64,000 nt of DNA from an uncultured Bacteroidia bacterium (GTDB lineage: Bacteria; Bacteroidota; Bacteroidia; J057; CALDDN01). Position 1 is the stretch's first letter. Each line of letters opens with the position of its first letter. The stretch covers positions 7,226 through 71,225 of the forward strand of contig CALDDN010000038.1 in the NCBI GenBank assembly GCA_937936615.1, written 5' to 3'. Both the position numbers and the translations under genes were made by a program. Below, piece by piece: positions 1 to 64,000 of the stretch. The notes beneath the pieces are model-generated. The model had not been told where the DNA came from. It was given only the letters and a program-made list of their open reading frames with translations, and did no database searches.

Positions 1-741
1 ACGGGCCTCGGCACTCAGGCGGGCATGGGCATTGAGACGGGCCGAGAAGAGTAAGCCTTCGAGCAGGGGCAGGTCCTGCACGTCGGCCAGAAGCCGCTTC
101 GTCAGTTCCATGGCACCGCTGGAATTCTGGAGGATCAGCTCGCTGCATAACGTATCGAGCGCATCTTCGATGCCATCGGCAGGTGCGATGCGCGAAACCA
201 GTCCCATGCGCTGGCCCTCTTCGGGGCCTATGGCCTCGCCCGTCAGAAAAAGGCGGCGAGCCGCCCCGTTGCCCACCTTCCGCGTAACAAACGCCAGCAT
301 GGGGGCGGGAATCTGACCGAAGCGAACTTCGTTGAAGGCGATCTGCACGGTCTCGGCACAGAGTACCAGATCGGAAACGGCCAGCAGCCCCGCTCCAGCA
401 CCGTAGGCGTTGCCCTCGACGACGGCTACGACGACTTTCCGCATCTTGAAGAGCTGTTCGTAAAGCTCGATCAGGTGGTTGGTATCCTGAAGCTGGGCAT
501 CAAAGTCGTAGGCTTGCAGTCTGTGGAGGTAAGCCAGGTCGAGGCCGGCACAGAAGACCGGTCCTTCGGCTCGCAGCACAATGATTTTAACTTCCTCGTC
601 CCGCTCAGCCTGGGTGAGAGCGGCTTTGAGGTCGCGTATGAGAATGTAGTCGAGGGCGTTACGCTTCTCGGGGCGTGCCAGCGTCAGGACGGCGCGGCGT
701 GTGAGCCGCTGGTAGGCCAGGGTTTCGTAGACCGGATTCAT
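1..741 (-). CDS. enoyl-CoA hydratase/isomerase (crotonase) family protein; 3' end runs off the window
   Basis: Absent from the ORF track because it has no in-window stop. My reverse-strand translation from the ATG (cat at 739-741) reads MNPVYETLAYQRLTRRAVLTLARPEKRNALD...PVFCAGLDL...VVEGNAYGAGAGLLAVSD...FNEVRFGQIP, a crotonase-fold pattern. The frame stays open down to base 1. Confidence 0.8.
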   Translation of the reverse strand, partial: MNPVYETLAYQRLTRRAVLTLARPEKRNALDYILIRDLKAALTQAERDEEVKIIVLRAEGPVFCAGLDLAYLHRLQAYDFDAQLQDTNHLIELYEQLFKMRKVVVAVVEGNAYGAGAGLLAVSDLVLCAETVQIAFNEVRFGQIPAPMLAFVTRKVGNGAARRLFLTGEAIGPEEGQRMGLVSRIAPADGIEDALDTLCSELILQNSSGAMELTKRLLADVQDLPLLEGLLFSARLNAHARLSAEAR

Positions 742-747
742 GGGCCA

Positions 748-1773
748 TCACTTGCCTTTCAGGGCTAGGCCTTCCAGAATTTTGGCCGAATCCTCGGGGT
801 AGTTCTGTATGGCAGCGTTTTTCTGCGCTTCGCGGCTGGCTTCAAGGGCGGCCTCGTATTTTTTATCGCGCAGCAGCAGGGCCGCTTTGGTGTCGTAGTA
901 CTCGGCGCGGTTGCCCTGTCGAATCAGGGCATTGATCCACTGCATGGGTTCGGCGGGGATGTCGTCAAGGTCGGCCGTGATGAACTGGACGGCGCACCAG
1001 TGCAGCAGAGGTGGTTCGAGCTGCCGGCTTTCAAAGCGCGGGTGTACCAGCCGAATGAAGCCTGTATAGTCGCGTGCTCCCAGCGCATAGGCCGCGTCGA
1101 TGAGCCAGAGCTGCTCGCCCAAGCCGTTCTGGCGGGCGCGGGCCACCACGCCATCGAGCAGCAGGTCTTCTTTGCGGCCACCCAGCTGACGGGCCTCGGC
1201 TACCAGCGCAATCAGGCTATCGGACTTGAAAGCCTGGGGTTCGGTGATCTGGCGGCTGTAGTCGGTTTTGATTTTGACGTAATCCTCGAACTTGAAGTGG
1301 CCTACAGCCCCTGACTTTTTGTCATCTTTCTTGCTTTTGCGCAAGGAGCTGCCTTCGGCATACTTGTTCAGTTCCTGCAGGAAGGCCTCAGGCGGACGAT
1401 AGCCCGTGAACCGGCCGATTTCTTCGGCTTTGGCATTGAAAAATACGATAGTGGGTAGAACCTGAATCTGGTACTTGGCCGCAATCATTTTGTTTTCTGC
1501 CTGATCTACGTCCATTTTATAGGCCAAAAAATGCTGATTGGCAAACTCGCCCACCCGTTCGTCGCGGAAGGTCGTGGCGTTGAGCATCTTGCAGGGGCCG
1601 CACCACGTAGCCCAGAAGTCGATGAAAAAAGGCTTGTTCTGCTTTTTGGCTTCACGCATCAGCTCGTCCCAGCTGCCTTTATAAAACTTGATGCCTTTGT
1701 CGTCGCTTGCAGCAAGGGCCAGGCTTTGAATGCCGATCCAGGCCAAAATCGAAATCAATATCAACTTTTTCAT
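748..1773 (-). CDS. secreted thioredoxin-fold protein with a C-terminal helical extension
   Basis: Has the WATWCGPCK redox motif. The internal ATG (cat at 1771-1773) gives the signal peptide MKKLILISILAWIGIQSLALAAS, so I prefer it to the track start at 1803. It lies 6 nt upstream of the crotonase gene on the same strand. Confidence 0.75.
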   Translation of the reverse strand: MKKLILISILAWIGIQSLALAASDDKGIKFYKGSWDELMREAKKQNKPFFIDFWATWCGPCKMLNATTFRDERVGEFANQHFLAYKMDVDQAENKMIAAKYQIQVLPTIVFFNAKAEEIGRFTGYRPPEAFLQELNKYAEGSSLRKSKKDDKKSGAVGHFKFEDYVKIKTDYSRQITEPQAFKSDSLIALVAEARQLGGRKEDLLLDGVVARARQNGLGEQLWLIDAAYALGARDYTGFIRLVHPRFESRQLEPPLLHWCAVQFITADLDDIPAEPMQWINALIRQGNRAEYYDTKAALLLRDKKYEAALEASREAQKNAAIQNYPEDSAKILEGLALKGK

Positions 1774-1870
1774 CGGAAACAACTTGGCGCAATTGCTGTT
1801 CAAAAGTTCGGAATTTGGAAAACAAAATCAAACCCAAGGTGAAGCGGAAAGCAAAAAACGGGCCGAATGC

Positions 1871-2509
1871 TCAGAGCTCTATCCGCTCCAGCACGCGGGC
1901 CAAGTGGTCGATAACGACCTCGACGGCTTTGTCGATGGCGTGATTCGAAGGGATGACCAGGTCGGCCTGATGTTTGAAAGGCTCGATAAACTGCCGGTAC
2001 ATGGGCATGACAAACTGCTGGTACATTTCCATGACCTCCTCGATGGGATAGCCGCGGTCGCTGACGTCGCGGCGGATGCGGCGAATGAGCTTGATATGCT
2101 CCTCGGCATCGACAAAGATGCGCAGATCGAATAGGTGTTCCGCTTCCGGTACATAGAACACAAAGAGGCCCTCGACGATGAGAATGGGGGCCGGTTCGTA
2201 GCGGATCAGGTTGGGGCTGCTGCCCTGGGGGTTGTTGTGGAAGTATTCGCGTATTTCGACGGCCTGTCCCTGCAGCAGGGCATCAAGGTGCTCGCGAAAC
2301 AGGCCCATGTTCATGGCACTGGGGTGATCGAAATTGACCTGACCCTGGGCATCGCGGGGCTGGTCGGCCAGATCGTAGTAGTAATTGTCGAGGGAGATAA
2401 TGGTCAGCTCCTTGCTGCCGAAGCGGTCGCCCAATTGCTTGAGCACATGCGTTTTACCCGAGGCACTGCCTCCGGTGATGCCGACGAGATAACTGCTGCT
2501 GTTTTTCAT
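1871..2509 (-). CDS. udk: uridine kinase
   Basis: 212 aa with the P-loop GITGGSASGKTHV and an overall uridine/cytidine kinase pattern (DNYY..., IVEGLF...). Confidence 0.9.
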   Translation of the reverse strand: MKNSSSYLVGITGGSASGKTHVLKQLGDRFGSKELTIISLDNYYYDLADQPRDAQGQVNFDHPSAMNMGLFREHLDALLQGQAVEIREYFHNNPQGSSPNLIRYEPAPILIVEGLFVFYVPEAEHLFDLRIFVDAEEHIKLIRRIRRDVSDRGYPIEEVMEMYQQFVMPMYRQFIEPFKHQADLVIPSNHAIDKAVEVVIDHLARVLERIEL

Positions 2510-2559
2510 GCCGAGACGGCTGGCATTGGTCTGGACTGAATCGGGTTACTGCAATTTGG

Positions 2560-2592
2560 CTGGTTGGCCGCGCCGTCGGGCCGGCCAACCAG
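2560..2592. other. GC-rich 11-bp-stem hairpin between rdgB and udk
   Basis: ctggttggccg (2560-2570) is the exact reverse complement of cggccaaccag (2582-2592), with an 11-nt loop. No U-tract follows on either strand. Confidence 0.4.
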
Positions 2593-2630
2593 TCTCCAAA
2601 GAAAGCGAATGCTTACCAATCGGTATACCT

Positions 2631-3215
2631 TCAGGGTTTGAGCTGGGCCAGTAGTTCGGGCAGGCGGGCTACGGCGCGTGCGCGGTGCGAGATGCGGTTT
2701 TTTTCTTCGGGGGTGAGTTCAGCCAGTGTGCGCGACTCGTCCACGGGTACAAAGATGGGGTCGTAGCCGAAGCCGCCCTGTCCACGGGGGGCGTGTGCGA
2801 TGGTGCCCTCCAGCACCCCTTCGATCCAGCGGGTGGGCTGGCCAGCCACTGCCAGTGCCACCACCGTCCGAAAGCGGGCACGGCGGTTGGCCTGGCCGTT
2901 CAGTTCGGTCAGCAGGCGGGCCATGTTCGCAGTGGCATCGGCCTGCGGGCCGGCGTAACGGGCCGTGTGCACGCCCGGTGCCCCGCCCAAGGCTTCGACT
3001 TCGAGTCCCGTATCGTCGGCGAAGCAGGGCAGGTCCGTGGCTCGGGCATAGGCTTCGGCTTTGAGGCAGGCATTGGCCGCCAGATCGGCACCTGTTTCCT
3101 CGACTTCTTGCAGGTCGGGAAATTCGCCGCACCAGCTTAGCTGCCAGTCCGAGCCGAGGATGGCCCGCATTTCGTTGGCTTTGTGGGGATTGAAGCTGCC
3201 AAAAAGTAGATGCAT
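2631..3215 (-). CDS. rdgB: non-canonical purine NTP pyrophosphatase (RdgB/HAM1 family)
   Basis: 194 aa. Matches the family pattern: FGSFNPHKANEM..., FADDTGLEVEALGGAPGVHTARYAG, GFGYDPIF, ...KNRISHRARA. Confidence 0.85.
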   Translation of the reverse strand: MHLLFGSFNPHKANEMRAILGSDWQLSWCGEFPDLQEVEETGADLAANACLKAEAYARATDLPCFADDTGLEVEALGGAPGVHTARYAGPQADATANMARLLTELNGQANRRARFRTVVALAVAGQPTRWIEGVLEGTIAHAPRGQGGFGYDPIFVPVDESRTLAELTPEEKNRISHRARAVARLPELLAQLKP

Positions 3216-3503
3216 GAGTACCCGGGTATTTTGTTCAAAACTAAACTATTGTGAATAGTTGATGCATGCGTCCTTGTTCCAGATCGGATTGCTGAGGATT
3301 GGAGCCTTTTTAACCTCGTGTTCGAAAACAGGGATGAAATGCTGACTTGTTCTGGTCTGCACGACCGCTTTTTCGGCAGCTCTGCAGCCGGAATGGATGT
3401 GTAAAGCCAATCCAGGAGGGTATCTGGCAGCTTCCGAGTGCAGGCGGGGGCGCGGTGGAAAGTTCGCCCCCCGGTCTGGATTGAACCTGTGTAAGTTTGC
3501 GGC

Positions 3504-5153
3504 ATGGTACGGCCGACGAAATACCTCTTTATTACCGGCGGGGTGGTCTCTTCTTTGGGTAAAGGCATCGTGGCGGCTTCGCTGGCCCGGCTGCTGCAGT
3601 CGCGGGGATTCCGCGTTACGATCCAGAAGTTTGACCCCTACATCAACCTCGATCCGGGCACGCTCAACCCTTATGAGCATGGGGAAGTTTACGTAACAGA
3701 GGACGGTGCCGAGACCGACCTCGACCTGGGTCATTACGAACGTTTCCTCGACCAGCCTACCTCCCAGGCCAACAACGTTACGACGGGTCGGGTCTACGAA
3801 ACGGTCATCCGTCGCGAGCGCATGGGGGAATACGGTGGTCGCACCGTGCAGGTGGTGCCCCACATCACCGACGAGATCAAACGGCGCATTTGCCTGCTGG
3901 GTGAGACGGGCAACTACGATATCGTGCTGACTGAAATCGGCGGCACGGTAGGCGACATCGAGTCGCTGCCCTTCATCGAGGCGGCCCGGCAGCTGCACTA
4001 CGAGCGGGGGCGGGGCGAATCGCTGTTCATTCACCTGACCCTGCTGCCTTACATTACCGTTACGGGTGAATTGAAGACCAAGCCCACCCAGCACTCGGTC
4101 AAGCAGTTGCTGGAACTGGGCGTACAGCCCGATATTCTGGTCTGTCGCACCGAGCACCGGCTCAGCAGTGAAATCAAATCGAAGATCGCCCTCTTCTGTA
4201 ACGTACCGGTCGATTCGGTGATCGAGGCACGCGATGCCGAGACCATCTACGATGTGCCCCTCAAGCTCATGCGTGAGGGGCTGGATGAGGCCGTGCTGCG
4301 CCGCCTGGGACTGGCACCGACTCCGGAGCCGGACATGGATGCCTGGCGCGATTTCCTCAAGCGGCTGAAAAATCCCCTCGATGAGGTCAACGTCGGTTTG
4401 GTGGGCAAGTATGTCGAGCTGCCCGATGCCTATAAATCGATTCTGGAGTCTTTCGTTCATGCCGCCGCTGCCAACGAGGCCAAGGTCAACGTAACGCTGA
4501 TCCACTCCGAGGATGTGCAAGAAGAGAACGTCGAACGGTACCTGGCTCCCTTGGATGGCGTGGTGGTGGCCCCGGGCTTTGGCAAACGCGGAGTGCAGGG
4601 TAAGCTGATAGCCATTCAATACTGCCGTACGCGCCGCCTGCCTTTTCTGGGGATTTGTCTGGGTATGCAGATGGCCTGTATCGAATTTGGCCGCAACGTC
4701 CTGGGGCTGAGCCGCTGCAACAGCACCGAGTTCGATGCGAGCACACCCGATCCCGTCATCAGCCTGATGGAAGACCAATTGGAGGTAACGCAGATTGGGG
4801 GCACGCTGCGCCTCGGTAACTGGACTTGCGACATCCGTTCGGGCACTCTGGCCGAGCGCATATATGGAACCAGCCGTGTTGTCGAACGGCACCGCCACCG
4901 CTACGAGTTCAACAACCGTTATCGCGAAACCTTCGAGGCGGCCGGGCTGGTACTCAGCGGTATCAACCCCGATAACAACTTGGTCGAGATCGTCGAACTG
5001 CCAGGCCACCCCTTTTTCATCGCTACACAGTATCACCCCGAGTACCGGAGTACGGTCATGCGCCCTCATCCGCTTTTTGTGGCCTTTGTAGCGGCGATGA
5101 TTCGGCACCGGCGGCATCAGGAAGCGCAACAATCGGGCGACGATTCGCGTTAA
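3504..5153 (+). CDS. pyrG: CTP synthase
   Basis: 549 aa. N-terminus KYLFITGGVVSSLGKGI, followed by a C-terminal glutamine amidotransferase domain (GICLGMQ, HRHRYEFN). Confidence 0.97.
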   Translation: MVRPTKYLFITGGVVSSLGKGIVAASLARLLQSRGFRVTIQKFDPYINLDPGTLNPYEHGEVYVTEDGAETDLDLGHYERFLDQPTSQANNVTTGRVYETVIRRERMGEYGGRTVQVVPHITDEIKRRICLLGETGNYDIVLTEIGGTVGDIESLPFIEAARQLHYERGRGESLFIHLTLLPYITVTGELKTKPTQHSVKQLLELGVQPDILVCRTEHRLSSEIKSKIALFCNVPVDSVIEARDAETIYDVPLKLMREGLDEAVLRRLGLAPTPEPDMDAWRDFLKRLKNPLDEVNVGLVGKYVELPDAYKSILESFVHAAAANEAKVNVTLIHSEDVQEENVERYLAPLDGVVVAPGFGKRGVQGKLIAIQYCRTRRLPFLGICLGMQMACIEFGRNVLGLSRCNSTEFDASTPDPVISLMEDQLEVTQIGGTLRLGNWTCDIRSGTLAERIYGTSRVVERHRHRYEFNNRYRETFEAAGLVLSGINPDNNLVEIVELPGHPFFIATQYHPEYRSTVMRPHPLFVAFVAAMIRHRRHQEAQQSGDDSR

Positions 5154-5195
5154 AGGCACAATTGAGCTAGTTTTTCAGCAAAAAATCTCATCCTT

Positions 5196-5591
5196 ATGGA
5201 GACCTTACTTCAGAATCCCGATTTAACGCTGCGCGATTACCGGGGCGAACAGCTCGATGCCAACGCATTGCTCGACCGCATCACGCGGCTTGCTTTCTGC
5301 GTAACGGATCGGAACGGCTGCTTCGTCGAGGTCAACGAAGCCTACACCGAGTTTTACGGTTACAGCCGCGAGGAACTGCTTGGCCAGCACTTTACGATGG
5401 TGGTGCCCGAGGCCTTCCGCGCCTATGCCGCCGACATTCACGACCGCTTTATTGCCGGCGAGGTCGAGATGCCCGGCGAATGGGAGGTTCAACGCCGCAA
5501 CGGTGAGGTGGTGCGCATTCACGCCGAAGCCATCCGCATCGAAGGCGAGGGCGGCAACAGCAAGCTGACGGTCATCGAACCGATCCGCTAG
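5196..5591 (+). CDS. stand-alone PAS domain protein
   Basis: 131 aa with a PAS-fold pattern (FCVTDRNGCFVEVNEAYTEFYGYSREELLGQHF...). It has no output domain. Confidence 0.7.
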   Translation: METLLQNPDLTLRDYRGEQLDANALLDRITRLAFCVTDRNGCFVEVNEAYTEFYGYSREELLGQHFTMVVPEAFRAYAADIHDRFIAGEVEMPGEWEVQRRNGEVVRIHAEAIRIEGEGGNSKLTVIEPIR

Positions 5592-5620
5592 CTCTCAATC
5601 CAGTTTTCTGCCATTCGAGT

Positions 5621-5660
5621 GCCGACTGTTTCCTGCCCGGGGGCTGTCGGCTTTTATTTT
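5621..5660 (+). terminator. putative intrinsic terminator after the PAS gene
   Basis: gccgac (5621-5626) pairs with gtcggc (5646-5651) and is followed by ttttatttt. The loop is long, so the hairpin is imperfect. Confidence 0.45.
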
Positions 5661-5837
5661 GGGGTCTGCCGCCGGCACAGATTGACTGGAGTGAAACCTG
5701 ATTTTTTCAATCTGTGTTGAAAATTAGCGATTGCTTCAGTTCGGGCTGGTTTTCGCCTAAATTTGGAGTTCTGCACACCGGCTTTTTGGACTGAAATCCC
5801 CCGATCGTGCACAAACTTTGAGCTTGTTGAATCCCCA

Positions 5838-7922
5838 ATGGATACGAAACAGATTTTGTTTACGCTGTTTGCTGCAGCCGCCTTTGGCTTTTTCGGCTGG
5901 ACGGCCTCGCGCATCTTGCGTCTCTTCCGCCTGACCAAAGGTACCGGCCCCATCGACCGTATCGCCGACCGGGCGATCCTCACGCTGAAGGTGGCCTTCG
6001 GCCAGACCAAGATGTTCCGCCGCCTGACATCGGGCCTCCTGCATGCCCTCGTGTGGTGGGGCTTTCTGGTCATAACCATCGGTACCGTCGAAATGATCAT
6101 CGACGGCATTGCCGGCACCGAGCGCATCCTCGGAGCCACCGGCGGTTTTTACCGATTCGTTACCTGGTCGGGCGATGTATTCGCGGCTGTTATCATCGTT
6201 TCGTGCATCATATTTCTGGCTCGGCGGTATATCGTGAAGCCCTCGCGGTTTACGGCCCGCGAGATGAAACCCAAATCGAAACAAGATGCCACATTCATAT
6301 TGTCGATGATTCTGCTGCTCATGTTCTCGCTCATCGGCCTGAACATGGGCTATGTGTCCCTCAAGGCGGGTACGCCCCACTTTGTGGGCAGCTACCCCAT
6401 TTCGTCGGCACTTTCAGGATTGATTGATGGCCTGAGCGAGAGCAGCCTCCACACCTTCGAACAGACCAACTGGTGGATTCACATTGTGCTGGTGCTGGTC
6501 TTTCTCAATATCCTGCCCTACTCGAAACACTTCCACGTCATTATGGCGGTGCCCAATGTTTTTTTTAGTCGCCTGACACCGCCCGGCAAGCTGCCCAATA
6601 TGGACAGCGTAACCCAGGAAGTCAGGCTCATGCTCGACCCCTCGGCCCCGACACCCGCTGGCGACGATCCCCCCGCCCGCTTCGGCATCAAGGATGTGAA
6701 CGACATCACGTGGAAACACTTGATGGACTCCTATACCTGCACCGAGTGCGGCCGCTGCACGGCATCGTGCCCGGCCAACATCACGGGCAAACTCCTCTCG
6801 CCCCGCAAGCTCTACATCGACCTGCGGGCACGCATGACCGAAAAAGGTCCCCATATGGCTCAGGACCCCAACTACGACGACGGCAAAGCCCTGGTTGGCG
6901 ACTACATCACCGAAGAGGAACTCTGGGCCTGCACGACCTGCGGGGCCTGCGTGCAGGAATGCCCCGTCGATATTGACCACGTGCCCTTTATCGTCGATAT
7001 GCGCCGCTACTTGGTCATGGAGGAATCGAAGGCCCCCGATGCGCTGAACAACATGTTCGTCAACATCGAGAACAACGGGGCACCTTGGGCCATGCCGGCA
7101 ACTGCCCGCTTCGACTGGGCCGAGGGCCTGAACATCCCTACGGTGGCCGACCTGGTGGCTCAGGGGCAGTCGCCCGACGTACTCTTCTGGGTGGGCTGTG
7201 CGGGCAGCTTCGACGACCGCGCCAAGCGCGTTACCCGCTCGTTCGCGCAGATTCTGCAGGCAGCCCATATCCGCTTTGCTGTGCTGGGGCTGGAGGAAAG
7301 CTGCACGGGCGATCCCGCCCGCCGCGCCGGCAACGAATTTCTCTTCCAGATGCAGGCCCTCAACAACATCGAGGTGCTCAATGGCTATGAAATCAAGAAG
7401 ATCGTAACGGCCTGCCCGCACTGCTTCAACACGCTGAAAAACGAATACCCCGACCTGGGCGGCCACTACGAAGTGATCCACCACTCGACCTTCCTGCAGC
7501 AGCTCATCGATGCGGGCAAGGTACGCCTGACCGATGGCCAAGCCTTCAAGGGCAGGAAAATTACTTTTCACGATTCCTGTTACCTGGGGCGGGCCAACGA
7601 CATTTACGAAGCCCCGCGGGCCGTGCTTGAAAACCTCGATGCCGACCTCGTGGAAATGAAACGCTGCAAGAGCAAGGGACTGTGCTGCGGTGCGGGCGGT
7701 GCGCAGATGTTCAAGGACGCCGAACCGGGCAACAAGGAGGTCAACATCGAGCGCACGGAAGAAGCCCTGGGCACAGGGGCCGAAATCATCGCGGCAGCCT
7801 GCCCCTTCTGCATGACCATGATGAGCGACGGCGTGAAGCACTTCGAGCAGGAGGAAAAAGTAAAAGTATTCGATCTGGCCGAACTAATCGCCCAGGCAAC
7901 CCTGCCCACCAACGGGAAATAA
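5838..7922 (+). CDS. membrane-anchored (Fe-S)-binding oxidoreductase (HdrD/GlpC-like, with CCG domains)
   Basis: Two ferredoxin-type motifs (CTECGRCTASCP, CTTCGACVQECP) are followed by Cys-rich CCG-like segments (CPHCFNTL, CCGAGG, CPFCMTMM). The N-terminal ~270 aa are hydrophobic helices. I prefer the start at ATG 5838 (MDTKQILFTLFAAAAFGFF). Confidence 0.8.
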   Translation: MDTKQILFTLFAAAAFGFFGWTASRILRLFRLTKGTGPIDRIADRAILTLKVAFGQTKMFRRLTSGLLHALVWWGFLVITIGTVEMIIDGIAGTERILGATGGFYRFVTWSGDVFAAVIIVSCIIFLARRYIVKPSRFTAREMKPKSKQDATFILSMILLLMFSLIGLNMGYVSLKAGTPHFVGSYPISSALSGLIDGLSESSLHTFEQTNWWIHIVLVLVFLNILPYSKHFHVIMAVPNVFFSRLTPPGKLPNMDSVTQEVRLMLDPSAPTPAGDDPPARFGIKDVNDITWKHLMDSYTCTECGRCTASCPANITGKLLSPRKLYIDLRARMTEKGPHMAQDPNYDDGKALVGDYITEEELWACTTCGACVQECPVDIDHVPFIVDMRRYLVMEESKAPDALNNMFVNIENNGAPWAMPATARFDWAEGLNIPTVADLVAQGQSPDVLFWVGCAGSFDDRAKRVTRSFAQILQAAHIRFAVLGLEESCTGDPARRAGNEFLFQMQALNNIEVLNGYEIKKIVTACPHCFNTLKNEYPDLGGHYEVIHHSTFLQQLIDAGKVRLTDGQAFKGRKITFHDSCYLGRANDIYEAPRAVLENLDADLVEMKRCKSKGLCCGAGGAQMFKDAEPGNKEVNIERTEEALGTGAEIIAAACPFCMTMMSDGVKHFEQEEKVKVFDLAELIAQATLPTNGK

Positions 7923-7923
7923 G

Positions 7924-8775
7924 TTGGCCGTGGCCTATCAGCTCCATACCGGCGACTGCCTCCAGGTCCTGCAACAGCTGCCCGAGGCGTGCATTGACCT
8001 GATTTTTACCTCGCCACCCTATGCCGACCAGCGGTCGAAAACGTACGGCGGGATCCGGCCTGCTGACTATGTGGACTGGTTCATGCCCCGCGCTGCCCAG
8101 TTTCAGCGCGTACTCAAGCCCGAGGGGACTTTTGTTCTCAACATCAAAGAAAAAGTCGTGGCTGGCGAGCGCAGCACCTACGTGCTGGAGCTGATTCTGG
8201 AACTGCGCCGCCAGGGCTGGCTCTGGACCGAGGAGTTTATCTGGCATAAAAAGAACTGCTATCCCGGTAAATGGCCCAACCGCTTTCGCGATGCCTGGGA
8301 GCGGCTTCTGCAATTCAACAGGTCGCGGCAGTTCAAGATGTATCAGGAAAACGTGATGGTGCCTACGGGCGACTGGTGCAAAGCCCGACTGCGTCGGCTT
8401 TCGGAAACCGACCGAATGCGGGACGAGTCGAAAGTGGGGAGTGGATTTGGCAAGAATATCTCGAACTGGGTGGGGCGCAGCTTGGCTTACCCCACCAATG
8501 TGCTGCATCTGGCTACCGAATGTGCCAACCGCCGGCACAGCGCGGCTTTCCCCGAGACTCTCCCCGAGTGGTTCATCCGCCTCTTTACAAGAGCCAATGA
8601 CTGGGTGCTCGACCCCTTCATGGGTTCGGGAACGACGCTGGTCGCTGCCGAGAAACTGAAACGCAATGCCGTGGGCATCGATATTGTGCCCGAGTATGTC
8701 GCCATTGCCCGTGGCCAGCTTCAGGCTTACGACGAAGTCTCCGCAGCCGACTATCCCCGCAGCATGGGTTTCTGA
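7924..8775 (+). CDS. site-specific DNA methyltransferase, beta-class (N6-adenine or N4-cytosine)
   Basis: The catalytic motif IV, DLIFTSPPY, is near the N-terminus and the SAM motif I, LDPFMGSGTT, is near the C-terminus, which is the beta-class order. The start must be TTG 7924 or GTG 7930, 1-7 nt after the upstream stop. Confidence 0.85.
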   Translation: MAVAYQLHTGDCLQVLQQLPEACIDLIFTSPPYADQRSKTYGGIRPADYVDWFMPRAAQFQRVLKPEGTFVLNIKEKVVAGERSTYVLELILELRRQGWLWTEEFIWHKKNCYPGKWPNRFRDAWERLLQFNRSRQFKMYQENVMVPTGDWCKARLRRLSETDRMRDESKVGSGFGKNISNWVGRSLAYPTNVLHLATECANRRHSAAFPETLPEWFIRLFTRANDWVLDPFMGSGTTLVAAEKLKRNAVGIDIVPEYVAIARGQLQAYDEVSAADYPRSMGF

Positions 8776-9111
8776 GTGACAGGACACTGGATGATTCTCA
8801 CAGTTTTTTGAGCGCATCGGGGCATTCGGTTTCGCTGTTCTCGCACCTGCGCCCTTCGGTCTGATTTCCACAAGGACTTTCCGCTTATCTGGTCGATGCC
8901 CGCCCATAGGATGTGAAATGCAGGGTCGAAGAACGGGTCGAACGGTTGCTGAACAATGCGCACGGTTCAAACTAAATCGCTCGATTTTCCGTTTTAAGCG
9001 TGTTTCAACACCAAAGTCTAGGTTCAGCATTGCGACTCCTTGATTAGCTTTGATGGGCCAAAAGCTCAGTTTTCGATCCCAAAACCTGGGGCCGCAGCCA
9101 CGGCCCGCCCT

Positions 9112-10236
9112 ATGTCGCTTCGTAAATCCCTGATCGCAACAGTGCTCCTGTTGGTGGCCGGAGTGCTGGCCTTTCGTTACCTGAGCAGCCTGCGCGAAGA
9201 GCCTAAAAAGCAGGCTCCCCCCCAGGTAGTGCGCTCGGTGCGGGTGCAGCCTGCTACCTACCGGTCGGTTGAAACGGCTCTCTCGGCTTATGGTCGGGTG
9301 GCCAATGCGGCTCCCGTGGTGCTTGTTGCCGAGGTGGGCGGTCGCCTGCTAGCGGGCGATGTGCCGTTGAAAGAAGCCCAGCGGTTCCAGGCAGGGCAAA
9401 CTCTTTATCGCATCGATGACACCGAAGCCCGTCTGGCTCTGCAAAGCCAGAAGAGCGAGCTGCTCAATACCTTGGGTCTGCTCATGCCTGATCTCAAGGC
9501 CGACTATCCCGATGCTTTTCCGGAGTGGAAGGACTGGTTCGACCGCCTCGAAACCGACCGGCCCCTGCCTGCTCTGCCTCAATTTCGCAGTCCCGCCGAA
9601 AAAAACTTCTTCAGTACCCGTCGGGTACTGACCCAATACTACAACATCCTCAGTGCCGAGGAACGCCTGAACCGCTACAGCTATCGTGCTCCCTATGCTG
9701 GCAGTTTTGCCGAGGCTGCCATCGAGGTGGGCAGCATCGTTACGCCGGGTACCCGGCTGGGGCGCATCATCCGTACCGACCAGCTCGAAGCGATATTGCC
9801 CGTACCCCTGACCGACCTGCGGTGGGTGCCCCTGGGGGCCAGCTTGCGCCTCTATAACGAGGACCGGAGCCAGAGCTGGCCCGGACGTGTGGTTCGCCTT
9901 TCCGATGCCGTCGACGCGGCCACGCAGGCGGTCAACCTCTACGTAGCCATCACGCCTGTTGCCGGTCAGCCGCTCTACGAAGGGATGTACCTGCAAGCCG
10001 AAGTTCAAGGTAAAGCCGTGCGTCAGGCCATGAGTCTGCCGCGCAACGTCATCGTCCAGAGCGAGCGGGTCTATGTCGTGGTTGATGATCGGCTGGAACT
10101 GCGACCGGTTCAGGTGATCCGCCTCGACCGCGATTCGGCCCTCGTTCAGGGCCTGCCCGAGGGTCTGCCCGTGGTGGTCGAACCCTTGGCCAATGTCAGT
10201 GTAGGCACTGTGGTCAAAACCCGCACCGATTCTTGA
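9112..10236 (+). CDS. efflux RND transporter periplasmic adaptor (MFP/HlyD family)
   Basis: Starting at ATG 9112 gives the membrane anchor MSLRKSLIATVLLLVAGVLAF. The adaptor-like sequence is followed 7 nt later by the RND pump. Confidence 0.85.
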   Translation: MSLRKSLIATVLLLVAGVLAFRYLSSLREEPKKQAPPQVVRSVRVQPATYRSVETALSAYGRVANAAPVVLVAEVGGRLLAGDVPLKEAQRFQAGQTLYRIDDTEARLALQSQKSELLNTLGLLMPDLKADYPDAFPEWKDWFDRLETDRPLPALPQFRSPAEKNFFSTRRVLTQYYNILSAEERLNRYSYRAPYAGSFAEAAIEVGSIVTPGTRLGRIIRTDQLEAILPVPLTDLRWVPLGASLRLYNEDRSQSWPGRVVRLSDAVDAATQAVNLYVAITPVAGQPLYEGMYLQAEVQGKAVRQAMSLPRNVIVQSERVYVVVDDRLELRPVQVIRLDRDSALVQGLPEGLPVVVEPLANVSVGTVVKTRTDS

Positions 10237-10242
10237 GCCGCC

Positions 10243-13200
10243 ATGCGCCACGCCATCCGCCTTTTCATTCAGTATCCGATCTGGGGCTATGTGCTGCTGG
10301 CTGCGCTGGTGGTGCTGGGCTTGGCTGCACTCATGGATTTGCAGCGCAGCTTCTTTCCCGAGCGCAAGGTGCGCAACGTAACCATTCAGGTACTTTATCC
10401 GGGGGCCTCGCCCGAGGAAATGGAGGAAGGCATCACGCTCAAAATCGAGGAGTCGCTGAAGGGCATCGAAGGCATCGAGGAAGTAACCTCGGTTTCACGC
10501 GAGAATGCGGCGGTGATCACGGTCGTGGGCCTCATCGACTGCAACCCCGAGAAGCTTCTGGCTGATGTCAAAAATGCCGTCGACCGCATCAGTGCTTTTC
10601 CGGTCGGGGCCGAAAAGCCTATTGTCTTTCAGGAGAAAGCCGAGGAACGCGCCATTTCGCTCGTGCTTTATGGTACCGACGAGCTTAAAACCCTCAAGAA
10701 GTACGCCGACCGCATCGAGTACGAGCTGCTGGCTTCGGGTCTCATTTCGCAGGTCAAAATTCAGGGCCTGCCCCCGCTCGAACTTTCGGTCGAAGTTTCG
10801 GAGGAAAAATTGCGTCAGTACGGTCTGCGCTTCGACGACCTGGCCGCCGCCCTGCGCGGCAACAACCTCGATGTGTCGGGCGGTTCGATCAAATCGGAGC
10901 GCGAGGAACTGCTCATCCGTTCGCGTACCAAAAGTCATGACCCCTTGGCCTTGGGCGAGATCATTCTGCGTCAGCGACCCGATGGCTCGGTACTGCGTGT
11001 GCGCGATGTGGCCCAGATCAAGGAACAGTTTGCCGACCAGCCTGCCCGAACCATTTACAACGGCCACCGCGCCGTAACCGTACAGGTGAGCAAACTGCCT
11101 GTCGAAGACCTCATTCGGATCACCGACTACTGCCACGACTACGCCCAGCGGTTTACCGAGGCCAACGCTCCGCTTGTTCTCAAAGCGACCAACGACCGCT
11201 CGATCATCATCCGCCAGCGTATCGCGCTGCTGGTCAACAACGGCCTGACGGGCCTGTTGCTGGTGCTGCTGGTACTCAGCCTGTTCCTCAATGTCCGACT
11301 GGCTTTCTGGGTTGCCCTCTCGATTCCTGTCTCGTTTGCGGGCATGTTCATTGTAGCCGACTTTGCCGACATTACTATAAACGTGCTCTCGCTCTTCGGC
11401 ATGATCCTCGTCATCGGTATTCTGGTCGATGATGGCATAGTCATAGGCGAAAATATTTTCACACACTATGAAAATGGTTCGCCCCCCATTCAGGCCGCCC
11501 TCAACGGCACAATGGAGGTTTTTCCGTCGGTATTTGCTGCCGTTACGACGACCATTGTCATGTTTCTGACCTTCTTTTTTCTCGAAGGTCGCCTCGGAGA
11601 GGCCATGTGGCAGATGGGGCTGGTGGTGGTAGCCTGTCTGGCATTCTCGCTGGTGGAGGGTGCCCTGTTGCTGCCCGAGCACCTGGCCCACTCGCTGCCC
11701 GATCGGAACCGGCAGGTGCCCCGTTTTCGCCGGGTGCTCGAACGGAGCATCGACTATGTTCGCATTCAGCTCTATGGGCGGCTGCTTCGTCGAGCCGTTC
11801 GCTACCCCTACCTGACGCTGGCTGTTGTGGTACTCTTTGCCCTGACGGTCATGGGCCTGCTCAGTGGTGGTCTGATTAAAACGACCTTTTTCCCTTTCGT
11901 CGATGGCGATGAAATTTCGATCACTCTGACACTTAAACCCGGTACCCGTGAAACCCGAACCGAGGCCCTATTGCGTGATATTGAAGCCAAAGTATGGGAA
12001 GTGAACCGCGAGTTTTCGGCCCGCAGGACGGATTCACTCAACTACATCCTGAGTACGCGCATCGACATCAACGAGAACAATTCGGAAGAGGGCAGCCTGT
12101 TCGTCGAACTGCTCGATGGCGAGACCCGGAATCTGGAATCGTTCGTGCTGACGCAGGCCATACGCGACAAGGTGGGCGAGATTCCCGAAGCGGAGAAATT
12201 CACGGTGGGGGGCTTTCAGTTTTTTGGCAAGCCGGTGGTTATCAGCGCGTCGGGCATGGATTTGGCCTCGCTGGAGGCAGCCCGCCAGTTTCTGCGCCGC
12301 GAGCTGGAGCAGTACCCCCAGCTGCGCGATATCACCGACAACCAGATTGCAGGCAAGCAGGAAATCGATATTCGCCTCAAGCCCCTGGCCTATACGATGG
12401 GGCTGACCTCGCTCGATGTGCTGCGGCAAATCCGGCAGGGCTTTTTTGGGGAGGAGGTGCAGCGGCTGCAGGTGGGTAAGGACGAAATCCGTGTCTGGGT
12501 GCGCTACCGGCCCGAAGACCGCCGCAGCCTCGGCCAGCTCGAAGCCGTGCGCCTGCGTACCCCCGATGGGCGCGAATTTCCCCTTAACGAGCTGATCGAA
12601 TACGAGACCAAGCGCAGCATCGTAACGGTAAATCACTTTCAGGGTAGCCGCGAAATCCGTGTCGAAGCTGACCTGAACGACCCCAACGAGCCGGTGCCCC
12701 CCTTGCTGGCCCGCATCGAAAATGACATCTTCCCCCGCCTGAAAGCTGAAATACCGGGTATTCAACTTAAATTTGAAGGACAGGACAAAGAAAATCGCAA
12801 GTTTCAGGTATCCTTGCGGCGAGCCATTCCCTATTCGCTGGCGGGTCTTATTGTCATCCTGATGCTGACCCTGCGCAGCATCTCGCAGCCTTTCCTCATT
12901 ATTTCTTTGGTACCACTGGCTTTGCTGGGTGCTGCCGCCGGACACGGTATCGAAGGCAAGCCCGTTTCCATTTTCAGTGCCTTTGGTCTGATTGCTCTGA
13001 TGGGGGTTGTAGTCAACGATTCGGTTGTTTTCATCGACAAGTTCAATGCCCTGCTGCGCAAGGGAATCCCCATTCGTGAGGCCGCCTGGCAGTCTGGTGT
13101 CGCTCGCTTTCGGGCCATTGTGCTGACATCGTTGACTACCATCGCGGGCCTCTATCCGCTGATTCTGGAGAAAAGCCGGCAGGCCCAGTTCCTGATCCCG

Positions 13201-13473
13201 ATGGCCATTTCGGTGGCTTGGGGCATGGTCTTCGCCACGTTTCTGACCCTGCTTTTTCTGCCGGCTTTACTCCTGATTTACAACGACATCCGTGTGGCGG
13301 TGCGCTGGCTCTGGACAGGTCGCCGGCCCAGTCCCGAAAGTGTCGAGCCTTCGGTACGCGAGCTTATGCGTCTGGAACATGCCGCCGCGCTTGACCTCGA
13401 GCACTCCACCAATGGTCATGCTCCCGATGAGACAACCGATCCCGCCACCCCGCATGAAATGCTGGCTCGTTAG
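10243..13473 (+). CDS. RND efflux transporter permease (AcrB/HAE family)
   Basis: 1076 aa with the typical 12-TM, two-large-loop layout. N-terminus is FIQYPIWGYVLLAALVVLG. Confidence 0.95.
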   Translation: MRHAIRLFIQYPIWGYVLLAALVVLGLAALMDLQRSFFPERKVRNVTIQVLYPGASPEEMEEGITLKIEESLKGIEGIEEVTSVSRENAAVITVVGLIDCNPEKLLADVKNAVDRISAFPVGAEKPIVFQEKAEERAISLVLYGTDELKTLKKYADRIEYELLASGLISQVKIQGLPPLELSVEVSEEKLRQYGLRFDDLAAALRGNNLDVSGGSIKSEREELLIRSRTKSHDPLALGEIILRQRPDGSVLRVRDVAQIKEQFADQPARTIYNGHRAVTVQVSKLPVEDLIRITDYCHDYAQRFTEANAPLVLKATNDRSIIIRQRIALLVNNGLTGLLLVLLVLSLFLNVRLAFWVALSIPVSFAGMFIVADFADITINVLSLFGMILVIGILVDDGIVIGENIFTHYENGSPPIQAALNGTMEVFPSVFAAVTTTIVMFLTFFFLEGRLGEAMWQMGLVVVACLAFSLVEGALLLPEHLAHSLPDRNRQVPRFRRVLERSIDYVRIQLYGRLLRRAVRYPYLTLAVVVLFALTVMGLLSGGLIKTTFFPFVDGDEISITLTLKPGTRETRTEALLRDIEAKVWEVNREFSARRTDSLNYILSTRIDINENNSEEGSLFVELLDGETRNLESFVLTQAIRDKVGEIPEAEKFTVGGFQFFGKPVVISASGMDLASLEAARQFLRRELEQYPQLRDITDNQIAGKQEIDIRLKPLAYTMGLTSLDVLRQIRQGFFGEEVQRLQVGKDEIRVWVRYRPEDRRSLGQLEAVRLRTPDGREFPLNELIEYETKRSIVTVNHFQGSREIRVEADLNDPNEPVPPLLARIENDIFPRLKAEIPGIQLKFEGQDKENRKFQVSLRRAIPYSLAGLIVILMLTLRSISQPFLIISLVPLALLGAAAGHGIEGKPVSIFSAFGLIALMGVVVNDSVVFIDKFNALLRKGIPIREAAWQSGVARFRAIVLTSLTTIAGLYPLILEKSRQAQFLIPMAISVAWGMVFATFLTLLFLPALLLIYNDIRVAVRWLWTGRRPSPESVEPSVRELMRLEHAAALDLEHSTNGHAPDETTDPATPHEMLAR

Positions 13474-14779
13474 GCTGCTGCTTGCCATGCTGGTCGTTGC
13501 CGGTGGCGGACGGGCAGCAGCCCAACTGGCCCCCCGCCCTCTGGGTCTGGCCGAGGCCCTCCAAATTGCTCTGCGGGAAAACTATGGCCTGCAGATCGCT
13601 GCCCGGCAGGTCGATATTGCCCGCCGCAGCAATCATCCCAGTCTGGCCGGTCGCTACCCGACCCTGGAACTGCTGCTGGCCGACAACAACCGCCTGCAAC
13701 AGATCGATAACCCCGCCTCTTTCATCAACGGTACCTTTCAGAATATTGGCCTCAATGGTCAGGTGCAGCTCAACTGGGTGCTTTTCGACGGCTGGCGGGT
13801 CAGCCTGACGCAAGATCGGCTGCAGCAGCTCCAGTTCCTGGCCGAAGGCTCGGAGCAGATTGCCATTCAAAACACAGTGCAGGCGGTTCTGCAGGCTTAC
13901 TACACGGCCCAGCTGGAACGGCAGCGGCTGCTGACCCTCGAAGAAGCCGTCCGCCTGAGCGAGCAGCGTCTCCGCATCGAGGAAGACCGCCGCAGCCTCG
14001 GGGCTGGCACGGGCTTCGACCTCGAGCAGGCTCGCGCCAATTACTACAACGACCGGCGCAACGCCCAGATTCAGCAGCAAAACTACCGCCAGGCCTTGCT
14101 GGCCCTCCACGAGCTGCTTAATCTCGATCCGACCCAGGCCCTCGAACTGACCGATCCGTTGCCCGAGCCACCGCCTGCTCCCGAATACGAACCCGAAGCC
14201 TTGCGCGAACGCCTGCGCAGCCGCAACCCCGATTTGCGCAACGAATACATCAACTACGAAATCCTGAAGCGGGATTACGAACTGGCGCGAAGCCAGCAGC
14301 TGCCTACCGTCAGCCTCAATCTGGGTTCGGGCTATACCCTTAGCCGTATCAAGCTCAACGACTTTGAACCCGCTACTGGGCGAACTGCGGACTACTTCGC
14401 CAACTTTACTCTGAGCTGGCGGCTTTTTCAGGGAGGGGCCATCCGGCGGCAGATCGAAAACAGTGCCGTGCAGCAGCAAATCGGCCGGCTGAGTGTCGAT
14501 CGGGCCCGTCTGGGTCTGGAGATTCGCCTCGAAACTGCCTGGCAGGATTACCTGACGCGGTTCGAGGCGTGGAAGCTGGCCCAGCTGGCCCTTACAGCCC
14601 AACGCCGCGTCCTCGAGACGGCAGCCGAACGCCTGCGGCTCGGCACCATTACCACCCTCGATTTTCGCAACTTCCAGCTTCAGACCATTCAGTCCGAATT
14701 CGCGCTGCTCGAAGCCCAGCATCGCCTGGTTCTTGCCGATGTCGAATTGCTGCGCCTGACGGGCGGAATCGTCCGCTAA
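13454..14779 (+). CDS. TolC-family outer membrane efflux protein
   Basis: Starting at ATG 13454 gives the signal peptide MKCWLVRLLLAMLVVAGGGRAAAQ and overlaps the RND gene end by 20 nt. The sequence has repeated coiled-coil/beta-barrel halves typical of TolC. Confidence 0.85.
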   Translation: MKCWLVRLLLAMLVVAGGGRAAAQLAPRPLGLAEALQIALRENYGLQIAARQVDIARRSNHPSLAGRYPTLELLLADNNRLQQIDNPASFINGTFQNIGLNGQVQLNWVLFDGWRVSLTQDRLQQLQFLAEGSEQIAIQNTVQAVLQAYYTAQLERQRLLTLEEAVRLSEQRLRIEEDRRSLGAGTGFDLEQARANYYNDRRNAQIQQQNYRQALLALHELLNLDPTQALELTDPLPEPPPAPEYEPEALRERLRSRNPDLRNEYINYEILKRDYELARSQQLPTVSLNLGSGYTLSRIKLNDFEPATGRTADYFANFTLSWRLFQGGAIRRQIENSAVQQQIGRLSVDRARLGLEIRLETAWQDYLTRFEAWKLAQLALTAQRRVLETAAERLRLGTITTLDFRNFQLQTIQSEFALLEAQHRLVLADVELLRLTGGIVR

Positions 14780-14789
14780 ATCTTCCGTC

Positions 14790-14826
14790 ATTTCAGTACT
14801 TTGTCTACTGAAATTTTATTTTTTTA
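14790..14826 (+). terminator. intrinsic terminator of the efflux operon
   Basis: atttcagta (14790-14798) pairs with tactgaaat (14806-14814) and is followed by tttattttttt. Confidence 0.75.
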
Positions 14827-14900
14827 CCCTGATTTGTTTTTTACCTCAGCCAGGCTCGACCTGCCCGGAACCCGATGGCTGACCAATCGGTTTTCAATTC

Positions 14901-16460
14901 ATGGTGAAATACGACGTCGTGGTGGTGGGATCGGGTATGGGGGGACTGAGTGGCGCATTGGTGCTGGCCAGTCAGGGTTATCGTGTGTTGGTGCTCGAAG
15001 CCAACTACCTGCCGGGCGGCTGTTGCTCGTCCTACTGGCGCAAGGGCCGCATCCTCGAAACGGGAGCGACAACCCTCATGGGCTTTGATGCGGGCCAGCC
15101 CTTGGATTTGCTTCAGCGTGAGACCGGCTTTTCGGTCGACCTCAAGCCCATCGACCCCGCCATGACCGTTCATCTTGATGGCCATCGGCTGGTCCGCTGG
15201 CGCGATCGCGACCGCTGGCTCGAAGAGGTGATCGCAGCTTTCGGTCAGGGCAGGGAGCAGAGCCGTCTATGGAAGCTGCTCTTTGAACTGAGCGACTTTG
15301 TGTGGAAAGTAGCGGGCAAAAATTTTCACTTTCCCCCTCAGAACCTCGGAGACCTGTGGGCGATGGCCCGTACCAACTCGCCGCTGGATGTGCTGAAGCT
15401 GCGCTGGGCTTTCCGTTCGACGGCCAGTGTGCTGCGCAGTTACGGCCTTGCAGGCAATCGCGGGCTGCGCCGCTTCATCGACGAACAGCTGATGATCACG
15501 GCACAGGCCACGGCCGAGCAGACTCCCTTTCTGTTTGCCGCGCCAGCCTTGTGCTACACCCATTACACGAATTTTTACGCTCCCGGGGGGCTGATCAGTC
15601 TGCCGGCGGCAGTTATTGAGCGGCTGGGGCAACTGGGCGGTAGTCTGGAGCTTCGCCAGCGGGTAACGCGCGTCGAGCAGACCGTCGATGGCTGGCGCGT
15701 TCATACTGAAAACGGAGCCTGTTTCGCGACGCGGGCCGTGCTCTCGAACCTGCCCATCTGGAACCTGCCCGAGCTGACCGAAGGCTCGCTGCGGCACTGG
15801 GCGCAGCGGCAGGCCGACCGCTTCACCGAGTACTGGAGTGCCTTCACGATGAGCGTCGTCATCGACGACGTGCTGCCACCCGAATCCAGCCTGCACCACC
15901 AGCTCATCCTCCCCGAAGGACAGACTATTCCTCGCTGCGGGTCGCATTCAGTTTTTGTGTCGATTTCCGATCCGAGCGACCGGCTGCGTTGCGCCGCTGG
16001 CGAGCGGGTGCTGGCTCTTTCGACGCATGCGGCCCGTCCGGCCGACTGGTTTGCTCTCGACCGTCAGACCTATACCGCCTGGAAGGCCGAAGCCTCGGAA
16101 GCGATGCTCGATACGCTGGAGCGACAGCTGCCGGGTTTTTCACGTGCGGCCATCCGCTACCGGCTGGACTCCAGTCCGGCGACCTGGCAGGACTGGATTT
16201 TCCGGCACCGTGGCAGTGTAGGGGGGCTGCCCCAGCGTATGGGACAGCTGCTTGGGGGGCTGCTGGCAGCCCGAACACCTTTTCGGGGTCTGGTGCTTTG
16301 TGGCGATACAGTCTACCCGGGACAGGGGGTGCCGGGCGTGGTGCTGGGTGGCCTCATCGCGGCACGGCGACTGCGCGAGCAGCTGGGCCAACCGCTGCCT
16401 CCCGTTGCATGGCCTGTGCTGCCGGAACCCAGAACGGTCGAAGCAGCCATTGCAGGTTGA
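14901..16460 (+). CDS. FAD-dependent carotenoid desaturase of the CrtI superfamily (CrtD-like)
   Basis: 519 aa with the dinucleotide fold YDVVVVGSGMGGLSGALVLA..LEANYLPGGC. It lies at the head of the crt cluster. Exact regiospecificity cannot be read from the sequence. Confidence 0.7.
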   Translation: MVKYDVVVVGSGMGGLSGALVLASQGYRVLVLEANYLPGGCCSSYWRKGRILETGATTLMGFDAGQPLDLLQRETGFSVDLKPIDPAMTVHLDGHRLVRWRDRDRWLEEVIAAFGQGREQSRLWKLLFELSDFVWKVAGKNFHFPPQNLGDLWAMARTNSPLDVLKLRWAFRSTASVLRSYGLAGNRGLRRFIDEQLMITAQATAEQTPFLFAAPALCYTHYTNFYAPGGLISLPAAVIERLGQLGGSLELRQRVTRVEQTVDGWRVHTENGACFATRAVLSNLPIWNLPELTEGSLRHWAQRQADRFTEYWSAFTMSVVIDDVLPPESSLHHQLILPEGQTIPRCGSHSVFVSISDPSDRLRCAAGERVLALSTHAARPADWFALDRQTYTAWKAEASEAMLDTLERQLPGFSRAAIRYRLDSSPATWQDWIFRHRGSVGGLPQRMGQLLGGLLAARTPFRGLVLCGDTVYPGQGVPGVVLGGLIAARRLREQLGQPLPPVAWPVLPEPRTVEAAIAG

Positions 16461-16533
16461 CGCTTTTGCGTGGCGTATGAACTTTTGCCGCAGGCAGAAG
16501 CTTATATTTTCATTCACAAAAGAAAAAGTAGGC

Positions 16534-18027
16534 ATGGCAAAAGATGTGCTGGTGATTGGGGCGGGTTTGGGCGGACTGGCTACGGCCCTGCGGCTCACAA
16601 CGCACGGCTACCGCGTCCGCATCCTCGAAAAGCACCACCAGGCGGGCGGGCGGCTCAATCAGCTCAAGGCTGAAGGTTTTACTTTCGATGTAGGCCCTTC
16701 ATTTTTCAGCATGAGCTACGAATTTGAGGAGCTGTTTCGTAGCGCGGGTCTTGCCCTTCCTTTCGAACTGCGCGAGCTCGACCCCTGCTACGTGGTTTAT
16801 TTCCGTAAGCACAAGCAGCCATTTAGAATTTACAAGAACCTCGACCGCCTGCAGGCTGAATTCGAAGCGTTCGAGCCTGATTTCAAGGCGAAAATGGAAC
16901 GCTACCTGGCGCGGGCGGGCCAAATTTTTCACGACACGGAACATCGGATTGTCAAGCGCAATTTTAACGGCTCGATCGATCACCTGTGGGCAATGGCCCA
17001 GGTACCCTGGAAGCACGCACCGATGATGTTCCGGTCGATGTGGACCGAGCTGGGCCGCCACTTTGAATCGGAAGAGGTAAAGGTTATTTTCTCGTTGGTG
17101 GCTTTTTTTCTGGGGGCTACGCCTTTCGATACACCTGCAGTTTACTCCTTATTAAATTACACCGAGCTGAAGCACGACGGCTACTGGAACGTGAGCGGCG
17201 GCATGTACCGTATCGTCGAGACGCTGGTAGCCGAACTGGAACGGCGTGGGGTTGAGTTTCACTTCAATACGGAGGTGGTTGCTGTCAAGGAGCGAAGCGG
17301 TCGGGTGTTGAGCGTCCGCGACCGCTCGGGACGCGACTGGGGAGCCGATGTTTTCGTCTGCAACGGCGATGCGGCGGCTTTTCGGGGTCAGGTACTGGGC
17401 CGTCCGGGCTTCGAGGAAAAGAAACTGGATGCCCTGCACTGGACTCTGGCCCCCTTCACGATGTATCTGGGTGTAAAGGGCAGGATCGAGGGGCTGGCCC
17501 ATCACAGCTATTTTTTGGGTGATAACTTTACGGAATACGCCAACCAGATCTTTCGCACTTCGGTAGCCCCTGAAAAGCCCTACTACTATGTGAATGTCAG
17601 CTCGAAATCGAATCCCGAATGCGCTCCCGAAGGCTGCGAGAACCTGTTTATTCTCTGTCCGGTGCCCGACCTGCGCTACAAGCCTGACTGGAGCGATGCC
17701 GACCGGCTGGCTGACACCATCATCGCCGACCTGGGCGAGCGCGTCGGCTACGACATTGCGGCCAATCTGCTGACGCGCACGGTTTACACGCCCGAGCACT
17801 GGCGCGATCTCTTTAACCTCTACAAGGGCAGCGGTCTGGGTCTTGCCCACGACCTGGGCCAGATCGGCGGCCTGCGGCCTGCCAATAAGGACGAAAAAAA
17901 CAGTAACTTGTACTACGTTGGGGCCTCGACGGTTCCTGGCACGGGCCTTCCAATCGTTGTGATCGGCTCGAAGTTAGTTACCGAACGCGTTCTGAATGAC
18001 CACAGCCTCGAGTATGCAGCTGTATAG
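16534..18027 (+). CDS. crtI: phytoene desaturase
   Basis: Starting at ATG 16534 gives MAKDVLVIGAGLGGLATALRL..GGR, and the C-terminus carries the CrtI signature YYVGASTVPGTGLP. The 94 upstream codons in the track are an in-frame extension overlapping the previous gene. Confidence 0.9.
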   Translation: MAKDVLVIGAGLGGLATALRLTTHGYRVRILEKHHQAGGRLNQLKAEGFTFDVGPSFFSMSYEFEELFRSAGLALPFELRELDPCYVVYFRKHKQPFRIYKNLDRLQAEFEAFEPDFKAKMERYLARAGQIFHDTEHRIVKRNFNGSIDHLWAMAQVPWKHAPMMFRSMWTELGRHFESEEVKVIFSLVAFFLGATPFDTPAVYSLLNYTELKHDGYWNVSGGMYRIVETLVAELERRGVEFHFNTEVVAVKERSGRVLSVRDRSGRDWGADVFVCNGDAAAFRGQVLGRPGFEEKKLDALHWTLAPFTMYLGVKGRIEGLAHHSYFLGDNFTEYANQIFRTSVAPEKPYYYVNVSSKSNPECAPEGCENLFILCPVPDLRYKPDWSDADRLADTIIADLGERVGYDIAANLLTRTVYTPEHWRDLFNLYKGSGLGLAHDLGQIGGLRPANKDEKNSNLYYVGASTVPGTGLPIVVIGSKLVTERVLNDHSLEYAAV

Positions 18028-18847
18028 CCGCACGGCCAATAGGTGCAGCCGGCTCATCACCCGAGCCTACAGTACCTCCTTTTCGCTGGGAATCCGCTGT
18101 CTGGCCCGTCGGCATCACGCCTCCATCTACGCCATTTACGGCTTTGTGCGCTTAGCCGACGAAATCGTCGATACCTTTCATGAGCATGATAAGGCCGGTC
18201 TGCTGCGCCGGTTCCGGGAGGAGACCTTCCGCAGCATCGAGGAGGGGATTTCGCTCAATCCGGTGTTGCAGGCTTTTCAGGAGGTCGTGCGTCAGTACCG
18301 CATCCCGCTCGATTTGATCGAGGCTTTTTTGCACAGCATGGATATGGATCTGCGGCCCATGCACTACAACGACACCCTTTATAATCAGTATATCTACGGT
18401 TCGGCCGAGGTTGTGGGGCTGATGTGCCTGTGCGTGTTCTGCGAGGGCGACACCGCCCGCTACGAAAGCCTCAAGCCAGCAGCCCGCCGCCTGGGTGCGG
18501 CCTTTCAGAAGGTCAATTTTCTGCGTGATCTGCGGGCCGATTACAACGAGCGGGGACGTGTCTATTTTCCGGGAGTCGATTTGGCCTGTTTCACCGAGGC
18601 CGACAAGCGGCGGATCGAGCAGGATATCGCCGAGGACTTCAAAGCCGCATACGAGGGCATCGTGCGCCTGCCAGCTACCGCCCGCTTTGGGGTCTATGTC
18701 GCCTACATCTATTACCTGAAGCTCTTTGATAAAATCCGCCGCGCTCCCATCGAACGGGTGCTGCAGGAACGCATCCGCATCTCCAACACGCGGAAGTTTC
18801 GCCTGCTGGTGCAGTCGTGGTTCCGCTACCAGCTCAAAACCATCTGA
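17996..18847 (+). CDS. crtB: phytoene synthase
   Basis: 283 aa with squalene/phytoene synthase motifs (YGFVRLADEIVD, YIYGSAEVVGLM, ...NFLRDL..D). The start is either 17996 or 18014; both overlap the end of crtI. Confidence 0.9.
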   Translation: MTTASSMQLYSRTANRCSRLITRAYSTSFSLGIRCLARRHHASIYAIYGFVRLADEIVDTFHEHDKAGLLRRFREETFRSIEEGISLNPVLQAFQEVVRQYRIPLDLIEAFLHSMDMDLRPMHYNDTLYNQYIYGSAEVVGLMCLCVFCEGDTARYESLKPAARRLGAAFQKVNFLRDLRADYNERGRVYFPGVDLACFTEADKRRIEQDIAEDFKAAYEGIVRLPATARFGVYVAYIYYLKLFDKIRRAPIERVLQERIRISNTRKFRLLVQSWFRYQLKTI

Positions 18848-19569
18848 TGACCAACCAAGCCTGGGTATACTTCTGGCTCGATGCAGGTACGGTGCTGCTG
18901 CCTCTGCTGCTGTCTTTCGATCGCAAGGTGCACTACTACCGCCGTTTCCGGTACCTGATTCCGGCAATTGTGCTGCCGTTGATCCCTTTCGTAGTCTGGG
19001 ACTGGCTTTTTACTGAAGCAGGCATCTGGTGGTTCAGCGACGTATATACCTTGGGCCTGAAGATCGGACCGCTGCCGCTCGAGGAGTGGGGCTTTTTCGT
19101 GGCGGTACCCTTCGGCTGCCTTTTCGTCTACGATTGCCTCAATCGCTGGCTGCCGTGGGAAAACGACGGCCCGTGGGTTCGGCGAGGCACGCTCTGGGCC
19201 ATTGGGTTGGTGCTTTTTATTGGTCTGCTGTTCTATGAGCGGCTCTACACCTCGGTAACGGCGGTATCGTTTGCCTCAGCTTGGGGGCTGCATCTCGCCC
19301 TGCACGGCTGGCAGTGGGCGGGCCGCGTCTGGCGGGCATGGGCCGTGTGCCAGATTCCGTTTTTTGCTGTCAATGGCGTACTGACCAGCCTGCCCGTCGT
19401 TTTTTACAACGACAGTCAGAACCTGGGCCTGCGCATAGGCAGTATCCCTGCTGAGGATACCTTTTATGGTATGACTTTGTTCTTACTTAATGTAACGGTC
19501 TATGAATACGTCCAGCGACGCGCCGGCCTACCTGCCCCCGGTTCGACCCGCGCAAACGTGGCTGCGTGA
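18847..19569 (+). CDS. fused lycopene-cyclase-domain protein (CrtYc/Yd-type)
   Basis: ATG 18847 overlaps the crtB stop (tgATGa). Two membrane half-domains are present, with the motifs PLEEWGFF and IPAEDTFYG. Confidence 0.8.
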   Translation: MTNQAWVYFWLDAGTVLLPLLLSFDRKVHYYRRFRYLIPAIVLPLIPFVVWDWLFTEAGIWWFSDVYTLGLKIGPLPLEEWGFFVAVPFGCLFVYDCLNRWLPWENDGPWVRRGTLWAIGLVLFIGLLFYERLYTSVTAVSFASAWGLHLALHGWQWAGRVWRAWAVCQIPFFAVNGVLTSLPVVFYNDSQNLGLRIGSIPAEDTFYGMTLFLLNVTVYEYVQRRAGLPAPGSTRANVAA

Positions 19570-20236
19570 GTGGGGCGGCCTGCTTGTGGCGGCGACGGTG
19601 CTGGTTTTATGGGGGCTGTGCCTGAGGGCCGGTCTGCAGGCCGAGCACAACTGGGCCGGTCCGTGGCCCTATGTTCTCATCCTGATTCAGACGCATCTTT
19701 ACGCGGGAGTTTTCATCACGGCGCACGATGCGATGCACGGTACCGTACACCGCAACCCGCGGGTTAACGCCGCTGTCGGCTGGCTTTGTGCCACACTCTT
19801 TGCCTATAACTGGTATCCGCGCCTGCTGCGCAATCACCACGCCCACCACCGCCACGTGGGTACGCCCGACGATCCCGACGTACATCCCGCCTCCTTGCCC
19901 CTCTGGTATTTCCGGTTTCTGAAAGAATACCTGACGTGGCCGCAGTTTGTGCTTATGGCTCTGACCTTCAACGGGCTGAAGCTGATATTTCCGGTCGAAA
20001 ATGTGATTCTGTTCTGGATGGTGCCGGCTATTGTGGCAACTTTCCAGATTTTCTACTTTGGCACTTACATGCCCCACCGTGCTGCTCCCGACAACGTCCA
20101 TCGCTCGCGAACCCTCCGGCGCAATCACCTGTGGGCGTTTCTGAGCTGCTATTTTTTTGGCTATCACTACGAGCATCACGCCTCGCCCGGTACGCCCTGG
20201 TGGCTGCTCTGGCGGTTGAAACAGGCCAGGTATTAA
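19502..20236 (+). CDS. crtW: beta-carotene 4-ketolase (membrane fatty-acid-desaturase family)
   Basis: Histidine boxes HDAMHG, HHAHHRH and HYEHHASP, in a ~240-aa membrane protein inside the crt cluster. It overlaps the cyclase gene by 68 nt. Confidence 0.8.
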   Translation: MNTSSDAPAYLPPVRPAQTWLREWGGLLVAATVLVLWGLCLRAGLQAEHNWAGPWPYVLILIQTHLYAGVFITAHDAMHGTVHRNPRVNAAVGWLCATLFAYNWYPRLLRNHHAHHRHVGTPDDPDVHPASLPLWYFRFLKEYLTWPQFVLMALTFNGLKLIFPVENVILFWMVPAIVATFQIFYFGTYMPHRAAPDNVHRSRTLRRNHLWAFLSCYFFGYHYEHHASPGTPWWLLWRLKQARY

Positions 20237-20306
20237 GAAATCGATTCAAGTTTTTTTTGACGCTCAAGCGTAACTATCCTGCGCTATCAGTTGTTGAAAA
20301 AGTGCC

Positions 20307-21407
20307 ATGGTTGGTCTGCGCTTCTCCGAATACCGGCCCGACGACTCGGGCCAAACAACCTTCGATAAGCTGCTCAAGCTTTTCATGCAGCTGCTGGTCT
20401 ACACCAACGGCGATGCCGCCGAAGCTCTTAGCTGGATGAATCAGTTGGACAAGCAATACGGCTTGACAACCAACGAGTACGGCATGGGCGACTTCATTGA
20501 CGACCTGAAAGCCAAAGGCTATCTACAGGAAAACCCCAGCGAAGCCGGTACCTTCACCCTGACTGCCCGCAGCGAGAAAACCATTCGTCAGCAAGCCTTG
20601 GAAGAGATTTTCGGCAAGCTGCGTAAAAAATCGCCCGGTGGCCACCAGACCAGTTACACGGGCCTGGGGGAGGAAGCCACCGCCGACCAGAGGCCCTATC
20701 AGTTCGGCGATGCCCTCGATAACGTCCTGATGACCGAATCGATTCGTAACGCTCAAGTCAATCACGGTATAGGGGAATTTACCTTGACGGAAAACGACCT
20801 CGAAGTGGCCGAGACCGAGTTCAAGACGCTGACCTCGACAGTGCTCATGATCGACATCTCGCACTCGATGATCCTTTACGGCGAAGACCGCATCACCCCT
20901 GCCAAAAACGTGGCCATGGCCCTGGCCGAACTCATCACCACGCGTTATCCCAAAGACAAGCTCGATATCCTCGTATTCGGAAACGATGCCTGGGCCATTG
21001 AGATCAAAGACCTGCCCTATCTGCAGGTAGGCCCCTACCACACCAATACGGTGGCAGGTCTGGAACTGGCCATGGACCTGCTGCGCCGTCGCAAAACGCA
21101 CAACAAGCAGATTTTCATGATCACCGACGGCAAGCCGACCTGCCTCAAAGAAAATGGACGGTACTACAAAAACAGCTTCGGCCTCGACCGTAAGATCGTC
21201 AACCGAACCCTCGATCTGGCAGCCCAGTGCCGACGGCTCAAGATTCCGATTACTACTTTTATGATCGCCCGAGACCCCTATCTGCAGCGGTTTGTCAAGG
21301 AGTTTACCGAGACCAACAATGGCCGCGCCTTCTACTCGAGTCTCGATGGACTGGGTGAATACATTTTCGAAGACTACATCCGCAACCGCCGCCGCCGCGT
21401 GCGCTGA
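20307..21407 (+). CDS. VWA domain-containing protein
   Basis: 366 aa with a MIDAS-like motif, MIDISHSM. The VWA fold occupies the C-terminal two thirds. Confidence 0.8.
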   Translation: MVGLRFSEYRPDDSGQTTFDKLLKLFMQLLVYTNGDAAEALSWMNQLDKQYGLTTNEYGMGDFIDDLKAKGYLQENPSEAGTFTLTARSEKTIRQQALEEIFGKLRKKSPGGHQTSYTGLGEEATADQRPYQFGDALDNVLMTESIRNAQVNHGIGEFTLTENDLEVAETEFKTLTSTVLMIDISHSMILYGEDRITPAKNVAMALAELITTRYPKDKLDILVFGNDAWAIEIKDLPYLQVGPYHTNTVAGLELAMDLLRRRKTHNKQIFMITDGKPTCLKENGRYYKNSFGLDRKIVNRTLDLAAQCRRLKIPITTFMIARDPYLQRFVKEFTETNNGRAFYSSLDGLGEYIFEDYIRNRRRRVR

Positions 21408-21432
21408 ACCCATTTTTTCTGTTAAACCGAGC

Positions 21433-22965
21433 ATGAATCCCACTCCGGTTGCTCCGCTGGTCAATGGCCAGCATCCTCTCGCCCCCGCTCACCTGCCGCG
21501 CACCCTGGGTGCCCTGCGAGCCAGCGGTTACCGTCCCCGCAGCGTCAAAGACGAGCTGCGCGAGAACCTGCTGGCTGCCCTGCGCGAACGGCGGCCCCTT
21601 TTTACAGGCATTCTGGGCTACGAAGACAGCGTGCTGCCCGAGCTGCAGACAGCTGTGCTGGCGCGACACAATATCCTGCTGCTGGGCTTGCGCGGCCAGG
21701 CCAAAACCCGCATAGCCCGCCAGCTCACCGAGCTGCTCGACGAGTGGACCCCCATCGTCGAAGGATCGGAACTGAACGACGACCCCCTCGAGCCAGCCTC
21801 GCGGATGGCCCGCGACCTGATCGCCGTGCACGGCGACGATACCCCCGTAGCCTGGCTGCACCGTTCCGAACGCTATGTCGAGAAACTGGCTACGCCCGAT
21901 GTCTCGGTGGCCGACCTCATCGGTGATGTAGACCCCATCAAAGCAGCCACGCTCAAGCTGCCTTATTCCGATGAGCGGGTTATCCATTATGGCCTCGCTC
22001 CTCGGGCCAATCGCTGTATTTTCGTGCTCAACGAGCTGCCCGACTTGCAGCCCCGCATTCAGGTGGCTCTCTTCAACCTGCTGCAGGAACGCGACCTGCA
22101 GATCCGTGGCTTCAAAATGCGCCTGCCCGTCGACGTGTGTTTCGTTTTCACAGCCAACCCCGAGGACTATACCAACCGTGGGTCGATTGTTACGCCCCTC
22201 AAAGACCGGATTGAGAGCCAGATTCTGACGCACTACCCCAAACAGGTAGAAATTGGAATGCAGATCACGAAGCAGGAAGCTGAACTGGCACCGGCCCAGC
22301 ACGAGCGCGTGCGCTGCCCCGAGCTGATCGCTGAATTGGTGGAGCGCATCGCTTTTGCAGCCCGCGAAAGCGAGTACGTCGATCCCAAAAGCGGGGTTTC
22401 GGCCCGCCTGACCATCGCCGCCTACGAACTGGTCTATGCGGCAGCCGAGCTGCGCCTGATGCACAGCGGCGAGGCAAAGACGCAACTGCGTTTGCTCGAT
22501 CTGTATGCGGCTGTGCCTGCCATCACAGGCAAAATTGAGCTGGTCTACGAGGGCGAGCAGGAAGGCCCCCTCCAGGTGGCTCTCTCACTCATCAATAAGG
22601 CCATCAAGGCCGCTTTCGTGCAGCACTTTCCCGACCCCGAAAAAGTAAAGCGGGCCAAGAAACCCAATCCCTACGAAAAAGTCATCGAGTGGTTCAACAG
22701 CGGCCACACCCTCGATCTGCTGCGCCAGTCTACCGACCGCGACTACCAGCAAGCCCTTGAGTCGGTTCAGGGCCTGTCCGATCTGGTCTCCTTTTATTGC
22801 AAGGGCATCGATTCGGTCGATCGTCCGGTCTACATGGAACTGCTGCTCAATGGCCTGGCAGAGTTCTCGCAGATCAGCCGCCAACGTTTGGTCAAAGGTT
22901 TTGCCTTCAAGGACATGCTGGGCAGTCTCTTCAAAGGTGGCAGCCTCGACGACGAGGACGAGTAA
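21433..22965 (+). CDS. AAA+ ATPase, ChlI/Mg-chelatase-like
   Basis: Starts at ATG 21433 (MNPTPVAPL). Has a variant Walker A (LLLGLRGQAKT), a Walker B region (IFVLNELPDL), and the ...LLQERDLQIRGF... pattern of ChlI-type ATPases. The track start at 21292 overlaps the VWA gene. Confidence 0.8.
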   Translation: MNPTPVAPLVNGQHPLAPAHLPRTLGALRASGYRPRSVKDELRENLLAALRERRPLFTGILGYEDSVLPELQTAVLARHNILLLGLRGQAKTRIARQLTELLDEWTPIVEGSELNDDPLEPASRMARDLIAVHGDDTPVAWLHRSERYVEKLATPDVSVADLIGDVDPIKAATLKLPYSDERVIHYGLAPRANRCIFVLNELPDLQPRIQVALFNLLQERDLQIRGFKMRLPVDVCFVFTANPEDYTNRGSIVTPLKDRIESQILTHYPKQVEIGMQITKQEAELAPAQHERVRCPELIAELVERIAFAARESEYVDPKSGVSARLTIAAYELVYAAAELRLMHSGEAKTQLRLLDLYAAVPAITGKIELVYEGEQEGPLQVALSLINKAIKAAFVQHFPDPEKVKRAKKPNPYEKVIEWFNSGHTLDLLRQSTDRDYQQALESVQGLSDLVSFYCKGIDSVDRPVYMELLLNGLAEFSQISRQRLVKGFAFKDMLGSLFKGGSLDDEDE

Positions 22966-22983
22966 GCCGACGACCGGCTGTCA

Positions 22984-23017
22984 GGCTGTATGCCGAAACG
23001 TCAGCCCATGTTTTTTC
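22984..23017 (+). terminator. weak putative terminator
   Basis: ggctg (22984-22988) pairs with cagcc (23002-23006), followed by catgtttttt. The stem is short. Confidence 0.35.
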
Positions 23018-23042
23018 GCTACATTAGCCCTAAATCAATTGT

Positions 23043-23690
23043 ATGCGAAAAAATATCGGTCTTTGGGGCTGGGTTCGGCGTCTGTTCTATTTCCAGCTCA
23101 TCGTTTTGAGCCTGGTTATCCTGGTGGTACTGGCGTGGCCCCGGCCCTTTCTGCAGGCAGCAGGCAATTATCTGATTGTATCGGATGACGTGCAAGCGGC
23201 CGACGTAGTCTTCGTACTATCGGGTTCCCCCAACGAGCGGGCTGCCGAAGCCGCACGCCTGCTCCGTGGCCCGCTGCGCGAGAGCCGTGTCGTCTGCACG
23301 GGTGAGCTGGTGCCCGAACTGCTCAAAACGCTTAATCTAGCCATCAACGAGGGCCAGCTGACGCAAATGGCCCTGATTCAGCAGGGCATCGACCCTGCCC
23401 GTACGGAAGTCTATCCCCACGGCACTAGCACCTGGGAAGAGGCAGGCTACATCTGGGAATACGCTCGGGCACGGGGGCTGCGGCGCATCGCTGTCGTTAC
23501 GTCGGCTTTCCATACGCGACGGGCCCGCTGGTGCCTGGAGCGGCGGCGGCAGCCGGGCGATGCCGAGCTGCGTCTGCATGCGGCTGCCCCTACCGGTTAC
23601 GACCTCGATCACTGGTGGCAGAGCGAAGGTGGCTTGCTTTTTGTGAACAATGAGTACGTCAAATTCTGCCATTACACCCTCAAATACTGA
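23043..23690 (+). CDS. DUF218 (YdcF/ElyC/SanA) family protein
   Basis: 215 aa with an N-terminal TM helix. Matches the family pattern: VVFVLSGS..., TSTWEEA..., IAVVTSAFHTRRA. Confidence 0.75.
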   Translation: MRKNIGLWGWVRRLFYFQLIVLSLVILVVLAWPRPFLQAAGNYLIVSDDVQAADVVFVLSGSPNERAAEAARLLRGPLRESRVVCTGELVPELLKTLNLAINEGQLTQMALIQQGIDPARTEVYPHGTSTWEEAGYIWEYARARGLRRIAVVTSAFHTRRARWCLERRRQPGDAELRLHAAAPTGYDLDHWWQSEGGLLFVNNEYVKFCHYTLKY

Positions 23691-23693
23691 GCA

Positions 23694-24374
23694 ATGAAAA
23701 TCCAGCTCAAAGACATTCTGGACTACGTAACGGACTCGTTTGCGGCCAAAGCCCGCGACACTGCCAACGACGCGGTAACGCGGCACGTCATCTACTCGAT
23801 GGGTGCAGGCCTGGTACCTTTGCCCCTGATTGATGTGGCGGCCGTCTCCACGGTGCAGCTGAGCTTGATCCGCCGACTCTGTGAAATCTACAACGTCGAA
23901 TACAGCGAGAGCGTGGGCAAGTCGCTGCTTGCGGCCCTGGTAGGCGGCACGGCGGCCCGTGTCGGAGCCAGCCTCATCAAAGGCATTCCCGTCGTGGGGT
24001 TTCTGGTGGGGGGTGTTTCGCTTTCGATCATGGCCGGAGCTTCGACCTATGCCGTAGGCCAGGTCTTTATCAGCCATCTGGAGGCCGAGGGCAGTCTGGA
24101 CAATTTCAACATCGATGCCTGGCGGCGGGCTTACGAACAGCAGCTTGAGCGCGGCAAGGAGATCGCCGCCCGTCTGCAGAAGCAGCAGAACCAGAAAAAA
24201 TCAGCCTCGAAGGCTGCCAACGACCCCGCAGCCACCGGCACGAAAACTTCGGTAAGCCACCCTGTAGACGATCTCTTCGACAAAATCGAGCGGCTGAACG
24301 AACTGCGCGAACGCGGTATCCTGACCGATGAAGAATTTCAGGCCAAGAAATCGAGTCTGCTGCAGCAGATCTGA
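23694..24374 (+). CDS. DUF697-like membrane protein with a C-terminal SHOCT motif
   Basis: The GLVPLPLIDVAAVSTVQLSLIRRLCEIY...IKGIPVVGFLVGG pattern resembles DUF697. The C-terminus LNELRERGILTDEEFQAKKSSLL is SHOCT-like. Confidence 0.65.
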   Translation: MKIQLKDILDYVTDSFAAKARDTANDAVTRHVIYSMGAGLVPLPLIDVAAVSTVQLSLIRRLCEIYNVEYSESVGKSLLAALVGGTAARVGASLIKGIPVVGFLVGGVSLSIMAGASTYAVGQVFISHLEAEGSLDNFNIDAWRRAYEQQLERGKEIAARLQKQQNQKKSASKAANDPAATGTKTSVSHPVDDLFDKIERLNELRERGILTDEEFQAKKSSLLQQI

Positions 24375-24382
24375 TTCCTGCC

Positions 24383-24769
24383 TCAAGTTAATGAAAAATT
24401 CGACCGCCTGCTCCGATTGGGGCAGGCTTTTTTGTTTGAATAACAAAAATAGATACTGCGATCAGTCATCCTGTGCCGGCAGGTGCCGTATTTTTTGAAG
24501 AGCGGAACACCAGTTATTCGGCCTGATTCGTACCTACTAGTAACAATTTCGATCATATAAGCCATAAAGAATGACTTCGGCTCGTGTCCTTGATGAATCG
24601 CCTTGCAGTCAAGGTTGTATGTGTCCGATTCAGAAAATGGTATTGCCGCTGTGTCTACCTCGTACGGAGCTATCAATCTTTCGACGGACGAGTAAAGCTG
24701 TTGGACGTGCAAGCCGCCCACGATATTCCCTGAGGAGTTTCTGGGGCCACTGTCAAACGTCAGTCCCAA
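24383..24769 (-). CDS. hypothetical ORF, or a gene remnant, in the AT-rich flank
   Basis: This 128-aa ORF is the only sizeable one in the 24.4-25.1 kb spacer. I recognise no motif. Its 3' end overlaps the plus-strand terminator. It may be non-coding. Confidence 0.2.
   Translation of the reverse strand: MGLTFDSGPRNSSGNIVGGLHVQQLYSSVERLIAPYEVDTAAIPFSESDTYNLDCKAIHQGHEPKSFFMAYMIEIVTSRYESGRITGVPLFKKYGTCRHRMTDRSIYFCYSNKKACPNRSRRSNFSLT
24404..24438 (+). terminator. intrinsic terminator
   Basis: gcctgc (24406-24411) pairs with gcaggc (24422-24427), followed by ttttttgttt. Confidence 0.7.
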
Positions 24770-25120
24770 GCTCCTTTAAGGCAGTTCTGCTGGACAAATT
24801 CATCGTGCTCCCAGAGCCGGCAGAACCTTAAGACCGCCGGCAATGCTCTGTTGATTTTTCGGTTGCTTGGCTCAACTCAGCCAGCGAAGCAAAGGTTCTT
24901 CCCTTTGAACTCCTGCCAAGTCTGCCAGACCGTCGCCTTTTTGTATACTCTAACGTTGACATGTATTGGCCAACCTATGTTTCGTTTCCTGTTTTTATAG
25001 GAACCGGTGTTGATTTTTAAACCGATGAAAAAAAGTTTTACTTTTAGGGTATCCCTTTTGAAAAGGAATAAATGTCTTTCAAAAAAATAAAATCAGACTG
25101 AGCAGTTACTTTTGCAGAAT

Positions 25121-28100
25121 ATGAATGCATTTCAGGCGCATAGCGAAATCATTGAACTATACCGTTCTTACCTGAACAGCTTTGTAAACATCGCCGATGC
25201 TGACATCAAAGAGCGGGTCAACCATGAGCTGACTGATCCCTCGCGGCTGTTGCCCGAGCCACTGATCAACTTCAATCCTGACTACCAAGTCGGCGGTTCG
25301 ACTGCCGAGCTGATTGCCCAACAGGTGCTGCATCCCGAATTGGGGAATGTCTTTCCAAATTACGCCCTCCACCGGCACCAAGTGGAAGCCATCCGGCTTG
25401 GTCGTGCCGGTCAGAGCTTCGTGGTTACTTCGGGTACGGGGTCGGGCAAATCGCTGACCTATCTGGCGACGGTGTTCGATGACTTGTTCCGCAACCCCAA
25501 CCAGAAAGGCGTTGTAGCCCTGCTCGTCTATCCGATGAATGCCCTGATCAACTCGCAGGAGCGAGAGATCAAGAAGTACGTCGAAGACTACTGCAAGCTG
25601 ACGGGTCGCTCCTTTCCGATCACCTTTGGCAAGTACACCGGTCAGGAGGGAGAGGAAGAGCGAGCAAAACTTCAGGAAACCCCGCCGCAGCTGCTGCTGA
25701 CCAACTACATGATGCTGGAACTAATCCTGACGCGGGTACAGGAGCAGCGGATTGCCCGTGCTATCGATCAAAACATTAAGTACTTGGTTTTCGATGAGTT
25801 GCACACCTACCGTGGCCGTCAGGGTACGGACGTAGCGATGCTGGCTCGGCGCATTCGCGCTCAGGCGTTGCGGAAGGCGGAACTGGTCTGTATCGGAACC
25901 TCCGCTACTCTGGCAACAGGAGACGCCGCCCGATCGCCTCGTGCGGAAGCCGCGCGGGTAGCGCAGGAATTTTTCGGCATTCCCTTTACCGAGGATCAGG
26001 TGGTGCTCGAGACCCTGACTCGTTCGTTTTCGCAGGTGTCTGTTTCAAACGATGAACTGCGCGAGGCCGTCGCCCGCCTGCAGCAGCCCCGCTCCGATGC
26101 CAATGAAGCCGAACTGAAAACCAATGCGCTGGCTGCCTGGATCGAGAACAACATCAGTCTGGAAGTCGGCCCTGACGGATGGTTGAAGCGTGGCAAGCCC
26201 TGCACCCTCCAGGAAATTGCCGACCGGTTGGCTGGCGATGGGGGCATCGACCCTAAGGAAGGCAAGGAGGCCATCAAAAACCTGCTCGATTGGGCCCTGC
26301 GGGTCAACATCGGCCTCAAAGATCGCAAGCCGCGCAAATCGTACCTGCCTTACCGGCTGCATCAGTTCATCCAGCAGACGGGCAACGTCTACTTGACACT
26401 GGAGGCTCCCGGGCAGCGGCACATCCAGATGGATGAGCAACTGACTGTCGAACGCGTGAATGGCCAGAAGCTGCCGCTGTTTCAGGCGGCGTTCAGTCGT
26501 CTGACAGGCCAGACCTTCATTTCGGTGCGGTGGGACATCCAGTCGAAGCGGCTGCTGGCCCAGCCCTTTGATGAGCTTTACTTTGATGATGATGAAAACG
26601 AAAACGAAACTTCCGGCGACAGCAAGCCGCAGCGGGGCTACCTGATCCTGCAGCCGGCTGATGAGGAAGATTTATGGAAGGATGAAGACCTCGAAATCCT
26701 GCCGCCGAGCTGGTTTTCCGAATCGAAAAAAAAGGGGGTCGTGCTCAAGAAAGACAAGCAGAAATTGCTGCCTCAAAAATTGTGGTTCGATGCCCGTGGA
26801 GCAACCTATGCTCACGAAGGGGAGGGCCGCCTGGCGGGCTGGTTTGTCAGTTACCCGCTGACCATCGATCCGACGGCCAAGGTCGTCTACGAATCGGCCA
26901 GACGACGCTCGCGCGAGATCGATGTCCTTTCGAACGTGGGCCTCGATGCCCGGAGCACGGCCAATACCCTGCTCAGCTACCTGGCGGTGCAGGTTCAAAG
27001 CAGGCACCTGGGAGACCTGAACTCGTCCAAGGTTCTCTGCTTTGTCGATTTTCGGCAGGATGCCTCGCTGCAGGCGGGCCACTTCAACGACTTTGTACGG
27101 ACGGTATCGCTGCGCTCGGCTCTGCTGAAGGCCGTCCGGCAGGCCTCCCCCGATCAGCCCGTTAAAATGAGCAACGTCGGCCAGCATCTGTTCGACCAGC
27201 TCGATCTGCCGTTCCTGGAATACGCCGATCAAAGCGAAGAAATAGAAGAAGGACCTTTGCGAAAGAGTTACGAGAAGCAACTAAAAGAATTTTTATTCTA
27301 TTGGGCCGTTAGCGACTTGCGGCTGGCGTGGCGGGTGGCTATGCCCAACCTGGAACAGACCGCTCAGGTACGCATCGCATACGAAAAGCTGGATCAGGTG
27401 CTTGCGGAGGCTGCTTTCTCAGAAAAGCTGGCCCAAAGCCTCTGCGTGGAGCTGACCGACCAAAATCGGTCGAAGATCTGCGACATGGTCTGCGATACCC
27501 TCGATTATTTCCGCAGATCGTTTGCTATCAGCTATGATCCTTACAAAAACCTGCTACTACTCCATAATTTCTTTAAACATTTCGATAAGTTGAATGATGA
27601 CTGGTCGCCCGATGAGGATGAAAAGCCAGAGCCGCTGTGCGCGTTTTACATCGAAAAAGACAAGACAGCCAAAGCGATTAAAGAGGCGAAAAACTACGTG
27701 CTGCTGAGCATCGGTTCTCATTCAAATTACGGACGATACTTCAGGCGAACCTATCGCGACCTGACGGGATCATCGCTCGATAAAACGAACTACGGCCTCG
27801 TTCTCAAAAACTTTCTGGGGGTTATGTGTAGGGGCGGTTTTCTGAAAAAAATTGAATTGAAGAGCGATGGCCCGGAAGTGCAGTATATTTACCAGTTGGA
27901 TGGGTCGCTCATTGAGTGGGTGGCAGGCGATGGGCAGACGCCCTACCATGATCACGTGCGTGTACCCGTCAAAAATCCGAATTTTAAGCCTCCGGCTCCC
28001 AATGCGTTCTTTCAGCGGCTTTACAGCGAGGGGATCCAGCTCAATACCAAACTCAAGGCCAAGGAGCACACGGGTCAGATTGACAAAGCTACCCGAGAAC

Positions 28101-30460
28101 AATTGGAAAAAGATTTCAGGGATGGAATACTGAAGGTGCTCTATTGTTCGCCAACGATGGAGCTGGGCATCGATATTTCGGATTTGAATGTCGTTCAGCT
28201 GCGCAACGTGCCGCCCAACCCTGCCAACTACGCCCAGCGGTCAGGGCGGGCCGGTCGGAGCGGGCAGGCGGCCATCGTTTTTACCTACTGCTCGCGCTAC
28301 AGCGCTCACGACCAGCACTATTTCCGTAACAAGCTCGACATGGTCGCCGGTCAGGTGAAACCGCCTGTATTCGACTTTACAAACGAGGAACTTCACCGTA
28401 CGCATCTGCGTGCCATGTGTCTGCCCTTTCTTCAGATCGAGATGAGCAGGTCGGTGGCTCAGGTCATCGATGACAACTTCATTAATAAAAAGGGGCAACG
28501 CACCTTTCCGGTTAAAGCAGAGACGGCCTCCATGCTGGCTAAACTCAAGGATTCCCAAGACCGAAGCACCATTCGGACCAACTTCAGGGAGGTAGTCAAA
28601 GACATGAAGCAACAGCTTGACCAAACATCCTGGTACCGTCCCGACTGGTTCGATCAGCAGATCAACCGCCTCGATAAAGATTTCGATGAGGCCTTCAATC
28701 GCTGGCGCGATCTCTACCGTGCTGCTTTGAAACTGATGCAGGAAGCCCTCGAGGCACTTCATGACCCGACCATTCCCAGCAGCGACGAGCGAAAGAGGGA
28801 GGCCCAACGTAACTACCGATACGCCCAGTGGCAGATCGATCTGCTGCGCAATTTTTACAATGCGGACGATCGGGCAGGCCATGCTGCAGAGGCGAAAGCC
28901 CGGAACAGAAGCCATAGCGCTACGATTTCGGGGTTTCTGCCCCATCGCTACTTGGCGGCCGAGGGTTTTCTGCCGGGCTACAATTTCACGCGGCGGCCCA
29001 TTTACCTGACGCTGCGGGGTGGCAAATCGGGCGATGGCGAGATCATCGACCGACCCAGCTTCATCGCTCTGCGCGAAGCCGGCCCCGACAACTTCTTTTA
29101 CCACAAGGGCCGCAAGTATCAGTTCAAGTACATGTCCTGGAAGCCCGAAGACAAGTTAGCCCGCGACCTGCGCCTGACCCTAACCATGGGTATAGTTCTC
29201 GATGAGAGCAGCCGAAGCCTCAACAACTGCCCCTTGACTGGCGAAGACCTTTCGCAGGGCAGCAGTACCAAATGGGTACGAGGAGTCGTGGAATTCGGAG
29301 CCTCGAGTGCCAATGTCCGCCAGCGCATCAACTGCACCGAAGAGGAACGCATGCAGGCCGGCTACGAGATTCAGACCGCTTTTGCTCTCGACCGTCAGGG
29401 CGACAGCCATGTGACGCTGCTCGTACGCAATGCGAAAGACGGCGAACTGGCCCGTATCTTTTTTATCCCGGGGGCACGCATCTACCAGATCAGCCACGGC
29501 TGGAAACGCGACAGGGCCGGCGCGGAAAACCTGGGGGGCTTTCACATCGACTCCTCCAGAGGGGGGCTTTGGGTCAGCGCATCCAAGCTCAAAGAGTATA
29601 GGGAGAACAAGGGATACCGCGGCGACCGCGACTCCATTCATAACATCAAGCTCTATGTCGATCGAACGGCGGATGCGTTGGTTGTAAAACCATCATCAGA
29701 TAATCTGGCCCTGCAGGACGAAGGTGGTTTTGGGGCGATCCGCTCTTTGCTCTACGCCTTTCTTAAAGGATTGGAAAACACCCTTAATGTCGAACCGCGT
29801 GAGCTGGCAGGCGACCTCGTGGGTACTTCCAACCTGCTCGTTTACGAAGCTGCCGAAGGCAGCATGGGGCTGCTGCGGCAGTTTGCCCAGTTCCCCAGCC
29901 GGTTGCGGGGGGTGTTCGAGGCGGCCCGCAGGCTCTGCGCCCTCGATGCCGAATCCCTGCAGGACGAAGAACTGCAACGCACGCGCGGTGATGCCTCTTA
30001 CCTCGACCTGCTCGATTTCAGCAACCAACTTTACCACAGATTCATCAGCCGGCGGGTTATCGCTGAAGCCCTTGATCGGCTCTGCACGGCCGAGTACCTG
30101 CTGCTCCAGGACGGCGAGCGTGATACCAACCAACATTACCGACACCTGCTCGAACGCATCGACCCGAATTCGGAAGGCGAAAAGCGTTTCCTCGACTACC
30201 TGATCCGCCACAATCTGCGTTTACCCGACGAAGCCCAGGCTCTCATTCCCGAATGCAATGTCAAACCAGATTTCCTGTATAGGAAAGAGTACACTGCTCT
30301 GTTTGTAGATGGCAAACCCCACGACCGGAGCGATGTGCAGGCCGAGGATCAGATCAAACGCCGCTGCCTCGAAAACCAGGGCTATCGTGTGCTCAGCTGG
30401 CACTATCTGACCGATTTGAGCGATTTCATTAATCAAAACAAGTCGCTTTTTGATCAATAA
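25121..30460 (+). CDS. giant SF2 DExH helicase with a DUF1998 (MrfA/DrmB-type) domain and a C-terminal PD-(D/E)xK-like nuclease module
   Basis: Walker A GTGSGKS (25433-25453), DELH (25793-25804), IGTSATL, motif VI QRSGRAGR (28235-28258). DUF1998-like landmarks run from GFLPGYNF to RINCTEEERMQAGYEI to LVYEAAEGSMGLL (~28950-29890). The C-terminus has KPDF followed 12 residues later by VDGKPH (30263-30322), then an ...GYRVLSW tail. First ATG is 25121; a TTG lies at 25112. Confidence 0.9.
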   Translation: MNAFQAHSEIIELYRSYLNSFVNIADADIKERVNHELTDPSRLLPEPLINFNPDYQVGGSTAELIAQQVLHPELGNVFPNYALHRHQVEAIRLGRAGQSFVVTSGTGSGKSLTYLATVFDDLFRNPNQKGVVALLVYPMNALINSQEREIKKYVEDYCKLTGRSFPITFGKYTGQEGEEERAKLQETPPQLLLTNYMMLELILTRVQEQRIARAIDQNIKYLVFDELHTYRGRQGTDVAMLARRIRAQALRKAELVCIGTSATLATGDAARSPRAEAARVAQEFFGIPFTEDQVVLETLTRSFSQVSVSNDELREAVARLQQPRSDANEAELKTNALAAWIENNISLEVGPDGWLKRGKPCTLQEIADRLAGDGGIDPKEGKEAIKNLLDWALRVNIGLKDRKPRKSYLPYRLHQFIQQTGNVYLTLEAPGQRHIQMDEQLTVERVNGQKLPLFQAAFSRLTGQTFISVRWDIQSKRLLAQPFDELYFDDDENENETSGDSKPQRGYLILQPADEEDLWKDEDLEILPPSWFSESKKKGVVLKKDKQKLLPQKLWFDARGATYAHEGEGRLAGWFVSYPLTIDPTAKVVYESARRRSREIDVLSNVGLDARSTANTLLSYLAVQVQSRHLGDLNSSKVLCFVDFRQDASLQAGHFNDFVRTVSLRSALLKAVRQASPDQPVKMSNVGQHLFDQLDLPFLEYADQSEEIEEGPLRKSYEKQLKEFLFYWAVSDLRLAWRVAMPNLEQTAQVRIAYEKLDQVLAEAAFSEKLAQSLCVELTDQNRSKICDMVCDTLDYFRRSFAISYDPYKNLLLLHNFFKHFDKLNDDWSPDEDEKPEPLCAFYIEKDKTAKAIKEAKNYVLLSIGSHSNYGRYFRRTYRDLTGSSLDKTNYGLVLKNFLGVMCRGGFLKKIELKSDGPEVQYIYQLDGSLIEWVAGDGQTPYHDHVRVPVKNPNFKPPAPNAFFQRLYSEGIQLNTKLKAKEHTGQIDKATREQLEKDFRDGILKVLYCSPTMELGIDISDLNVVQLRNVPPNPANYAQRSGRAGRSGQAAIVFTYCSRYSAHDQHYFRNKLDMVAGQVKPPVFDFTNEELHRTHLRAMCLPFLQIEMSRSVAQVIDDNFINKKGQRTFPVKAETASMLAKLKDSQDRSTIRTNFREVVKDMKQQLDQTSWYRPDWFDQQINRLDKDFDEAFNRWRDLYRAALKLMQEALEALHDPTIPSSDERKREAQRNYRYAQWQIDLLRNFYNADDRAGHAAEAKARNRSHSATISGFLPHRYLAAEGFLPGYNFTRRPIYLTLRGGKSGDGEIIDRPSFIALREAGPDNFFYHKGRKYQFKYMSWKPEDKLARDLRLTLTMGIVLDESSRSLNNCPLTGEDLSQGSSTKWVRGVVEFGASSANVRQRINCTEEERMQAGYEIQTAFALDRQGDSHVTLLVRNAKDGELARIFFIPGARIYQISHGWKRDRAGAENLGGFHIDSSRGGLWVSASKLKEYRENKGYRGDRDSIHNIKLYVDRTADALVVKPSSDNLALQDEGGFGAIRSLLYAFLKGLENTLNVEPRELAGDLVGTSNLLVYEAAEGSMGLLRQFAQFPSRLRGVFEAARRLCALDAESLQDEELQRTRGDASYLDLLDFSNQLYHRFISRRVIAEALDRLCTAEYLLLQDGERDTNQHYRHLLERIDPNSEGEKRFLDYLIRHNLRLPDEAQALIPECNVKPDFLYRKEYTALFVDGKPHDRSDVQAEDQIKRRCLENQGYRVLSWHYLTDLSDFINQNKSLFDQ

Positions 30461-30473
30461 GTTTATTTTTCAA

Positions 30474-33400
30474 ATGAAGAAAAAAGAAAACAGATCAAGA
30501 TCAATAGAAGAGCTACAGGGCAAGCTGCCACCCGGATCGATTGTCCGCTGCTGGAACCGGCTCTGGATTCTGCTGCCTGAATCAGATTCTGATTTGCAGA
30601 CGCTTCGCCCCTTGCTGGGCAACGAGGCCGAAGCTGTTACGCTTTGGGATCAGGCATTGATCCAGCCTGTCATTCGCCCCGATAAGTTCCCGTTGCCTCG
30701 GCTCGATGTGCATTTAGCCGATTTTGCTTCGGCCCAGCTGCTCATGGATGCGGCCCGGCTGCTGGTACGCGATGCCGCCGGCCCATTCCGTTCGGTTACG
30801 CGGCTGGCTTTCCGTCCGCGGGCTTACCAGTTCGTGCCCCTGTTGCTGGCTCTGCGCCAGCTCAAGTCCAATCGCCCGATTCGCCTGCTCATCGCCGATG
30901 ATGTGGGCATCGGCAAAACGGTTGAAGCTCTGATCATTGCCCGGGAGCTTTACGACCGGTACCTCATCCGTCGCCTGGCGGTGATCTGTCCGCCCCACCT
31001 GTGCGAGCAGTGGCAGGCCGAGCTGCGCGACAAGTTCGGTCTGCAGGCCGAGGTGCTGCGGGCGACGACCATTGGCCGCCTCGAACGCCAGTATCCCGGT
31101 GGAGGCATGCACCTGCTGGGTCGCGTACCCATTCAGGTGATTTCGGTCGATTACCTCAAGGGTAAAGCCGATAACGACCAGCTGATGCAGATCTTCACCA
31201 GCCAGGGACCTGAGCTGGTCATTGTCGACGAGGCTCACAGCTGCGCGAAACCCGAATCGGCTGTTTCAGCCAACCAGCACCAACGCTATCGTCTGCTCAA
31301 TCACCTGGCCCGACACGAGCAACGCCCCAAACACCTGATCCTGCTCACTGCTACCCCTCACAGCGGCAAGGCTGCCGAATTCCGTTCGCTGCTAGCCCTG
31401 CTGCATCCCGATCTGGAAAACTACGACCCTGCTATCGAAGCCCACTCCGATGGCGGGAATGTCGGGCTGCTGGCCAATCACTTCATTCAGCGGCGACGCG
31501 AGGACGTTCAGGCTCAGAGCAGCGAGGACAGCAATCTTTTCCCCAAACGGGTATCCAGCGACCAGAAATACGAATTAACTCCCAATTACGAACGGCTGTA
31601 TTACAGACTCATCGACTGGGCAAGATTAGAAATGAAAGATAAACCTTCCGGTAGTGCGATAGACGCTAAAACTAAATTCCGCTACTGGACTTTACTGGCC
31701 ATTCTGCGCGGGGCACTTTCCAGTCCTGAAGCTGGTCTGGCCATGGTACAAAACCGCCTCCGCAGCACCCAAGTCCCCGATTCAGTTGATGACCACCTGC
31801 TATCGTCCGCTACTAATCCTCACGGCGATTCGGATGAGGGCTTCGATTCGGATGCCGAACCTGCCTTTGCCGATCAGCCGACCCTCGCCGACCCTTCCAA
31901 AGCTTTGCTCGAAAGCATTGCCGATCAGCTTGCCAAAATTGCCCAATTCGACCAAGACGGTAAAGCTCTAGAAGACGGTAAAGCTCAAAAAGCTCGCACC
32001 GTGCTTTTTGAGTGGCTTCAGAGGGACATCCAGCCCATCGTCTTTTGTCGCTACATCAAAACGGCCCACTACCTCAAACGGCTGCTGGAACCGGCTCTCA
32101 AAAAGTATTTCCCTGAGCTGCAGGTCGAGGTCATCACCTCAGAAATGAACGAAGAGCAACGCCGTGAACGCATTCGCGATCTGGGAGCTGCCCCCAAACG
32201 TCTACTGATCGCTACCGACTGCCTTTCTGAGGGTATCAACCTGCAGGAATTCTTTACGGGGGTGCTCCACTACGACCTTCCCTGGAACCCTAACCGCCTC
32301 GAGCAGCGTGAGGGACGCATCGACCGCTATGGCCAGACGGCCCCCGAGGTCCACACCGCTATGCTGATCGGCGAAAACAACCCTGTCGACCACATTATCT
32401 ACGGTGTGCTGCTGAAGAAAGTAGAGCAAATCCGCCGCGATAGTGGCATCGTGATTCCTTTTGCTGAATCCGACCGTTCGATCGTCGATGAAATGCTTAA
32501 GGTTATCGTCGAGGACCCGCGCTTTACGTGGCAAAAAGGGCCTGGTAAGCAGACTAGCCTGCAGCTCGACGATTACAAGCTTTCATCCCAGCTCTCGCAG
32601 CGCTTCCAGGATGCTGAAAAAGCTTCTGCCACCGAAAAACGTCTTCGCAAAAAGCTGGCCCACCTCCAGGATGCCGCCCGCCTCGAGCTCACGCAGGAAC
32701 TTGAAGAACTCGATCGCCTGCTTGGCACACCCAAGACGGTCGAACAACTGGTTCGTGCCTACCTGAGCCGGAAGCAGGTAACCATTAAGGACGGCCCTCA
32801 TCGAACTTTTACTTTTTCCCGGCCCAATTTTGATTCCCGTCACCCCGATTACCGGGTTTTCTGCAGCCTGCCCGAAGGTCCGGTACGCTACTCGTGCTAC
32901 TCGCCTACTCCGCCCCAAACGGTCTACCTGGGCCGAAACCATCCCTTCGTGGAGCTGGCTGCCCGCCAGCTGATCGATCAGGCTTACCGTGAGGCTAACA
33001 TCGCGCCTTCCAAGGACCTGCTCACGGCTCGCCTGGCTGTTGTACGCACCCGCACCGTCAGCCGACGCACGATCGTGGCTTTGCTGCGTCTGCGCCTGCT
33101 CATTCAGCCGAAAAGTGGTGGGAAACCCCTCTACGCCGAAGAAATTTTCCCCTGGGCCTTCATACCGCCCGATAACCCGGACAAACCTTTTGAAGTGCTG
33201 GACCAGGAGGCGGCACGCAAGCTCTTCGAATCGGCAACATCCGATCAACCGGTACCTCAAGATCAGCAACGGTGGCTCCTCGAGCCGGTACTGGGCTGGT
33301 TTGCAGCTGCACAGACGGGTGAAAATATTAAAGCCGTTTCCGATCCCGATGCCCGCCAGCTCACCCGCTGGCTGACACAGCACTTGCCCCGTCAGCGCAC

Positions 33401-33530
33401 CAAACACCTTATCGATCGCTACCGTCGACAGGCCAACTTGTTGGATGAATCGGCTTACCGCCCCTTTGGTTCCTGGGTGCCTGCCGATGCTTTGGGTATC
33501 TATCTTCTACTGCCTGCATTGAGCGGCTAG
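30474..33530 (+). CDS. SNF2/RapA-family helicase-like ATPase with a long uncharacterised C-terminal region
   Basis: LLIADDVGIGKT (K codon 30915-30917), VIVDEAHS (DEAH 31226-31237), LLTATPHSGK, LIATDCLSEGINLQ, HYDLPWNPNRLEQREGRIDRYGQ (32304-32336). It starts 13 nt after the upstream stop; an alternative TTG at 30450 overlaps that stop. Confidence 0.9.
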   Translation: MKKKENRSRSIEELQGKLPPGSIVRCWNRLWILLPESDSDLQTLRPLLGNEAEAVTLWDQALIQPVIRPDKFPLPRLDVHLADFASAQLLMDAARLLVRDAAGPFRSVTRLAFRPRAYQFVPLLLALRQLKSNRPIRLLIADDVGIGKTVEALIIARELYDRYLIRRLAVICPPHLCEQWQAELRDKFGLQAEVLRATTIGRLERQYPGGGMHLLGRVPIQVISVDYLKGKADNDQLMQIFTSQGPELVIVDEAHSCAKPESAVSANQHQRYRLLNHLARHEQRPKHLILLTATPHSGKAAEFRSLLALLHPDLENYDPAIEAHSDGGNVGLLANHFIQRRREDVQAQSSEDSNLFPKRVSSDQKYELTPNYERLYYRLIDWARLEMKDKPSGSAIDAKTKFRYWTLLAILRGALSSPEAGLAMVQNRLRSTQVPDSVDDHLLSSATNPHGDSDEGFDSDAEPAFADQPTLADPSKALLESIADQLAKIAQFDQDGKALEDGKAQKARTVLFEWLQRDIQPIVFCRYIKTAHYLKRLLEPALKKYFPELQVEVITSEMNEEQRRERIRDLGAAPKRLLIATDCLSEGINLQEFFTGVLHYDLPWNPNRLEQREGRIDRYGQTAPEVHTAMLIGENNPVDHIIYGVLLKKVEQIRRDSGIVIPFAESDRSIVDEMLKVIVEDPRFTWQKGPGKQTSLQLDDYKLSSQLSQRFQDAEKASATEKRLRKKLAHLQDAARLELTQELEELDRLLGTPKTVEQLVRAYLSRKQVTIKDGPHRTFTFSRPNFDSRHPDYRVFCSLPEGPVRYSCYSPTPPQTVYLGRNHPFVELAARQLIDQAYREANIAPSKDLLTARLAVVRTRTVSRRTIVALLRLRLLIQPKSGGKPLYAEEIFPWAFIPPDNPDKPFEVLDQEAARKLFESATSDQPVPQDQQRWLLEPVLGWFAAAQTGENIKAVSDPDARQLTRWLTQHLPRQRTKHLIDRYRRQANLLDESAYRPFGSWVPADALGIYLLLPALSG

Positions 33531-33536
33531 GGCCGT

Positions 33537-33570
33537 GGCTATTGCATGGCTTTAATAGCCTTATTTTTAT
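33537..33570 (+). terminator. weak terminator-like hairpin after the SNF2 gene
   Basis: ggctat (33537-33542) pairs with atagcc (33555-33560), followed by ttattttta. Confidence 0.4.
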
Positions 33571-33670
33571 CTGAAGTTCAGTTTTCTATACAAATTTTTT
33601 TAAAAAAATTATCCTGTGTCGTATTGAGCAGGGCAAGGGATGTCGGATTTTGAACGTTGTCCTCAATCTT

Positions 33671-33694
33671 TAATGCTTCTATTAATGCTTCTAT
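33671..33694. repeat. perfect tandem duplication of a 12-mer
   Basis: taatgcttctat occurs at 33671-33682 and again immediately at 33683-33694. Confidence 0.9.
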
Positions 33695-33791
33695 GTATGA
33701 TTCAAAGGCGGCTTTCACCGTAAGCCGTTGATGTTTGAAGCGAATCACCGGTGGCCGGGTTTATCTTTTTCTTGAGCCGTCCGTTTCGGCC

Positions 33792-34955
33792 TCAATCGGG
33801 AGCAACGGTGCCCGTTCCTTCGACACGCAGTCGGCGTGCCAGTTCCCGGGCCTTTGCCAAGGCTCCATCCAGCGAGGGGTCGATGATGGTCAGGTGGCCC
33901 ATCTTGCGGCCTGGGCGAACTTCACGCTTGCCGTAGAGGTGGAGTTTGACCCCTTCCATGGCTAAAGCTTCTTCGATACCTGCGTAGCGAGGCTGTCCGG
34001 TGGCACCCTCCGAGCCGACGAGGTTCAACATGACAGCCGGCAGGCGCAGGGCCGGCGAACCCAGTGGCAGCCCCAGTACTGCCCGCAGGTGCTGCTCGAA
34101 CTGGGAAGTCAGGTTGGCTTCGATGGTATGATGGCCGCTGTTGTGGGGGCGGGGAGCCAGCTCGTTGACCCAGAGCCAGCCGGCCCGATCGACGAAAAAC
34201 TCCACGGCCAGCAGGCCTACGACGCCCAGCCGTTCGGCGATGTGCAGGGCCGTTCGCTCGGCTTCACCCAGCAAGGGATCGGGCAGCCGGGCGGGGGCGT
34301 AGAGCAGCTGCACCAGGTTGCGGACCGGGTCGAAGACCATATCGACGGGGGGGTAGACGCTCATCTGGCCGCAGGCGTTGCGGGCGGCTACCACGCTGAT
34401 CTCGTGGGCGATGTCGACGCGGCGTTCCAGTACGGACGGTGCATCGAAAGCGGTCTCCAAATCGACGGGCGTATCGAGTCGCATGACGCCCCGTCCGTCG
34501 TAGCCACCGCGCCGCAGTTTCAGTATGCCCGGCAGGCGGTCGGTATGGCGGGCGAGGTCGCGGCGGTTTTCGACGAGTACAAAGTCGGCTGTGGGAATGC
34601 CTTCGCGCTGAAAAAACAGTTTCTGTTGGCCCTTGTCCTGAACGGTACCTACGACCGTAGCCGCGGGGTGGACACTGCGGCCTTCAGCTTCCAGCTGGGC
34701 CAGGGCCTCGGTGGCTACATCCTCGATTTCCAGCGTCAGAACATCGACCTGCCGTCCGAAATCGAGGACGGCAGCGGGGTCGCGGAAGCTACCGCCGACA
34801 AAGCGATGCGCGAACGGGCGGGCGGGTGCATTCGGGTCGGGGTCGAGTACCCAGGTTTCGACGCTGAAATCGGCACAGGCTTGCAGAAGCATGCGCCCCA
34901 GCTGGCCCCCCCCCAGGATGCCCAGCTTCAGGCCTGAGTAGAATGCTGGCTTCAT
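33792..34955 (-). CDS. purK: 5-(carboxyamino)imidazole ribonucleotide synthase
   Basis: Starting at the internal ATG (cat at 34953-34955) gives MKPAFYSGLKLGILGGGQLGRML. ATP-grasp pattern throughout. Confidence 0.9.
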   Translation of the reverse strand: MKPAFYSGLKLGILGGGQLGRMLLQACADFSVETWVLDPDPNAPARPFAHRFVGGSFRDPAAVLDFGRQVDVLTLEIEDVATEALAQLEAEGRSVHPAATVVGTVQDKGQQKLFFQREGIPTADFVLVENRRDLARHTDRLPGILKLRRGGYDGRGVMRLDTPVDLETAFDAPSVLERRVDIAHEISVVAARNACGQMSVYPPVDMVFDPVRNLVQLLYAPARLPDPLLGEAERTALHIAERLGVVGLLAVEFFVDRAGWLWVNELAPRPHNSGHHTIEANLTSQFEQHLRAVLGLPLGSPALRLPAVMLNLVGSEGATGQPRYAGIEEALAMEGVKLHLYGKREVRPGRKMGHLTIIDPSLDGALAKARELARRLRVEGTGTVAPD

Positions 34956-35115
34956 GGAACAAAGGTACGACCCGCGCGTGGGCCTTGGCCTAAGGCTGCG
35001 ACCTGAAATTGAATTTGCCAAAAATATGTTGTATTTGTTTTTTGTATGTTAATTTATTGGGATTAAGTAATTGAATTTTGATTCTGGTTTCAACTTTTAC
35101 TTTGTAAATTCAGGA

Positions 35116-35131
35116 GCATGCAGCTGCATGC
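35116..35131. promoter_or_regulatory. perfect 16-bp palindrome in the purK/ahcY divergent region
   Basis: gcatgcagctgcatgc is its own reverse complement. It could be a dimeric regulator site or a hairpin. Confidence 0.4.
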
Positions 35132-35446
35132 CAACGGGGGCGGAAAAAATGGCTGAAAGCAAATGGCTGAAAGCGAAATGAAAGTCGAAAAGCAACGCCA
35201 GTGAAAATGTAGAACCTGCTGCCTCTGGGCAGGCTTTTTGGAAGGCCGTTTGTCGAGATGCCAGCTGCGGTTCAGCCATTCCCCGGTTGGGGCCTGTCCG
35301 CAATGCCGACTGTAGATTGGCAATCGAATGCTCGTTATGCCGGTCTGAACGGACCAAATTGGTTTCAAAATAAATTGAAAATATGCTGAACTTGCAGGCC
35401 ATAGCCCATGTTGCTATATTTACACACCTGAAATTTTTTTCCGCGC

Positions 35447-36760
35447 ATGTTGAAAGAAACTGAAGTTTTGAATTATAAAGTCCGCGACCTCTCGCTGGCC
35501 GAATGGGGCCGCAAGGAAATCCGGCTGGCTGAAGCTGAAATGCCCGGCCTGATGGCCCTGCGGGAACGGTACGCGGCCAGCAAGCCCTTGGCCGGTGCCC
35601 GCATTGCCGGCTGCCTGCACATGACCATTCAGACAGCCGTGCTCATCGAAACACTCATCGAACTGGGTGCGGAGGTGCGCTGGTCGTCGTGCAACATCTT
35701 CTCGACCCAGGACCATGCTGCCGCTGCCATTGCTGCTGCGGGCATTCCAGTATTCGCCTGGAAGGGCATGACCGAGGCCGAGTACGACTGGTGCATCGAG
35801 CAGACCCTTTTCTTTGGCTCGCCCGACCGCCCGCTCAACATGATTCTGGATGACGGGGGCGACCTGACTAACGTCGTGCTGGACAAATACCCCGAAATAG
35901 CCCGTAACGTGCGCGGCATCTCCGAAGAAACGACGACAGGCGTGCTGCGGCTCTACGACCGCGTCAAAAATGGCACGCTCCCCATGCCAGCCATCAACGT
36001 CAACGACTCGGTTACCAAGTCGAAATTTGACAACAAGTACGGCTGCCGCGAATCGCTCGTTGATGCCATCCGCCGCGCCACTGATATCATGCTGGCAGGC
36101 AAAGTAGCCGTTGTAGCCGGCTACGGGGACGTGGGCAAAGGCTCGGCGGCTTCGCTGCGTGGGGCTGGTGCCCGGGTGATCGTAACGGAGATTGACCCGA
36201 TCTGTGCCCTCCAGGCTGCAATGGAAGGCTACGAGGTCAAAAAGATGATCGATGCCGTGCCCGAGGCGGACATTCTGTGTACTGCAACCGGTAACTGCAA
36301 CATCATCACTGGTGAGCATTTCCGCCTGATGAAGGACAAAGCCATCGTCTGCAATATCGGCCACTTCGACAACGAAATCGACATGGCCTGGCTCAATGAG
36401 CACTACGGCCACACCCGCGATACGATCAAGCCGCAGGTAGACCTTTACAACATCGATGGTAAGGATGTGATCGTGCTGGCCGAAGGTCGACTTGTAAATC
36501 TGGGTTGCGCGACGGGTCATCCCTCCTTTGTCATGTCCTGCTCGTTTACCAATCAGGTGCTGGCCCAAATGGAACTGTGGAACCGCGCCGGCCAATACAG
36601 GAATGAAGTTTATGTGCTGCCCAAACACCTCGATGAAGAGGTCGCCCGCCTGCACTTAGCTAAAATTGGTGTAGAGCTTGACACCTTGACCGAAGAGCAG
36701 GCCCGATACATCGGCGTGCCCGTCAATGGGCCTTACAAGGCTGAAGCCTACCGGTACTGA
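35447..36760 (+). CDS. ahcY: adenosylhomocysteinase
   Basis: 437 aa. Matches the family pattern: [24 protein letters not shown], and the NAD fold [11 protein letters not shown]. Confidence 0.97.
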
Positions 36761-36788
36761 TCGATCCAACGGCATTCAACCGAATTGC

Positions 36789-36820
36789 AAGCGCGGCCCA
36801 AGAGCCGCGCTTTTTTGTTT
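36789..36820 (+). terminator. intrinsic terminator of ahcY
   Basis: gcgcggc (36791-36797) pairs with gccgcgc (36804-36810), followed by ttttttgttt. Confidence 0.85.
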
Positions 36821-37020
36821 GCAGAGCGTTTGATGAGGGGGAAGACTTTGGGCAGTGAGAATGTCAATTATTTTTGATGGCACATCGGCAAACGATTCAA
36901 TATCAAAAGCTATTCACGTATTGCCGCACTTAATTTGCTTAATTAAGTGAATCTGTTTTTAGGAAGCTTTCGTACTGTGCAGGTGGAAGCAGCTTTGTGT
37001 TGGCATTGACCTAATAATCA

Positions 37021-37051
37021 TTTGGTTCTGTGGGCCTTCTTGTTAACTTTG
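37021..37051 (+). promoter_or_regulatory. Bacteroidota-type promoter candidate for the first giant gene
   Basis: TTTG (37021-37024), a 19-nt spacer, then TAACTTTG (37044-37051), which matches the -33 TTTG / -7 TAnnTTTG consensus. It lies 35 nt upstream of the ATG. Confidence 0.45.
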
Positions 37052-37085
37052 CCCGCTGTAGGAAAACCTTCTATTTCTCACCATT

Positions 37086-40000
37086 ATGAAGAGAATTTTA
37101 ACAGTCTTGATCCTGCTGGCTGGCTTCTTGCAAGCTCAGGCAGGACCCGAGCGCAATGTCCCAGTCAGATCGAAGTCTGATGGGTTGGCCTTCATGGAAA
37201 ATAAAGGCCAGGTAGTGGACAATTTGGGGAACCAGCGCCCTGATATTCTGTACACCGCTCAGAATCATGGAGTTCAGGTGTACTTCCGTCAGAATGCGTT
37301 GAGTTACGTTTTCCCCCAGGTCGTCCAGCAAGACGGTGAATCGGTGGTAACAAACGTGTACCGCACGGACGTCGAGTTTGTGGGGGCCAACTCGCGGCCT
37401 GAAGTTGTCGCTGAAGGTGCATCGGGAGTCATCACCAATTTCTACCTGTCAAACAGTAACCTGAACGGCATTCAAGCCCGTTCGTATCGCAAGCTGACCT
37501 ACCACAACCTCTACGAAGGCATCGACCTGGTCTTCTTTGCCAGCGAGCAGAACGGCCAGTCGACCCTCAAGTACGAGTTTGTGGTGCGCCCGGGTGCCAA
37601 TCCCAATGTCATCCGGATGCGCCAGGTTGCCGCTCAAAAAGTAAGTCTCACCCGCGATGGCAACCTGGTCGTAAGCAACCCTCTCGGTCAAATCGAGGAA
37701 GTCGCTCCCTTCACGTTCCAGACCATCAACGGAACCCAGCAAGTAGTAGCCTCTGCTTATGAAGTTAAAAACGGTGTCGTGAGCTTCCGCCTCGGTCAGT
37801 ACGATCGCAACGAGCCGCTCGTAATCGACCCGCTGACCCGTCAATGGGCTACCAACGTAGGGGGTTCGGTTTCCGACCGCTTCAATGCCGTATCGACCGA
37901 TGCCAACGGCAATGCTTACGCTGTCGGTCAGACCAACAGCGTCAATTTCCCGGTCAATGTTGGTCCGAGCAAAGTCGCTGACAACAGCCAGGATGTCGTG
38001 CTTGCCCGCTTCAACTCCAACGGCTCGCTTGCATGGGCCACGTACTATGGCGGAAACGGTGTAGATATCGGTTCAGGTGTTACGCAGAATGGCAATGCCG
38101 TAAGTATCGTCGGCTGGACGGGAGCACAGAATCTGCCCGTTTCGACCAACGCTCTGCAGCCTACCAACGCAGGTGGTTTCGACGCTTTCATTGCTCAGTT
38201 TGATGCCAACACCGGTCAGTTCGTTTGGGGAACTTACGTCGGAGGTCCGCTGGCCGAGCAGTTTACGGCTATTCAGGCCGCTGCCAATGGGGATCTTTAT
38301 GTCGCCGGCCGCGTCCAAAGTACGAATCTGGCTACCGCAGGTGCCGCACAGGTTACGCCTGCTGGTAACCGCGATATGTGGGTCGGTCGATTCACCTCGG
38401 CAGGTGCTCTCTCGTGGGGTACCTACTACGGCGGAACCAACGACGACCAAGCTACCGGAATCGCTCTTGGCGACAATAACGACGTCTATGTAACCGGTTC
38501 TTCGGTCAGCAACGGCCTGTCAACTGCTGGAGCCTTCCAGACTACCAACAATGGCCTGAACGATGTCCTCGTAGTCAAGTTCAACAGCAGTGGCGTCCGC
38601 CAGTGGGCTACTTACTACGGTGGTGCAGGTACCGATGTCGCCAACGGTATTGCTTTCAGCAACGGAAACGTATTCGTAGTCGGTCAGACGACCAGCTCGG
38701 CTCCCAGCTTTTCGGTTCCTGTCGGCTCGTACCAGACGCAAAACGGCGGCCTGACCGATGCCTTCCTCTTCGCCCTCAACGGTGCCAACGGAAACCGCAT
38801 CATGGCTACCTTCATCGGTGGCAACGGTACCGACATCGCCTTCGGTGTATCGACCGTTGGCAACAACGTTTACGTAGCCGGTACCTCGAACTCGAACAAC
38901 TTCAATGTCATCAACCCCAACGCCGTCAACCTGCCCTTCCAGGCTACGAACGCCGGCTTCCTGGATAAGTTCATCGCCAAATTCGACGCTACGGCTCCCA
39001 ACAACGCCCAGTGGTCGATCCTTTACGGCGGTTCCACCGACGATGCCATCCGCGCCATCAGTAGCAACAGCAGCGGTGTAATTACTGCGGTCGGCTACTC
39101 GAATTCGCCCAACTTCCCGGTGTTTAACCGCATCCCGCAACAGACTGCCACACCAGGTCTGGCTAACGACGATGCCACCATCATCCGCCTGACCGACGAT
39201 GTGCAAACGACTGAGCCTTGTATTGTTATCGGTTCAATCGCTCAGGGAATCATACTCTGCGGTAATCAGACAACAACGCTGAACGTACTTGCGTTGTATG
39301 GCGGTTCTGGTACACTTTCCTACACGCTGACCACTGCTTCGGGAACGTTGACAAGCACTGACGGCCTGTTCTCCAATGTGCCTGCCGGAGCCTACACGCT
39401 GACGGTTACCGATGGAAATCCTGGCTGTACCGTAACCCAAACTGGTTCAGTTCAAGGCCCGTCGCCTCTGACATTTACTGTTACTGCAACCAACGAAGAC
39501 TGCCAGACCAGCCAGCTTGGCTCCATTTCGGTCGATGCTTCGGGTGGAACCCCGGGATACACCTACTCGATCGACGGCGGTGTATTTCAGCCGCAAGCCA
39601 CCTTTGCCGGTTTGAGTGCGGGAACCTACAGCATTCGCGTACGGGATAACAACGGATGTTTGTCCGCTGCAACGCCGGTGGTCATTTCCACCAATGCCCC
39701 TGTGCTCTCGGTAGTTTCGCAAACCAGCCCTCGTTGCGCTGGCGATCTGAATGGAAGTATCATGGTCAATGTTACTGGGGGCACTGCGCCTTTCCAGTTT
39801 GCGGTCAACGCTGGCTTGTTCACTGTCTCGGCTGCACCGATGTTTACATTCAACGGACTGGGCGGTGGTACCCAAACCATTCAGGTTCTGGATGCCAACG
39901 GATGTTCCAGCCTCATCACCGCAGAGCTTGCCAATCCGGCACCAATCGTTGTCAATCCTGTCGTAGTGAATCCGACAAGTTGCACCATGATGAATGGCAG

Positions 40001-43000
40001 CCTGACGCTTAACGTATCCGGTGGCACGGCACCTTACACCTATTCGTTTGACAATGGTGCAAGCTTTGGAGTGAACAACAGCCGTACCAATCTGGGTAAT
40101 GCAACGCTTGCTACTGTTGTACGCGATGCTAATGGCTGCGAAGTTCGACAGGAAGTCGTTGTCAGCAGTGCTGATGCCCCAGTAATTGAAAGCGTGATTC
40201 GGATTAACCCATCCTGCCGCATCAATAATACCACTGCAGATGGCCAAGTCGTGATACTGGCCTCGGGAGCAGCGAGCCCCCTGTTCTACTCCCTGCAAAA
40301 CGGTGCCCCGGGCACTTTCTTCGGTTCGTTTACCGGAAGCTACACCTTCGCCGGTCTTACTGCAGGCACATACAATGTCGCCGTAGCCAATGACGCCATG
40401 GGTACTTGCATTACCCGTGCCACGGTTACGCTCGTTGCCCCTCCGGCATTGATCATTGATCGCGTTACGCGTACACAGCCCTCCTGTGGGTCTGCGTCGG
40501 TTGGGGGTTCCCTTACTATCTCGGCTGTAGGTGGAGTGCCTCCGTACAGCTATTCGATCGATGGGGGCCAGTCTTTCTCTCCCAACCCGACATTCAGCAA
40601 TTTGTTCCCTGTGATCGGAGGATATCCTGTCATGGTGATGGATGCTAACGGTTGTCGCTCGAATGGGGGTACATACTTCATTTTCAACCCATCCGGCCTC
40701 GCCATTGCCAATGTTCAGGAGACAGCTCCCAATTGCGGCCAAAGCAATGGAAGTATAACCGTTGTCCCCATGGGTGGAACCCTGCCCAGATTCTACTCGA
40801 TCAACGGTGGCATGGAAACGTCAAGCACTGCAACCAGCTTTACTTTCTCCAATCTCACCGAAGGTGTTTACAGAATTCGAATTCGCGATAACAGCGGCTG
40901 CATTGTCGAGGAAGAGGTCAGCTTGGTTACGCTCTCGCTCAACTTAAGCTCAACGCCATCGGGCTGCAATGCCGCCGCAAATGCAGGCACGGGTACCATT
41001 ACCGCCACCATCAATGGCGGCACAGGGCCTTTTGTCTACAGCATTACTGGCACCTACTTTGATGGCGCAACGTTGATTACCAGCCCGACTAACTGGTTCA
41101 GCTCTTCGGCAATAAACGCAACGCAATTCATCTTCGGTGGCGGCACGATCACGGGATTTCCCAACGGCTTACCCGCAGGTGTGTACACGATAACGGTTCG
41201 TGATCTTAGCAGTACGAGCATCTGCCTCGCTTCCGGTACCATCAGTATTGGAACTACCCCGAGCACCCTTCCTCGGATCAATTCGTTTACGGTTACTCAG
41301 CCTGCCTGCGCGGGTGGTAACGGTTCGGTAGTAATCACTGGAGCTGCAAATCCAGATGGCAATACTTATTACCTGCTGGGTTCATCAACCCTTGGTCCAG
41401 TAACAGGAACGGGCGCAGGTCAAATCACAGGTACTTTTAACAACATTGTTCCTGCAGGCACGTTCGTTCCTGTGATTCGTCAAACCGGTGGTGCGAACGC
41501 AGGCTGTCTGGCTTTTGGCTCGCCGATCACCCTGACGGCTCCTGATCCGATCGTCATCTCCAATGTTGAAGTCCGTCAGCCTGCCTGCGATGGCAGCCTG
41601 GGCCGAATCGTTATTACGGCTACGGGTTCAGGCCCACTGGAGTACACCATTTCGGGTACTACGAACTGGCAGTCGAGCAATGTCTTTGAAAATCTGAATC
41701 CACAGACGATTGCTGCCGGTAATGTGCGCGTTCGCTACGCTTCAGCCACGACCTGCTTCGTCAGCACAAGCCAGGCTATCGTCCTGACCAATCCTTCTGC
41801 TTTTACTTTTACGACAGCGACTACTCCTCAAAACTGCGCACAACCTAACGGAACGATTACTGCGACAGTAACAGGGGGAACGGCGCCTTACCGCTTCTTC
41901 ATTGATGGGGTCGAGGCTACTACTGCTCCCCAGTTCAGCAACATCTTTACTTTCACTAAGTTAAGTGCTGGAACTCATATCATTCGCGTGGTAGATGCGA
42001 CAGGTAACTGTCCAGCCGTTCGTTCTCAGGCCGTGGCTCTGGGAACCATATTCGATTTTGCAACGAATGCTATCACAGCTGTTACCCAGCCCACGTGCAA
42101 TGACGGTCAGTTTACCGTAAATACGGTCGGTGGCAATACAGCTGGAACCCGTCGCTTCTCGATTAACAATGGTGGAAGCTTTACCAACGTTACTCTGCCG
42201 ACCAATAACGCTACCTTCTCCAATCTTCCAGCAGGCAACTATCGACTGGTTGTAATTGATCAAGGCGGCTGCCGGATTTCGCGGGACTACACCCTCACTG
42301 GCAACAACCCGGGTATCTTCGTCAATTCGATTAGCTTCACCAACCCGCCATGCGTTGGTCAGAATGGTACGATCAGCATCAGCTTCTCGGTCAGTGGCGC
42401 AGCTCCAATCGGTGTAACCGCAGCGAATATTGGTGGTAACCCTGCCACTACCAACCCGACACGCACGGGTAACGGGGCAACCACTTCCTCGAGCAGCCTG
42501 CCTGCAGGAACCTATGCTTTAGAATTGGTAACCGACGCTAATGTTACCAGCTGCCCAGACCTGACCATTACGCTTCCCTCGGTTACATTAACCGACCCGC
42601 CTGCCTTGATTGTACAGAATGTTGCGGTAACCCAGCCGGTCTGTGGTACGCCTTATCAGCCGGCTTCCATCACTGTTACGGCTTCGGGTGGTTCGAGCAG
42701 CAGCCTGCTTTACTCGATCGACAATGGCACAACCTTCCAGAGCAGTCCGGTCTTCAATCCGGTTGATGTGCGTCGCGGAACACCCGCAACCAACGTTTTC
42801 CGGGTAGTAGTTCGCGATCCAACGTTGCCCGTAGCTTGCAATACTGCGGTTTGGGGTGCCAATCCCTTTACGATTTCCAATCCCTCGGGTCTGGATATTT
42901 CATCGGGTACGCTCGTGCAGCCAACTTGTGTGAACAGCCCGACCGGACGAATTCCGGTTACAATCGCAGCGAATACATACCCCGTCCAGCTGGTGCTGAG

Positions 43001-44003
43001 CATGGGCAACACGCAGGTGCAGACCGTTACTTTGAATTCCGGAACAAGTCATTTGTTCCAAAACCTGGTGCCGGGCATGTACACGGTTCGCGCTATCGAT
43101 GCTTCGAACTGTGAGGACTTCTTCACCGCTACCCTGACTGCTCCGGCACCCTTGGAAATAAACGTTACCGGAACTACGGCTCCTTCGACGTGTAGCCAAG
43201 TGAATAACAACGGCAGTTTCGTATTCAGCGTTACCGGTGGTGTAACGACTCCCACCAATCAGCGGGAATATCGAATTACTGCAAACGGTGTCGTACAGCC
43301 TGGTCCCAATGCCAATGGCTACACGGATATTCCTACAGCTGGAGGTCCCTTCACAATTAATAACCTGAGCTCGGGTATCTACCAGATCGAGGTTCGCAAC
43401 AAGAACAATACTGCTTGCAACGCTACGCGAGTGGTATTACTCAACGATGTATCTACTCCTACGTTTAACAATGCAGTCGTTCTGCCTGCTGGAAATACAG
43501 CTTGCAACAACGGAGTGCTCGAGGCAAGGTTCACCGGAACCGGTCCGAACCTGATGTACGAAATAAGCCCAGATGGCGGGTTCTCATGGAGTGCTCCGCA
43601 GACCAGCCGCCTGTTCTTGAACCTGCCGGCCGGAACCTATTTCGTCCGTGCACGCACAGGAAGTGGTCCTAACTATTGCTATTCCTTCAGTAACGCCATC
43701 GTAGTGGGCTGCACCTCGCAGAAAGGCGAAGCCAGCCTCGAAGCTACCAAGCTGGCCGATCTGAGCGTGTACCCCAACCCGAACAACGGTCAGTTCACCG
43801 TGAACTACACGACGACGGCTGCCGCTTCGGTTGCCATCAAAGTCATCGACCTGACGGGCAAGGAAATCCTGAGCACCACGCGCGAGCTGGGTGCGGGCGA
43901 AAACCTCATCGACCTGAACATCGACAATGCCGCAGCCGGCATCTACCTGCTGCAGGTGATCGACGGCGGCGAGGTACGCACCGTCAAAGTCGCGAAAAAC
44001 TAA
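37086..44003 (+). CDS. giant T9SS-secreted surface protein (conserved N-terminal module, SBBP-type beta-propeller repeats, ~17 SprB-type Cys repeats, Por-type CTD)
   Basis: Signal peptide MKRILTVLILLAGFLQAQA. N-terminal motif FMENKGQ. Propeller-like repeats (WATYYGG.G.D.G.GV....VYV.G.T.S.N.P). Repeated units of the form C..(NGSI).V...GGT.PY.YS..G..FQ....F..L.AG.Y...V.D.NGC. C-terminus LSVYPNPNNGQFTVNY...LLQVIDGGEVRTVKVAKN. Confidence 0.9.
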   Translation: MKRILTVLILLAGFLQAQAGPERNVPVRSKSDGLAFMENKGQVVDNLGNQRPDILYTAQNHGVQVYFRQNALSYVFPQVVQQDGESVVTNVYRTDVEFVGANSRPEVVAEGASGVITNFYLSNSNLNGIQARSYRKLTYHNLYEGIDLVFFASEQNGQSTLKYEFVVRPGANPNVIRMRQVAAQKVSLTRDGNLVVSNPLGQIEEVAPFTFQTINGTQQVVASAYEVKNGVVSFRLGQYDRNEPLVIDPLTRQWATNVGGSVSDRFNAVSTDANGNAYAVGQTNSVNFPVNVGPSKVADNSQDVVLARFNSNGSLAWATYYGGNGVDIGSGVTQNGNAVSIVGWTGAQNLPVSTNALQPTNAGGFDAFIAQFDANTGQFVWGTYVGGPLAEQFTAIQAAANGDLYVAGRVQSTNLATAGAAQVTPAGNRDMWVGRFTSAGALSWGTYYGGTNDDQATGIALGDNNDVYVTGSSVSNGLSTAGAFQTTNNGLNDVLVVKFNSSGVRQWATYYGGAGTDVANGIAFSNGNVFVVGQTTSSAPSFSVPVGSYQTQNGGLTDAFLFALNGANGNRIMATFIGGNGTDIAFGVSTVGNNVYVAGTSNSNNFNVINPNAVNLPFQATNAGFLDKFIAKFDATAPNNAQWSILYGGSTDDAIRAISSNSSGVITAVGYSNSPNFPVFNRIPQQTATPGLANDDATIIRLTDDVQTTEPCIVIGSIAQGIILCGNQTTTLNVLALYGGSGTLSYTLTTASGTLTSTDGLFSNVPAGAYTLTVTDGNPGCTVTQTGSVQGPSPLTFTVTATNEDCQTSQLGSISVDASGGTPGYTYSIDGGVFQPQATFAGLSAGTYSIRVRDNNGCLSAATPVVISTNAPVLSVVSQTSPRCAGDLNGSIMVNVTGGTAPFQFAVNAGLFTVSAAPMFTFNGLGGGTQTIQVLDANGCSSLITAELANPAPIVVNPVVVNPTSCTMMNGSLTLNVSGGTAPYTYSFDNGASFGVNNSRTNLGNATLATVVRDANGCEVRQEVVVSSADAPVIESVIRINPSCRINNTTADGQVVILASGAASPLFYSLQNGAPGTFFGSFTGSYTFAGLTAGTYNVAVANDAMGTCITRATVTLVAPPALIIDRVTRTQPSCGSASVGGSLTISAVGGVPPYSYSIDGGQSFSPNPTFSNLFPVIGGYPVMVMDANGCRSNGGTYFIFNPSGLAIANVQETAPNCGQSNGSITVVPMGGTLPRFYSINGGMETSSTATSFTFSNLTEGVYRIRIRDNSGCIVEEEVSLVTLSLNLSSTPSGCNAAANAGTGTITATINGGTGPFVYSITGTYFDGATLITSPTNWFSSSAINATQFIFGGGTITGFPNGLPAGVYTITVRDLSSTSICLASGTISIGTTPSTLPRINSFTVTQPACAGGNGSVVITGAANPDGNTYYLLGSSTLGPVTGTGAGQITGTFNNIVPAGTFVPVIRQTGGANAGCLAFGSPITLTAPDPIVISNVEVRQPACDGSLGRIVITATGSGPLEYTISGTTNWQSSNVFENLNPQTIAAGNVRVRYASATTCFVSTSQAIVLTNPSAFTFTTATTPQNCAQPNGTITATVTGGTAPYRFFIDGVEATTAPQFSNIFTFTKLSAGTHIIRVVDATGNCPAVRSQAVALGTIFDFATNAITAVTQPTCNDGQFTVNTVGGNTAGTRRFSINNGGSFTNVTLPTNNATFSNLPAGNYRLVVIDQGGCRISRDYTLTGNNPGIFVNSISFTNPPCVGQNGTISISFSVSGAAPIGVTAANIGGNPATTNPTRTGNGATTSSSSLPAGTYALELVTDANVTSCPDLTITLPSVTLTDPPALIVQNVAVTQPVCGTPYQPASITVTASGGSSSSLLYSIDNGTTFQSSPVFNPVDVRRGTPATNVFRVVVRDPTLPVACNTAVWGANPFTISNPSGLDISSGTLVQPTCVNSPTGRIPVTIAANTYPVQLVLSMGNTQVQTVTLNSGTSHLFQNLVPGMYTVRAIDASNCEDFFTATLTAPAPLEINVTGTTAPSTCSQVNNNGSFVFSVTGGVTTPTNQREYRITANGVVQPGPNANGYTDIPTAGGPFTINNLSSGIYQIEVRNKNNTACNATRVVLLNDVSTPTFNNAVVLPAGNTACNNGVLEARFTGTGPNLMYEISPDGGFSWSAPQTSRLFLNLPAGTYFVRARTGSGPNYCYSFSNAIVVGCTSQKGEASLEATKLADLSVYPNPNNGQFTVNYTTTAAASVAIKVIDLTGKEILSTTRELGAGENLIDLNIDNAAAGIYLLQVIDGGEVRTVKVAKN

Positions 44004-44027
44004 GCGTAACCTTTCTTCATCCTGCTG

Positions 44028-44052
44028 AAAAGGGGCCATATGGCCCCTTTTC
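44028..44052 (+). terminator. intrinsic terminator
   Basis: aaaaggggcc atat ggcccctttt: a palindromic stem, ggggcc/ggcccc, with flanking A and T runs. Confidence 0.75.
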
Positions 44053-44114
44053 GCACTTATACACCGGAGAACGATGCTGGTCGATTGCCGTTGGTAATTG
44101 CCAGTGTCATTTGG

Positions 44115-44122
44115 TATTTTTG
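44115..44122 (+). promoter_or_regulatory. -7 box candidate (TATTTTTG) for the second giant gene
   Basis: Matches TAnnTTTG and lies 53 nt upstream of ATG 44175. There is no clean -33 TTTG at the canonical spacing. Confidence 0.3.
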
Positions 44123-44174
44123 CCACCAGCGTACCCGTACCATTCTCGAACTTTATATAGATAGAATAGTAATT

Positions 44175-47100
44175 ATGATAAGAAACCTACTCCTGCTTCT
44201 GCTGCTTCTTGGGGCGGCGGCAGCCCGCACGGATGCCGCGACCCCACGCTGGGTCGAAAACCGCGGCCAGATTCTCGACACCCGCGGGGAGGTGCGACCC
44301 GAGCTTTCGCATAGTCTCGACTTGGGTTGGGCGCAAGTCTACCTCAGCTCGCAGGGCCTGCACTACGTGCTGCGTCAGCCCGAGGGCGAATTGGGCGAGC
44401 ACCTGCTTCGCGTCGATGTGCGCCTCGAAGGGGCCAGTCCCAAGGCCCGCGTCGTTGCCGCGGATCCGGGTACCGAAATCCTGCGCTACTTCTTGGGCCA
44501 GTTCAAGCATGAAGTGGCAGCCAGAACCTACGGGCGGGTTACTTATGAGAACATCTATCGCGGCATCGATCTGGTGCTATATGCTCATGAGGTCAACGGC
44601 CAGCCTGCACTCAAGTACGATTTTGTAGTACATCCGGGGGCCGATGCCAGCCAGATTCGCCTCAGCTACCGCGGCCTGCGAAGTGGCAGGCTATCCCGCG
44701 AGGGTAACCTCCAGATTGAAACGGCTCTGGGTAGCTGGCAGGAAGACGCGCCCATCAGCTGGTACGAAGCTGACGGCATGCGCGAGCCGGCAGCCTCGCG
44801 CTACGACTGGCGTAACGGTCAGCTTCGCTTTGTGGTGGAGGGTTCGGCCAATGGCCGTCGGCTGGTGATCGACCCCGTAACCCGTGCTTTTGCCAGCAAT
44901 TATGGCGGTGGCTCAGCCGATCGCATTCTGGCTACAGCCATCGATAACGCGGGAACGGTAACCGTAACCGGTTACACGAACAGCGTGGTTTTCCCGACTA
45001 CACCCGGCGTGGTTCAGACGGTGTATGGCGGCCAGCAGGATGCATTCGTAGCTCGTTTCAGTGCTACGGGGCAGCGCATCTGGGCAACCTATTATGGCGG
45101 TTCGGGTCAGGATCAGGGGCTGGGAATAGCCGTGGGGCCGAACGGCATGGCCTATGTAGCAGGTTACACGGTCAGCAGCAATCTGCCTGTCCAGAATGCT
45201 TTCCAATCGACGAATGCGGGCAGTGGTGATGGCTTTCTGGCATCGTTCAATCCGGATGGTACCTTGAACTGGGCTACCTTCTGGGGCGGCACGCAGAACG
45301 ACCAGCTGACGGCCATCGCCTACTCGGCGACCAGTGGCGATCTCTATGTGGCAGGACGCACCTTCAGCAATGGACTGGCTACTCTTGGTCCCAATGCAGT
45401 TGCGGGCAACCGCGACATGCTGGTGGGCCGCTTTACGACCTCAGGCCAGCGAATCTGGAGTACGTACCTGGGGGGAACGCTTGATGACCAAGCTACGGGT
45501 ATTGCTGTAGGCCCGAATGAATCGATCTATGTTGCGGGTCTGACCACAAGCACCGGACTGGCCACGACCAACGCCCATCAGACGGCCAACGCGGGAGGCA
45601 ATGACGCATTTCTGGCCAAGCTGACGGCTCAGGGTCAGCGGGAGTGGAGTACGTACTACGGTGGCAGCGGTACGGATGCCGCCAATGCGATTGTTGCGCT
45701 GCCGGCAGGCGGTGCCGTAATCACCGGACAGAGTACGAGCACCAATCTGAACCTGCTCAATCCGGCGCAGAGCAATGCCGGCGGCCTGAATGATGCCTTC
45801 CTGGCCGGTTTCAATGCCAGCGGCAGCCTTATTATGGCGACCTATCTGGGTGGAAGTGGTACTGACCAGGCATTCGGCGTTGGTTTTGCCAACGGCAAGG
45901 TGTATGTAGCTGGTGCAACCAACAGTGCCAACTTCCCCTTGACCAATCCTGCGGGACCTAATTTCCCTTTGCAGACTGCCACGGCTGGCTTCCTGGACAT
46001 CTTCGTAGCTGCTTATACTCCCTCAACGGGTGCTCGCGACTGGAGTCTGGTTTACGGGGGAGCGTCGGATGATGTCGCACGGAGCCTGGGGGTTAATGCT
46101 GCGGGGCGTCTGGCCATTGGTGGTTACACCAACAGCAACAACGTGCCGCGGTTCAACCCGATCCCTAATCAGCCGCTGGCCGGCCTGGCCAACGATGATG
46201 CTTTCCTGCTTTACCTCGATGAACCGGCGGCAAGCAATCCGTGCCCGCCGCTTACGGTTCAGGCTGCGGGTGAAAACCTGCGCTGCGCCAGTCTGCCTGA
46301 AGGCCGCATTACTGTAACGGCACCTTCGGGGGCCAATTTCCGCTACAGCCTGCAAGGATCGGTCAATCGACCCGAGCAGACTTCGGCACTCTTCCAAAAT
46401 TTGGCTGCCGGCAGTTATGTCGTTCGCGTGCTTAATGTTGCCAATAACTGCGTATACGAAAGCACTCCTGTTGTACTGACGGCACCCCTGGCTCTGCCGC
46501 CGGTTGTCGTTCAGCAGACCAACCCGCGCTGTGCCAGCCGAAACGACGGACGGCTGGTAGTTCTCTCCCCCGCAGGGCCAGAGATCCGCTACCGGCTGGT
46601 GATCCCGCCTGGGCCATTCCAGACCAATCCTACATTCGAAGATTTGGGGGCCGGATTCTATCAGGTGGAGGCGCGAGACCTGAGCGACTGTCCGACGCTC
46701 TCAGCAGTGATCGAGCTGACTGCACCTGCTCCCCTGACTCTGCAGGCCCGGGGCAATACCATTCCTTGCAATTCGAATGCAGGTCTGGTGGAGGTAACGT
46801 CGGTTGCCGGTGGGGTCGGGCAGCTGACTTTTGAATTACTTGGTCCTGAAAATCGACCTGAGCAGAACAACGGCCTGTTTACGGGTCTGCCTGCAGGCGA
46901 TTATACAGTAGTGGTTCGGGATGTTAACGGGTGTTCAGCGACTGCCAATGTTGAGATTCGCAATCAGAACGCGCCACAAATTACGCTCAGTTCGACACCA
47001 GCCGTCTGCGGACAAGCTAACGGCTCGATTACGGTGTTCGCAACCGGCAATCAGGGACAGATGTTCTACCTTATTGAAGGACCGACTTCTCCCCCAGCTT

Positions 47101-50100
47101 TGCCCTTTACAACGTTTGTAAACTTATTGCCAGGGGAATATTCTGTAACGGGTGTCGATATCCTGACTCAATGCACGGTTTCGAGTTCGATTGTTGTTGC
47201 CAACGAGGAAGTTATAGTTTTACCGACGGTTACACCACTCGAGGGGGCAAAGTGCTTCGGTGGTACGGCACGCGCAATTCTGACTGTGCAGGGCGGGCAA
47301 GGCCCCTTCACTGTTCGGATCAACGATGGCGAACCGATCACAGCACCGGCAACTCCCTTCGAGCTGGCTGCCGTACCAGGGGGGAGATCCGTGGTAACGG
47401 TTACGGACCGCCGGGGCTGTTCGGGTTCGACCGAAGTCGCGGTCGCACAGCCCCTGATGCCGCTTGCCTTTGAGCTGGATGTAACGCAGTTGGGATGCCC
47501 CCTGCCCGAAACGGGAACGATCGTAGTGAATGCGATGGGAGGTACGCCCACTTACCGCTATTCAATCAATGGCTCGGAGCTTCAGGCTGACAACAGATTT
47601 GCTGAACTGCAAGCCGGTACCTACGAAATACGTGTTGAGGATGCCAATGGCTGCGTAGCCGAACCAGTGACCCGCACCGTTACAATTGGTTCGGTTCCCC
47701 GCGTGCAGATCGTTGAGGTGATGCCTACTAACCCGACTTGTGCGGGCGGCAGCGATGGGCAGGTCATGGTACGGGTTGACGGTACGGGGCCGTTCCGTTA
47801 TATCATCGGCGGACGTCAGCCCGCTTCGAGTACGTCGAGTACTTTCACCTTTACTAATTTGACTCAGGGTAGTTACGATGTGGTGGTTGAAGACGGTGCT
47901 GGCTGCCGCACCCAGACGACGGTAACCTTGACCGATCCAGAGCCTTTCCGCATTACCAACGTCATAGGTACGCCGCCCACGAATTGCACTGTCGGTGATG
48001 GCCGAATCGTCATCCAAACTAGTGGTGGTGTCGGTACCGTCTGGTATTCGATTAACAACGGTCTGACATTCCAGACTTCCAATACCTTCGACCTGATCGA
48101 AGGCGATTTTTATCGCATTCAGGTTCGCGATCGCGACCGGGCAGTCAACGCCTGCATTGCTGAAACAACATTTGCACTCAATCACCGCAATTCGCCCCAA
48201 ATTCTGGGCGTGATTGCCGTTGACCCGCTGTGCTCCAACTCGACGAATGCCACCCAAAATCGCAATGGCCAGATTGTCATTAATGCTGTAGGCCCCGCAC
48301 CACAGCTGTTTTATTCGATCAATAACGGAGTGAATTACTTCCCCTCGAGTACAGGCTCGCGTACCTTCCTGAATCTTTCGGCAGGTACCTACAATGTGCG
48401 GGTCTCGACGGCTCAAGGCTGCGCCAGCTTTTATGGTCCGGTAACCTTGAATGCGCCTGCCCCCATTGCGGTTACTAATGTTACTCGAGTCAATCCCGTT
48501 TGTGGCAACAACCCGCAGCCTGGCAGTCTGACCATTACGGCACTTGGTGGTACGCCACCCCTGACCTACTCGATAGACAACGGCCAGACATTCAGCAGCA
48601 ACCCCGCGTTCGGTAACCTTTATCCCAACGGTACGACCGGTTACCGCGTGATTGTCAGCGATGCCAATGGTTGCCGCGTGCAGGGTGGTTTTTATCAACT
48701 GATCAATTCCTCGGGTCTCAATGTACTGACGACCAGTTCAATTCGACCCACTTGTGGTCAGACCGATGGCAGTATTACGCTTCAAGTGATTGGTGGCACG
48801 CCGCCTCGTTTCTATTCGGTCAATGGTGGCCCCGAGACGCAGAGCGTTGCCAGCGCATTTACTCTTACGGGTCTTTCGGATGCAGTGCACCGCGTGCGTG
48901 TACGCGACAGCCAGAACTGCATTGCCGAAGCTCTGGTTGATCTGAGTACCCTTCCCGTCGATATTGTAACGGTACGTCAGCCTGCCTGCGATGCCAGCAA
49001 CGGGCAGCTCGATGTCGTAATTAATGGCGGTACGGGGCCGTTCACTGTTCGAATCAATGGCTTGGTATTTGACCCGCCCGCCATCCCCTTCCCACCCGTT
49101 CCCCAAAATCCGGTTCAAGGGCCATTTGGCAATATTCCTCGCGATCCATCGGGGCGGACGATCGTTCCCATTACCAATCTGACAGCCGGAATCTACACGA
49201 TTGAAGTAGAAGACCAAGGAACTTCGAGTACCTGTCTGGTGAGACGAGAAGTAATTCTGCAAAGTCAGTCTGGTCTGCTGAGGTTCATTGCTCTGCAATC
49301 GACCAACCGCAGCTGCAATATCCTGACTGGTCAAGGTACCGGCGGAACCATAACGGCCCTGACCAACAATTTTGGTATCGATGAATTTTATATTGATGGC
49401 CCCGTATCGGGCATCGTGTTGCCTGATGCCAATGGTTCGCTCATTCTATCGAATCCACCGTACAACCTGCCTGCAGGTACGTACCGCATTTTTGCCAGCA
49501 GTTCTGCAAACTGTGTAGTTTATGGTGGCGAGGTTACCATCACCGAGCCGGAGCCGATTTTTATCACCAACGTTACGGTTGATCCGGTTACCTGTGGCAG
49601 CAATCCGACAGCTACGCTGCGTATAATTGCACAGGGCGGAACAAACCTTGAGTACACTCTTGATGCGTTGGGCAACAGCCCGTGGCAAAGCAGCCCCGTA
49701 TTTTCGGGCCTCAGCCCGGGTACTTCGTATCCTAACATTCGGGTGCGGGAAGTGGGTACGGGCACAACCTGCCAGTTCCAGTATCCCCTGACGGTGGATA
49801 TTCCCAATCCTTCGGGTATTACCTTCAACAACATCTCGGTAACGCCCTCGCGCTGTGCGAATCCGGTCTCGGGTACCATCACCATGCAGCTGAACGGCCC
49901 GGGCACTCCGCCTTTTACTTACACGCTCAATGGCCAGCCTGTCGCAACGGGAACCAGTCTGAACTACACTTTTACAGGCATTGCTCCAGCACCGGCAGGA
50001 ACCTACACGGTGGGAATCCGCGATGCCAACGGCTGCGTAACCTTCCGTACGGTGGCGCAGCAGATACAAGACCTGTTCCTCGATTTCAATACGACGGTAA

Positions 50101-51950
50101 CCCCAGCTAACGGATGCACCGATGGTGCCATTCAAATCAATCTGGTGCGACCAGGCGCAGCACCCTACCGCTATTCGGTTGACGGCGGGGCGACATTTGT
50201 AACAACGACCAATACTACCCAAACTTTCACGAACCTGAGTCCGGGCACTTTCACGGTGGTAGTCGAGCGGGGAAGTGGCCCCAGTCTGTGTCGGGTTGTG
50301 AAATCGGTGGTTGTATCGGGAAGCACCGATATCACGAATGTTCAGATCATACCCACCAATCCCACGTGTCAATCCGGAACGGACGGTTCGATTGTCATTC
50401 GGGCTAACTTCAACAACCCTCTGAGCAACACGGCTACATTTACGTTGAGTCGAATTTCTCCTCCGGGGCTGTTTGCGCAGTCTCAAGCGATATCACCGCC
50501 AACCGTCGTGCAGCGAGCTTTTACCAACCTCACGGCAGGCGATTACCAGGTAACGATTTCGGATGGAAACTGTACGATAAACGGTGGTTTGGTAACCCTT
50601 ACGACGCCGCTTCCGATCACGGTCAATGCCCCAACCATCAGCCAAATTCAATGCGGGGCCAATCCGAGTTTGGGCAGCATATCGGTTAACGTACCCAATC
50701 CCCAGCCCTCGTACGTTTATTCGATTGACGGCGGTGCCACTACCCAATCAAGCAGCCTCTTTACCAACGTAGGGCCTGGTACTTACAACATCTGGGTTCA
50801 AGATGTAAACTCAACCTGTGGCCCTTCGACCTGGCCGATTCCGATCACGCTTGCCTATCCCTCAGGTATTGATGTGGTATCGGTATCGACCACATCGAAT
50901 TCCTGTGCGGCTGCAGCCAATGCCAGCCTGACGGTTACGATTACGCAGCCGACAGCCGGTGCCTATCCGGTACAGTTTTTCTTAAACAGCAGCTTGGTTG
51001 CTACGGTCAGCAGCCCAACAACCGCCACGACCATCAACAACTTGGCTGCCGGCAGCTACCTGCTGCGAATCGTGGATAACTTTGGCTGCATCATCGAGCG
51101 TCAGGTTCTCATCTCAAGTGATCCAGAACTCACCCTGACGGCGATACCCGGCAATCCGACTTCATGCTCGCTTGCAGATGGTTCGATTGCTTTCACGGTA
51201 GATGGTGGAAATGATGCCAATCTCGGCGACCGCGAATACCGCCTTACCAGTAACGGAGTGCCCGGGCCTTGGCAGCCGGTCAACGCGGGCAGTCCCTCGG
51301 CCCCGCAGCAGACCTTGAACAGCCTCAGTGCCGGCATCTACATTCTTGATGTGCGTAATACGGGCCAAAGTTGTTCCGACCGGCGACTGCTTCTGCTGCA
51401 AGATCCCAGTGGTATCTCGATAACCAACGTCGTAACTCTGCCTGCATCCAATACGAATTGCGACGATGGTTCGATGCAGGTATTTATAGCTGGCAGTGCC
51501 CTCAATTTGCGTTACCAGTACAGCAGCGATGGTTTCAGCTGGTCTCCTCTTCAGACAAGCAATATCTTTTCCGGCGTTCGCACCGGCTCCTACTTTGTCC
51601 GCGTTCGCAGTGGCACCTCATCTCCGTATTGCTTTGTCTACGCTGGGCCTTTTACGGTAGATTGCTCGACCCCGCGCAGCCTTTCGGTTGCAGCAACCGC
51701 AGAATCAATCCGTGTCTATCCCAACCCGACCCGCGATCTGGTTTCGGTTGAGTTTGCCAGTGCTGTTTCCGAAGTCTTTGTCCTTGAAGTTGTCGATGTT
51801 CAGGGTCGGAGCCTGCTGCGTCAGACGGGAGCGGCTCGAATCGGTTCGAATGTAACGGAACTCGATCTGAGCAGCTACGTTGCTGGTCTCTATCTGATCC
51901 GGCTGCGAATTGGTCAGCACATCGAAACGATGCGCGTTGTCAAGAACTGA
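44175..51950 (+). CDS. giant T9SS-secreted surface protein, paralog 2
   Basis: Starting at ATG 44175 gives the signal peptide MIRNLLLLLLLLGAAAARTDA; the track start at 44040 lies inside the upstream terminator. Same architecture as paralog 1: WVENRGQ module, propeller repeats, SprB-type repeats, and the CTD IRVYPNPTRDLVSVEF...LIRLRIGQHIETMRVVKN. Confidence 0.9.
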   Translation: MIRNLLLLLLLLGAAAARTDAATPRWVENRGQILDTRGEVRPELSHSLDLGWAQVYLSSQGLHYVLRQPEGELGEHLLRVDVRLEGASPKARVVAADPGTEILRYFLGQFKHEVAARTYGRVTYENIYRGIDLVLYAHEVNGQPALKYDFVVHPGADASQIRLSYRGLRSGRLSREGNLQIETALGSWQEDAPISWYEADGMREPAASRYDWRNGQLRFVVEGSANGRRLVIDPVTRAFASNYGGGSADRILATAIDNAGTVTVTGYTNSVVFPTTPGVVQTVYGGQQDAFVARFSATGQRIWATYYGGSGQDQGLGIAVGPNGMAYVAGYTVSSNLPVQNAFQSTNAGSGDGFLASFNPDGTLNWATFWGGTQNDQLTAIAYSATSGDLYVAGRTFSNGLATLGPNAVAGNRDMLVGRFTTSGQRIWSTYLGGTLDDQATGIAVGPNESIYVAGLTTSTGLATTNAHQTANAGGNDAFLAKLTAQGQREWSTYYGGSGTDAANAIVALPAGGAVITGQSTSTNLNLLNPAQSNAGGLNDAFLAGFNASGSLIMATYLGGSGTDQAFGVGFANGKVYVAGATNSANFPLTNPAGPNFPLQTATAGFLDIFVAAYTPSTGARDWSLVYGGASDDVARSLGVNAAGRLAIGGYTNSNNVPRFNPIPNQPLAGLANDDAFLLYLDEPAASNPCPPLTVQAAGENLRCASLPEGRITVTAPSGANFRYSLQGSVNRPEQTSALFQNLAAGSYVVRVLNVANNCVYESTPVVLTAPLALPPVVVQQTNPRCASRNDGRLVVLSPAGPEIRYRLVIPPGPFQTNPTFEDLGAGFYQVEARDLSDCPTLSAVIELTAPAPLTLQARGNTIPCNSNAGLVEVTSVAGGVGQLTFELLGPENRPEQNNGLFTGLPAGDYTVVVRDVNGCSATANVEIRNQNAPQITLSSTPAVCGQANGSITVFATGNQGQMFYLIEGPTSPPALPFTTFVNLLPGEYSVTGVDILTQCTVSSSIVVANEEVIVLPTVTPLEGAKCFGGTARAILTVQGGQGPFTVRINDGEPITAPATPFELAAVPGGRSVVTVTDRRGCSGSTEVAVAQPLMPLAFELDVTQLGCPLPETGTIVVNAMGGTPTYRYSINGSELQADNRFAELQAGTYEIRVEDANGCVAEPVTRTVTIGSVPRVQIVEVMPTNPTCAGGSDGQVMVRVDGTGPFRYIIGGRQPASSTSSTFTFTNLTQGSYDVVVEDGAGCRTQTTVTLTDPEPFRITNVIGTPPTNCTVGDGRIVIQTSGGVGTVWYSINNGLTFQTSNTFDLIEGDFYRIQVRDRDRAVNACIAETTFALNHRNSPQILGVIAVDPLCSNSTNATQNRNGQIVINAVGPAPQLFYSINNGVNYFPSSTGSRTFLNLSAGTYNVRVSTAQGCASFYGPVTLNAPAPIAVTNVTRVNPVCGNNPQPGSLTITALGGTPPLTYSIDNGQTFSSNPAFGNLYPNGTTGYRVIVSDANGCRVQGGFYQLINSSGLNVLTTSSIRPTCGQTDGSITLQVIGGTPPRFYSVNGGPETQSVASAFTLTGLSDAVHRVRVRDSQNCIAEALVDLSTLPVDIVTVRQPACDASNGQLDVVINGGTGPFTVRINGLVFDPPAIPFPPVPQNPVQGPFGNIPRDPSGRTIVPITNLTAGIYTIEVEDQGTSSTCLVRREVILQSQSGLLRFIALQSTNRSCNILTGQGTGGTITALTNNFGIDEFYIDGPVSGIVLPDANGSLILSNPPYNLPAGTYRIFASSSANCVVYGGEVTITEPEPIFITNVTVDPVTCGSNPTATLRIIAQGGTNLEYTLDALGNSPWQSSPVFSGLSPGTSYPNIRVREVGTGTTCQFQYPLTVDIPNPSGITFNNISVTPSRCANPVSGTITMQLNGPGTPPFTYTLNGQPVATGTSLNYTFTGIAPAPAGTYTVGIRDANGCVTFRTVAQQIQDLFLDFNTTVTPANGCTDGAIQINLVRPGAAPYRYSVDGGATFVTTTNTTQTFTNLSPGTFTVVVERGSGPSLCRVVKSVVVSGSTDITNVQIIPTNPTCQSGTDGSIVIRANFNNPLSNTATFTLSRISPPGLFAQSQAISPPTVVQRAFTNLTAGDYQVTISDGNCTINGGLVTLTTPLPITVNAPTISQIQCGANPSLGSISVNVPNPQPSYVYSIDGGATTQSSSLFTNVGPGTYNIWVQDVNSTCGPSTWPIPITLAYPSGIDVVSVSTTSNSCAAAANASLTVTITQPTAGAYPVQFFLNSSLVATVSSPTTATTINNLAAGSYLLRIVDNFGCIIERQVLISSDPELTLTAIPGNPTSCSLADGSIAFTVDGGNDANLGDREYRLTSNGVPGPWQPVNAGSPSAPQQTLNSLSAGIYILDVRNTGQSCSDRRLLLLQDPSGISITNVVTLPASNTNCDDGSMQVFIAGSALNLRYQYSSDGFSWSPLQTSNIFSGVRTGSYFVRVRSGTSSPYCFVYAGPFTVDCSTPRSLSVAATAESIRVYPNPTRDLVSVEFASAVSEVFVLEVVDVQGRSLLRQTGAARIGSNVTELDLSSYVAGLYLIRLRIGQHIETMRVVKN

Positions 51951-51971
51951 TATAGCCGACAGTGTATGCTG

Positions 51972-52007
51972 AAAAAAGGGGGAATCCGCAGGGTTCCCCC
52001 TTTTTTG
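51972..52007 (+). terminator. intrinsic terminator
   Basis: gggggaa (51978-51984) pairs with ttccccc (51994-52000). It is preceded by an A run and followed by tttttt. Confidence 0.85.
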
Positions 52008-52070
52008 TGGAAAAATACCACGCTCGGGCTTTCTGGTCGATTGGCACTGCATTAAGCCGTGCCAATTCCT

Positions 52071-52078
52071 TAAATTTG
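52071..52078 (+). promoter_or_regulatory. -7 box candidate (TAAATTTG) for the third giant gene
   Basis: Matches TAnnTTTG and lies 41 nt upstream of ATG 52119. Confidence 0.3.
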
Positions 52079-52118
52079 CGAATTAAGCTATTAATGTCTG
52101 AGCTAATCTGACCGAAAT

Positions 52119-55100
52119 ATGCAGTTTCTATCTTTACGATTTTGGGTACTTGGACTGGTGCTGGCCACCACTTGGTGCTCGGTGCTTTACGCCACACCCC
52201 AGCCGCGTCCTTATTTTGTTGAAAACCGCGGTCAGCTTCGCGACAGCGAAGGGCAGTTACGGCCCGACCTGCGTTACGTGGTACAGACTCCGGATGGGGC
52301 GGTTTTCCTGCGTTCTACAGGCCTGAGCTACGTCTTCGCTCGGACGGAGCATCACTCGGATCGTGAGCGACTGCGCAGCCTTCGAGCAGATGTCGAATGG
52401 ATTGGTGCCAATCCGGCTCCCGTCATCCGCACCGAAGGTAAGCCCGGAGCCGTTATTCGTTACTTCCTGGCCGATCAGACCATCGAAACGCGGGGCGTCG
52501 AACGGGTCATTTACGAGAACCTGTACCCGAACATCGACCTGGTTTATTACACGTCAGATAAAGGCCTGAAATACGACTTTGTCGTCCGCCCCGGCGGGAA
52601 TCCAGCTCAAATCCGCCTTCAGTACAAGGGTTTTGGCCAGGTAAAGCTCGGTCGGGATGGTCGCCTGCTTTCGGAGACCCAATTGGGCCGGTTGGAAGAA
52701 GAGGCTCCCGTCAGTTTCATTCAATCCAACGGCCAGCAACAGCTGGTGGCCAGTCGATACGAGCTGCGAAATGGAACCCTAAGCTTTCAGCTGGGCAGCT
52801 ACGATGCCAGTCAGACGCTGGTTATCGACCCCCTGACTCGCCTTTGGGCCACCAACTATGGTGGATCGGCCTTCGACCGCATCCAAGCGGTAACTTTTGA
52901 CAACAACCAACGGATTAATGTGACAGGTACGACTACCGCTGTTAATTTTCCTGTCAGCGTTGGAGCAGTACAGAATTCTTTTGCCGGCCAGCAGGATGCT
53001 TTCGTTGCTCAATTCAATCCTAATGGAAGCTTAAATTGGGCGACCTACTACGGTGGAAGTGGAACAGACCAAGGTTGGGGAATCGCCTTTGCCAATGGCT
53101 TGCTGACCGTTGTCGGCTATACAACCAGCACCAACTTCCCCGTATCCAATGCCTTGATCCGCACCACGCCGGGCGGCAGCGGCGACGGCTTCATCCTTCA
53201 ATTCAACAGCAACGGTACCCGCAACTGGGCCACCTATTTTGGAGGTGCTGGTAACGATTACCTGGCAGGAATCGCTGCATCGCCCAACGGTGAGGCGGTG
53301 ATTGTTGGCCGTACCTTCAGCAGCGGGCTGGCTACCTCGGGAGCCGATCAAACTACGATCGGTGGCAACCGTGATGCAGTGTTGCTTCGTATCACTCCTT
53401 CGGGCGGTCTGATCTGGTGTACCTACTTTGGAGGAGGATCGGATGACCAAGGCACCGCCGTAACGCTGGCCCCTAATGGTGATATTCTGGCAACTGGTCT
53501 GACGAGCAGCAGCAACCTGCCAGTAACAGCTGGCGTAGTGCAGACAGCCCGTCCGGGTGGGGCCGATTCGTGGGTAGCCCGCTACTCGGCGGCAGGCAGC
53601 CGCCTTTGGAGTACCTACTTAGGCGGTTCGGGCAGCGATGCCGCGCAGGCTATTACTAGCGACGACGCAGGTAACGCTTATATAACCGGCTTTACTGGCA
53701 GTACGAACTTCCCGACGCAAAATGCGATTCAAGCCGTGAATGGTGGGCTTAACGACGCTTTTGTAACCGGTCTGTCGCCTACAGGTCAGGCCTATCTCTT
53801 TTCGACCTACCTTGGAGGAAACGGAACCGACCAAGCGTTTGGAATCGCTCGATTCCAGAACAGCCTTTACATTGCTGGGGCCTCGAATAGCACCAATTTT
53901 CAGCTGGTTAACCCTAATGCAGTAAACCTGCCTTTTCAAGCAGGAAACAACGGCTTTTTAGATATATTCCTGACTAAAATAAACTTGAATAACAATAGTC
54001 GGACATGGTCGATACTTTATGGTGGAGCCCAAGACGACGCTGCCCGAACATTGGCAGCTGAGGCTACCGGACGCATTGCCCTCGGAGGCTACACCAATTC
54101 TCCTAATGTGCCCTTGTTCAATCCACTGCCGACGCAGCCATCGCCCGGCCTAGCCAATGACGATGCGTTGCTGATCCTTTTGGAGGACGCTCCTGATATT
54201 ACCTGTACCCCGGTTGATATTCGCACCTTCCGTGTTGACCCTACCTGCTTCGGCGATACCGATGGCGAAATCGCCGTGCTCGAGCCGGTCGGCCCCCAAT
54301 ATCGCTACGCGCTTCAAGGTCCGGTCAATCGTCCGGAACAGGCCGATCAAAGGTTTGACAACCTGCCGGGCGGCACCTATACGGTGCGAGTAATCAATAC
54401 GTCAGTAGCCAACTGCTTCTTTACCCTGCCTAATCAGGTACTGGTCAATCCGGAAGTTATTCAGCCGGTGGCCACGGCTACGCCCTTTGACTGCGGTCAG
54501 GCCAATGGCAGCATCAGTGTTGTGGCTACCGGAGGCACTCCCCCTTATCGCTACACCTTAGTGTCTCCAAGTGGTACAGTACTGGTCGATCAAAGCCTGG
54601 TACCCAGCTTTCTCAATCTTTCCGTGGCCGGCATCTACACGGTTCAGGTTTCGGATAGCCGGAACTGCTCTTCCAGTACAACGGCCGACTTGCGTCAGAA
54701 TATCCCCTTTATTGTTACGGCAGTCGGTTCTCCAACTACTTGCGGATTGGAAAACGGTGTGGTTCTGGTTACGACTCCGATCCCTGGGGCTACCTATGAG
54801 CTGCTCGATGCAGCGAGCCTGCAACTCATTCGGGGACCACAGCCTAATGTTCGGTTCGATGGCGTTCCGGCCAAGACGTACTTTGTTCGGGTTACCGATC
54901 CCTTGGGCTGTTCGGCTTTTACCGATCCGCTCTTGATCGGCAGTTCGTCCAATACCCTGCGAATCGGTTCGGTTACATTTGGAACGGTGTCCTGCAACGG
55001 TGGTACGACCAGTGTTGTGGTTCAGGTTCAAGGCGGCACGGCTCCGTTTTCCTACACCCTGCTGGCAGGTGCTGTGCCGATCAATGGCATAAGTCCTGTT

Positions 55101-58100
55101 CCATTTTTCACTATCAATAACGTTCCGGCTGGCAATGTTACGCTGACGGTAACGGATCAGGATGGCTGTTCAGCCCCGAATCCGTTTAGCGGAACGATCA
55201 ATCAGCCCAGTCCGGTAGTTGGCTTGAATCCCGTTTTCCAGCAAAGCAATTGTGCAACGGGCCAGCAGGCCGAGGCGCGTATCCAACCTAGCGGTGGCAC
55301 GCCTCCTTACGTTGTGTCGCTTAACGGCGGTCCGTTCACCAGCCAGACGATCTATCGCATCGCAGACGGACTGCAGGTGGGTTTAAACACGCTTCGTATA
55401 CGCGACGCCAACGGCTGCCTGTCGCCTGAGTATTCAGGTACGATCAACCCGAGTAACGAGGTTGTCATTCAGCAAACCATCAGCAATCCTACGCTGTGTA
55501 CAGGTCAAACCAACGGCTCGATCGATGTACTGATTTCAGGTGGCCAGGCTCCTTACACCTACTTCCTCAACGGCGTTCAGCAAGGCCCTGCAGGACCTGA
55601 ACTGAACCGGACGTTCAGCGACCTGGCCCCAGGCACCTATACCGTGCTCATCCTCGATGGGAATGGCTGCTTTGGTGGCCCGCGTGATGTGGTGGTCAAT
55701 GATGCCCCCGAACTGCGCATTACCAGCGTTACGGGCCGTGCACCGACGTTCTGTGGTGGTCTTGATGGATCGCTCACCATCAACGCAGTCGGAGGTACGG
55801 GTGAGCTTAACTACCAGATTCGGGAATCAAACTTTGAAAGTCCTTTCCAAAATGATCCCGAGTTCCTGGCTCTGCCAACCAACTTTTATACTGTCGTAGT
55901 AGTCGATGCAAACGAATGTCGTGCCGAGACGACTTACGCGCTCAATGATAATGGTGCGCCGGAGATTCTGAACGTTTCGTTCACCAATCCGCTTTGTTCC
56001 AACGATCCCAACCTCAATGCGACGGGCCAGATTATCATCAGTACAACGCTACCTGTCAACCCTGTATACTATTCGATAAATAATCTGGTTGGCCCGTTCG
56101 TGTCCAGTTCTACTGGAAGCTACACTTTCCCTAACCTGACAGCGGGCACCTATCCGGTCGTTGTTTCGACTTCGGATGATCTACTGGGCTGTCGTGCTTT
56201 TTACGGGCCGGTACGCCTCACGCCACCCCCTCCCATTACAGTCCGTTTGGAAAGCATCCGTCAGCCGATTTGTGGGGCCAATCCACAGCCCGGCTCGATA
56301 ACTCTTTCGGCTACTGGAGGTTCAGGCGACCTGTTCTATGGGATCCGTAATGAGGGTTTTTCCAGCAGTCCTACGCTGACAGGCCTTTATCCGCGCCCGG
56401 GCGGCATAGCCGTCCAAGTGCGTGACCAGAACGGCTGTACCGTCAACGGTGGCGACATCTTCCTCTTCAATCCGTCGGGTTTAACCATGCCTGCACCCAT
56501 TGTTACAGGCCCAGCTTGTGGTGGCAGCATGGGGCGTATACGCGTTACACCGACCAGCGGTACCTTGCCCCGCCAGTATTTCCTCAACGGCGAGCTTAAG
56601 GCCACGAACAGCAACGCTTTCTATGAGTATACCGGTCTGACGGGGGGTATTTATGACGTGGAGGTACGGGATGCGACGGGTTGCCGTGTGCAGACCCGTG
56701 TAGTCATGCCCGATGTAGCAGCCGTTACCATCAGTACCAACCCGCCGAGTTGTGGTCAGGCAGATGGTTCGATTGTTCTCGAGATGAGCGGAACCGGTCC
56801 TTATCGCTATAGTTTTACAGGCCGTGCCTACACGGCAAATATTCTCAATGGGCCGCAGCTGGTTTCTGGCGGGCCGGTTACTGGTCAGACGTCTCCTATT
56901 ACGATTCCTAACTTGCGCCCTGGAGTTTACGATATTGAAATCCGCGACGAAAGCGACCCTGCAGCCTGTATTCTGACCCGAACTGTGCGCCTCTTCAATA
57001 CGGGCGGTCCTTCGGTTGTAGCTCTGTTCTCGCAGGATCGTACCTGTAACATCGTCAATGGCCCAGGCCAAGGGGGCTCGATTACAGTCTTCACCAACGG
57101 AGAGGTGCAGCAGATAGCTGTTGCCAGTCCGACCGTGGCATCGATTCGTCAGGTAGCCATCGGTCCGGCTACCACCTTCACAACCGTCGTCGACCAATCG
57201 GGTGATCCGCTGCCTGCTGGCGACTATAATATTTACGTTGTCGGCCAGAATAATTGCATAACTGATGGCGGTCTGCGCACCATTACCGAACCGCCGATCA
57301 TTCGAATCACAGCGGTTGATGTCAGGCAGCCTACCTGTGAAGCAGGCGGCACCAACGGACGCATTACAGTTGTAGCCGAAGGTGGACGCACTTTGGAGTA
57401 CACGATTGATAACGGCGCGACCTGGCAGTCCAGCAACGTATTCGACAACCTGAATTCGAGCGCAAACGTTATTCGGGTTCGGGTACGTGAGGCCGGAGAC
57501 TCCAACTGTTTCTTCGAGTGGCCCTTCCCCATTACCCTGACTACACAATCGGGCTTGCGGATTACAGGAAGCCCGACCGTTACCCAGCCACGATGCAACG
57601 GCGAGTCAAACGGCAGCATTGCTGTCAATATTGCTGGTGGCGTTGGGCCTTTCCGCTACCTGCTCAATGGGGAACCTTTTGCCACGACTTCGGCTTCCAG
57701 CTTTACCTACACCGGCCTGCGGTCGGGCAACTACCTGGTACGGGTAATCGATTCGCGTAACTGCGGCGACGAACGCTCGATTTTCATCGACCAGCCGGCT
57801 CCCATTGTGCCGGCTGTCAATACGGTGATCCGTCCGACGGCTTGCCGCGGCGGGGAAATTACAACCTTGACCGCAACCGGTGGGGATGGTGGCCCTTACT
57901 TCTTCAGCCTCTTCGACACGCCTATTGTACCTTACAACCCACCACCATTTACCGATCTGTCGATCGGCACGTACCGCATCTACGCAACCGACAACCGAGG
58001 CTGCCGAGGTTCCACCCTCTACAACTTAACCGGAACCGGCGTTCCGCGCCTGGCCATCAACAGCTTCAGTGGCCGCAATGTAACTTGCTTCGGAGCCGAC

Positions 58101-59825
58101 AACGGTGAGCTGCGCATCGAAATCTACGCGCCTCAAGCCGACCTTGCGGCAGGACTCGTTACCTATACCCTCAACAACTCGGCCCCGCCCGATCCGATGA
58201 TTGTTCCACCGCCGGTTCCGCTTTCTCCGGGCCCTCTTCAAGTCGTCGGAACGGTACCTCCAACGGGAGAAATAATCATGACTAATGTGCCGCCAGGAAC
58301 CTATACCCTGCGTGTGCGTAATTTTTCTGCTGCCAACAGCTGCGCTACTCGTGCCGGCCTCTTTGTCATCCAGATCAGTCAACCCAACCCGATTATCATC
58401 GACAACGTTCTGGTACAGAATCCCAACTGCACCAGCCGCAAAACGGGCCGAATAGAAGTCATAACCGTACCTGATCCGGCACGAACACTCGAATACTCGA
58501 TCGATAATGGTCTGACTTGGCAGCGGAGTAATGTCTTCGAGGGGCTGCGTCCCACAGACATTAACCTGGTTGACCCACCGTCACCACTTCCCCGAATTAC
58601 CCTGTATAATCTGTCGGTTCGAGATGCTGACGAGCCGAGCTGCGTGGTCGAATGGAGCCAGCGCATCAACATTCTCAATCCGGGCGGTCTGAATCTGGTA
58701 TCACAGCAGATCATCAGTCCCTCGGATGTTCTCAATGAAACCTGTCCGGGTTCCAACGACGGACAAATTACTTTCCGGCTCTATGATCTGACGACGAACG
58801 ATCCCCAGCAGCTGCCCATCAGCTACTTCCTCAACGGCAACCTGGTGCATCAAAAAAGCCAGTTTACCAATCTATCGCATACGGTTACGGGGCTTGCACC
58901 CGGCAACTATACCTTGCGAGTTACCGATAACAAGGGCTGCGAGGATGAATTGACCTTGTCGGTAGGCACCGACCTAGGCTTTACCGTAGACGTTCAGCCA
59001 ACTCCGCCGAATGCCAGCAACCCCAATTCCGGCCGCATTCGGGTTACGGTTTCGGGCGGTCGTGCCAGCGAGCCACGTCAAGCCGTTCTTTTCCGTAATG
59101 GTGTGCAGGTCGCTGCCCGTACACTTGGTTTGGGGCCTACCCAAATCACAGTTAATTTCAACAACTTGGATAATGCTTTCTATCAGGTTGTAGTACGTTA
59201 CGGCCCGCCTGCTAACGCGACCTGTTCCGAAACTCTGAACGTAGTTCTGTGCAACCAGCAGATTCCGGCCATTTCCCGTGTCAATGTTACGCCAGCTACC
59301 AACGCCGTCTGCTCCAACGGCAGTGCGGAGATTGTAACCCAAGGAGGCGGCCCGAATCTCCAGTTCGCCCTCATTCCAGCTAGCCAGTCGATCGACAACA
59401 TCGCTGCCAATCAATACCAAAGCCAGCGGCTTTTCCCAGTGGTTCCGGCTGGCAACTACACGGCAGTGGTTCGTTCGGGTGTAACCGCGCCCTTCTGTTT
59501 CAATGCCTTTCCGGTTACGGTAGGCTGCACGGCTCCGAAGCTTCAGAAATCTGCTACTGCGATGTCAGGCCTTGCCCCGGTAAGTGTTTATCCCAACCCC
59601 AACCGTGGCCAGTTTGTCGTTCGTTTCAGCACCGACCGTACCGATGAACCGGTCTTGATCACTGTGCTCGATCTCAGTGGCCGTCGCCTGGTTGAAACTG
59701 TGCTCAATGCCCAGCTGGGCGAGCAGGACCTGCCGCTTGAATTGAACGGTGCCTCATCTGGACTTTACCTCGTTCGCATTCAGCAGGGTGAGCACAGTCA
59801 GTCGGTAAAAGTGGTGGTTGAATAA
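52119..59825 (+). CDS. giant T9SS-secreted surface protein, paralog 3
   Basis: 2568 aa with a signal peptide. Same architecture: FVENRGQ module, propeller repeats, SprB-type repeats, and the CTD VSVYPNPNRGQFVVRF...LVRIQQGEHSQSVKVVVE. Confidence 0.9.
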   Translation: MQFLSLRFWVLGLVLATTWCSVLYATPQPRPYFVENRGQLRDSEGQLRPDLRYVVQTPDGAVFLRSTGLSYVFARTEHHSDRERLRSLRADVEWIGANPAPVIRTEGKPGAVIRYFLADQTIETRGVERVIYENLYPNIDLVYYTSDKGLKYDFVVRPGGNPAQIRLQYKGFGQVKLGRDGRLLSETQLGRLEEEAPVSFIQSNGQQQLVASRYELRNGTLSFQLGSYDASQTLVIDPLTRLWATNYGGSAFDRIQAVTFDNNQRINVTGTTTAVNFPVSVGAVQNSFAGQQDAFVAQFNPNGSLNWATYYGGSGTDQGWGIAFANGLLTVVGYTTSTNFPVSNALIRTTPGGSGDGFILQFNSNGTRNWATYFGGAGNDYLAGIAASPNGEAVIVGRTFSSGLATSGADQTTIGGNRDAVLLRITPSGGLIWCTYFGGGSDDQGTAVTLAPNGDILATGLTSSSNLPVTAGVVQTARPGGADSWVARYSAAGSRLWSTYLGGSGSDAAQAITSDDAGNAYITGFTGSTNFPTQNAIQAVNGGLNDAFVTGLSPTGQAYLFSTYLGGNGTDQAFGIARFQNSLYIAGASNSTNFQLVNPNAVNLPFQAGNNGFLDIFLTKINLNNNSRTWSILYGGAQDDAARTLAAEATGRIALGGYTNSPNVPLFNPLPTQPSPGLANDDALLILLEDAPDITCTPVDIRTFRVDPTCFGDTDGEIAVLEPVGPQYRYALQGPVNRPEQADQRFDNLPGGTYTVRVINTSVANCFFTLPNQVLVNPEVIQPVATATPFDCGQANGSISVVATGGTPPYRYTLVSPSGTVLVDQSLVPSFLNLSVAGIYTVQVSDSRNCSSSTTADLRQNIPFIVTAVGSPTTCGLENGVVLVTTPIPGATYELLDAASLQLIRGPQPNVRFDGVPAKTYFVRVTDPLGCSAFTDPLLIGSSSNTLRIGSVTFGTVSCNGGTTSVVVQVQGGTAPFSYTLLAGAVPINGISPVPFFTINNVPAGNVTLTVTDQDGCSAPNPFSGTINQPSPVVGLNPVFQQSNCATGQQAEARIQPSGGTPPYVVSLNGGPFTSQTIYRIADGLQVGLNTLRIRDANGCLSPEYSGTINPSNEVVIQQTISNPTLCTGQTNGSIDVLISGGQAPYTYFLNGVQQGPAGPELNRTFSDLAPGTYTVLILDGNGCFGGPRDVVVNDAPELRITSVTGRAPTFCGGLDGSLTINAVGGTGELNYQIRESNFESPFQNDPEFLALPTNFYTVVVVDANECRAETTYALNDNGAPEILNVSFTNPLCSNDPNLNATGQIIISTTLPVNPVYYSINNLVGPFVSSSTGSYTFPNLTAGTYPVVVSTSDDLLGCRAFYGPVRLTPPPPITVRLESIRQPICGANPQPGSITLSATGGSGDLFYGIRNEGFSSSPTLTGLYPRPGGIAVQVRDQNGCTVNGGDIFLFNPSGLTMPAPIVTGPACGGSMGRIRVTPTSGTLPRQYFLNGELKATNSNAFYEYTGLTGGIYDVEVRDATGCRVQTRVVMPDVAAVTISTNPPSCGQADGSIVLEMSGTGPYRYSFTGRAYTANILNGPQLVSGGPVTGQTSPITIPNLRPGVYDIEIRDESDPAACILTRTVRLFNTGGPSVVALFSQDRTCNIVNGPGQGGSITVFTNGEVQQIAVASPTVASIRQVAIGPATTFTTVVDQSGDPLPAGDYNIYVVGQNNCITDGGLRTITEPPIIRITAVDVRQPTCEAGGTNGRITVVAEGGRTLEYTIDNGATWQSSNVFDNLNSSANVIRVRVREAGDSNCFFEWPFPITLTTQSGLRITGSPTVTQPRCNGESNGSIAVNIAGGVGPFRYLLNGEPFATTSASSFTYTGLRSGNYLVRVIDSRNCGDERSIFIDQPAPIVPAVNTVIRPTACRGGEITTLTATGGDGGPYFFSLFDTPIVPYNPPPFTDLSIGTYRIYATDNRGCRGSTLYNLTGTGVPRLAINSFSGRNVTCFGADNGELRIEIYAPQADLAAGLVTYTLNNSAPPDPMIVPPPVPLSPGPLQVVGTVPPTGEIIMTNVPPGTYTLRVRNFSAANSCATRAGLFVIQISQPNPIIIDNVLVQNPNCTSRKTGRIEVITVPDPARTLEYSIDNGLTWQRSNVFEGLRPTDINLVDPPSPLPRITLYNLSVRDADEPSCVVEWSQRINILNPGGLNLVSQQIISPSDVLNETCPGSNDGQITFRLYDLTTNDPQQLPISYFLNGNLVHQKSQFTNLSHTVTGLAPGNYTLRVTDNKGCEDELTLSVGTDLGFTVDVQPTPPNASNPNSGRIRVTVSGGRASEPRQAVLFRNGVQVAARTLGLGPTQITVNFNNLDNAFYQVVVRYGPPANATCSETLNVVLCNQQIPAISRVNVTPATNAVCSNGSAEIVTQGGGPNLQFALIPASQSIDNIAANQYQSQRLFPVVPAGNYTAVVRSGVTAPFCFNAFPVTVGCTAPKLQKSATAMSGLAPVSVYPNPNRGQFVVRFSTDRTDEPVLITVLDLSGRRLVETVLNAQLGEQDLPLELNGASSGLYLVRIQQGEHSQSVKVVVE

Positions 59826-59847
59826 GCGGCTTTTCTTCCGAAATTCG

Positions 59848-59882
59848 ATGCGCCTGCCCTTTGTGGCAGGCGCATTTGTTTA
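59848..59882 (+). terminator. intrinsic terminator
   Basis: atgcgcctgcc (59848-59858) pairs with ggcaggcgcat (59865-59875), followed by ttgttt. Confidence 0.85.
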
Positions 59883-60544
59883 TGCCCGAAGTCTACCGAG
59901 CATTCGATGCTGTGTGCCATGGCTGTGTATCACTCTGGCGAGCCGATGGCCGTGAAAATGAGGTCCTGCATGCCTGCAATTCCAGCTGGCTTGCACTGCC
60001 AGCGGCTGGTTCGTCCCGCAAGCAGCTGGAACGCGAAGCAGCCCGTTGCGCGGCAGTCTCGCTGCTTGGTTCGTCTGCCTCCGGCACGCGTATATTGAAA
60101 ACAGCCGGTGGCCAGCCCATTCTCGAGGGCGATTCCCGATACGTGTCTCTTTCGCACAGCAAGGGATGGGGGGCGGCAGCCTTAGCGACTCATCCCGTTG
60201 GAGTTGATCTCGAATGGATCGACTGGAACCGTTCGCTGCAACCCGCCGAAAGGTTTATGAATCCGGCTGAGTACGCCGTTTTTCGTCGTAGCAAGCAATC
60301 CGTTTTGCACTACTTTTTGTTGTGGAGTATCAAAGAGGGCATATACAAATTGGTCAGTCATCGGTTCGAAGAAGGTCTTTCATTCCAGCGGCATTTGGAT
60401 GTTGCATTGCTGTTCGATCCCGTCAAGCAGTCCGAGGGTCTGGCACGGGCCGTTCTGCGGCATCCCCTCTTTTGCTGGCACGGCAGTTGGTGGGCTGTCC
60501 GCATATCGGGTTTTTGGCTGACTTGGGGAACCTTCCGGCCATGA
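59882..60544 (+). CDS. 4'-phosphopantetheinyl transferase (Sfp-type) superfamily protein
   Basis: VSLSHSKGWGAAALA..PVGVDLEWI and LWSIKEGIYKL match the PPTase motifs. I prefer ATG 59882 because the track start at 59861 lies inside the terminator stem. Confidence 0.75.
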   Translation: MPEVYRAFDAVCHGCVSLWRADGRENEVLHACNSSWLALPAAGSSRKQLEREAARCAAVSLLGSSASGTRILKTAGGQPILEGDSRYVSLSHSKGWGAAALATHPVGVDLEWIDWNRSLQPAERFMNPAEYAVFRRSKQSVLHYFLLWSIKEGIYKLVSHRFEEGLSFQRHLDVALLFDPVKQSEGLARAVLRHPLFCWHGSWWAVRISGFWLTWGTFRP

Positions 60545-60575
60545 AAAAACAAAAAACCCCGCGTTCGGCGGGGTT
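60544..60575 (-). terminator. intrinsic terminator of rny (read on the minus strand)
   Basis: ccccgc (60557-60562) pairs with gcgggg (60568-60573). The A run at 60544-60556 becomes the U-tract on the minus strand. Confidence 0.75.
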
Positions 60576-60599
60576 CGGATTTATAGTGGGTTTGAAATT

Positions 60600-62162
60600 T
60601 TATTTGGCGAAGGCAACCGATCGCTTTTCACGAATGACGGTAATTTTGATTTGGCCCGGATACTGCATTTCATTCTGGATTTGCGATGAGATATCGAAGG
60701 CCAGCTGATCGGTTTGCTGGTCGGATACCTCATCCGATTCGACGATAACCCGCAGCTCGCGTCCTGCCTGAATGGCGTAGGTTTTGGAAACCCCCGGGTA
60801 TTTGAGGGCCAGATTTTCCAGGTCTTTGAGTCGTTTCATGTAGGACTCGACGATCTCGCGGCGGGCACCTGGTCGGGCACCACTGATGGCGTCGCAGGCC
60901 TGCACAATGGGCGAGAGCAGCGAGGTCATTTCGATTTCGTCGTGGTGTGCGCCGATGGCGTTTAAGACCTCGGGATGTTCGTTGTAACGCTGGCAGATGG
61001 TCATGCCCAACAAGGCGTGGGGCATTTCAGGGTTTTCTTCCGAGACCTTGCCAATATCGTGGAGCAGGCCTGCGCGTTTGGCCAGCTTGGCGTTGACTCC
61101 CAGTTCCGCGGCCATGATAGCACACAGGTTGGCCACTTCGCGCGAGTGCTGGAGCAGGTTCTGGCCATACGAGGAGCGGTATTTCATCTTGCCAACCAAG
61201 CGAATCAAGTCCGGGTGCAGGCCATGGATGCCCAGATCGATGGCTGTTCGCTCGCCTACTTCCATGATCTCCTCGTTGAGCAGTCTGGTCGTTTTGTTGA
61301 CCACTTCTTCGATGCGGGCGGGGTGGATGCGCCCGTCGGCTACCAGTTTGTGCAGTGAAAGGCGGGCGATTTCGCGGCGCACAGGGTCAAAGCCCGAAAT
61401 GATAATGGCTTCGGGCGTGTCATCGACGATGATTTCGACACCGGTCGCTGCTTCCAGAGCACGGATGTTGCGGCCTTCGCGGCCAATGATTCTCCCTTTG
61501 ACTTCGTCGTTCTCCAAGTGAAAAACCGATACGGCATTTTCGATCGCGTTTTCCGCTGCCGTGCGTTGAATCGTCTGGATGACAATGCGCTTGGCTTCGC
61601 GGTTGGCGGTCATTTTAGCCGTTTCGACGATTTCCTTGGATTGGGCTGCTGCAATCGAGCGGGCTTCATCCTTCACCAGTTCCACCATTTGGTTGCGAGC
61701 CTCTTCCCGAGTCAGACCAGCGATCTTCTCTAATTGCTGAAGCTGCTGGTTGCGCAGCTTTTCTGCTTCTTCGAGACGACGGTTGAGCACTTCGGCTTGT
61801 TCGGCCAGACTTTCGCGGACCGCTTCCACCTGTTGCTGTTCTTTCTTAGTCTGCTCGTATTTCTGGTTGAGGGTCGTTTCTTTTTGCTTTACACGCTGCT
61901 CGGCGGCCTGAAGCTTTTGGTCGCGTTCGCGGTATTCGTTTTCTTGCCGGGTTCTCAGGTCCTGTAGTTCGGCTTTGGCTTCCAGTAGTTTCTCTTTCTT
62001 CAAGGTCTCGGCTTGCGCCTGGGCCTCACGCAACAGGGCATCGGCTTTCATGCGCGATGCCTCTTCCAGTTTATTGAATTGCTTTGCGAGCAGAAATCGG
62101 TCGAGCAGCACCCCGGCAACCAAGCCGGCTATCGCTGCGACAATCAGTAGTACGACATCCAT
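60600..62162 (-). CDS. rny: ribonuclease Y
   Basis: N-terminal TM helix ([20 protein letters not shown] from cat at 62160-62162), a coiled coil, a KH domain ([15 protein letters not shown]) and an HD domain (LLHDIGK). Confidence 0.95.
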
Positions 62163-62255
62163 GAATGTTGGGATAAACCATGTATATATGTTGAACCAGC
62201 CCGATCGATCGGGCAACAGATTATGTGAGACCGGCTTGGAGATCGGGCGCGGGAG

Positions 62256-62561
62256 TCAGAGCTGAGCCTGCAGGGCCGACATCGACGAGTCGATCAGCTC
62301 GTTAATTACCTCGAGCTGTTGCTGGAGCTGGCTGCGTCCTTGCTGGTGTTCGTGTTCCGACTTGACGTATTCATTGGCTATGTCGAGGCAGCACATCAGT
62401 ACCAGAAAAGGCTCGTCGCGGATGTTGAATTTATCGCGGTAGAGGGCCAGCTTATCCTCTATCAGCTGTTTGGCCAGCCGGATACTTGCCTCTTCAGCCT
62501 GGTTCACCATCATGGGGAAGGTGCGGCCCAGCAAGTCAATTTTGATTTGATAGCGTTCCAT
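62256..62561 (-). CDS. zapA: cell division protein ZapA
   Basis: 101 aa. The pattern MERYQIKIDLLGRTFPMMVNQAEEASIRLAKQL... fits ZapA, and the position upstream of rny is typical for Bacteroidota. Confidence 0.8.
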   Translation of the reverse strand: MERYQIKIDLLGRTFPMMVNQAEEASIRLAKQLIEDKLALYRDKFNIRDEPFLVLMCCLDIANEYVKSEHEHQQGRSQLQQQLEVINELIDSSMSALQAQL

Positions 62562-62593
62562 GTACAGTTGGTTTCGCAGGCTCTGGTGGCTCG

Positions 62594-62902
62594 TCAGCTC
62601 AAGTGCTTCAGAGCCTCATCCACTCGGGCGATGAGTCGGTCGAGCCACCGCCGCATATCCTCTCGTTGCGATTCCTGTTCGAGTCTCGTTGCTAATTTAC
62701 TAACTTTCAGTTGCAATTCTAAGGCCTCGGCTTTTTCGCGCCACTGGTCGCGTTCCCGCTCCAGTTTGGCCTGAGCGGTTTGCAGTTCGGTCATGGCCTG
62801 CCCCTGCCGGCGACAGAGCCGCTGCAGGCGGCGCAAGCGTACCAGCGTGGCTTTAAGCTGTGTCTTGAGCTGCGCGGGTGTCGGTTCCAGAGGCGCGTCC
62901 AT
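62594..62902 (-). CDS. small coiled-coil protein (hypothetical)
   Basis: About 100 aa, heptad-rich (LQTAQAKLERERDQWREKAEALELQLK). It is co-directional with zapA and immediately upstream of it. Confidence 0.5.
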   Translation of the reverse strand: MDAPLEPTPAQLKTQLKATLVRLRRLQRLCRRQGQAMTELQTAQAKLERERDQWREKAEALELQLKVSKLATRLEQESQREDMRRWLDRLIARVDEALKHLS

Positions 62903-62958
62903 AGAGCAGCCCAATTTTATCCGTAATTTTGAATAAAGCCAATGGCTGCCCTCCTTCG

Positions 62959-63717
62959 ATGCTGCTGGAAACCCAACAGTTGGTCAAAAAATACCGCGAA
63001 CGCCTCGTCGTTGACGATGTGAGCATCTGTGTTCGCCAAGGTGAAATTGTGGGCCTCTTAGGTCCCAATGGTGCGGGCAAGACTACAACTTTTTACATGG
63101 TTGTGGGCCTGATCCGTCCCAACAAAGGCCGCATTCTGCTCGAGGGCCGCGATATTACGGCATTGCCCATGTACCGACGCGGGCAATTGGGAATTGGCTA
63201 CCTGCCTCAGGAAGCTTCGGTGTTTCGGCGGCTTTCGGTACAGGACAACATTCTGGCCATTCTTGAGATGCGGGGCGGGCTGCGGCGTAAACAAATGCTT
63301 GAAAAGACAGACCAACTGCTCGAAGAGTTCAGCCTGACTCATGTTCGCAAGAATCTGGGCAATCTGCTCTCGGGCGGCGAACGCCGACGCACCGAGATCG
63401 CCCGCGCTTTGGCCGTCGACCCGCAGTTTATTCTTCTGGATGAGCCTTTTGCCGGGGTAGACCCCATCGCCGTTGAGGAAATCCAGCAAATTGTCATCAA
63501 ATTGGTGCATCGCAATATCGGAGTGCTCATCACCGACCACAATGTGCAGGAAACCTTGAGCATCACCGACCGCGCCTACCTGCTCTTTCAGGGCAAGCTG
63601 CTCAAGTCGGGAACGGCTGAGGAACTTGCGTTGGATGAAATGGTCCGCAAGGTATACTTAGGAACGAATTTTGAACTGAAAAGACCGGCCGTCAGCCGAC
63701 ATGCGACAACTTCTTGA
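62959..63717 (+). CDS. lptB: LPS export ABC transporter ATP-binding protein
   Basis: Walker [10 protein letters not shown], signature LSGGERRR, Walker [14 protein letters not shown] prefer ATG 62959 ([12 protein letters not shown]) to the TTG at 62929. Confidence 0.9.
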
Positions 63718-64000
63718 GCGATTGGCAGCGGGTTGGTTCCGCCGCCGCACCCGCCGTTTCAAATCGTGGATGCAACACCCCGACAAGGTGCAGCAGCTTT
63801 TATTCGCCCGCTTGATCGAACAGGGCAAAAATACTGCTTTTGGCCGCCAGCATCGATTCGACTCCATCCGTTCGGCTGATCAATATCGTGAGCAGGTGCC
63901 CATCCGCACCTATGAACAGCTTTTTCCCTGGATCGAGCGCAGTCTGCAGGGCGAAGCCGATGTGCTCTGGCCCGGACGGGTCAGCTGGTTTGCCAAGTCC
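63701..64000 (+). CDS. GH3 auxin-responsive-promoter family protein; 5' part only, continues beyond the window
   Basis: My translation from ATG 63701 reads [13 protein letters not shown]...[57 protein letters not shown], the typical N-terminus of bacterial GH3 proteins. It overlaps the lptB end by 17 nt. Confidence 0.8.

Follow-up and report, generated by a model that had tools for sequence, protein, structure and literature searches.

The region between positions 28950 and 30457 of the window (the whole 64-kb stretch of DNA analysed here) combines a cysteine-poor DUF1998-like segment with a putative nuclease, and raises the question of which kind of protein it belongs to and in which system that protein acts. 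A sequence-only reading had set the architecture apart from DrmAB + DrmC and from MrfA + MrfB. [quoted passage not shown] What is mildly new is an ArmC clade in which every CxxC knuckle is substituted, with a sister clade that keeps 5–7 of them, and a locus without ArmB.

Structure of the locus

We examined ~70 kb of the 74.6-kb source contig, comprising the 64-kb window and 6.5 kb beyond its left end. The flagged region is the C-terminal third of a helicase of ~1,780 residues. All eight motifs quoted in the sequence-only reading are real and lie in one frame of a 1782-codon open reading frame (25112–30460, + strand), which opens at the TTG at 25112 from which residues are numbered here: GFLPGYNFTRRP at aa 1285 (nt 28964), NNCPLTG at aa 1371, RINCTEEERMQAGYEI at aa 1405 and LVYEAAEGSMGLLRQF at aa 1576, followed in the C-terminal part by RFLDYLIRHNLRLP at aa 1692, KPDF at aa 1718, VDGKPHD at aa 1732 and IKRRCLENQGYRVLSW at aa 1748. 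They also deserve the name of family landmarks, falling in those columns of the family alignment that are best conserved; only the start given as 28950 misses the codon boundary, which is at 28949, by one base. The alignments of relatives begin at the ATG at 25121 (tblastn). Counted from this codon, the armC-like gene (25121–30460, + strand) encodes 1779 aa with a YprA-family DExH helicase, an OB-CON-DUF1998 module and a Vsr-like nuclease.

The armA-like gene (30474–33530, + strand) starts 14 nt past the armC stop, and the two genes are apparently co-transcribed. From the ATG at 30474 it encodes a RapA/BrxHII/DrmD-like SNF2 helicase of 1018 aa, the length also given by the database gene call P0088. 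In consensus scans the unit is bracketed on both sides by terminator-like hairpins. The first (24406–24427, + strand), which has a T-run and a 9-bp stem in which 7 pairs are GC, ends the DUF218/DUF697 unit that lies ahead of the armC leader. The second (33537–33560, + strand), 7 nt 3' of the armA stop, occupies the place where the methyltransferase gene comes next in relatives. The sequence is a metagenome assembly; Logan unitigs break at 33492 and 33711, with equal depth on either side.

The protein is an ArmC-type helicase

The helicase core is of the SF2 DExH type and belongs to the YprA family. Pfam detects the RecA1/DEAD domain (25373–25915, + strand; aa 88–268; PF00270, E 1.1e-22) and the RecA2/Helicase_C core (28043–28264, + strand; aa 978–1051; PF00271, E 3.1e-15), the Walker A (GTGSGKS) and DExH (DELH) motifs are intact in the translation, and the sequence matches MrfA/YprA 6znp_A with E 1.3e-19. 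The C-terminal 503 aa recovered 87 homologs, ~63 of them with 100% coverage at ~35% identity, and at least 554 relatives are present in species-representative genomes.

Homologs at ~35–40% identity are located in canonical ARMADA type I operons. In a neighbour-joining tree of the homologs alone, the window protein nests among sequences that all have ArmC–ArmA–ArmB operons, and one of these, L026 from Pedobacter hartonius (FNRA01000007.1), appears in Table S1 of the ARMADA paper under 'ARMADA Type I helicase' (Bell et al., bioRxiv 10.1101/2025.09.15.676423). In that paper, ArmC of this type is defined as a YprA/DUF1998 helicase that ends in a Vsr-type nuclease, and ArmA as the RapA/BrxHII-like SNF2 helicase that comes next. 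The window locus shares this design, with helicase, OB-CON-DUF1998 module and Vsr-type nuclease in one chain and with the helicase gene first and the SNF2 gene second. As judged from these sequence comparisons, the window protein is an ArmC-type helicase–nuclease of ARMADA type I. It is a very divergent member: its terminal branch is the longest in the tree (0.34; median 0.16), and it has no close relatives besides one fragment that is 61% identical.

A Vsr-like nuclease at the C-terminus

The last ~95 residues had been read as a Vsr/DUF559-like nuclease on the same chain as the motor, and the comparisons of this domain (30161–30457, + strand; aa ~1684–1782) bear this out. A profile-to-sequence comparison (hhalign) gives a significant match to E. 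coli YcjD (DUF559), with E 1.7e-4, and E 0.022 for Vsr, with the catalytic positions in register. The Pfam DUF559 profile (PF04480) reaches 16.6 bits on the window protein, below the cut-off of 20.6 (E 0.0074), and is matched in 12 of the 73 relatives (E <= 0.01; best E 1.6e-5). The domain is modelled with a pLDDT of 91.4. Its top Foldseek matches are RAP-type proteins and I-Bth0305I; 6z1p_AS was recovered with probability 0.97 and 3r3p_B with probability 0.87 (TMt 0.55). These structural matches are suggestive, and none has E < 0.001. A profile search with the domain among PDB sequences recovered neither Vsr nor DUF559.

Residues D1720 (nt 30269), D1733–G1734 (nt 30308), H1737 (nt 30320) and D1746 (nt 30347) are invariant in all 61 sequences, and R1750 is kept in 60. 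D1720, D1733, H1737 and D1746 make up a Vsr-like catalytic set and correspond to D51, H64, H69 and D97 of Vsr (PMC3239194). The sequence-only reading had proposed a PD...DxK spacing. The literal PD...DGK string is present, but the reading breaks down at the lysine, which is not conserved: position 1735 is lysine in the window protein only (1/61), threonine in 33 sequences and serine in 22. In place of a canonical PD-(D/E)xK lysine the site carries the invariant Vsr-type H1737. The last ~100 residues are predicted to form a Vsr/DUF559-like nuclease fused to the motor, with a histidine as the general base, in agreement with the 'predicted active Vsr-type nuclease' of ArmC (Bell et al., bioRxiv 10.1101/2025.09.15.676423).

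The predicted restriction-endonuclease-like fold and the histidine general base are shared with Vsr, DUF559 (YcjD) and the 'EDxHD' nuclease I-Bth0305I, with which the domain aligns in the register PDF ... F-x-D-G-x-x-H-D ... D..(K)R..L...G(Y/W).V. The differences lie in the details of the site. H64 of Vsr is an aspartate in the window protein, which also lacks the zinc site of Vsr and its intercalating tryptophans. Unlike DUF559 and EDxHD nucleases, the domain has no glutamate at the position of Vsr F62, which is occupied by phenylalanine (F1731) in 60/61. Finally, the window domain is not free-standing but is joined to a motor of 1,680 residues.

Loss of zinc-binding cysteines

The OB-CON-DUF1998 'canopy' module (28949–30061, + strand; aa ~1280–1650), located by an AlphaFold2 model, Foldseek and the family profile, carries the landmarks GFLPGYNF, RINCTEEER and LVYEAAEGS. 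The model (pLDDT 88.9, pTM 0.80) matches MrfA 6znp_A with E 3.2e-8 and, in the comparison that the sequence-only reading had proposed, DrmB 7s9v_B with E 7.8e-5. The family profile matches the probable DruE 9tu7 with E 1.6e-7. The profile searches that the earlier reading had also proposed gave a divided answer, since for MZB/DUF1998, as for DUF559, the window protein stays under the cut-off (PF09369, 16.2 bits against 24.2; E 0.017), while MZB/DUF1998 is matched in 70 of the 73 relatives (E <= 0.01; best 2e-11). The assignment of a DUF1998-like region is upheld by these matches, which identify a canopy module fused to the helicase.

The module had been described as having two isolated cysteines and no paired zinc ribbon. 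C1373 and C1408 are indeed the only cysteines in aa 1280–1600, but the canonical four-Cys cluster sits elsewhere, downstream of LVYEAAEGS at aa 1609–1632 (29936–30007, + strand; placed by alignments and column counts). The overlooked site is vestigial. C1609 is kept, and R1625, S1629 and D1632 stand in place of the relatives' C...CxxC, so that three of the four cysteines are replaced and the description of a DUF1998 domain without its zinc cluster is correct. The string 'C..ACYxCLLSY' of CxxC-retaining ArmC homologs reads 'R..ASYLDLLDF' in the window protein, and 'DCSCDKFCHHCLLSY' of DruE 9tu7, with its CxC...CxxC, aligns to the same substituted site. C1373 is a vestige of a CxxC knuckle in the OB-fold insert (CENCG to CPLTG); other knuckles of the CxxC-rich homologs are substituted from FCRxCGQ to FSRLTGQ and from CLNCG to DPTAK.

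The window protein contains 18 cysteines (1.0%) and no CxxC. At a cysteine content of 1% the absence of CxxC would be no surprise by chance, and it is the comparison with relatives that gives it meaning. CxxC is absent from 43 of the 61 full-length relatives, and seven homologs hold 5–7 CxxC at matching positions; among the full-length sequences sampled, 54 of 61 have a substitution at the DUF1998 CxxC. The seven CxxC-rich sequences form one clean clade in the neighbour-joining tree, with the window protein on the zinc-less side as sister to L003. The loss of cysteines is clade-wide and not a peculiar defect of the window copy.

ArmC has been described with a beta-barrel ZBM, an OB-insert ZBM and a four-Cys DUF1998 cluster, and the loss of zinc modules is mentioned only for Dpd (Bell et al., bioRxiv 10.1101/2025.09.15.676423). 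In the window protein all three are substituted. The zinc-binding modules are retained in DruE, and both DISARM and MrfA + MrfB retain the four-Cys site. Across the clade, polar residues have taken the place of every CxxC zinc knuckle, three of the four DUF1998 cysteines among them, and the models predict with high confidence that the fold is kept.

The ArmA partner and the missing methyltransferase

The armA product contains the Pfam domains SNF2-rel_dom and Helicase_C. Its PADLOC matches are the DpdE model PDLC02853 (413 bits) and DrmD (278 bits), and over aa 28–1022 it is collinear with the SNF2 gene found behind ArmC in relatives (full-length alignment). The adjoining gene is of the BrxHII/RapA-like kind expected of ArmA in ARMADA type I.

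The third gene of the operon is absent. The order helicase, SNF2, DrmMI/PglX-like methyltransferase is found in 63/63 relatives with enough downstream DNA, and the relatives' methyltransferases match DrmMI with 631 bits. Searches of the 64-kb window with eight methyltransferase homologs (tblastn) returned only noise (E > 0.1) and no remnant of the PglX-like adenine methyltransferase ArmB; none was found in the 6.5 kb past the left end either. The window locus is the sole one without a methyltransferase among 64 informative loci, and therefore it should not be classed as a complete system of ARMADA type I.

The explanation that best joins these observations, and that we regard as probable, is an ArmC-type helicase–nuclease of the zinc-less clade whose ArmB was lost secondarily, leaving a two-gene ArmC–ArmA derivative. 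How such a derivative would behave can be judged by analogy with ARMADA type II (E. coli NCTC 12900 / EDL933), the only ARMADA type tested experimentally, in which non-abortive anti-phage activity needs the ATPase motifs and defence requires the methyltransferase and its NPPW motif (PMC13463889). By this analogy the ArmC–ArmA pair without ArmB may be inactive. Type II and the window locus have in common a helicase of this family fused to a Vsr-type nuclease, and ArmA as the SNF2 partner. The type II gene order ArmA–ArmB–ArmC–ArmD, its GajB/RelE-like ArmD and the additional EEP and Vsr domains, inactive, that follow its active Vsr are absent here.

There is a low but appreciable chance that the pair is a decaying remnant of a system that died with the deletion of ArmB, its genes now drifting. 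Such decay would agree with the need for catalytic ArmB in type II, with the retention of ArmB by every informative relative, and with the long branch of the window protein, which is also the third lowest of 61 in the retention of conserved columns. Of the columns conserved to at least 90%, however, the window protein retains 91.6%, a value inside the family range (0.88–1.00). Several other features argue against decay: both reading frames are unbroken over 1779 and 1018 codons, the ATPase and nuclease catalytic residues are all intact, the terminator-like hairpins neatly frame the unit, and near-identical sequence is present in samples from 2016 and 2023.

For the two-gene derivative, a mode of action can be proposed from MrfA, DrmAB and DruE. 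The two RecA domains would translocate along single-stranded DNA using ATP, and the canopy would shut over the DNA strand. DNA engaged by the motor would then be cut by the fused Vsr-type nuclease, with D1720 and D1733 as putative Mg-binding residues, H1737 as the general base and D1746 completing the site. ArmA is an obligatory partner of ArmC in relatives, and the role of the system is presumably defence. We consider it rather doubtful that the pair, free of both methyltransferase and zinc, is still functional.

Repair helicases, Druantia and DISARM

A housekeeping helicase–nuclease of DNA repair, acting like MrfA/MrfB and not in defence, would suit a chromosomal locus in which no methyltransferase is present. 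No structure matches the canopy module better than MrfA, the neighbours include the housekeeping genes purK (33792–35021, convergent to armC–armA) and AdoHcy hydrolase, and no mobile-element repeats were found flanking the unit. Nevertheless, all sequence relatives lie within ArmC–ArmA–ArmB operons, which Bell et al. (bioRxiv 10.1101/2025.09.15.676423) assign to the YprA branch that serves in defence. The G+C content of the unit (0.52–0.57 against 0.57–0.60 in the flanks) suggests acquired DNA, and TIGR03817 and other repair-helicase models match the helicase core only, far under their cut-offs. A role in repair is accordingly very unlikely.

The closest branch of large YprA-family helicases is DruE of Druantia (types I–III), and according to Bell et al. 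(bioRxiv 10.1101/2025.09.15.676423) a Vsr nuclease is occasionally present in type III-like Druantia helicases. The best PADLOC match of the window protein is DruE3 (269 bits), with further matches to DruE1, DruE2 and DruE4, and its best PDB sequence matches are the very large helicases 9tu7_Y (2108 aa) and 9wae_A (1970 aa), probably DruE. The PADLOC matches span only parts of the DruE models, however, and PADLOC v2.0 (2023) is older than ARMADA. In DruE of type III, forked DNA activates a nuclease that is coupled to the helicase, but this DruE uses PLD nuclease domains and has a DruH partner; in types I and II the C-terminal Vsr domain is inactivated. No Dru partner gene (DruH, DruA-D, DruM/F/G) adjoins the window armC, whose neighbours are DUF218, DUF697, the SNF2 helicase and purK, and the relatives belong to ArmC–ArmA–ArmB operons, with one listed as ARMADA type I. 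We see hardly any prospect that the protein is a DruE.

Equally hard to sustain is a class 1 DISARM with DrmA and DrmB fused and with DrmC, the PLD nuclease, replaced by one of the DUF559 kind: DISARM and MrfA + MrfB share the helicase core and canopy fold (DrmB being a structural match of the module), and class 1 shares the SNF2 (DrmD) and, as in the relatives, adenine methyltransferase (DrmMI) partners, but DrmA models give just 39–43 bits against 269 for DruE, the NCBIfam DrmD score of the armA product (323 bits) is under the equivalog cut-off of 610, DrmB, the canopy module of DISARM, has a gene of its own and the nuclease is a separate protein (PLD DrmC; exonuclease MrfB in the MrfA system), and ARMADA and DISARM are phylogenetically separate (Bell et al., bioRxiv 10.1101/2025.09.15.676423).

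Implications for the ARMADA family

The placement as ArmC gives a name to the signature protein of ARMADA that carries no label in PADLOC v2.0 and Pfam, and that older knowledge would make look new. The large ArmC clade without CxxC knuckles is a natural experiment on the purpose of the zinc modules, of use to work on ARMADA, Druantia and DISARM. Because type II defence requires the methyltransferase, the intact ArmC–ArmA pair without one is either a snapshot of a system in decay or a hint of a core that acts alone. If the pair is functional, a core of helicase–nuclease and SNF2 helicase could act on foreign DNA, recognising and destroying it, or on damaged DNA, processing it, without ArmB-dependent methylation, and the zinc knuckles thought typical of defensive YprA helicases would be dispensable for both fold and function.

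Results

A single long ORF of 1782 codons (25112-30460, + strand) encloses the whole flagged segment; translation probably begins at the ATG at 25121, and residues are numbered here from the TTG at 25112. The motifs that the sequence-only reading had picked out are all present in its translation, in frame and on the + strand of one ORF: the first, GFLPGYNFTRRP, lies at aa 1285, followed by NNCPLTG (aa 1371), RINCTEEERMQAGYEI (aa 1405), LVYEAAEGSMGLLRQF (aa 1576), RFLDYLIRHNLRLP (aa 1692), KPDF (aa 1718), VDGKPHD (aa 1732) and IKRRCLENQGYRVLSW (aa 1748). The start coordinate proposed there, 28950, is out of frame by one base. In the encoded protein, ArmC, Pfam places a DEAD domain at aa 88-268 and a Helicase_C domain at aa 978-1051, both within the N-terminal two thirds. 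The armC stop codon is 14 nt from the start of armA (30474-33530, + strand), which is full length in the window and encodes an SNF2 helicase of 1018 aa matching the RapA, DrmD and DpdE models. The SNF2 protein is about 65 aa longer than its ~950-aa relatives. Inside armA we also observed an 18-nt tandem duplication (AAGACGGTAAAGCTC..., 31954-31989), and a contig from a hot-spring metagenome has 9 nt inserted in frame at 31969; the 31954-31989 segment is a length polymorphism in a linker of the SNF2 protein.

Homolog profiles were required to detect the C-terminal domains of ArmC, the single sequence being too weak. Searches of Pfam, NCBIfam and PDB with the C-terminal region as a single sequence gave sub-threshold matches only, with zero matches in PDB: MZB, the Pfam model of DUF1998, scored 16.2 bits against the window protein (cut-off 24.2, E 0.017), and DUF559 gave E values of 0.007-0.09. 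For the C-terminal 503 residues there are 87 homologs, of which about 63 align over the full length at ~35% identity. Among the aligned family members, 70 of 73 match MZB (best E 2e-11, Pfam), and the family profile matches 9tu7_Y, a large helicase that is probably a DruE, at E 1.6e-7. An AlphaFold2 model of the same 503 residues, the canopy model (pLDDT 88.9, pTM 0.80), retrieves MrfA (6znp_A, E 3.2e-8) and DrmB (7s9v_B, E 7.8e-5) as its top Foldseek matches. Given the MZB matches of the homologs, the profile match to 9tu7_Y and the structural matches to MrfA and DrmB, the DUF1998 homology of ArmC is secure, and the earlier call of this domain was correct. Nuclease folds are not among the Foldseek matches of the 503-residue model, because canopy matches and spurious glutamine synthetase alignments dominate the list.

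The same reading had reported that the paired CxxC zinc ribbon is absent, and indeed the protein contains 18 cysteines and no CxxC anywhere. The ribbon had been sought around C1373 and C1408, however, while the canonical four-Cys cluster sits after LVYEAAEGS. In the profile alignment, 'DCSCDKFCHHCLLSYDSQ' of 9tu7 aligns with 'C.F....ASYddLLSYYNQ' of the family, and in the alignment of 61 full-length sequences 'C...C..ACY(D/E)CLLSY' is kept in seven homologs. The window protein has C1609 ... R1625 ... S1629-Y-L-D1632 at these positions in the 61-sequence alignment; only C1609 matches, so that one of the four DUF1998 zinc ligands survives. Every other zinc knuckle shows the same pattern of substitution: FCRxCGQ has become FSRLTGQ (aa 461-466), CLNCG has become DPTAK (around aa 586), and CENCG has become CPLTG (aa 1373), which makes the supposedly isolated C1373 a vestige of a knuckle. 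Among the 61 full-length relatives, 43 have no CxxC, 11 have one and seven have 5-7. The CxxC-rich homologs include L079 from Anabaena. The seven CxxC-rich sequences form one clean clade in a neighbour-joining tree, and the window protein groups with the zinc-less sequences, its sister being a sequence from a Bacteroidales MAG (L003). The 80 genome loci were retrieved using patterns derived from zinc-less sequences, and the ratio of zinc-less to CxxC-rich clades is therefore biased.

The last ~100 residues contain a set of positions strongly conserved in the family: S1687, E1690, L1704-P1705-D1706, A1708-Q1709, P1719-D1720-F1721, F1731, D1733-G1734, H1737-D1738, D1746, R1750 and G1757. Pfam DUF559 matches the window protein at E 0.0074, below the cut-off; 12 of 73 relatives match it too, the best of them at E 1.6e-5, and several homologs are annotated by JGI as 'very-short-patch-repair endonuclease'. 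The DUF559/Vsr-like module proposed earlier is borne out by hhalign comparisons with a 32-sequence profile (A3), in which E. coli YcjD, a DUF559 protein, gave E 1.7e-4 and E. coli Vsr gave E 0.022. The PDF motif, the (F/E)xDG..H(D) stretch and D..R..L...G(Y/W).V are in register in these alignments. The active site of Vsr includes the Mg ligand D51, F62, H64, the general base H69 and D97 (PMC3239194), to which D1720, F1731, D1733, H1737 and D1746 correspond, respectively. The 'DxK' element of the earlier proposal does not hold, as K1735 is a lysine in the window protein only and T or S in the rest of the family.

Modelled separately, the last 143 residues (pLDDT 91.4) gave no Foldseek match with E < 0.05. 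Two of the top matches, with probabilities of 0.97 and 0.77, are mitoribosomal proteins of the RAP type; the other is I-Bth0305I, a Vsr-like homing endonuclease (3r3p_B, probability 0.87, TMt 0.55). FAN1/VRR_NUC and TnsA come lower in the list. A search of PDB sequences with the nuclease-domain profile found nothing relevant. Judged from the alignments and the model, the last ~100 residues are a predicted nuclease module of the Vsr/DUF559 type, Vsr-like and not canonical PD-(D/E)xK.

PADLOC v2.0 labels the helicase 'DruE' on partial matches of at most 269 bits and the armA product 'DpdE/DrmD'. A Dpd system, suggested by the 413-bit PADLOC match of armA to the 'DpdE' model, was rejected because dpdA/B/C and genes for 7-deazaguanine synthesis are absent and the methyltransferase of the relatives is DrmMI-like. 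DISARM and Druantia were likewise considered and rejected as readings of the locus. In all 63 relatives with enough downstream DNA, the helicase is followed by the SNF2 gene and then by a DrmMI/PglX-like N6-adenine methyltransferase (~1,050-1,300 aa). This is the order of the ARMADA type I operon, and ArmC of types I and II bears a C-terminal 'predicted active Vsr-type nuclease' (Bell et al., bioRxiv 10.1101/2025.09.15.676423). One relative, from Pedobacter hartonius (L026, FNRA01000007.1), is itself listed as 'ARMADA Type I helicase' in Table S1 of that work. The gene neighbourhoods of the relatives settle the locus as ARMADA type I kin. The window ArmC is a divergent ARMADA-type member with an already described architecture. 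Its helicase-canopy-nuclease fusion does differ from both DrmAB+DrmC and MrfA+MrfB, as had been pointed out, but such a fusion already had a name, ArmC. The original observation is confirmed; of its interpretation the domain calls stand, residue-level details fail in two places, and the novelty is lost to the earlier ARMADA description.

When the 64-kb window was searched by tblastn with eight homologs of ArmB, the methyltransferase of the relatives' operons, no match rose above noise (best E 0.15), and a further 6.5 kb to the left of the window gave nothing. A terminator-like hairpin lies 7 nt 3' of armA, followed by the convergent purK, and the upstream unit also ends in a strong terminator-like hairpin; these features frame a two-gene unit. 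The nesting of the window protein among ArmB-containing relatives indicates that the loss of ArmB is secondary. A repeat search around the locus found no flanking direct or inverted repeats hinting at a mobile element or deletion scar, all repeat families there being short and imperfect. Logan contigs of the run holding the sequence break at 33492 (the 3' end of armA) and 33711 (the spacer), with a 249-nt piece bridging the armA end into the spacer and equal depth on either side (9.3 and 8.3). There is no sign of a chimeric join at the 3' side of armA, though this falls short of proof. A minor variant has a 1-nt insertion at 33709, and a variant 97-nt piece spans 33396-33492, which suggests strain microheterogeneity at 33492-33711, the site of the methyltransferase in relatives.

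In 16 of the 63 relatives (L002, L007, L012, L017, L027, L028, L038 and L039 among them), armA and the first match to a methyltransferase lie an extra 1-2.7 kb apart. In L002 (15175-16679) the extra DNA has genes for a Fic protein and for a 23S_rRNA_IVP protein; the inserted genes may be accessory genes within ARMADA type I operons.

The locus is strongly diverged. The closest ArmA in the protein search is ~40% identical, no close relative turned up when metagenome contigs were scanned with ArmA, and the closest ArmC fragment is 61% identical. No terminal branch in the tree is longer than that of the window ArmC; the protein still retains 285 of the 311 columns with a conservation of 90% or more, inside the family range, and all catalytic residues. 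The source sequence is seen in marine and hot-spring metagenome samples. Database matches to ArmC are mostly fragments of < 900 aa, and in some relatives ArmC is called as two ORFs or as the C-terminal part only (L001, 6063-11221, 865 + 844 aa; L002, 6897-12214). Such calls may reflect genuine split genes or frameshifts and assembly errors.

Elsewhere in the window, a membrane-fusion protein of the HlyD family and an RND transporter of the AcrB type form an efflux pair (9040-13473). A cluster for carotenoid biosynthesis (14901-20236) has a phytoene synthase (17996-18847) and a lycopene cyclase domain protein (18817-19569) together with a pair of phytoene-desaturase-like amine oxidases; its fatty-acid-desaturase-like protein (19502-20236) may act as a carotene ketolase or hydroxylase. 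The cluster is followed at 20307-22965 by a VWA-domain protein and, after it, a MoxR/AAA_5-type ATPase, the two ORFs overlapping by ~115 nt as listed. Giant ORFs of 2305, 2636 and 2568 aa lie in tandem at 37086-59825; the first of the three has DUF7948 and SprB repeats as well as a C-terminal T9SS sorting domain. Giant T9SS-sorted SprB-repeat proteins point to a host of Bacteroidota or Rhodothermota type with large secreted adhesins.

Discussion

A mechanism can be proposed by analogy with MrfA and DrmAB, DruE and the genetics of ARMADA type II. In MrfA and DrmAB the canopy closes on ssDNA during translocation (bioRxiv 10.1101/2025.09.15.676423), and DruE is a helicase-coupled nuclease that acts at duplex-ssDNA junctions. 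Experiments have shown that ARMADA type II protects E. coli non-abortively, and that all genes together with their ATPase and methyltransferase motifs are required (PMC13463889). By these analogies, ArmC would most likely load on single-stranded or forked DNA and translocate with ATP, and its tethered Vsr-type domain would then most likely cut or nick. ArmA, a dsDNA-translocase-like SNF2 protein, would help to engage the target. Where the system is complete, the role of ArmB is presumably to mark self DNA or to license the complex, like PglX in BREX. The ArmC-ArmA pair without ArmB could be inactive, dependent on a methyltransferase encoded elsewhere, or methylation-independent; both ORFs are intact, as are the catalytic motifs, which speaks against advanced decay.

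Two modest points are new here: the clade-wide loss of all zinc knuckles in the branch of the window ArmC, and the existence of an ARMADA-type locus without a methyltransferase.
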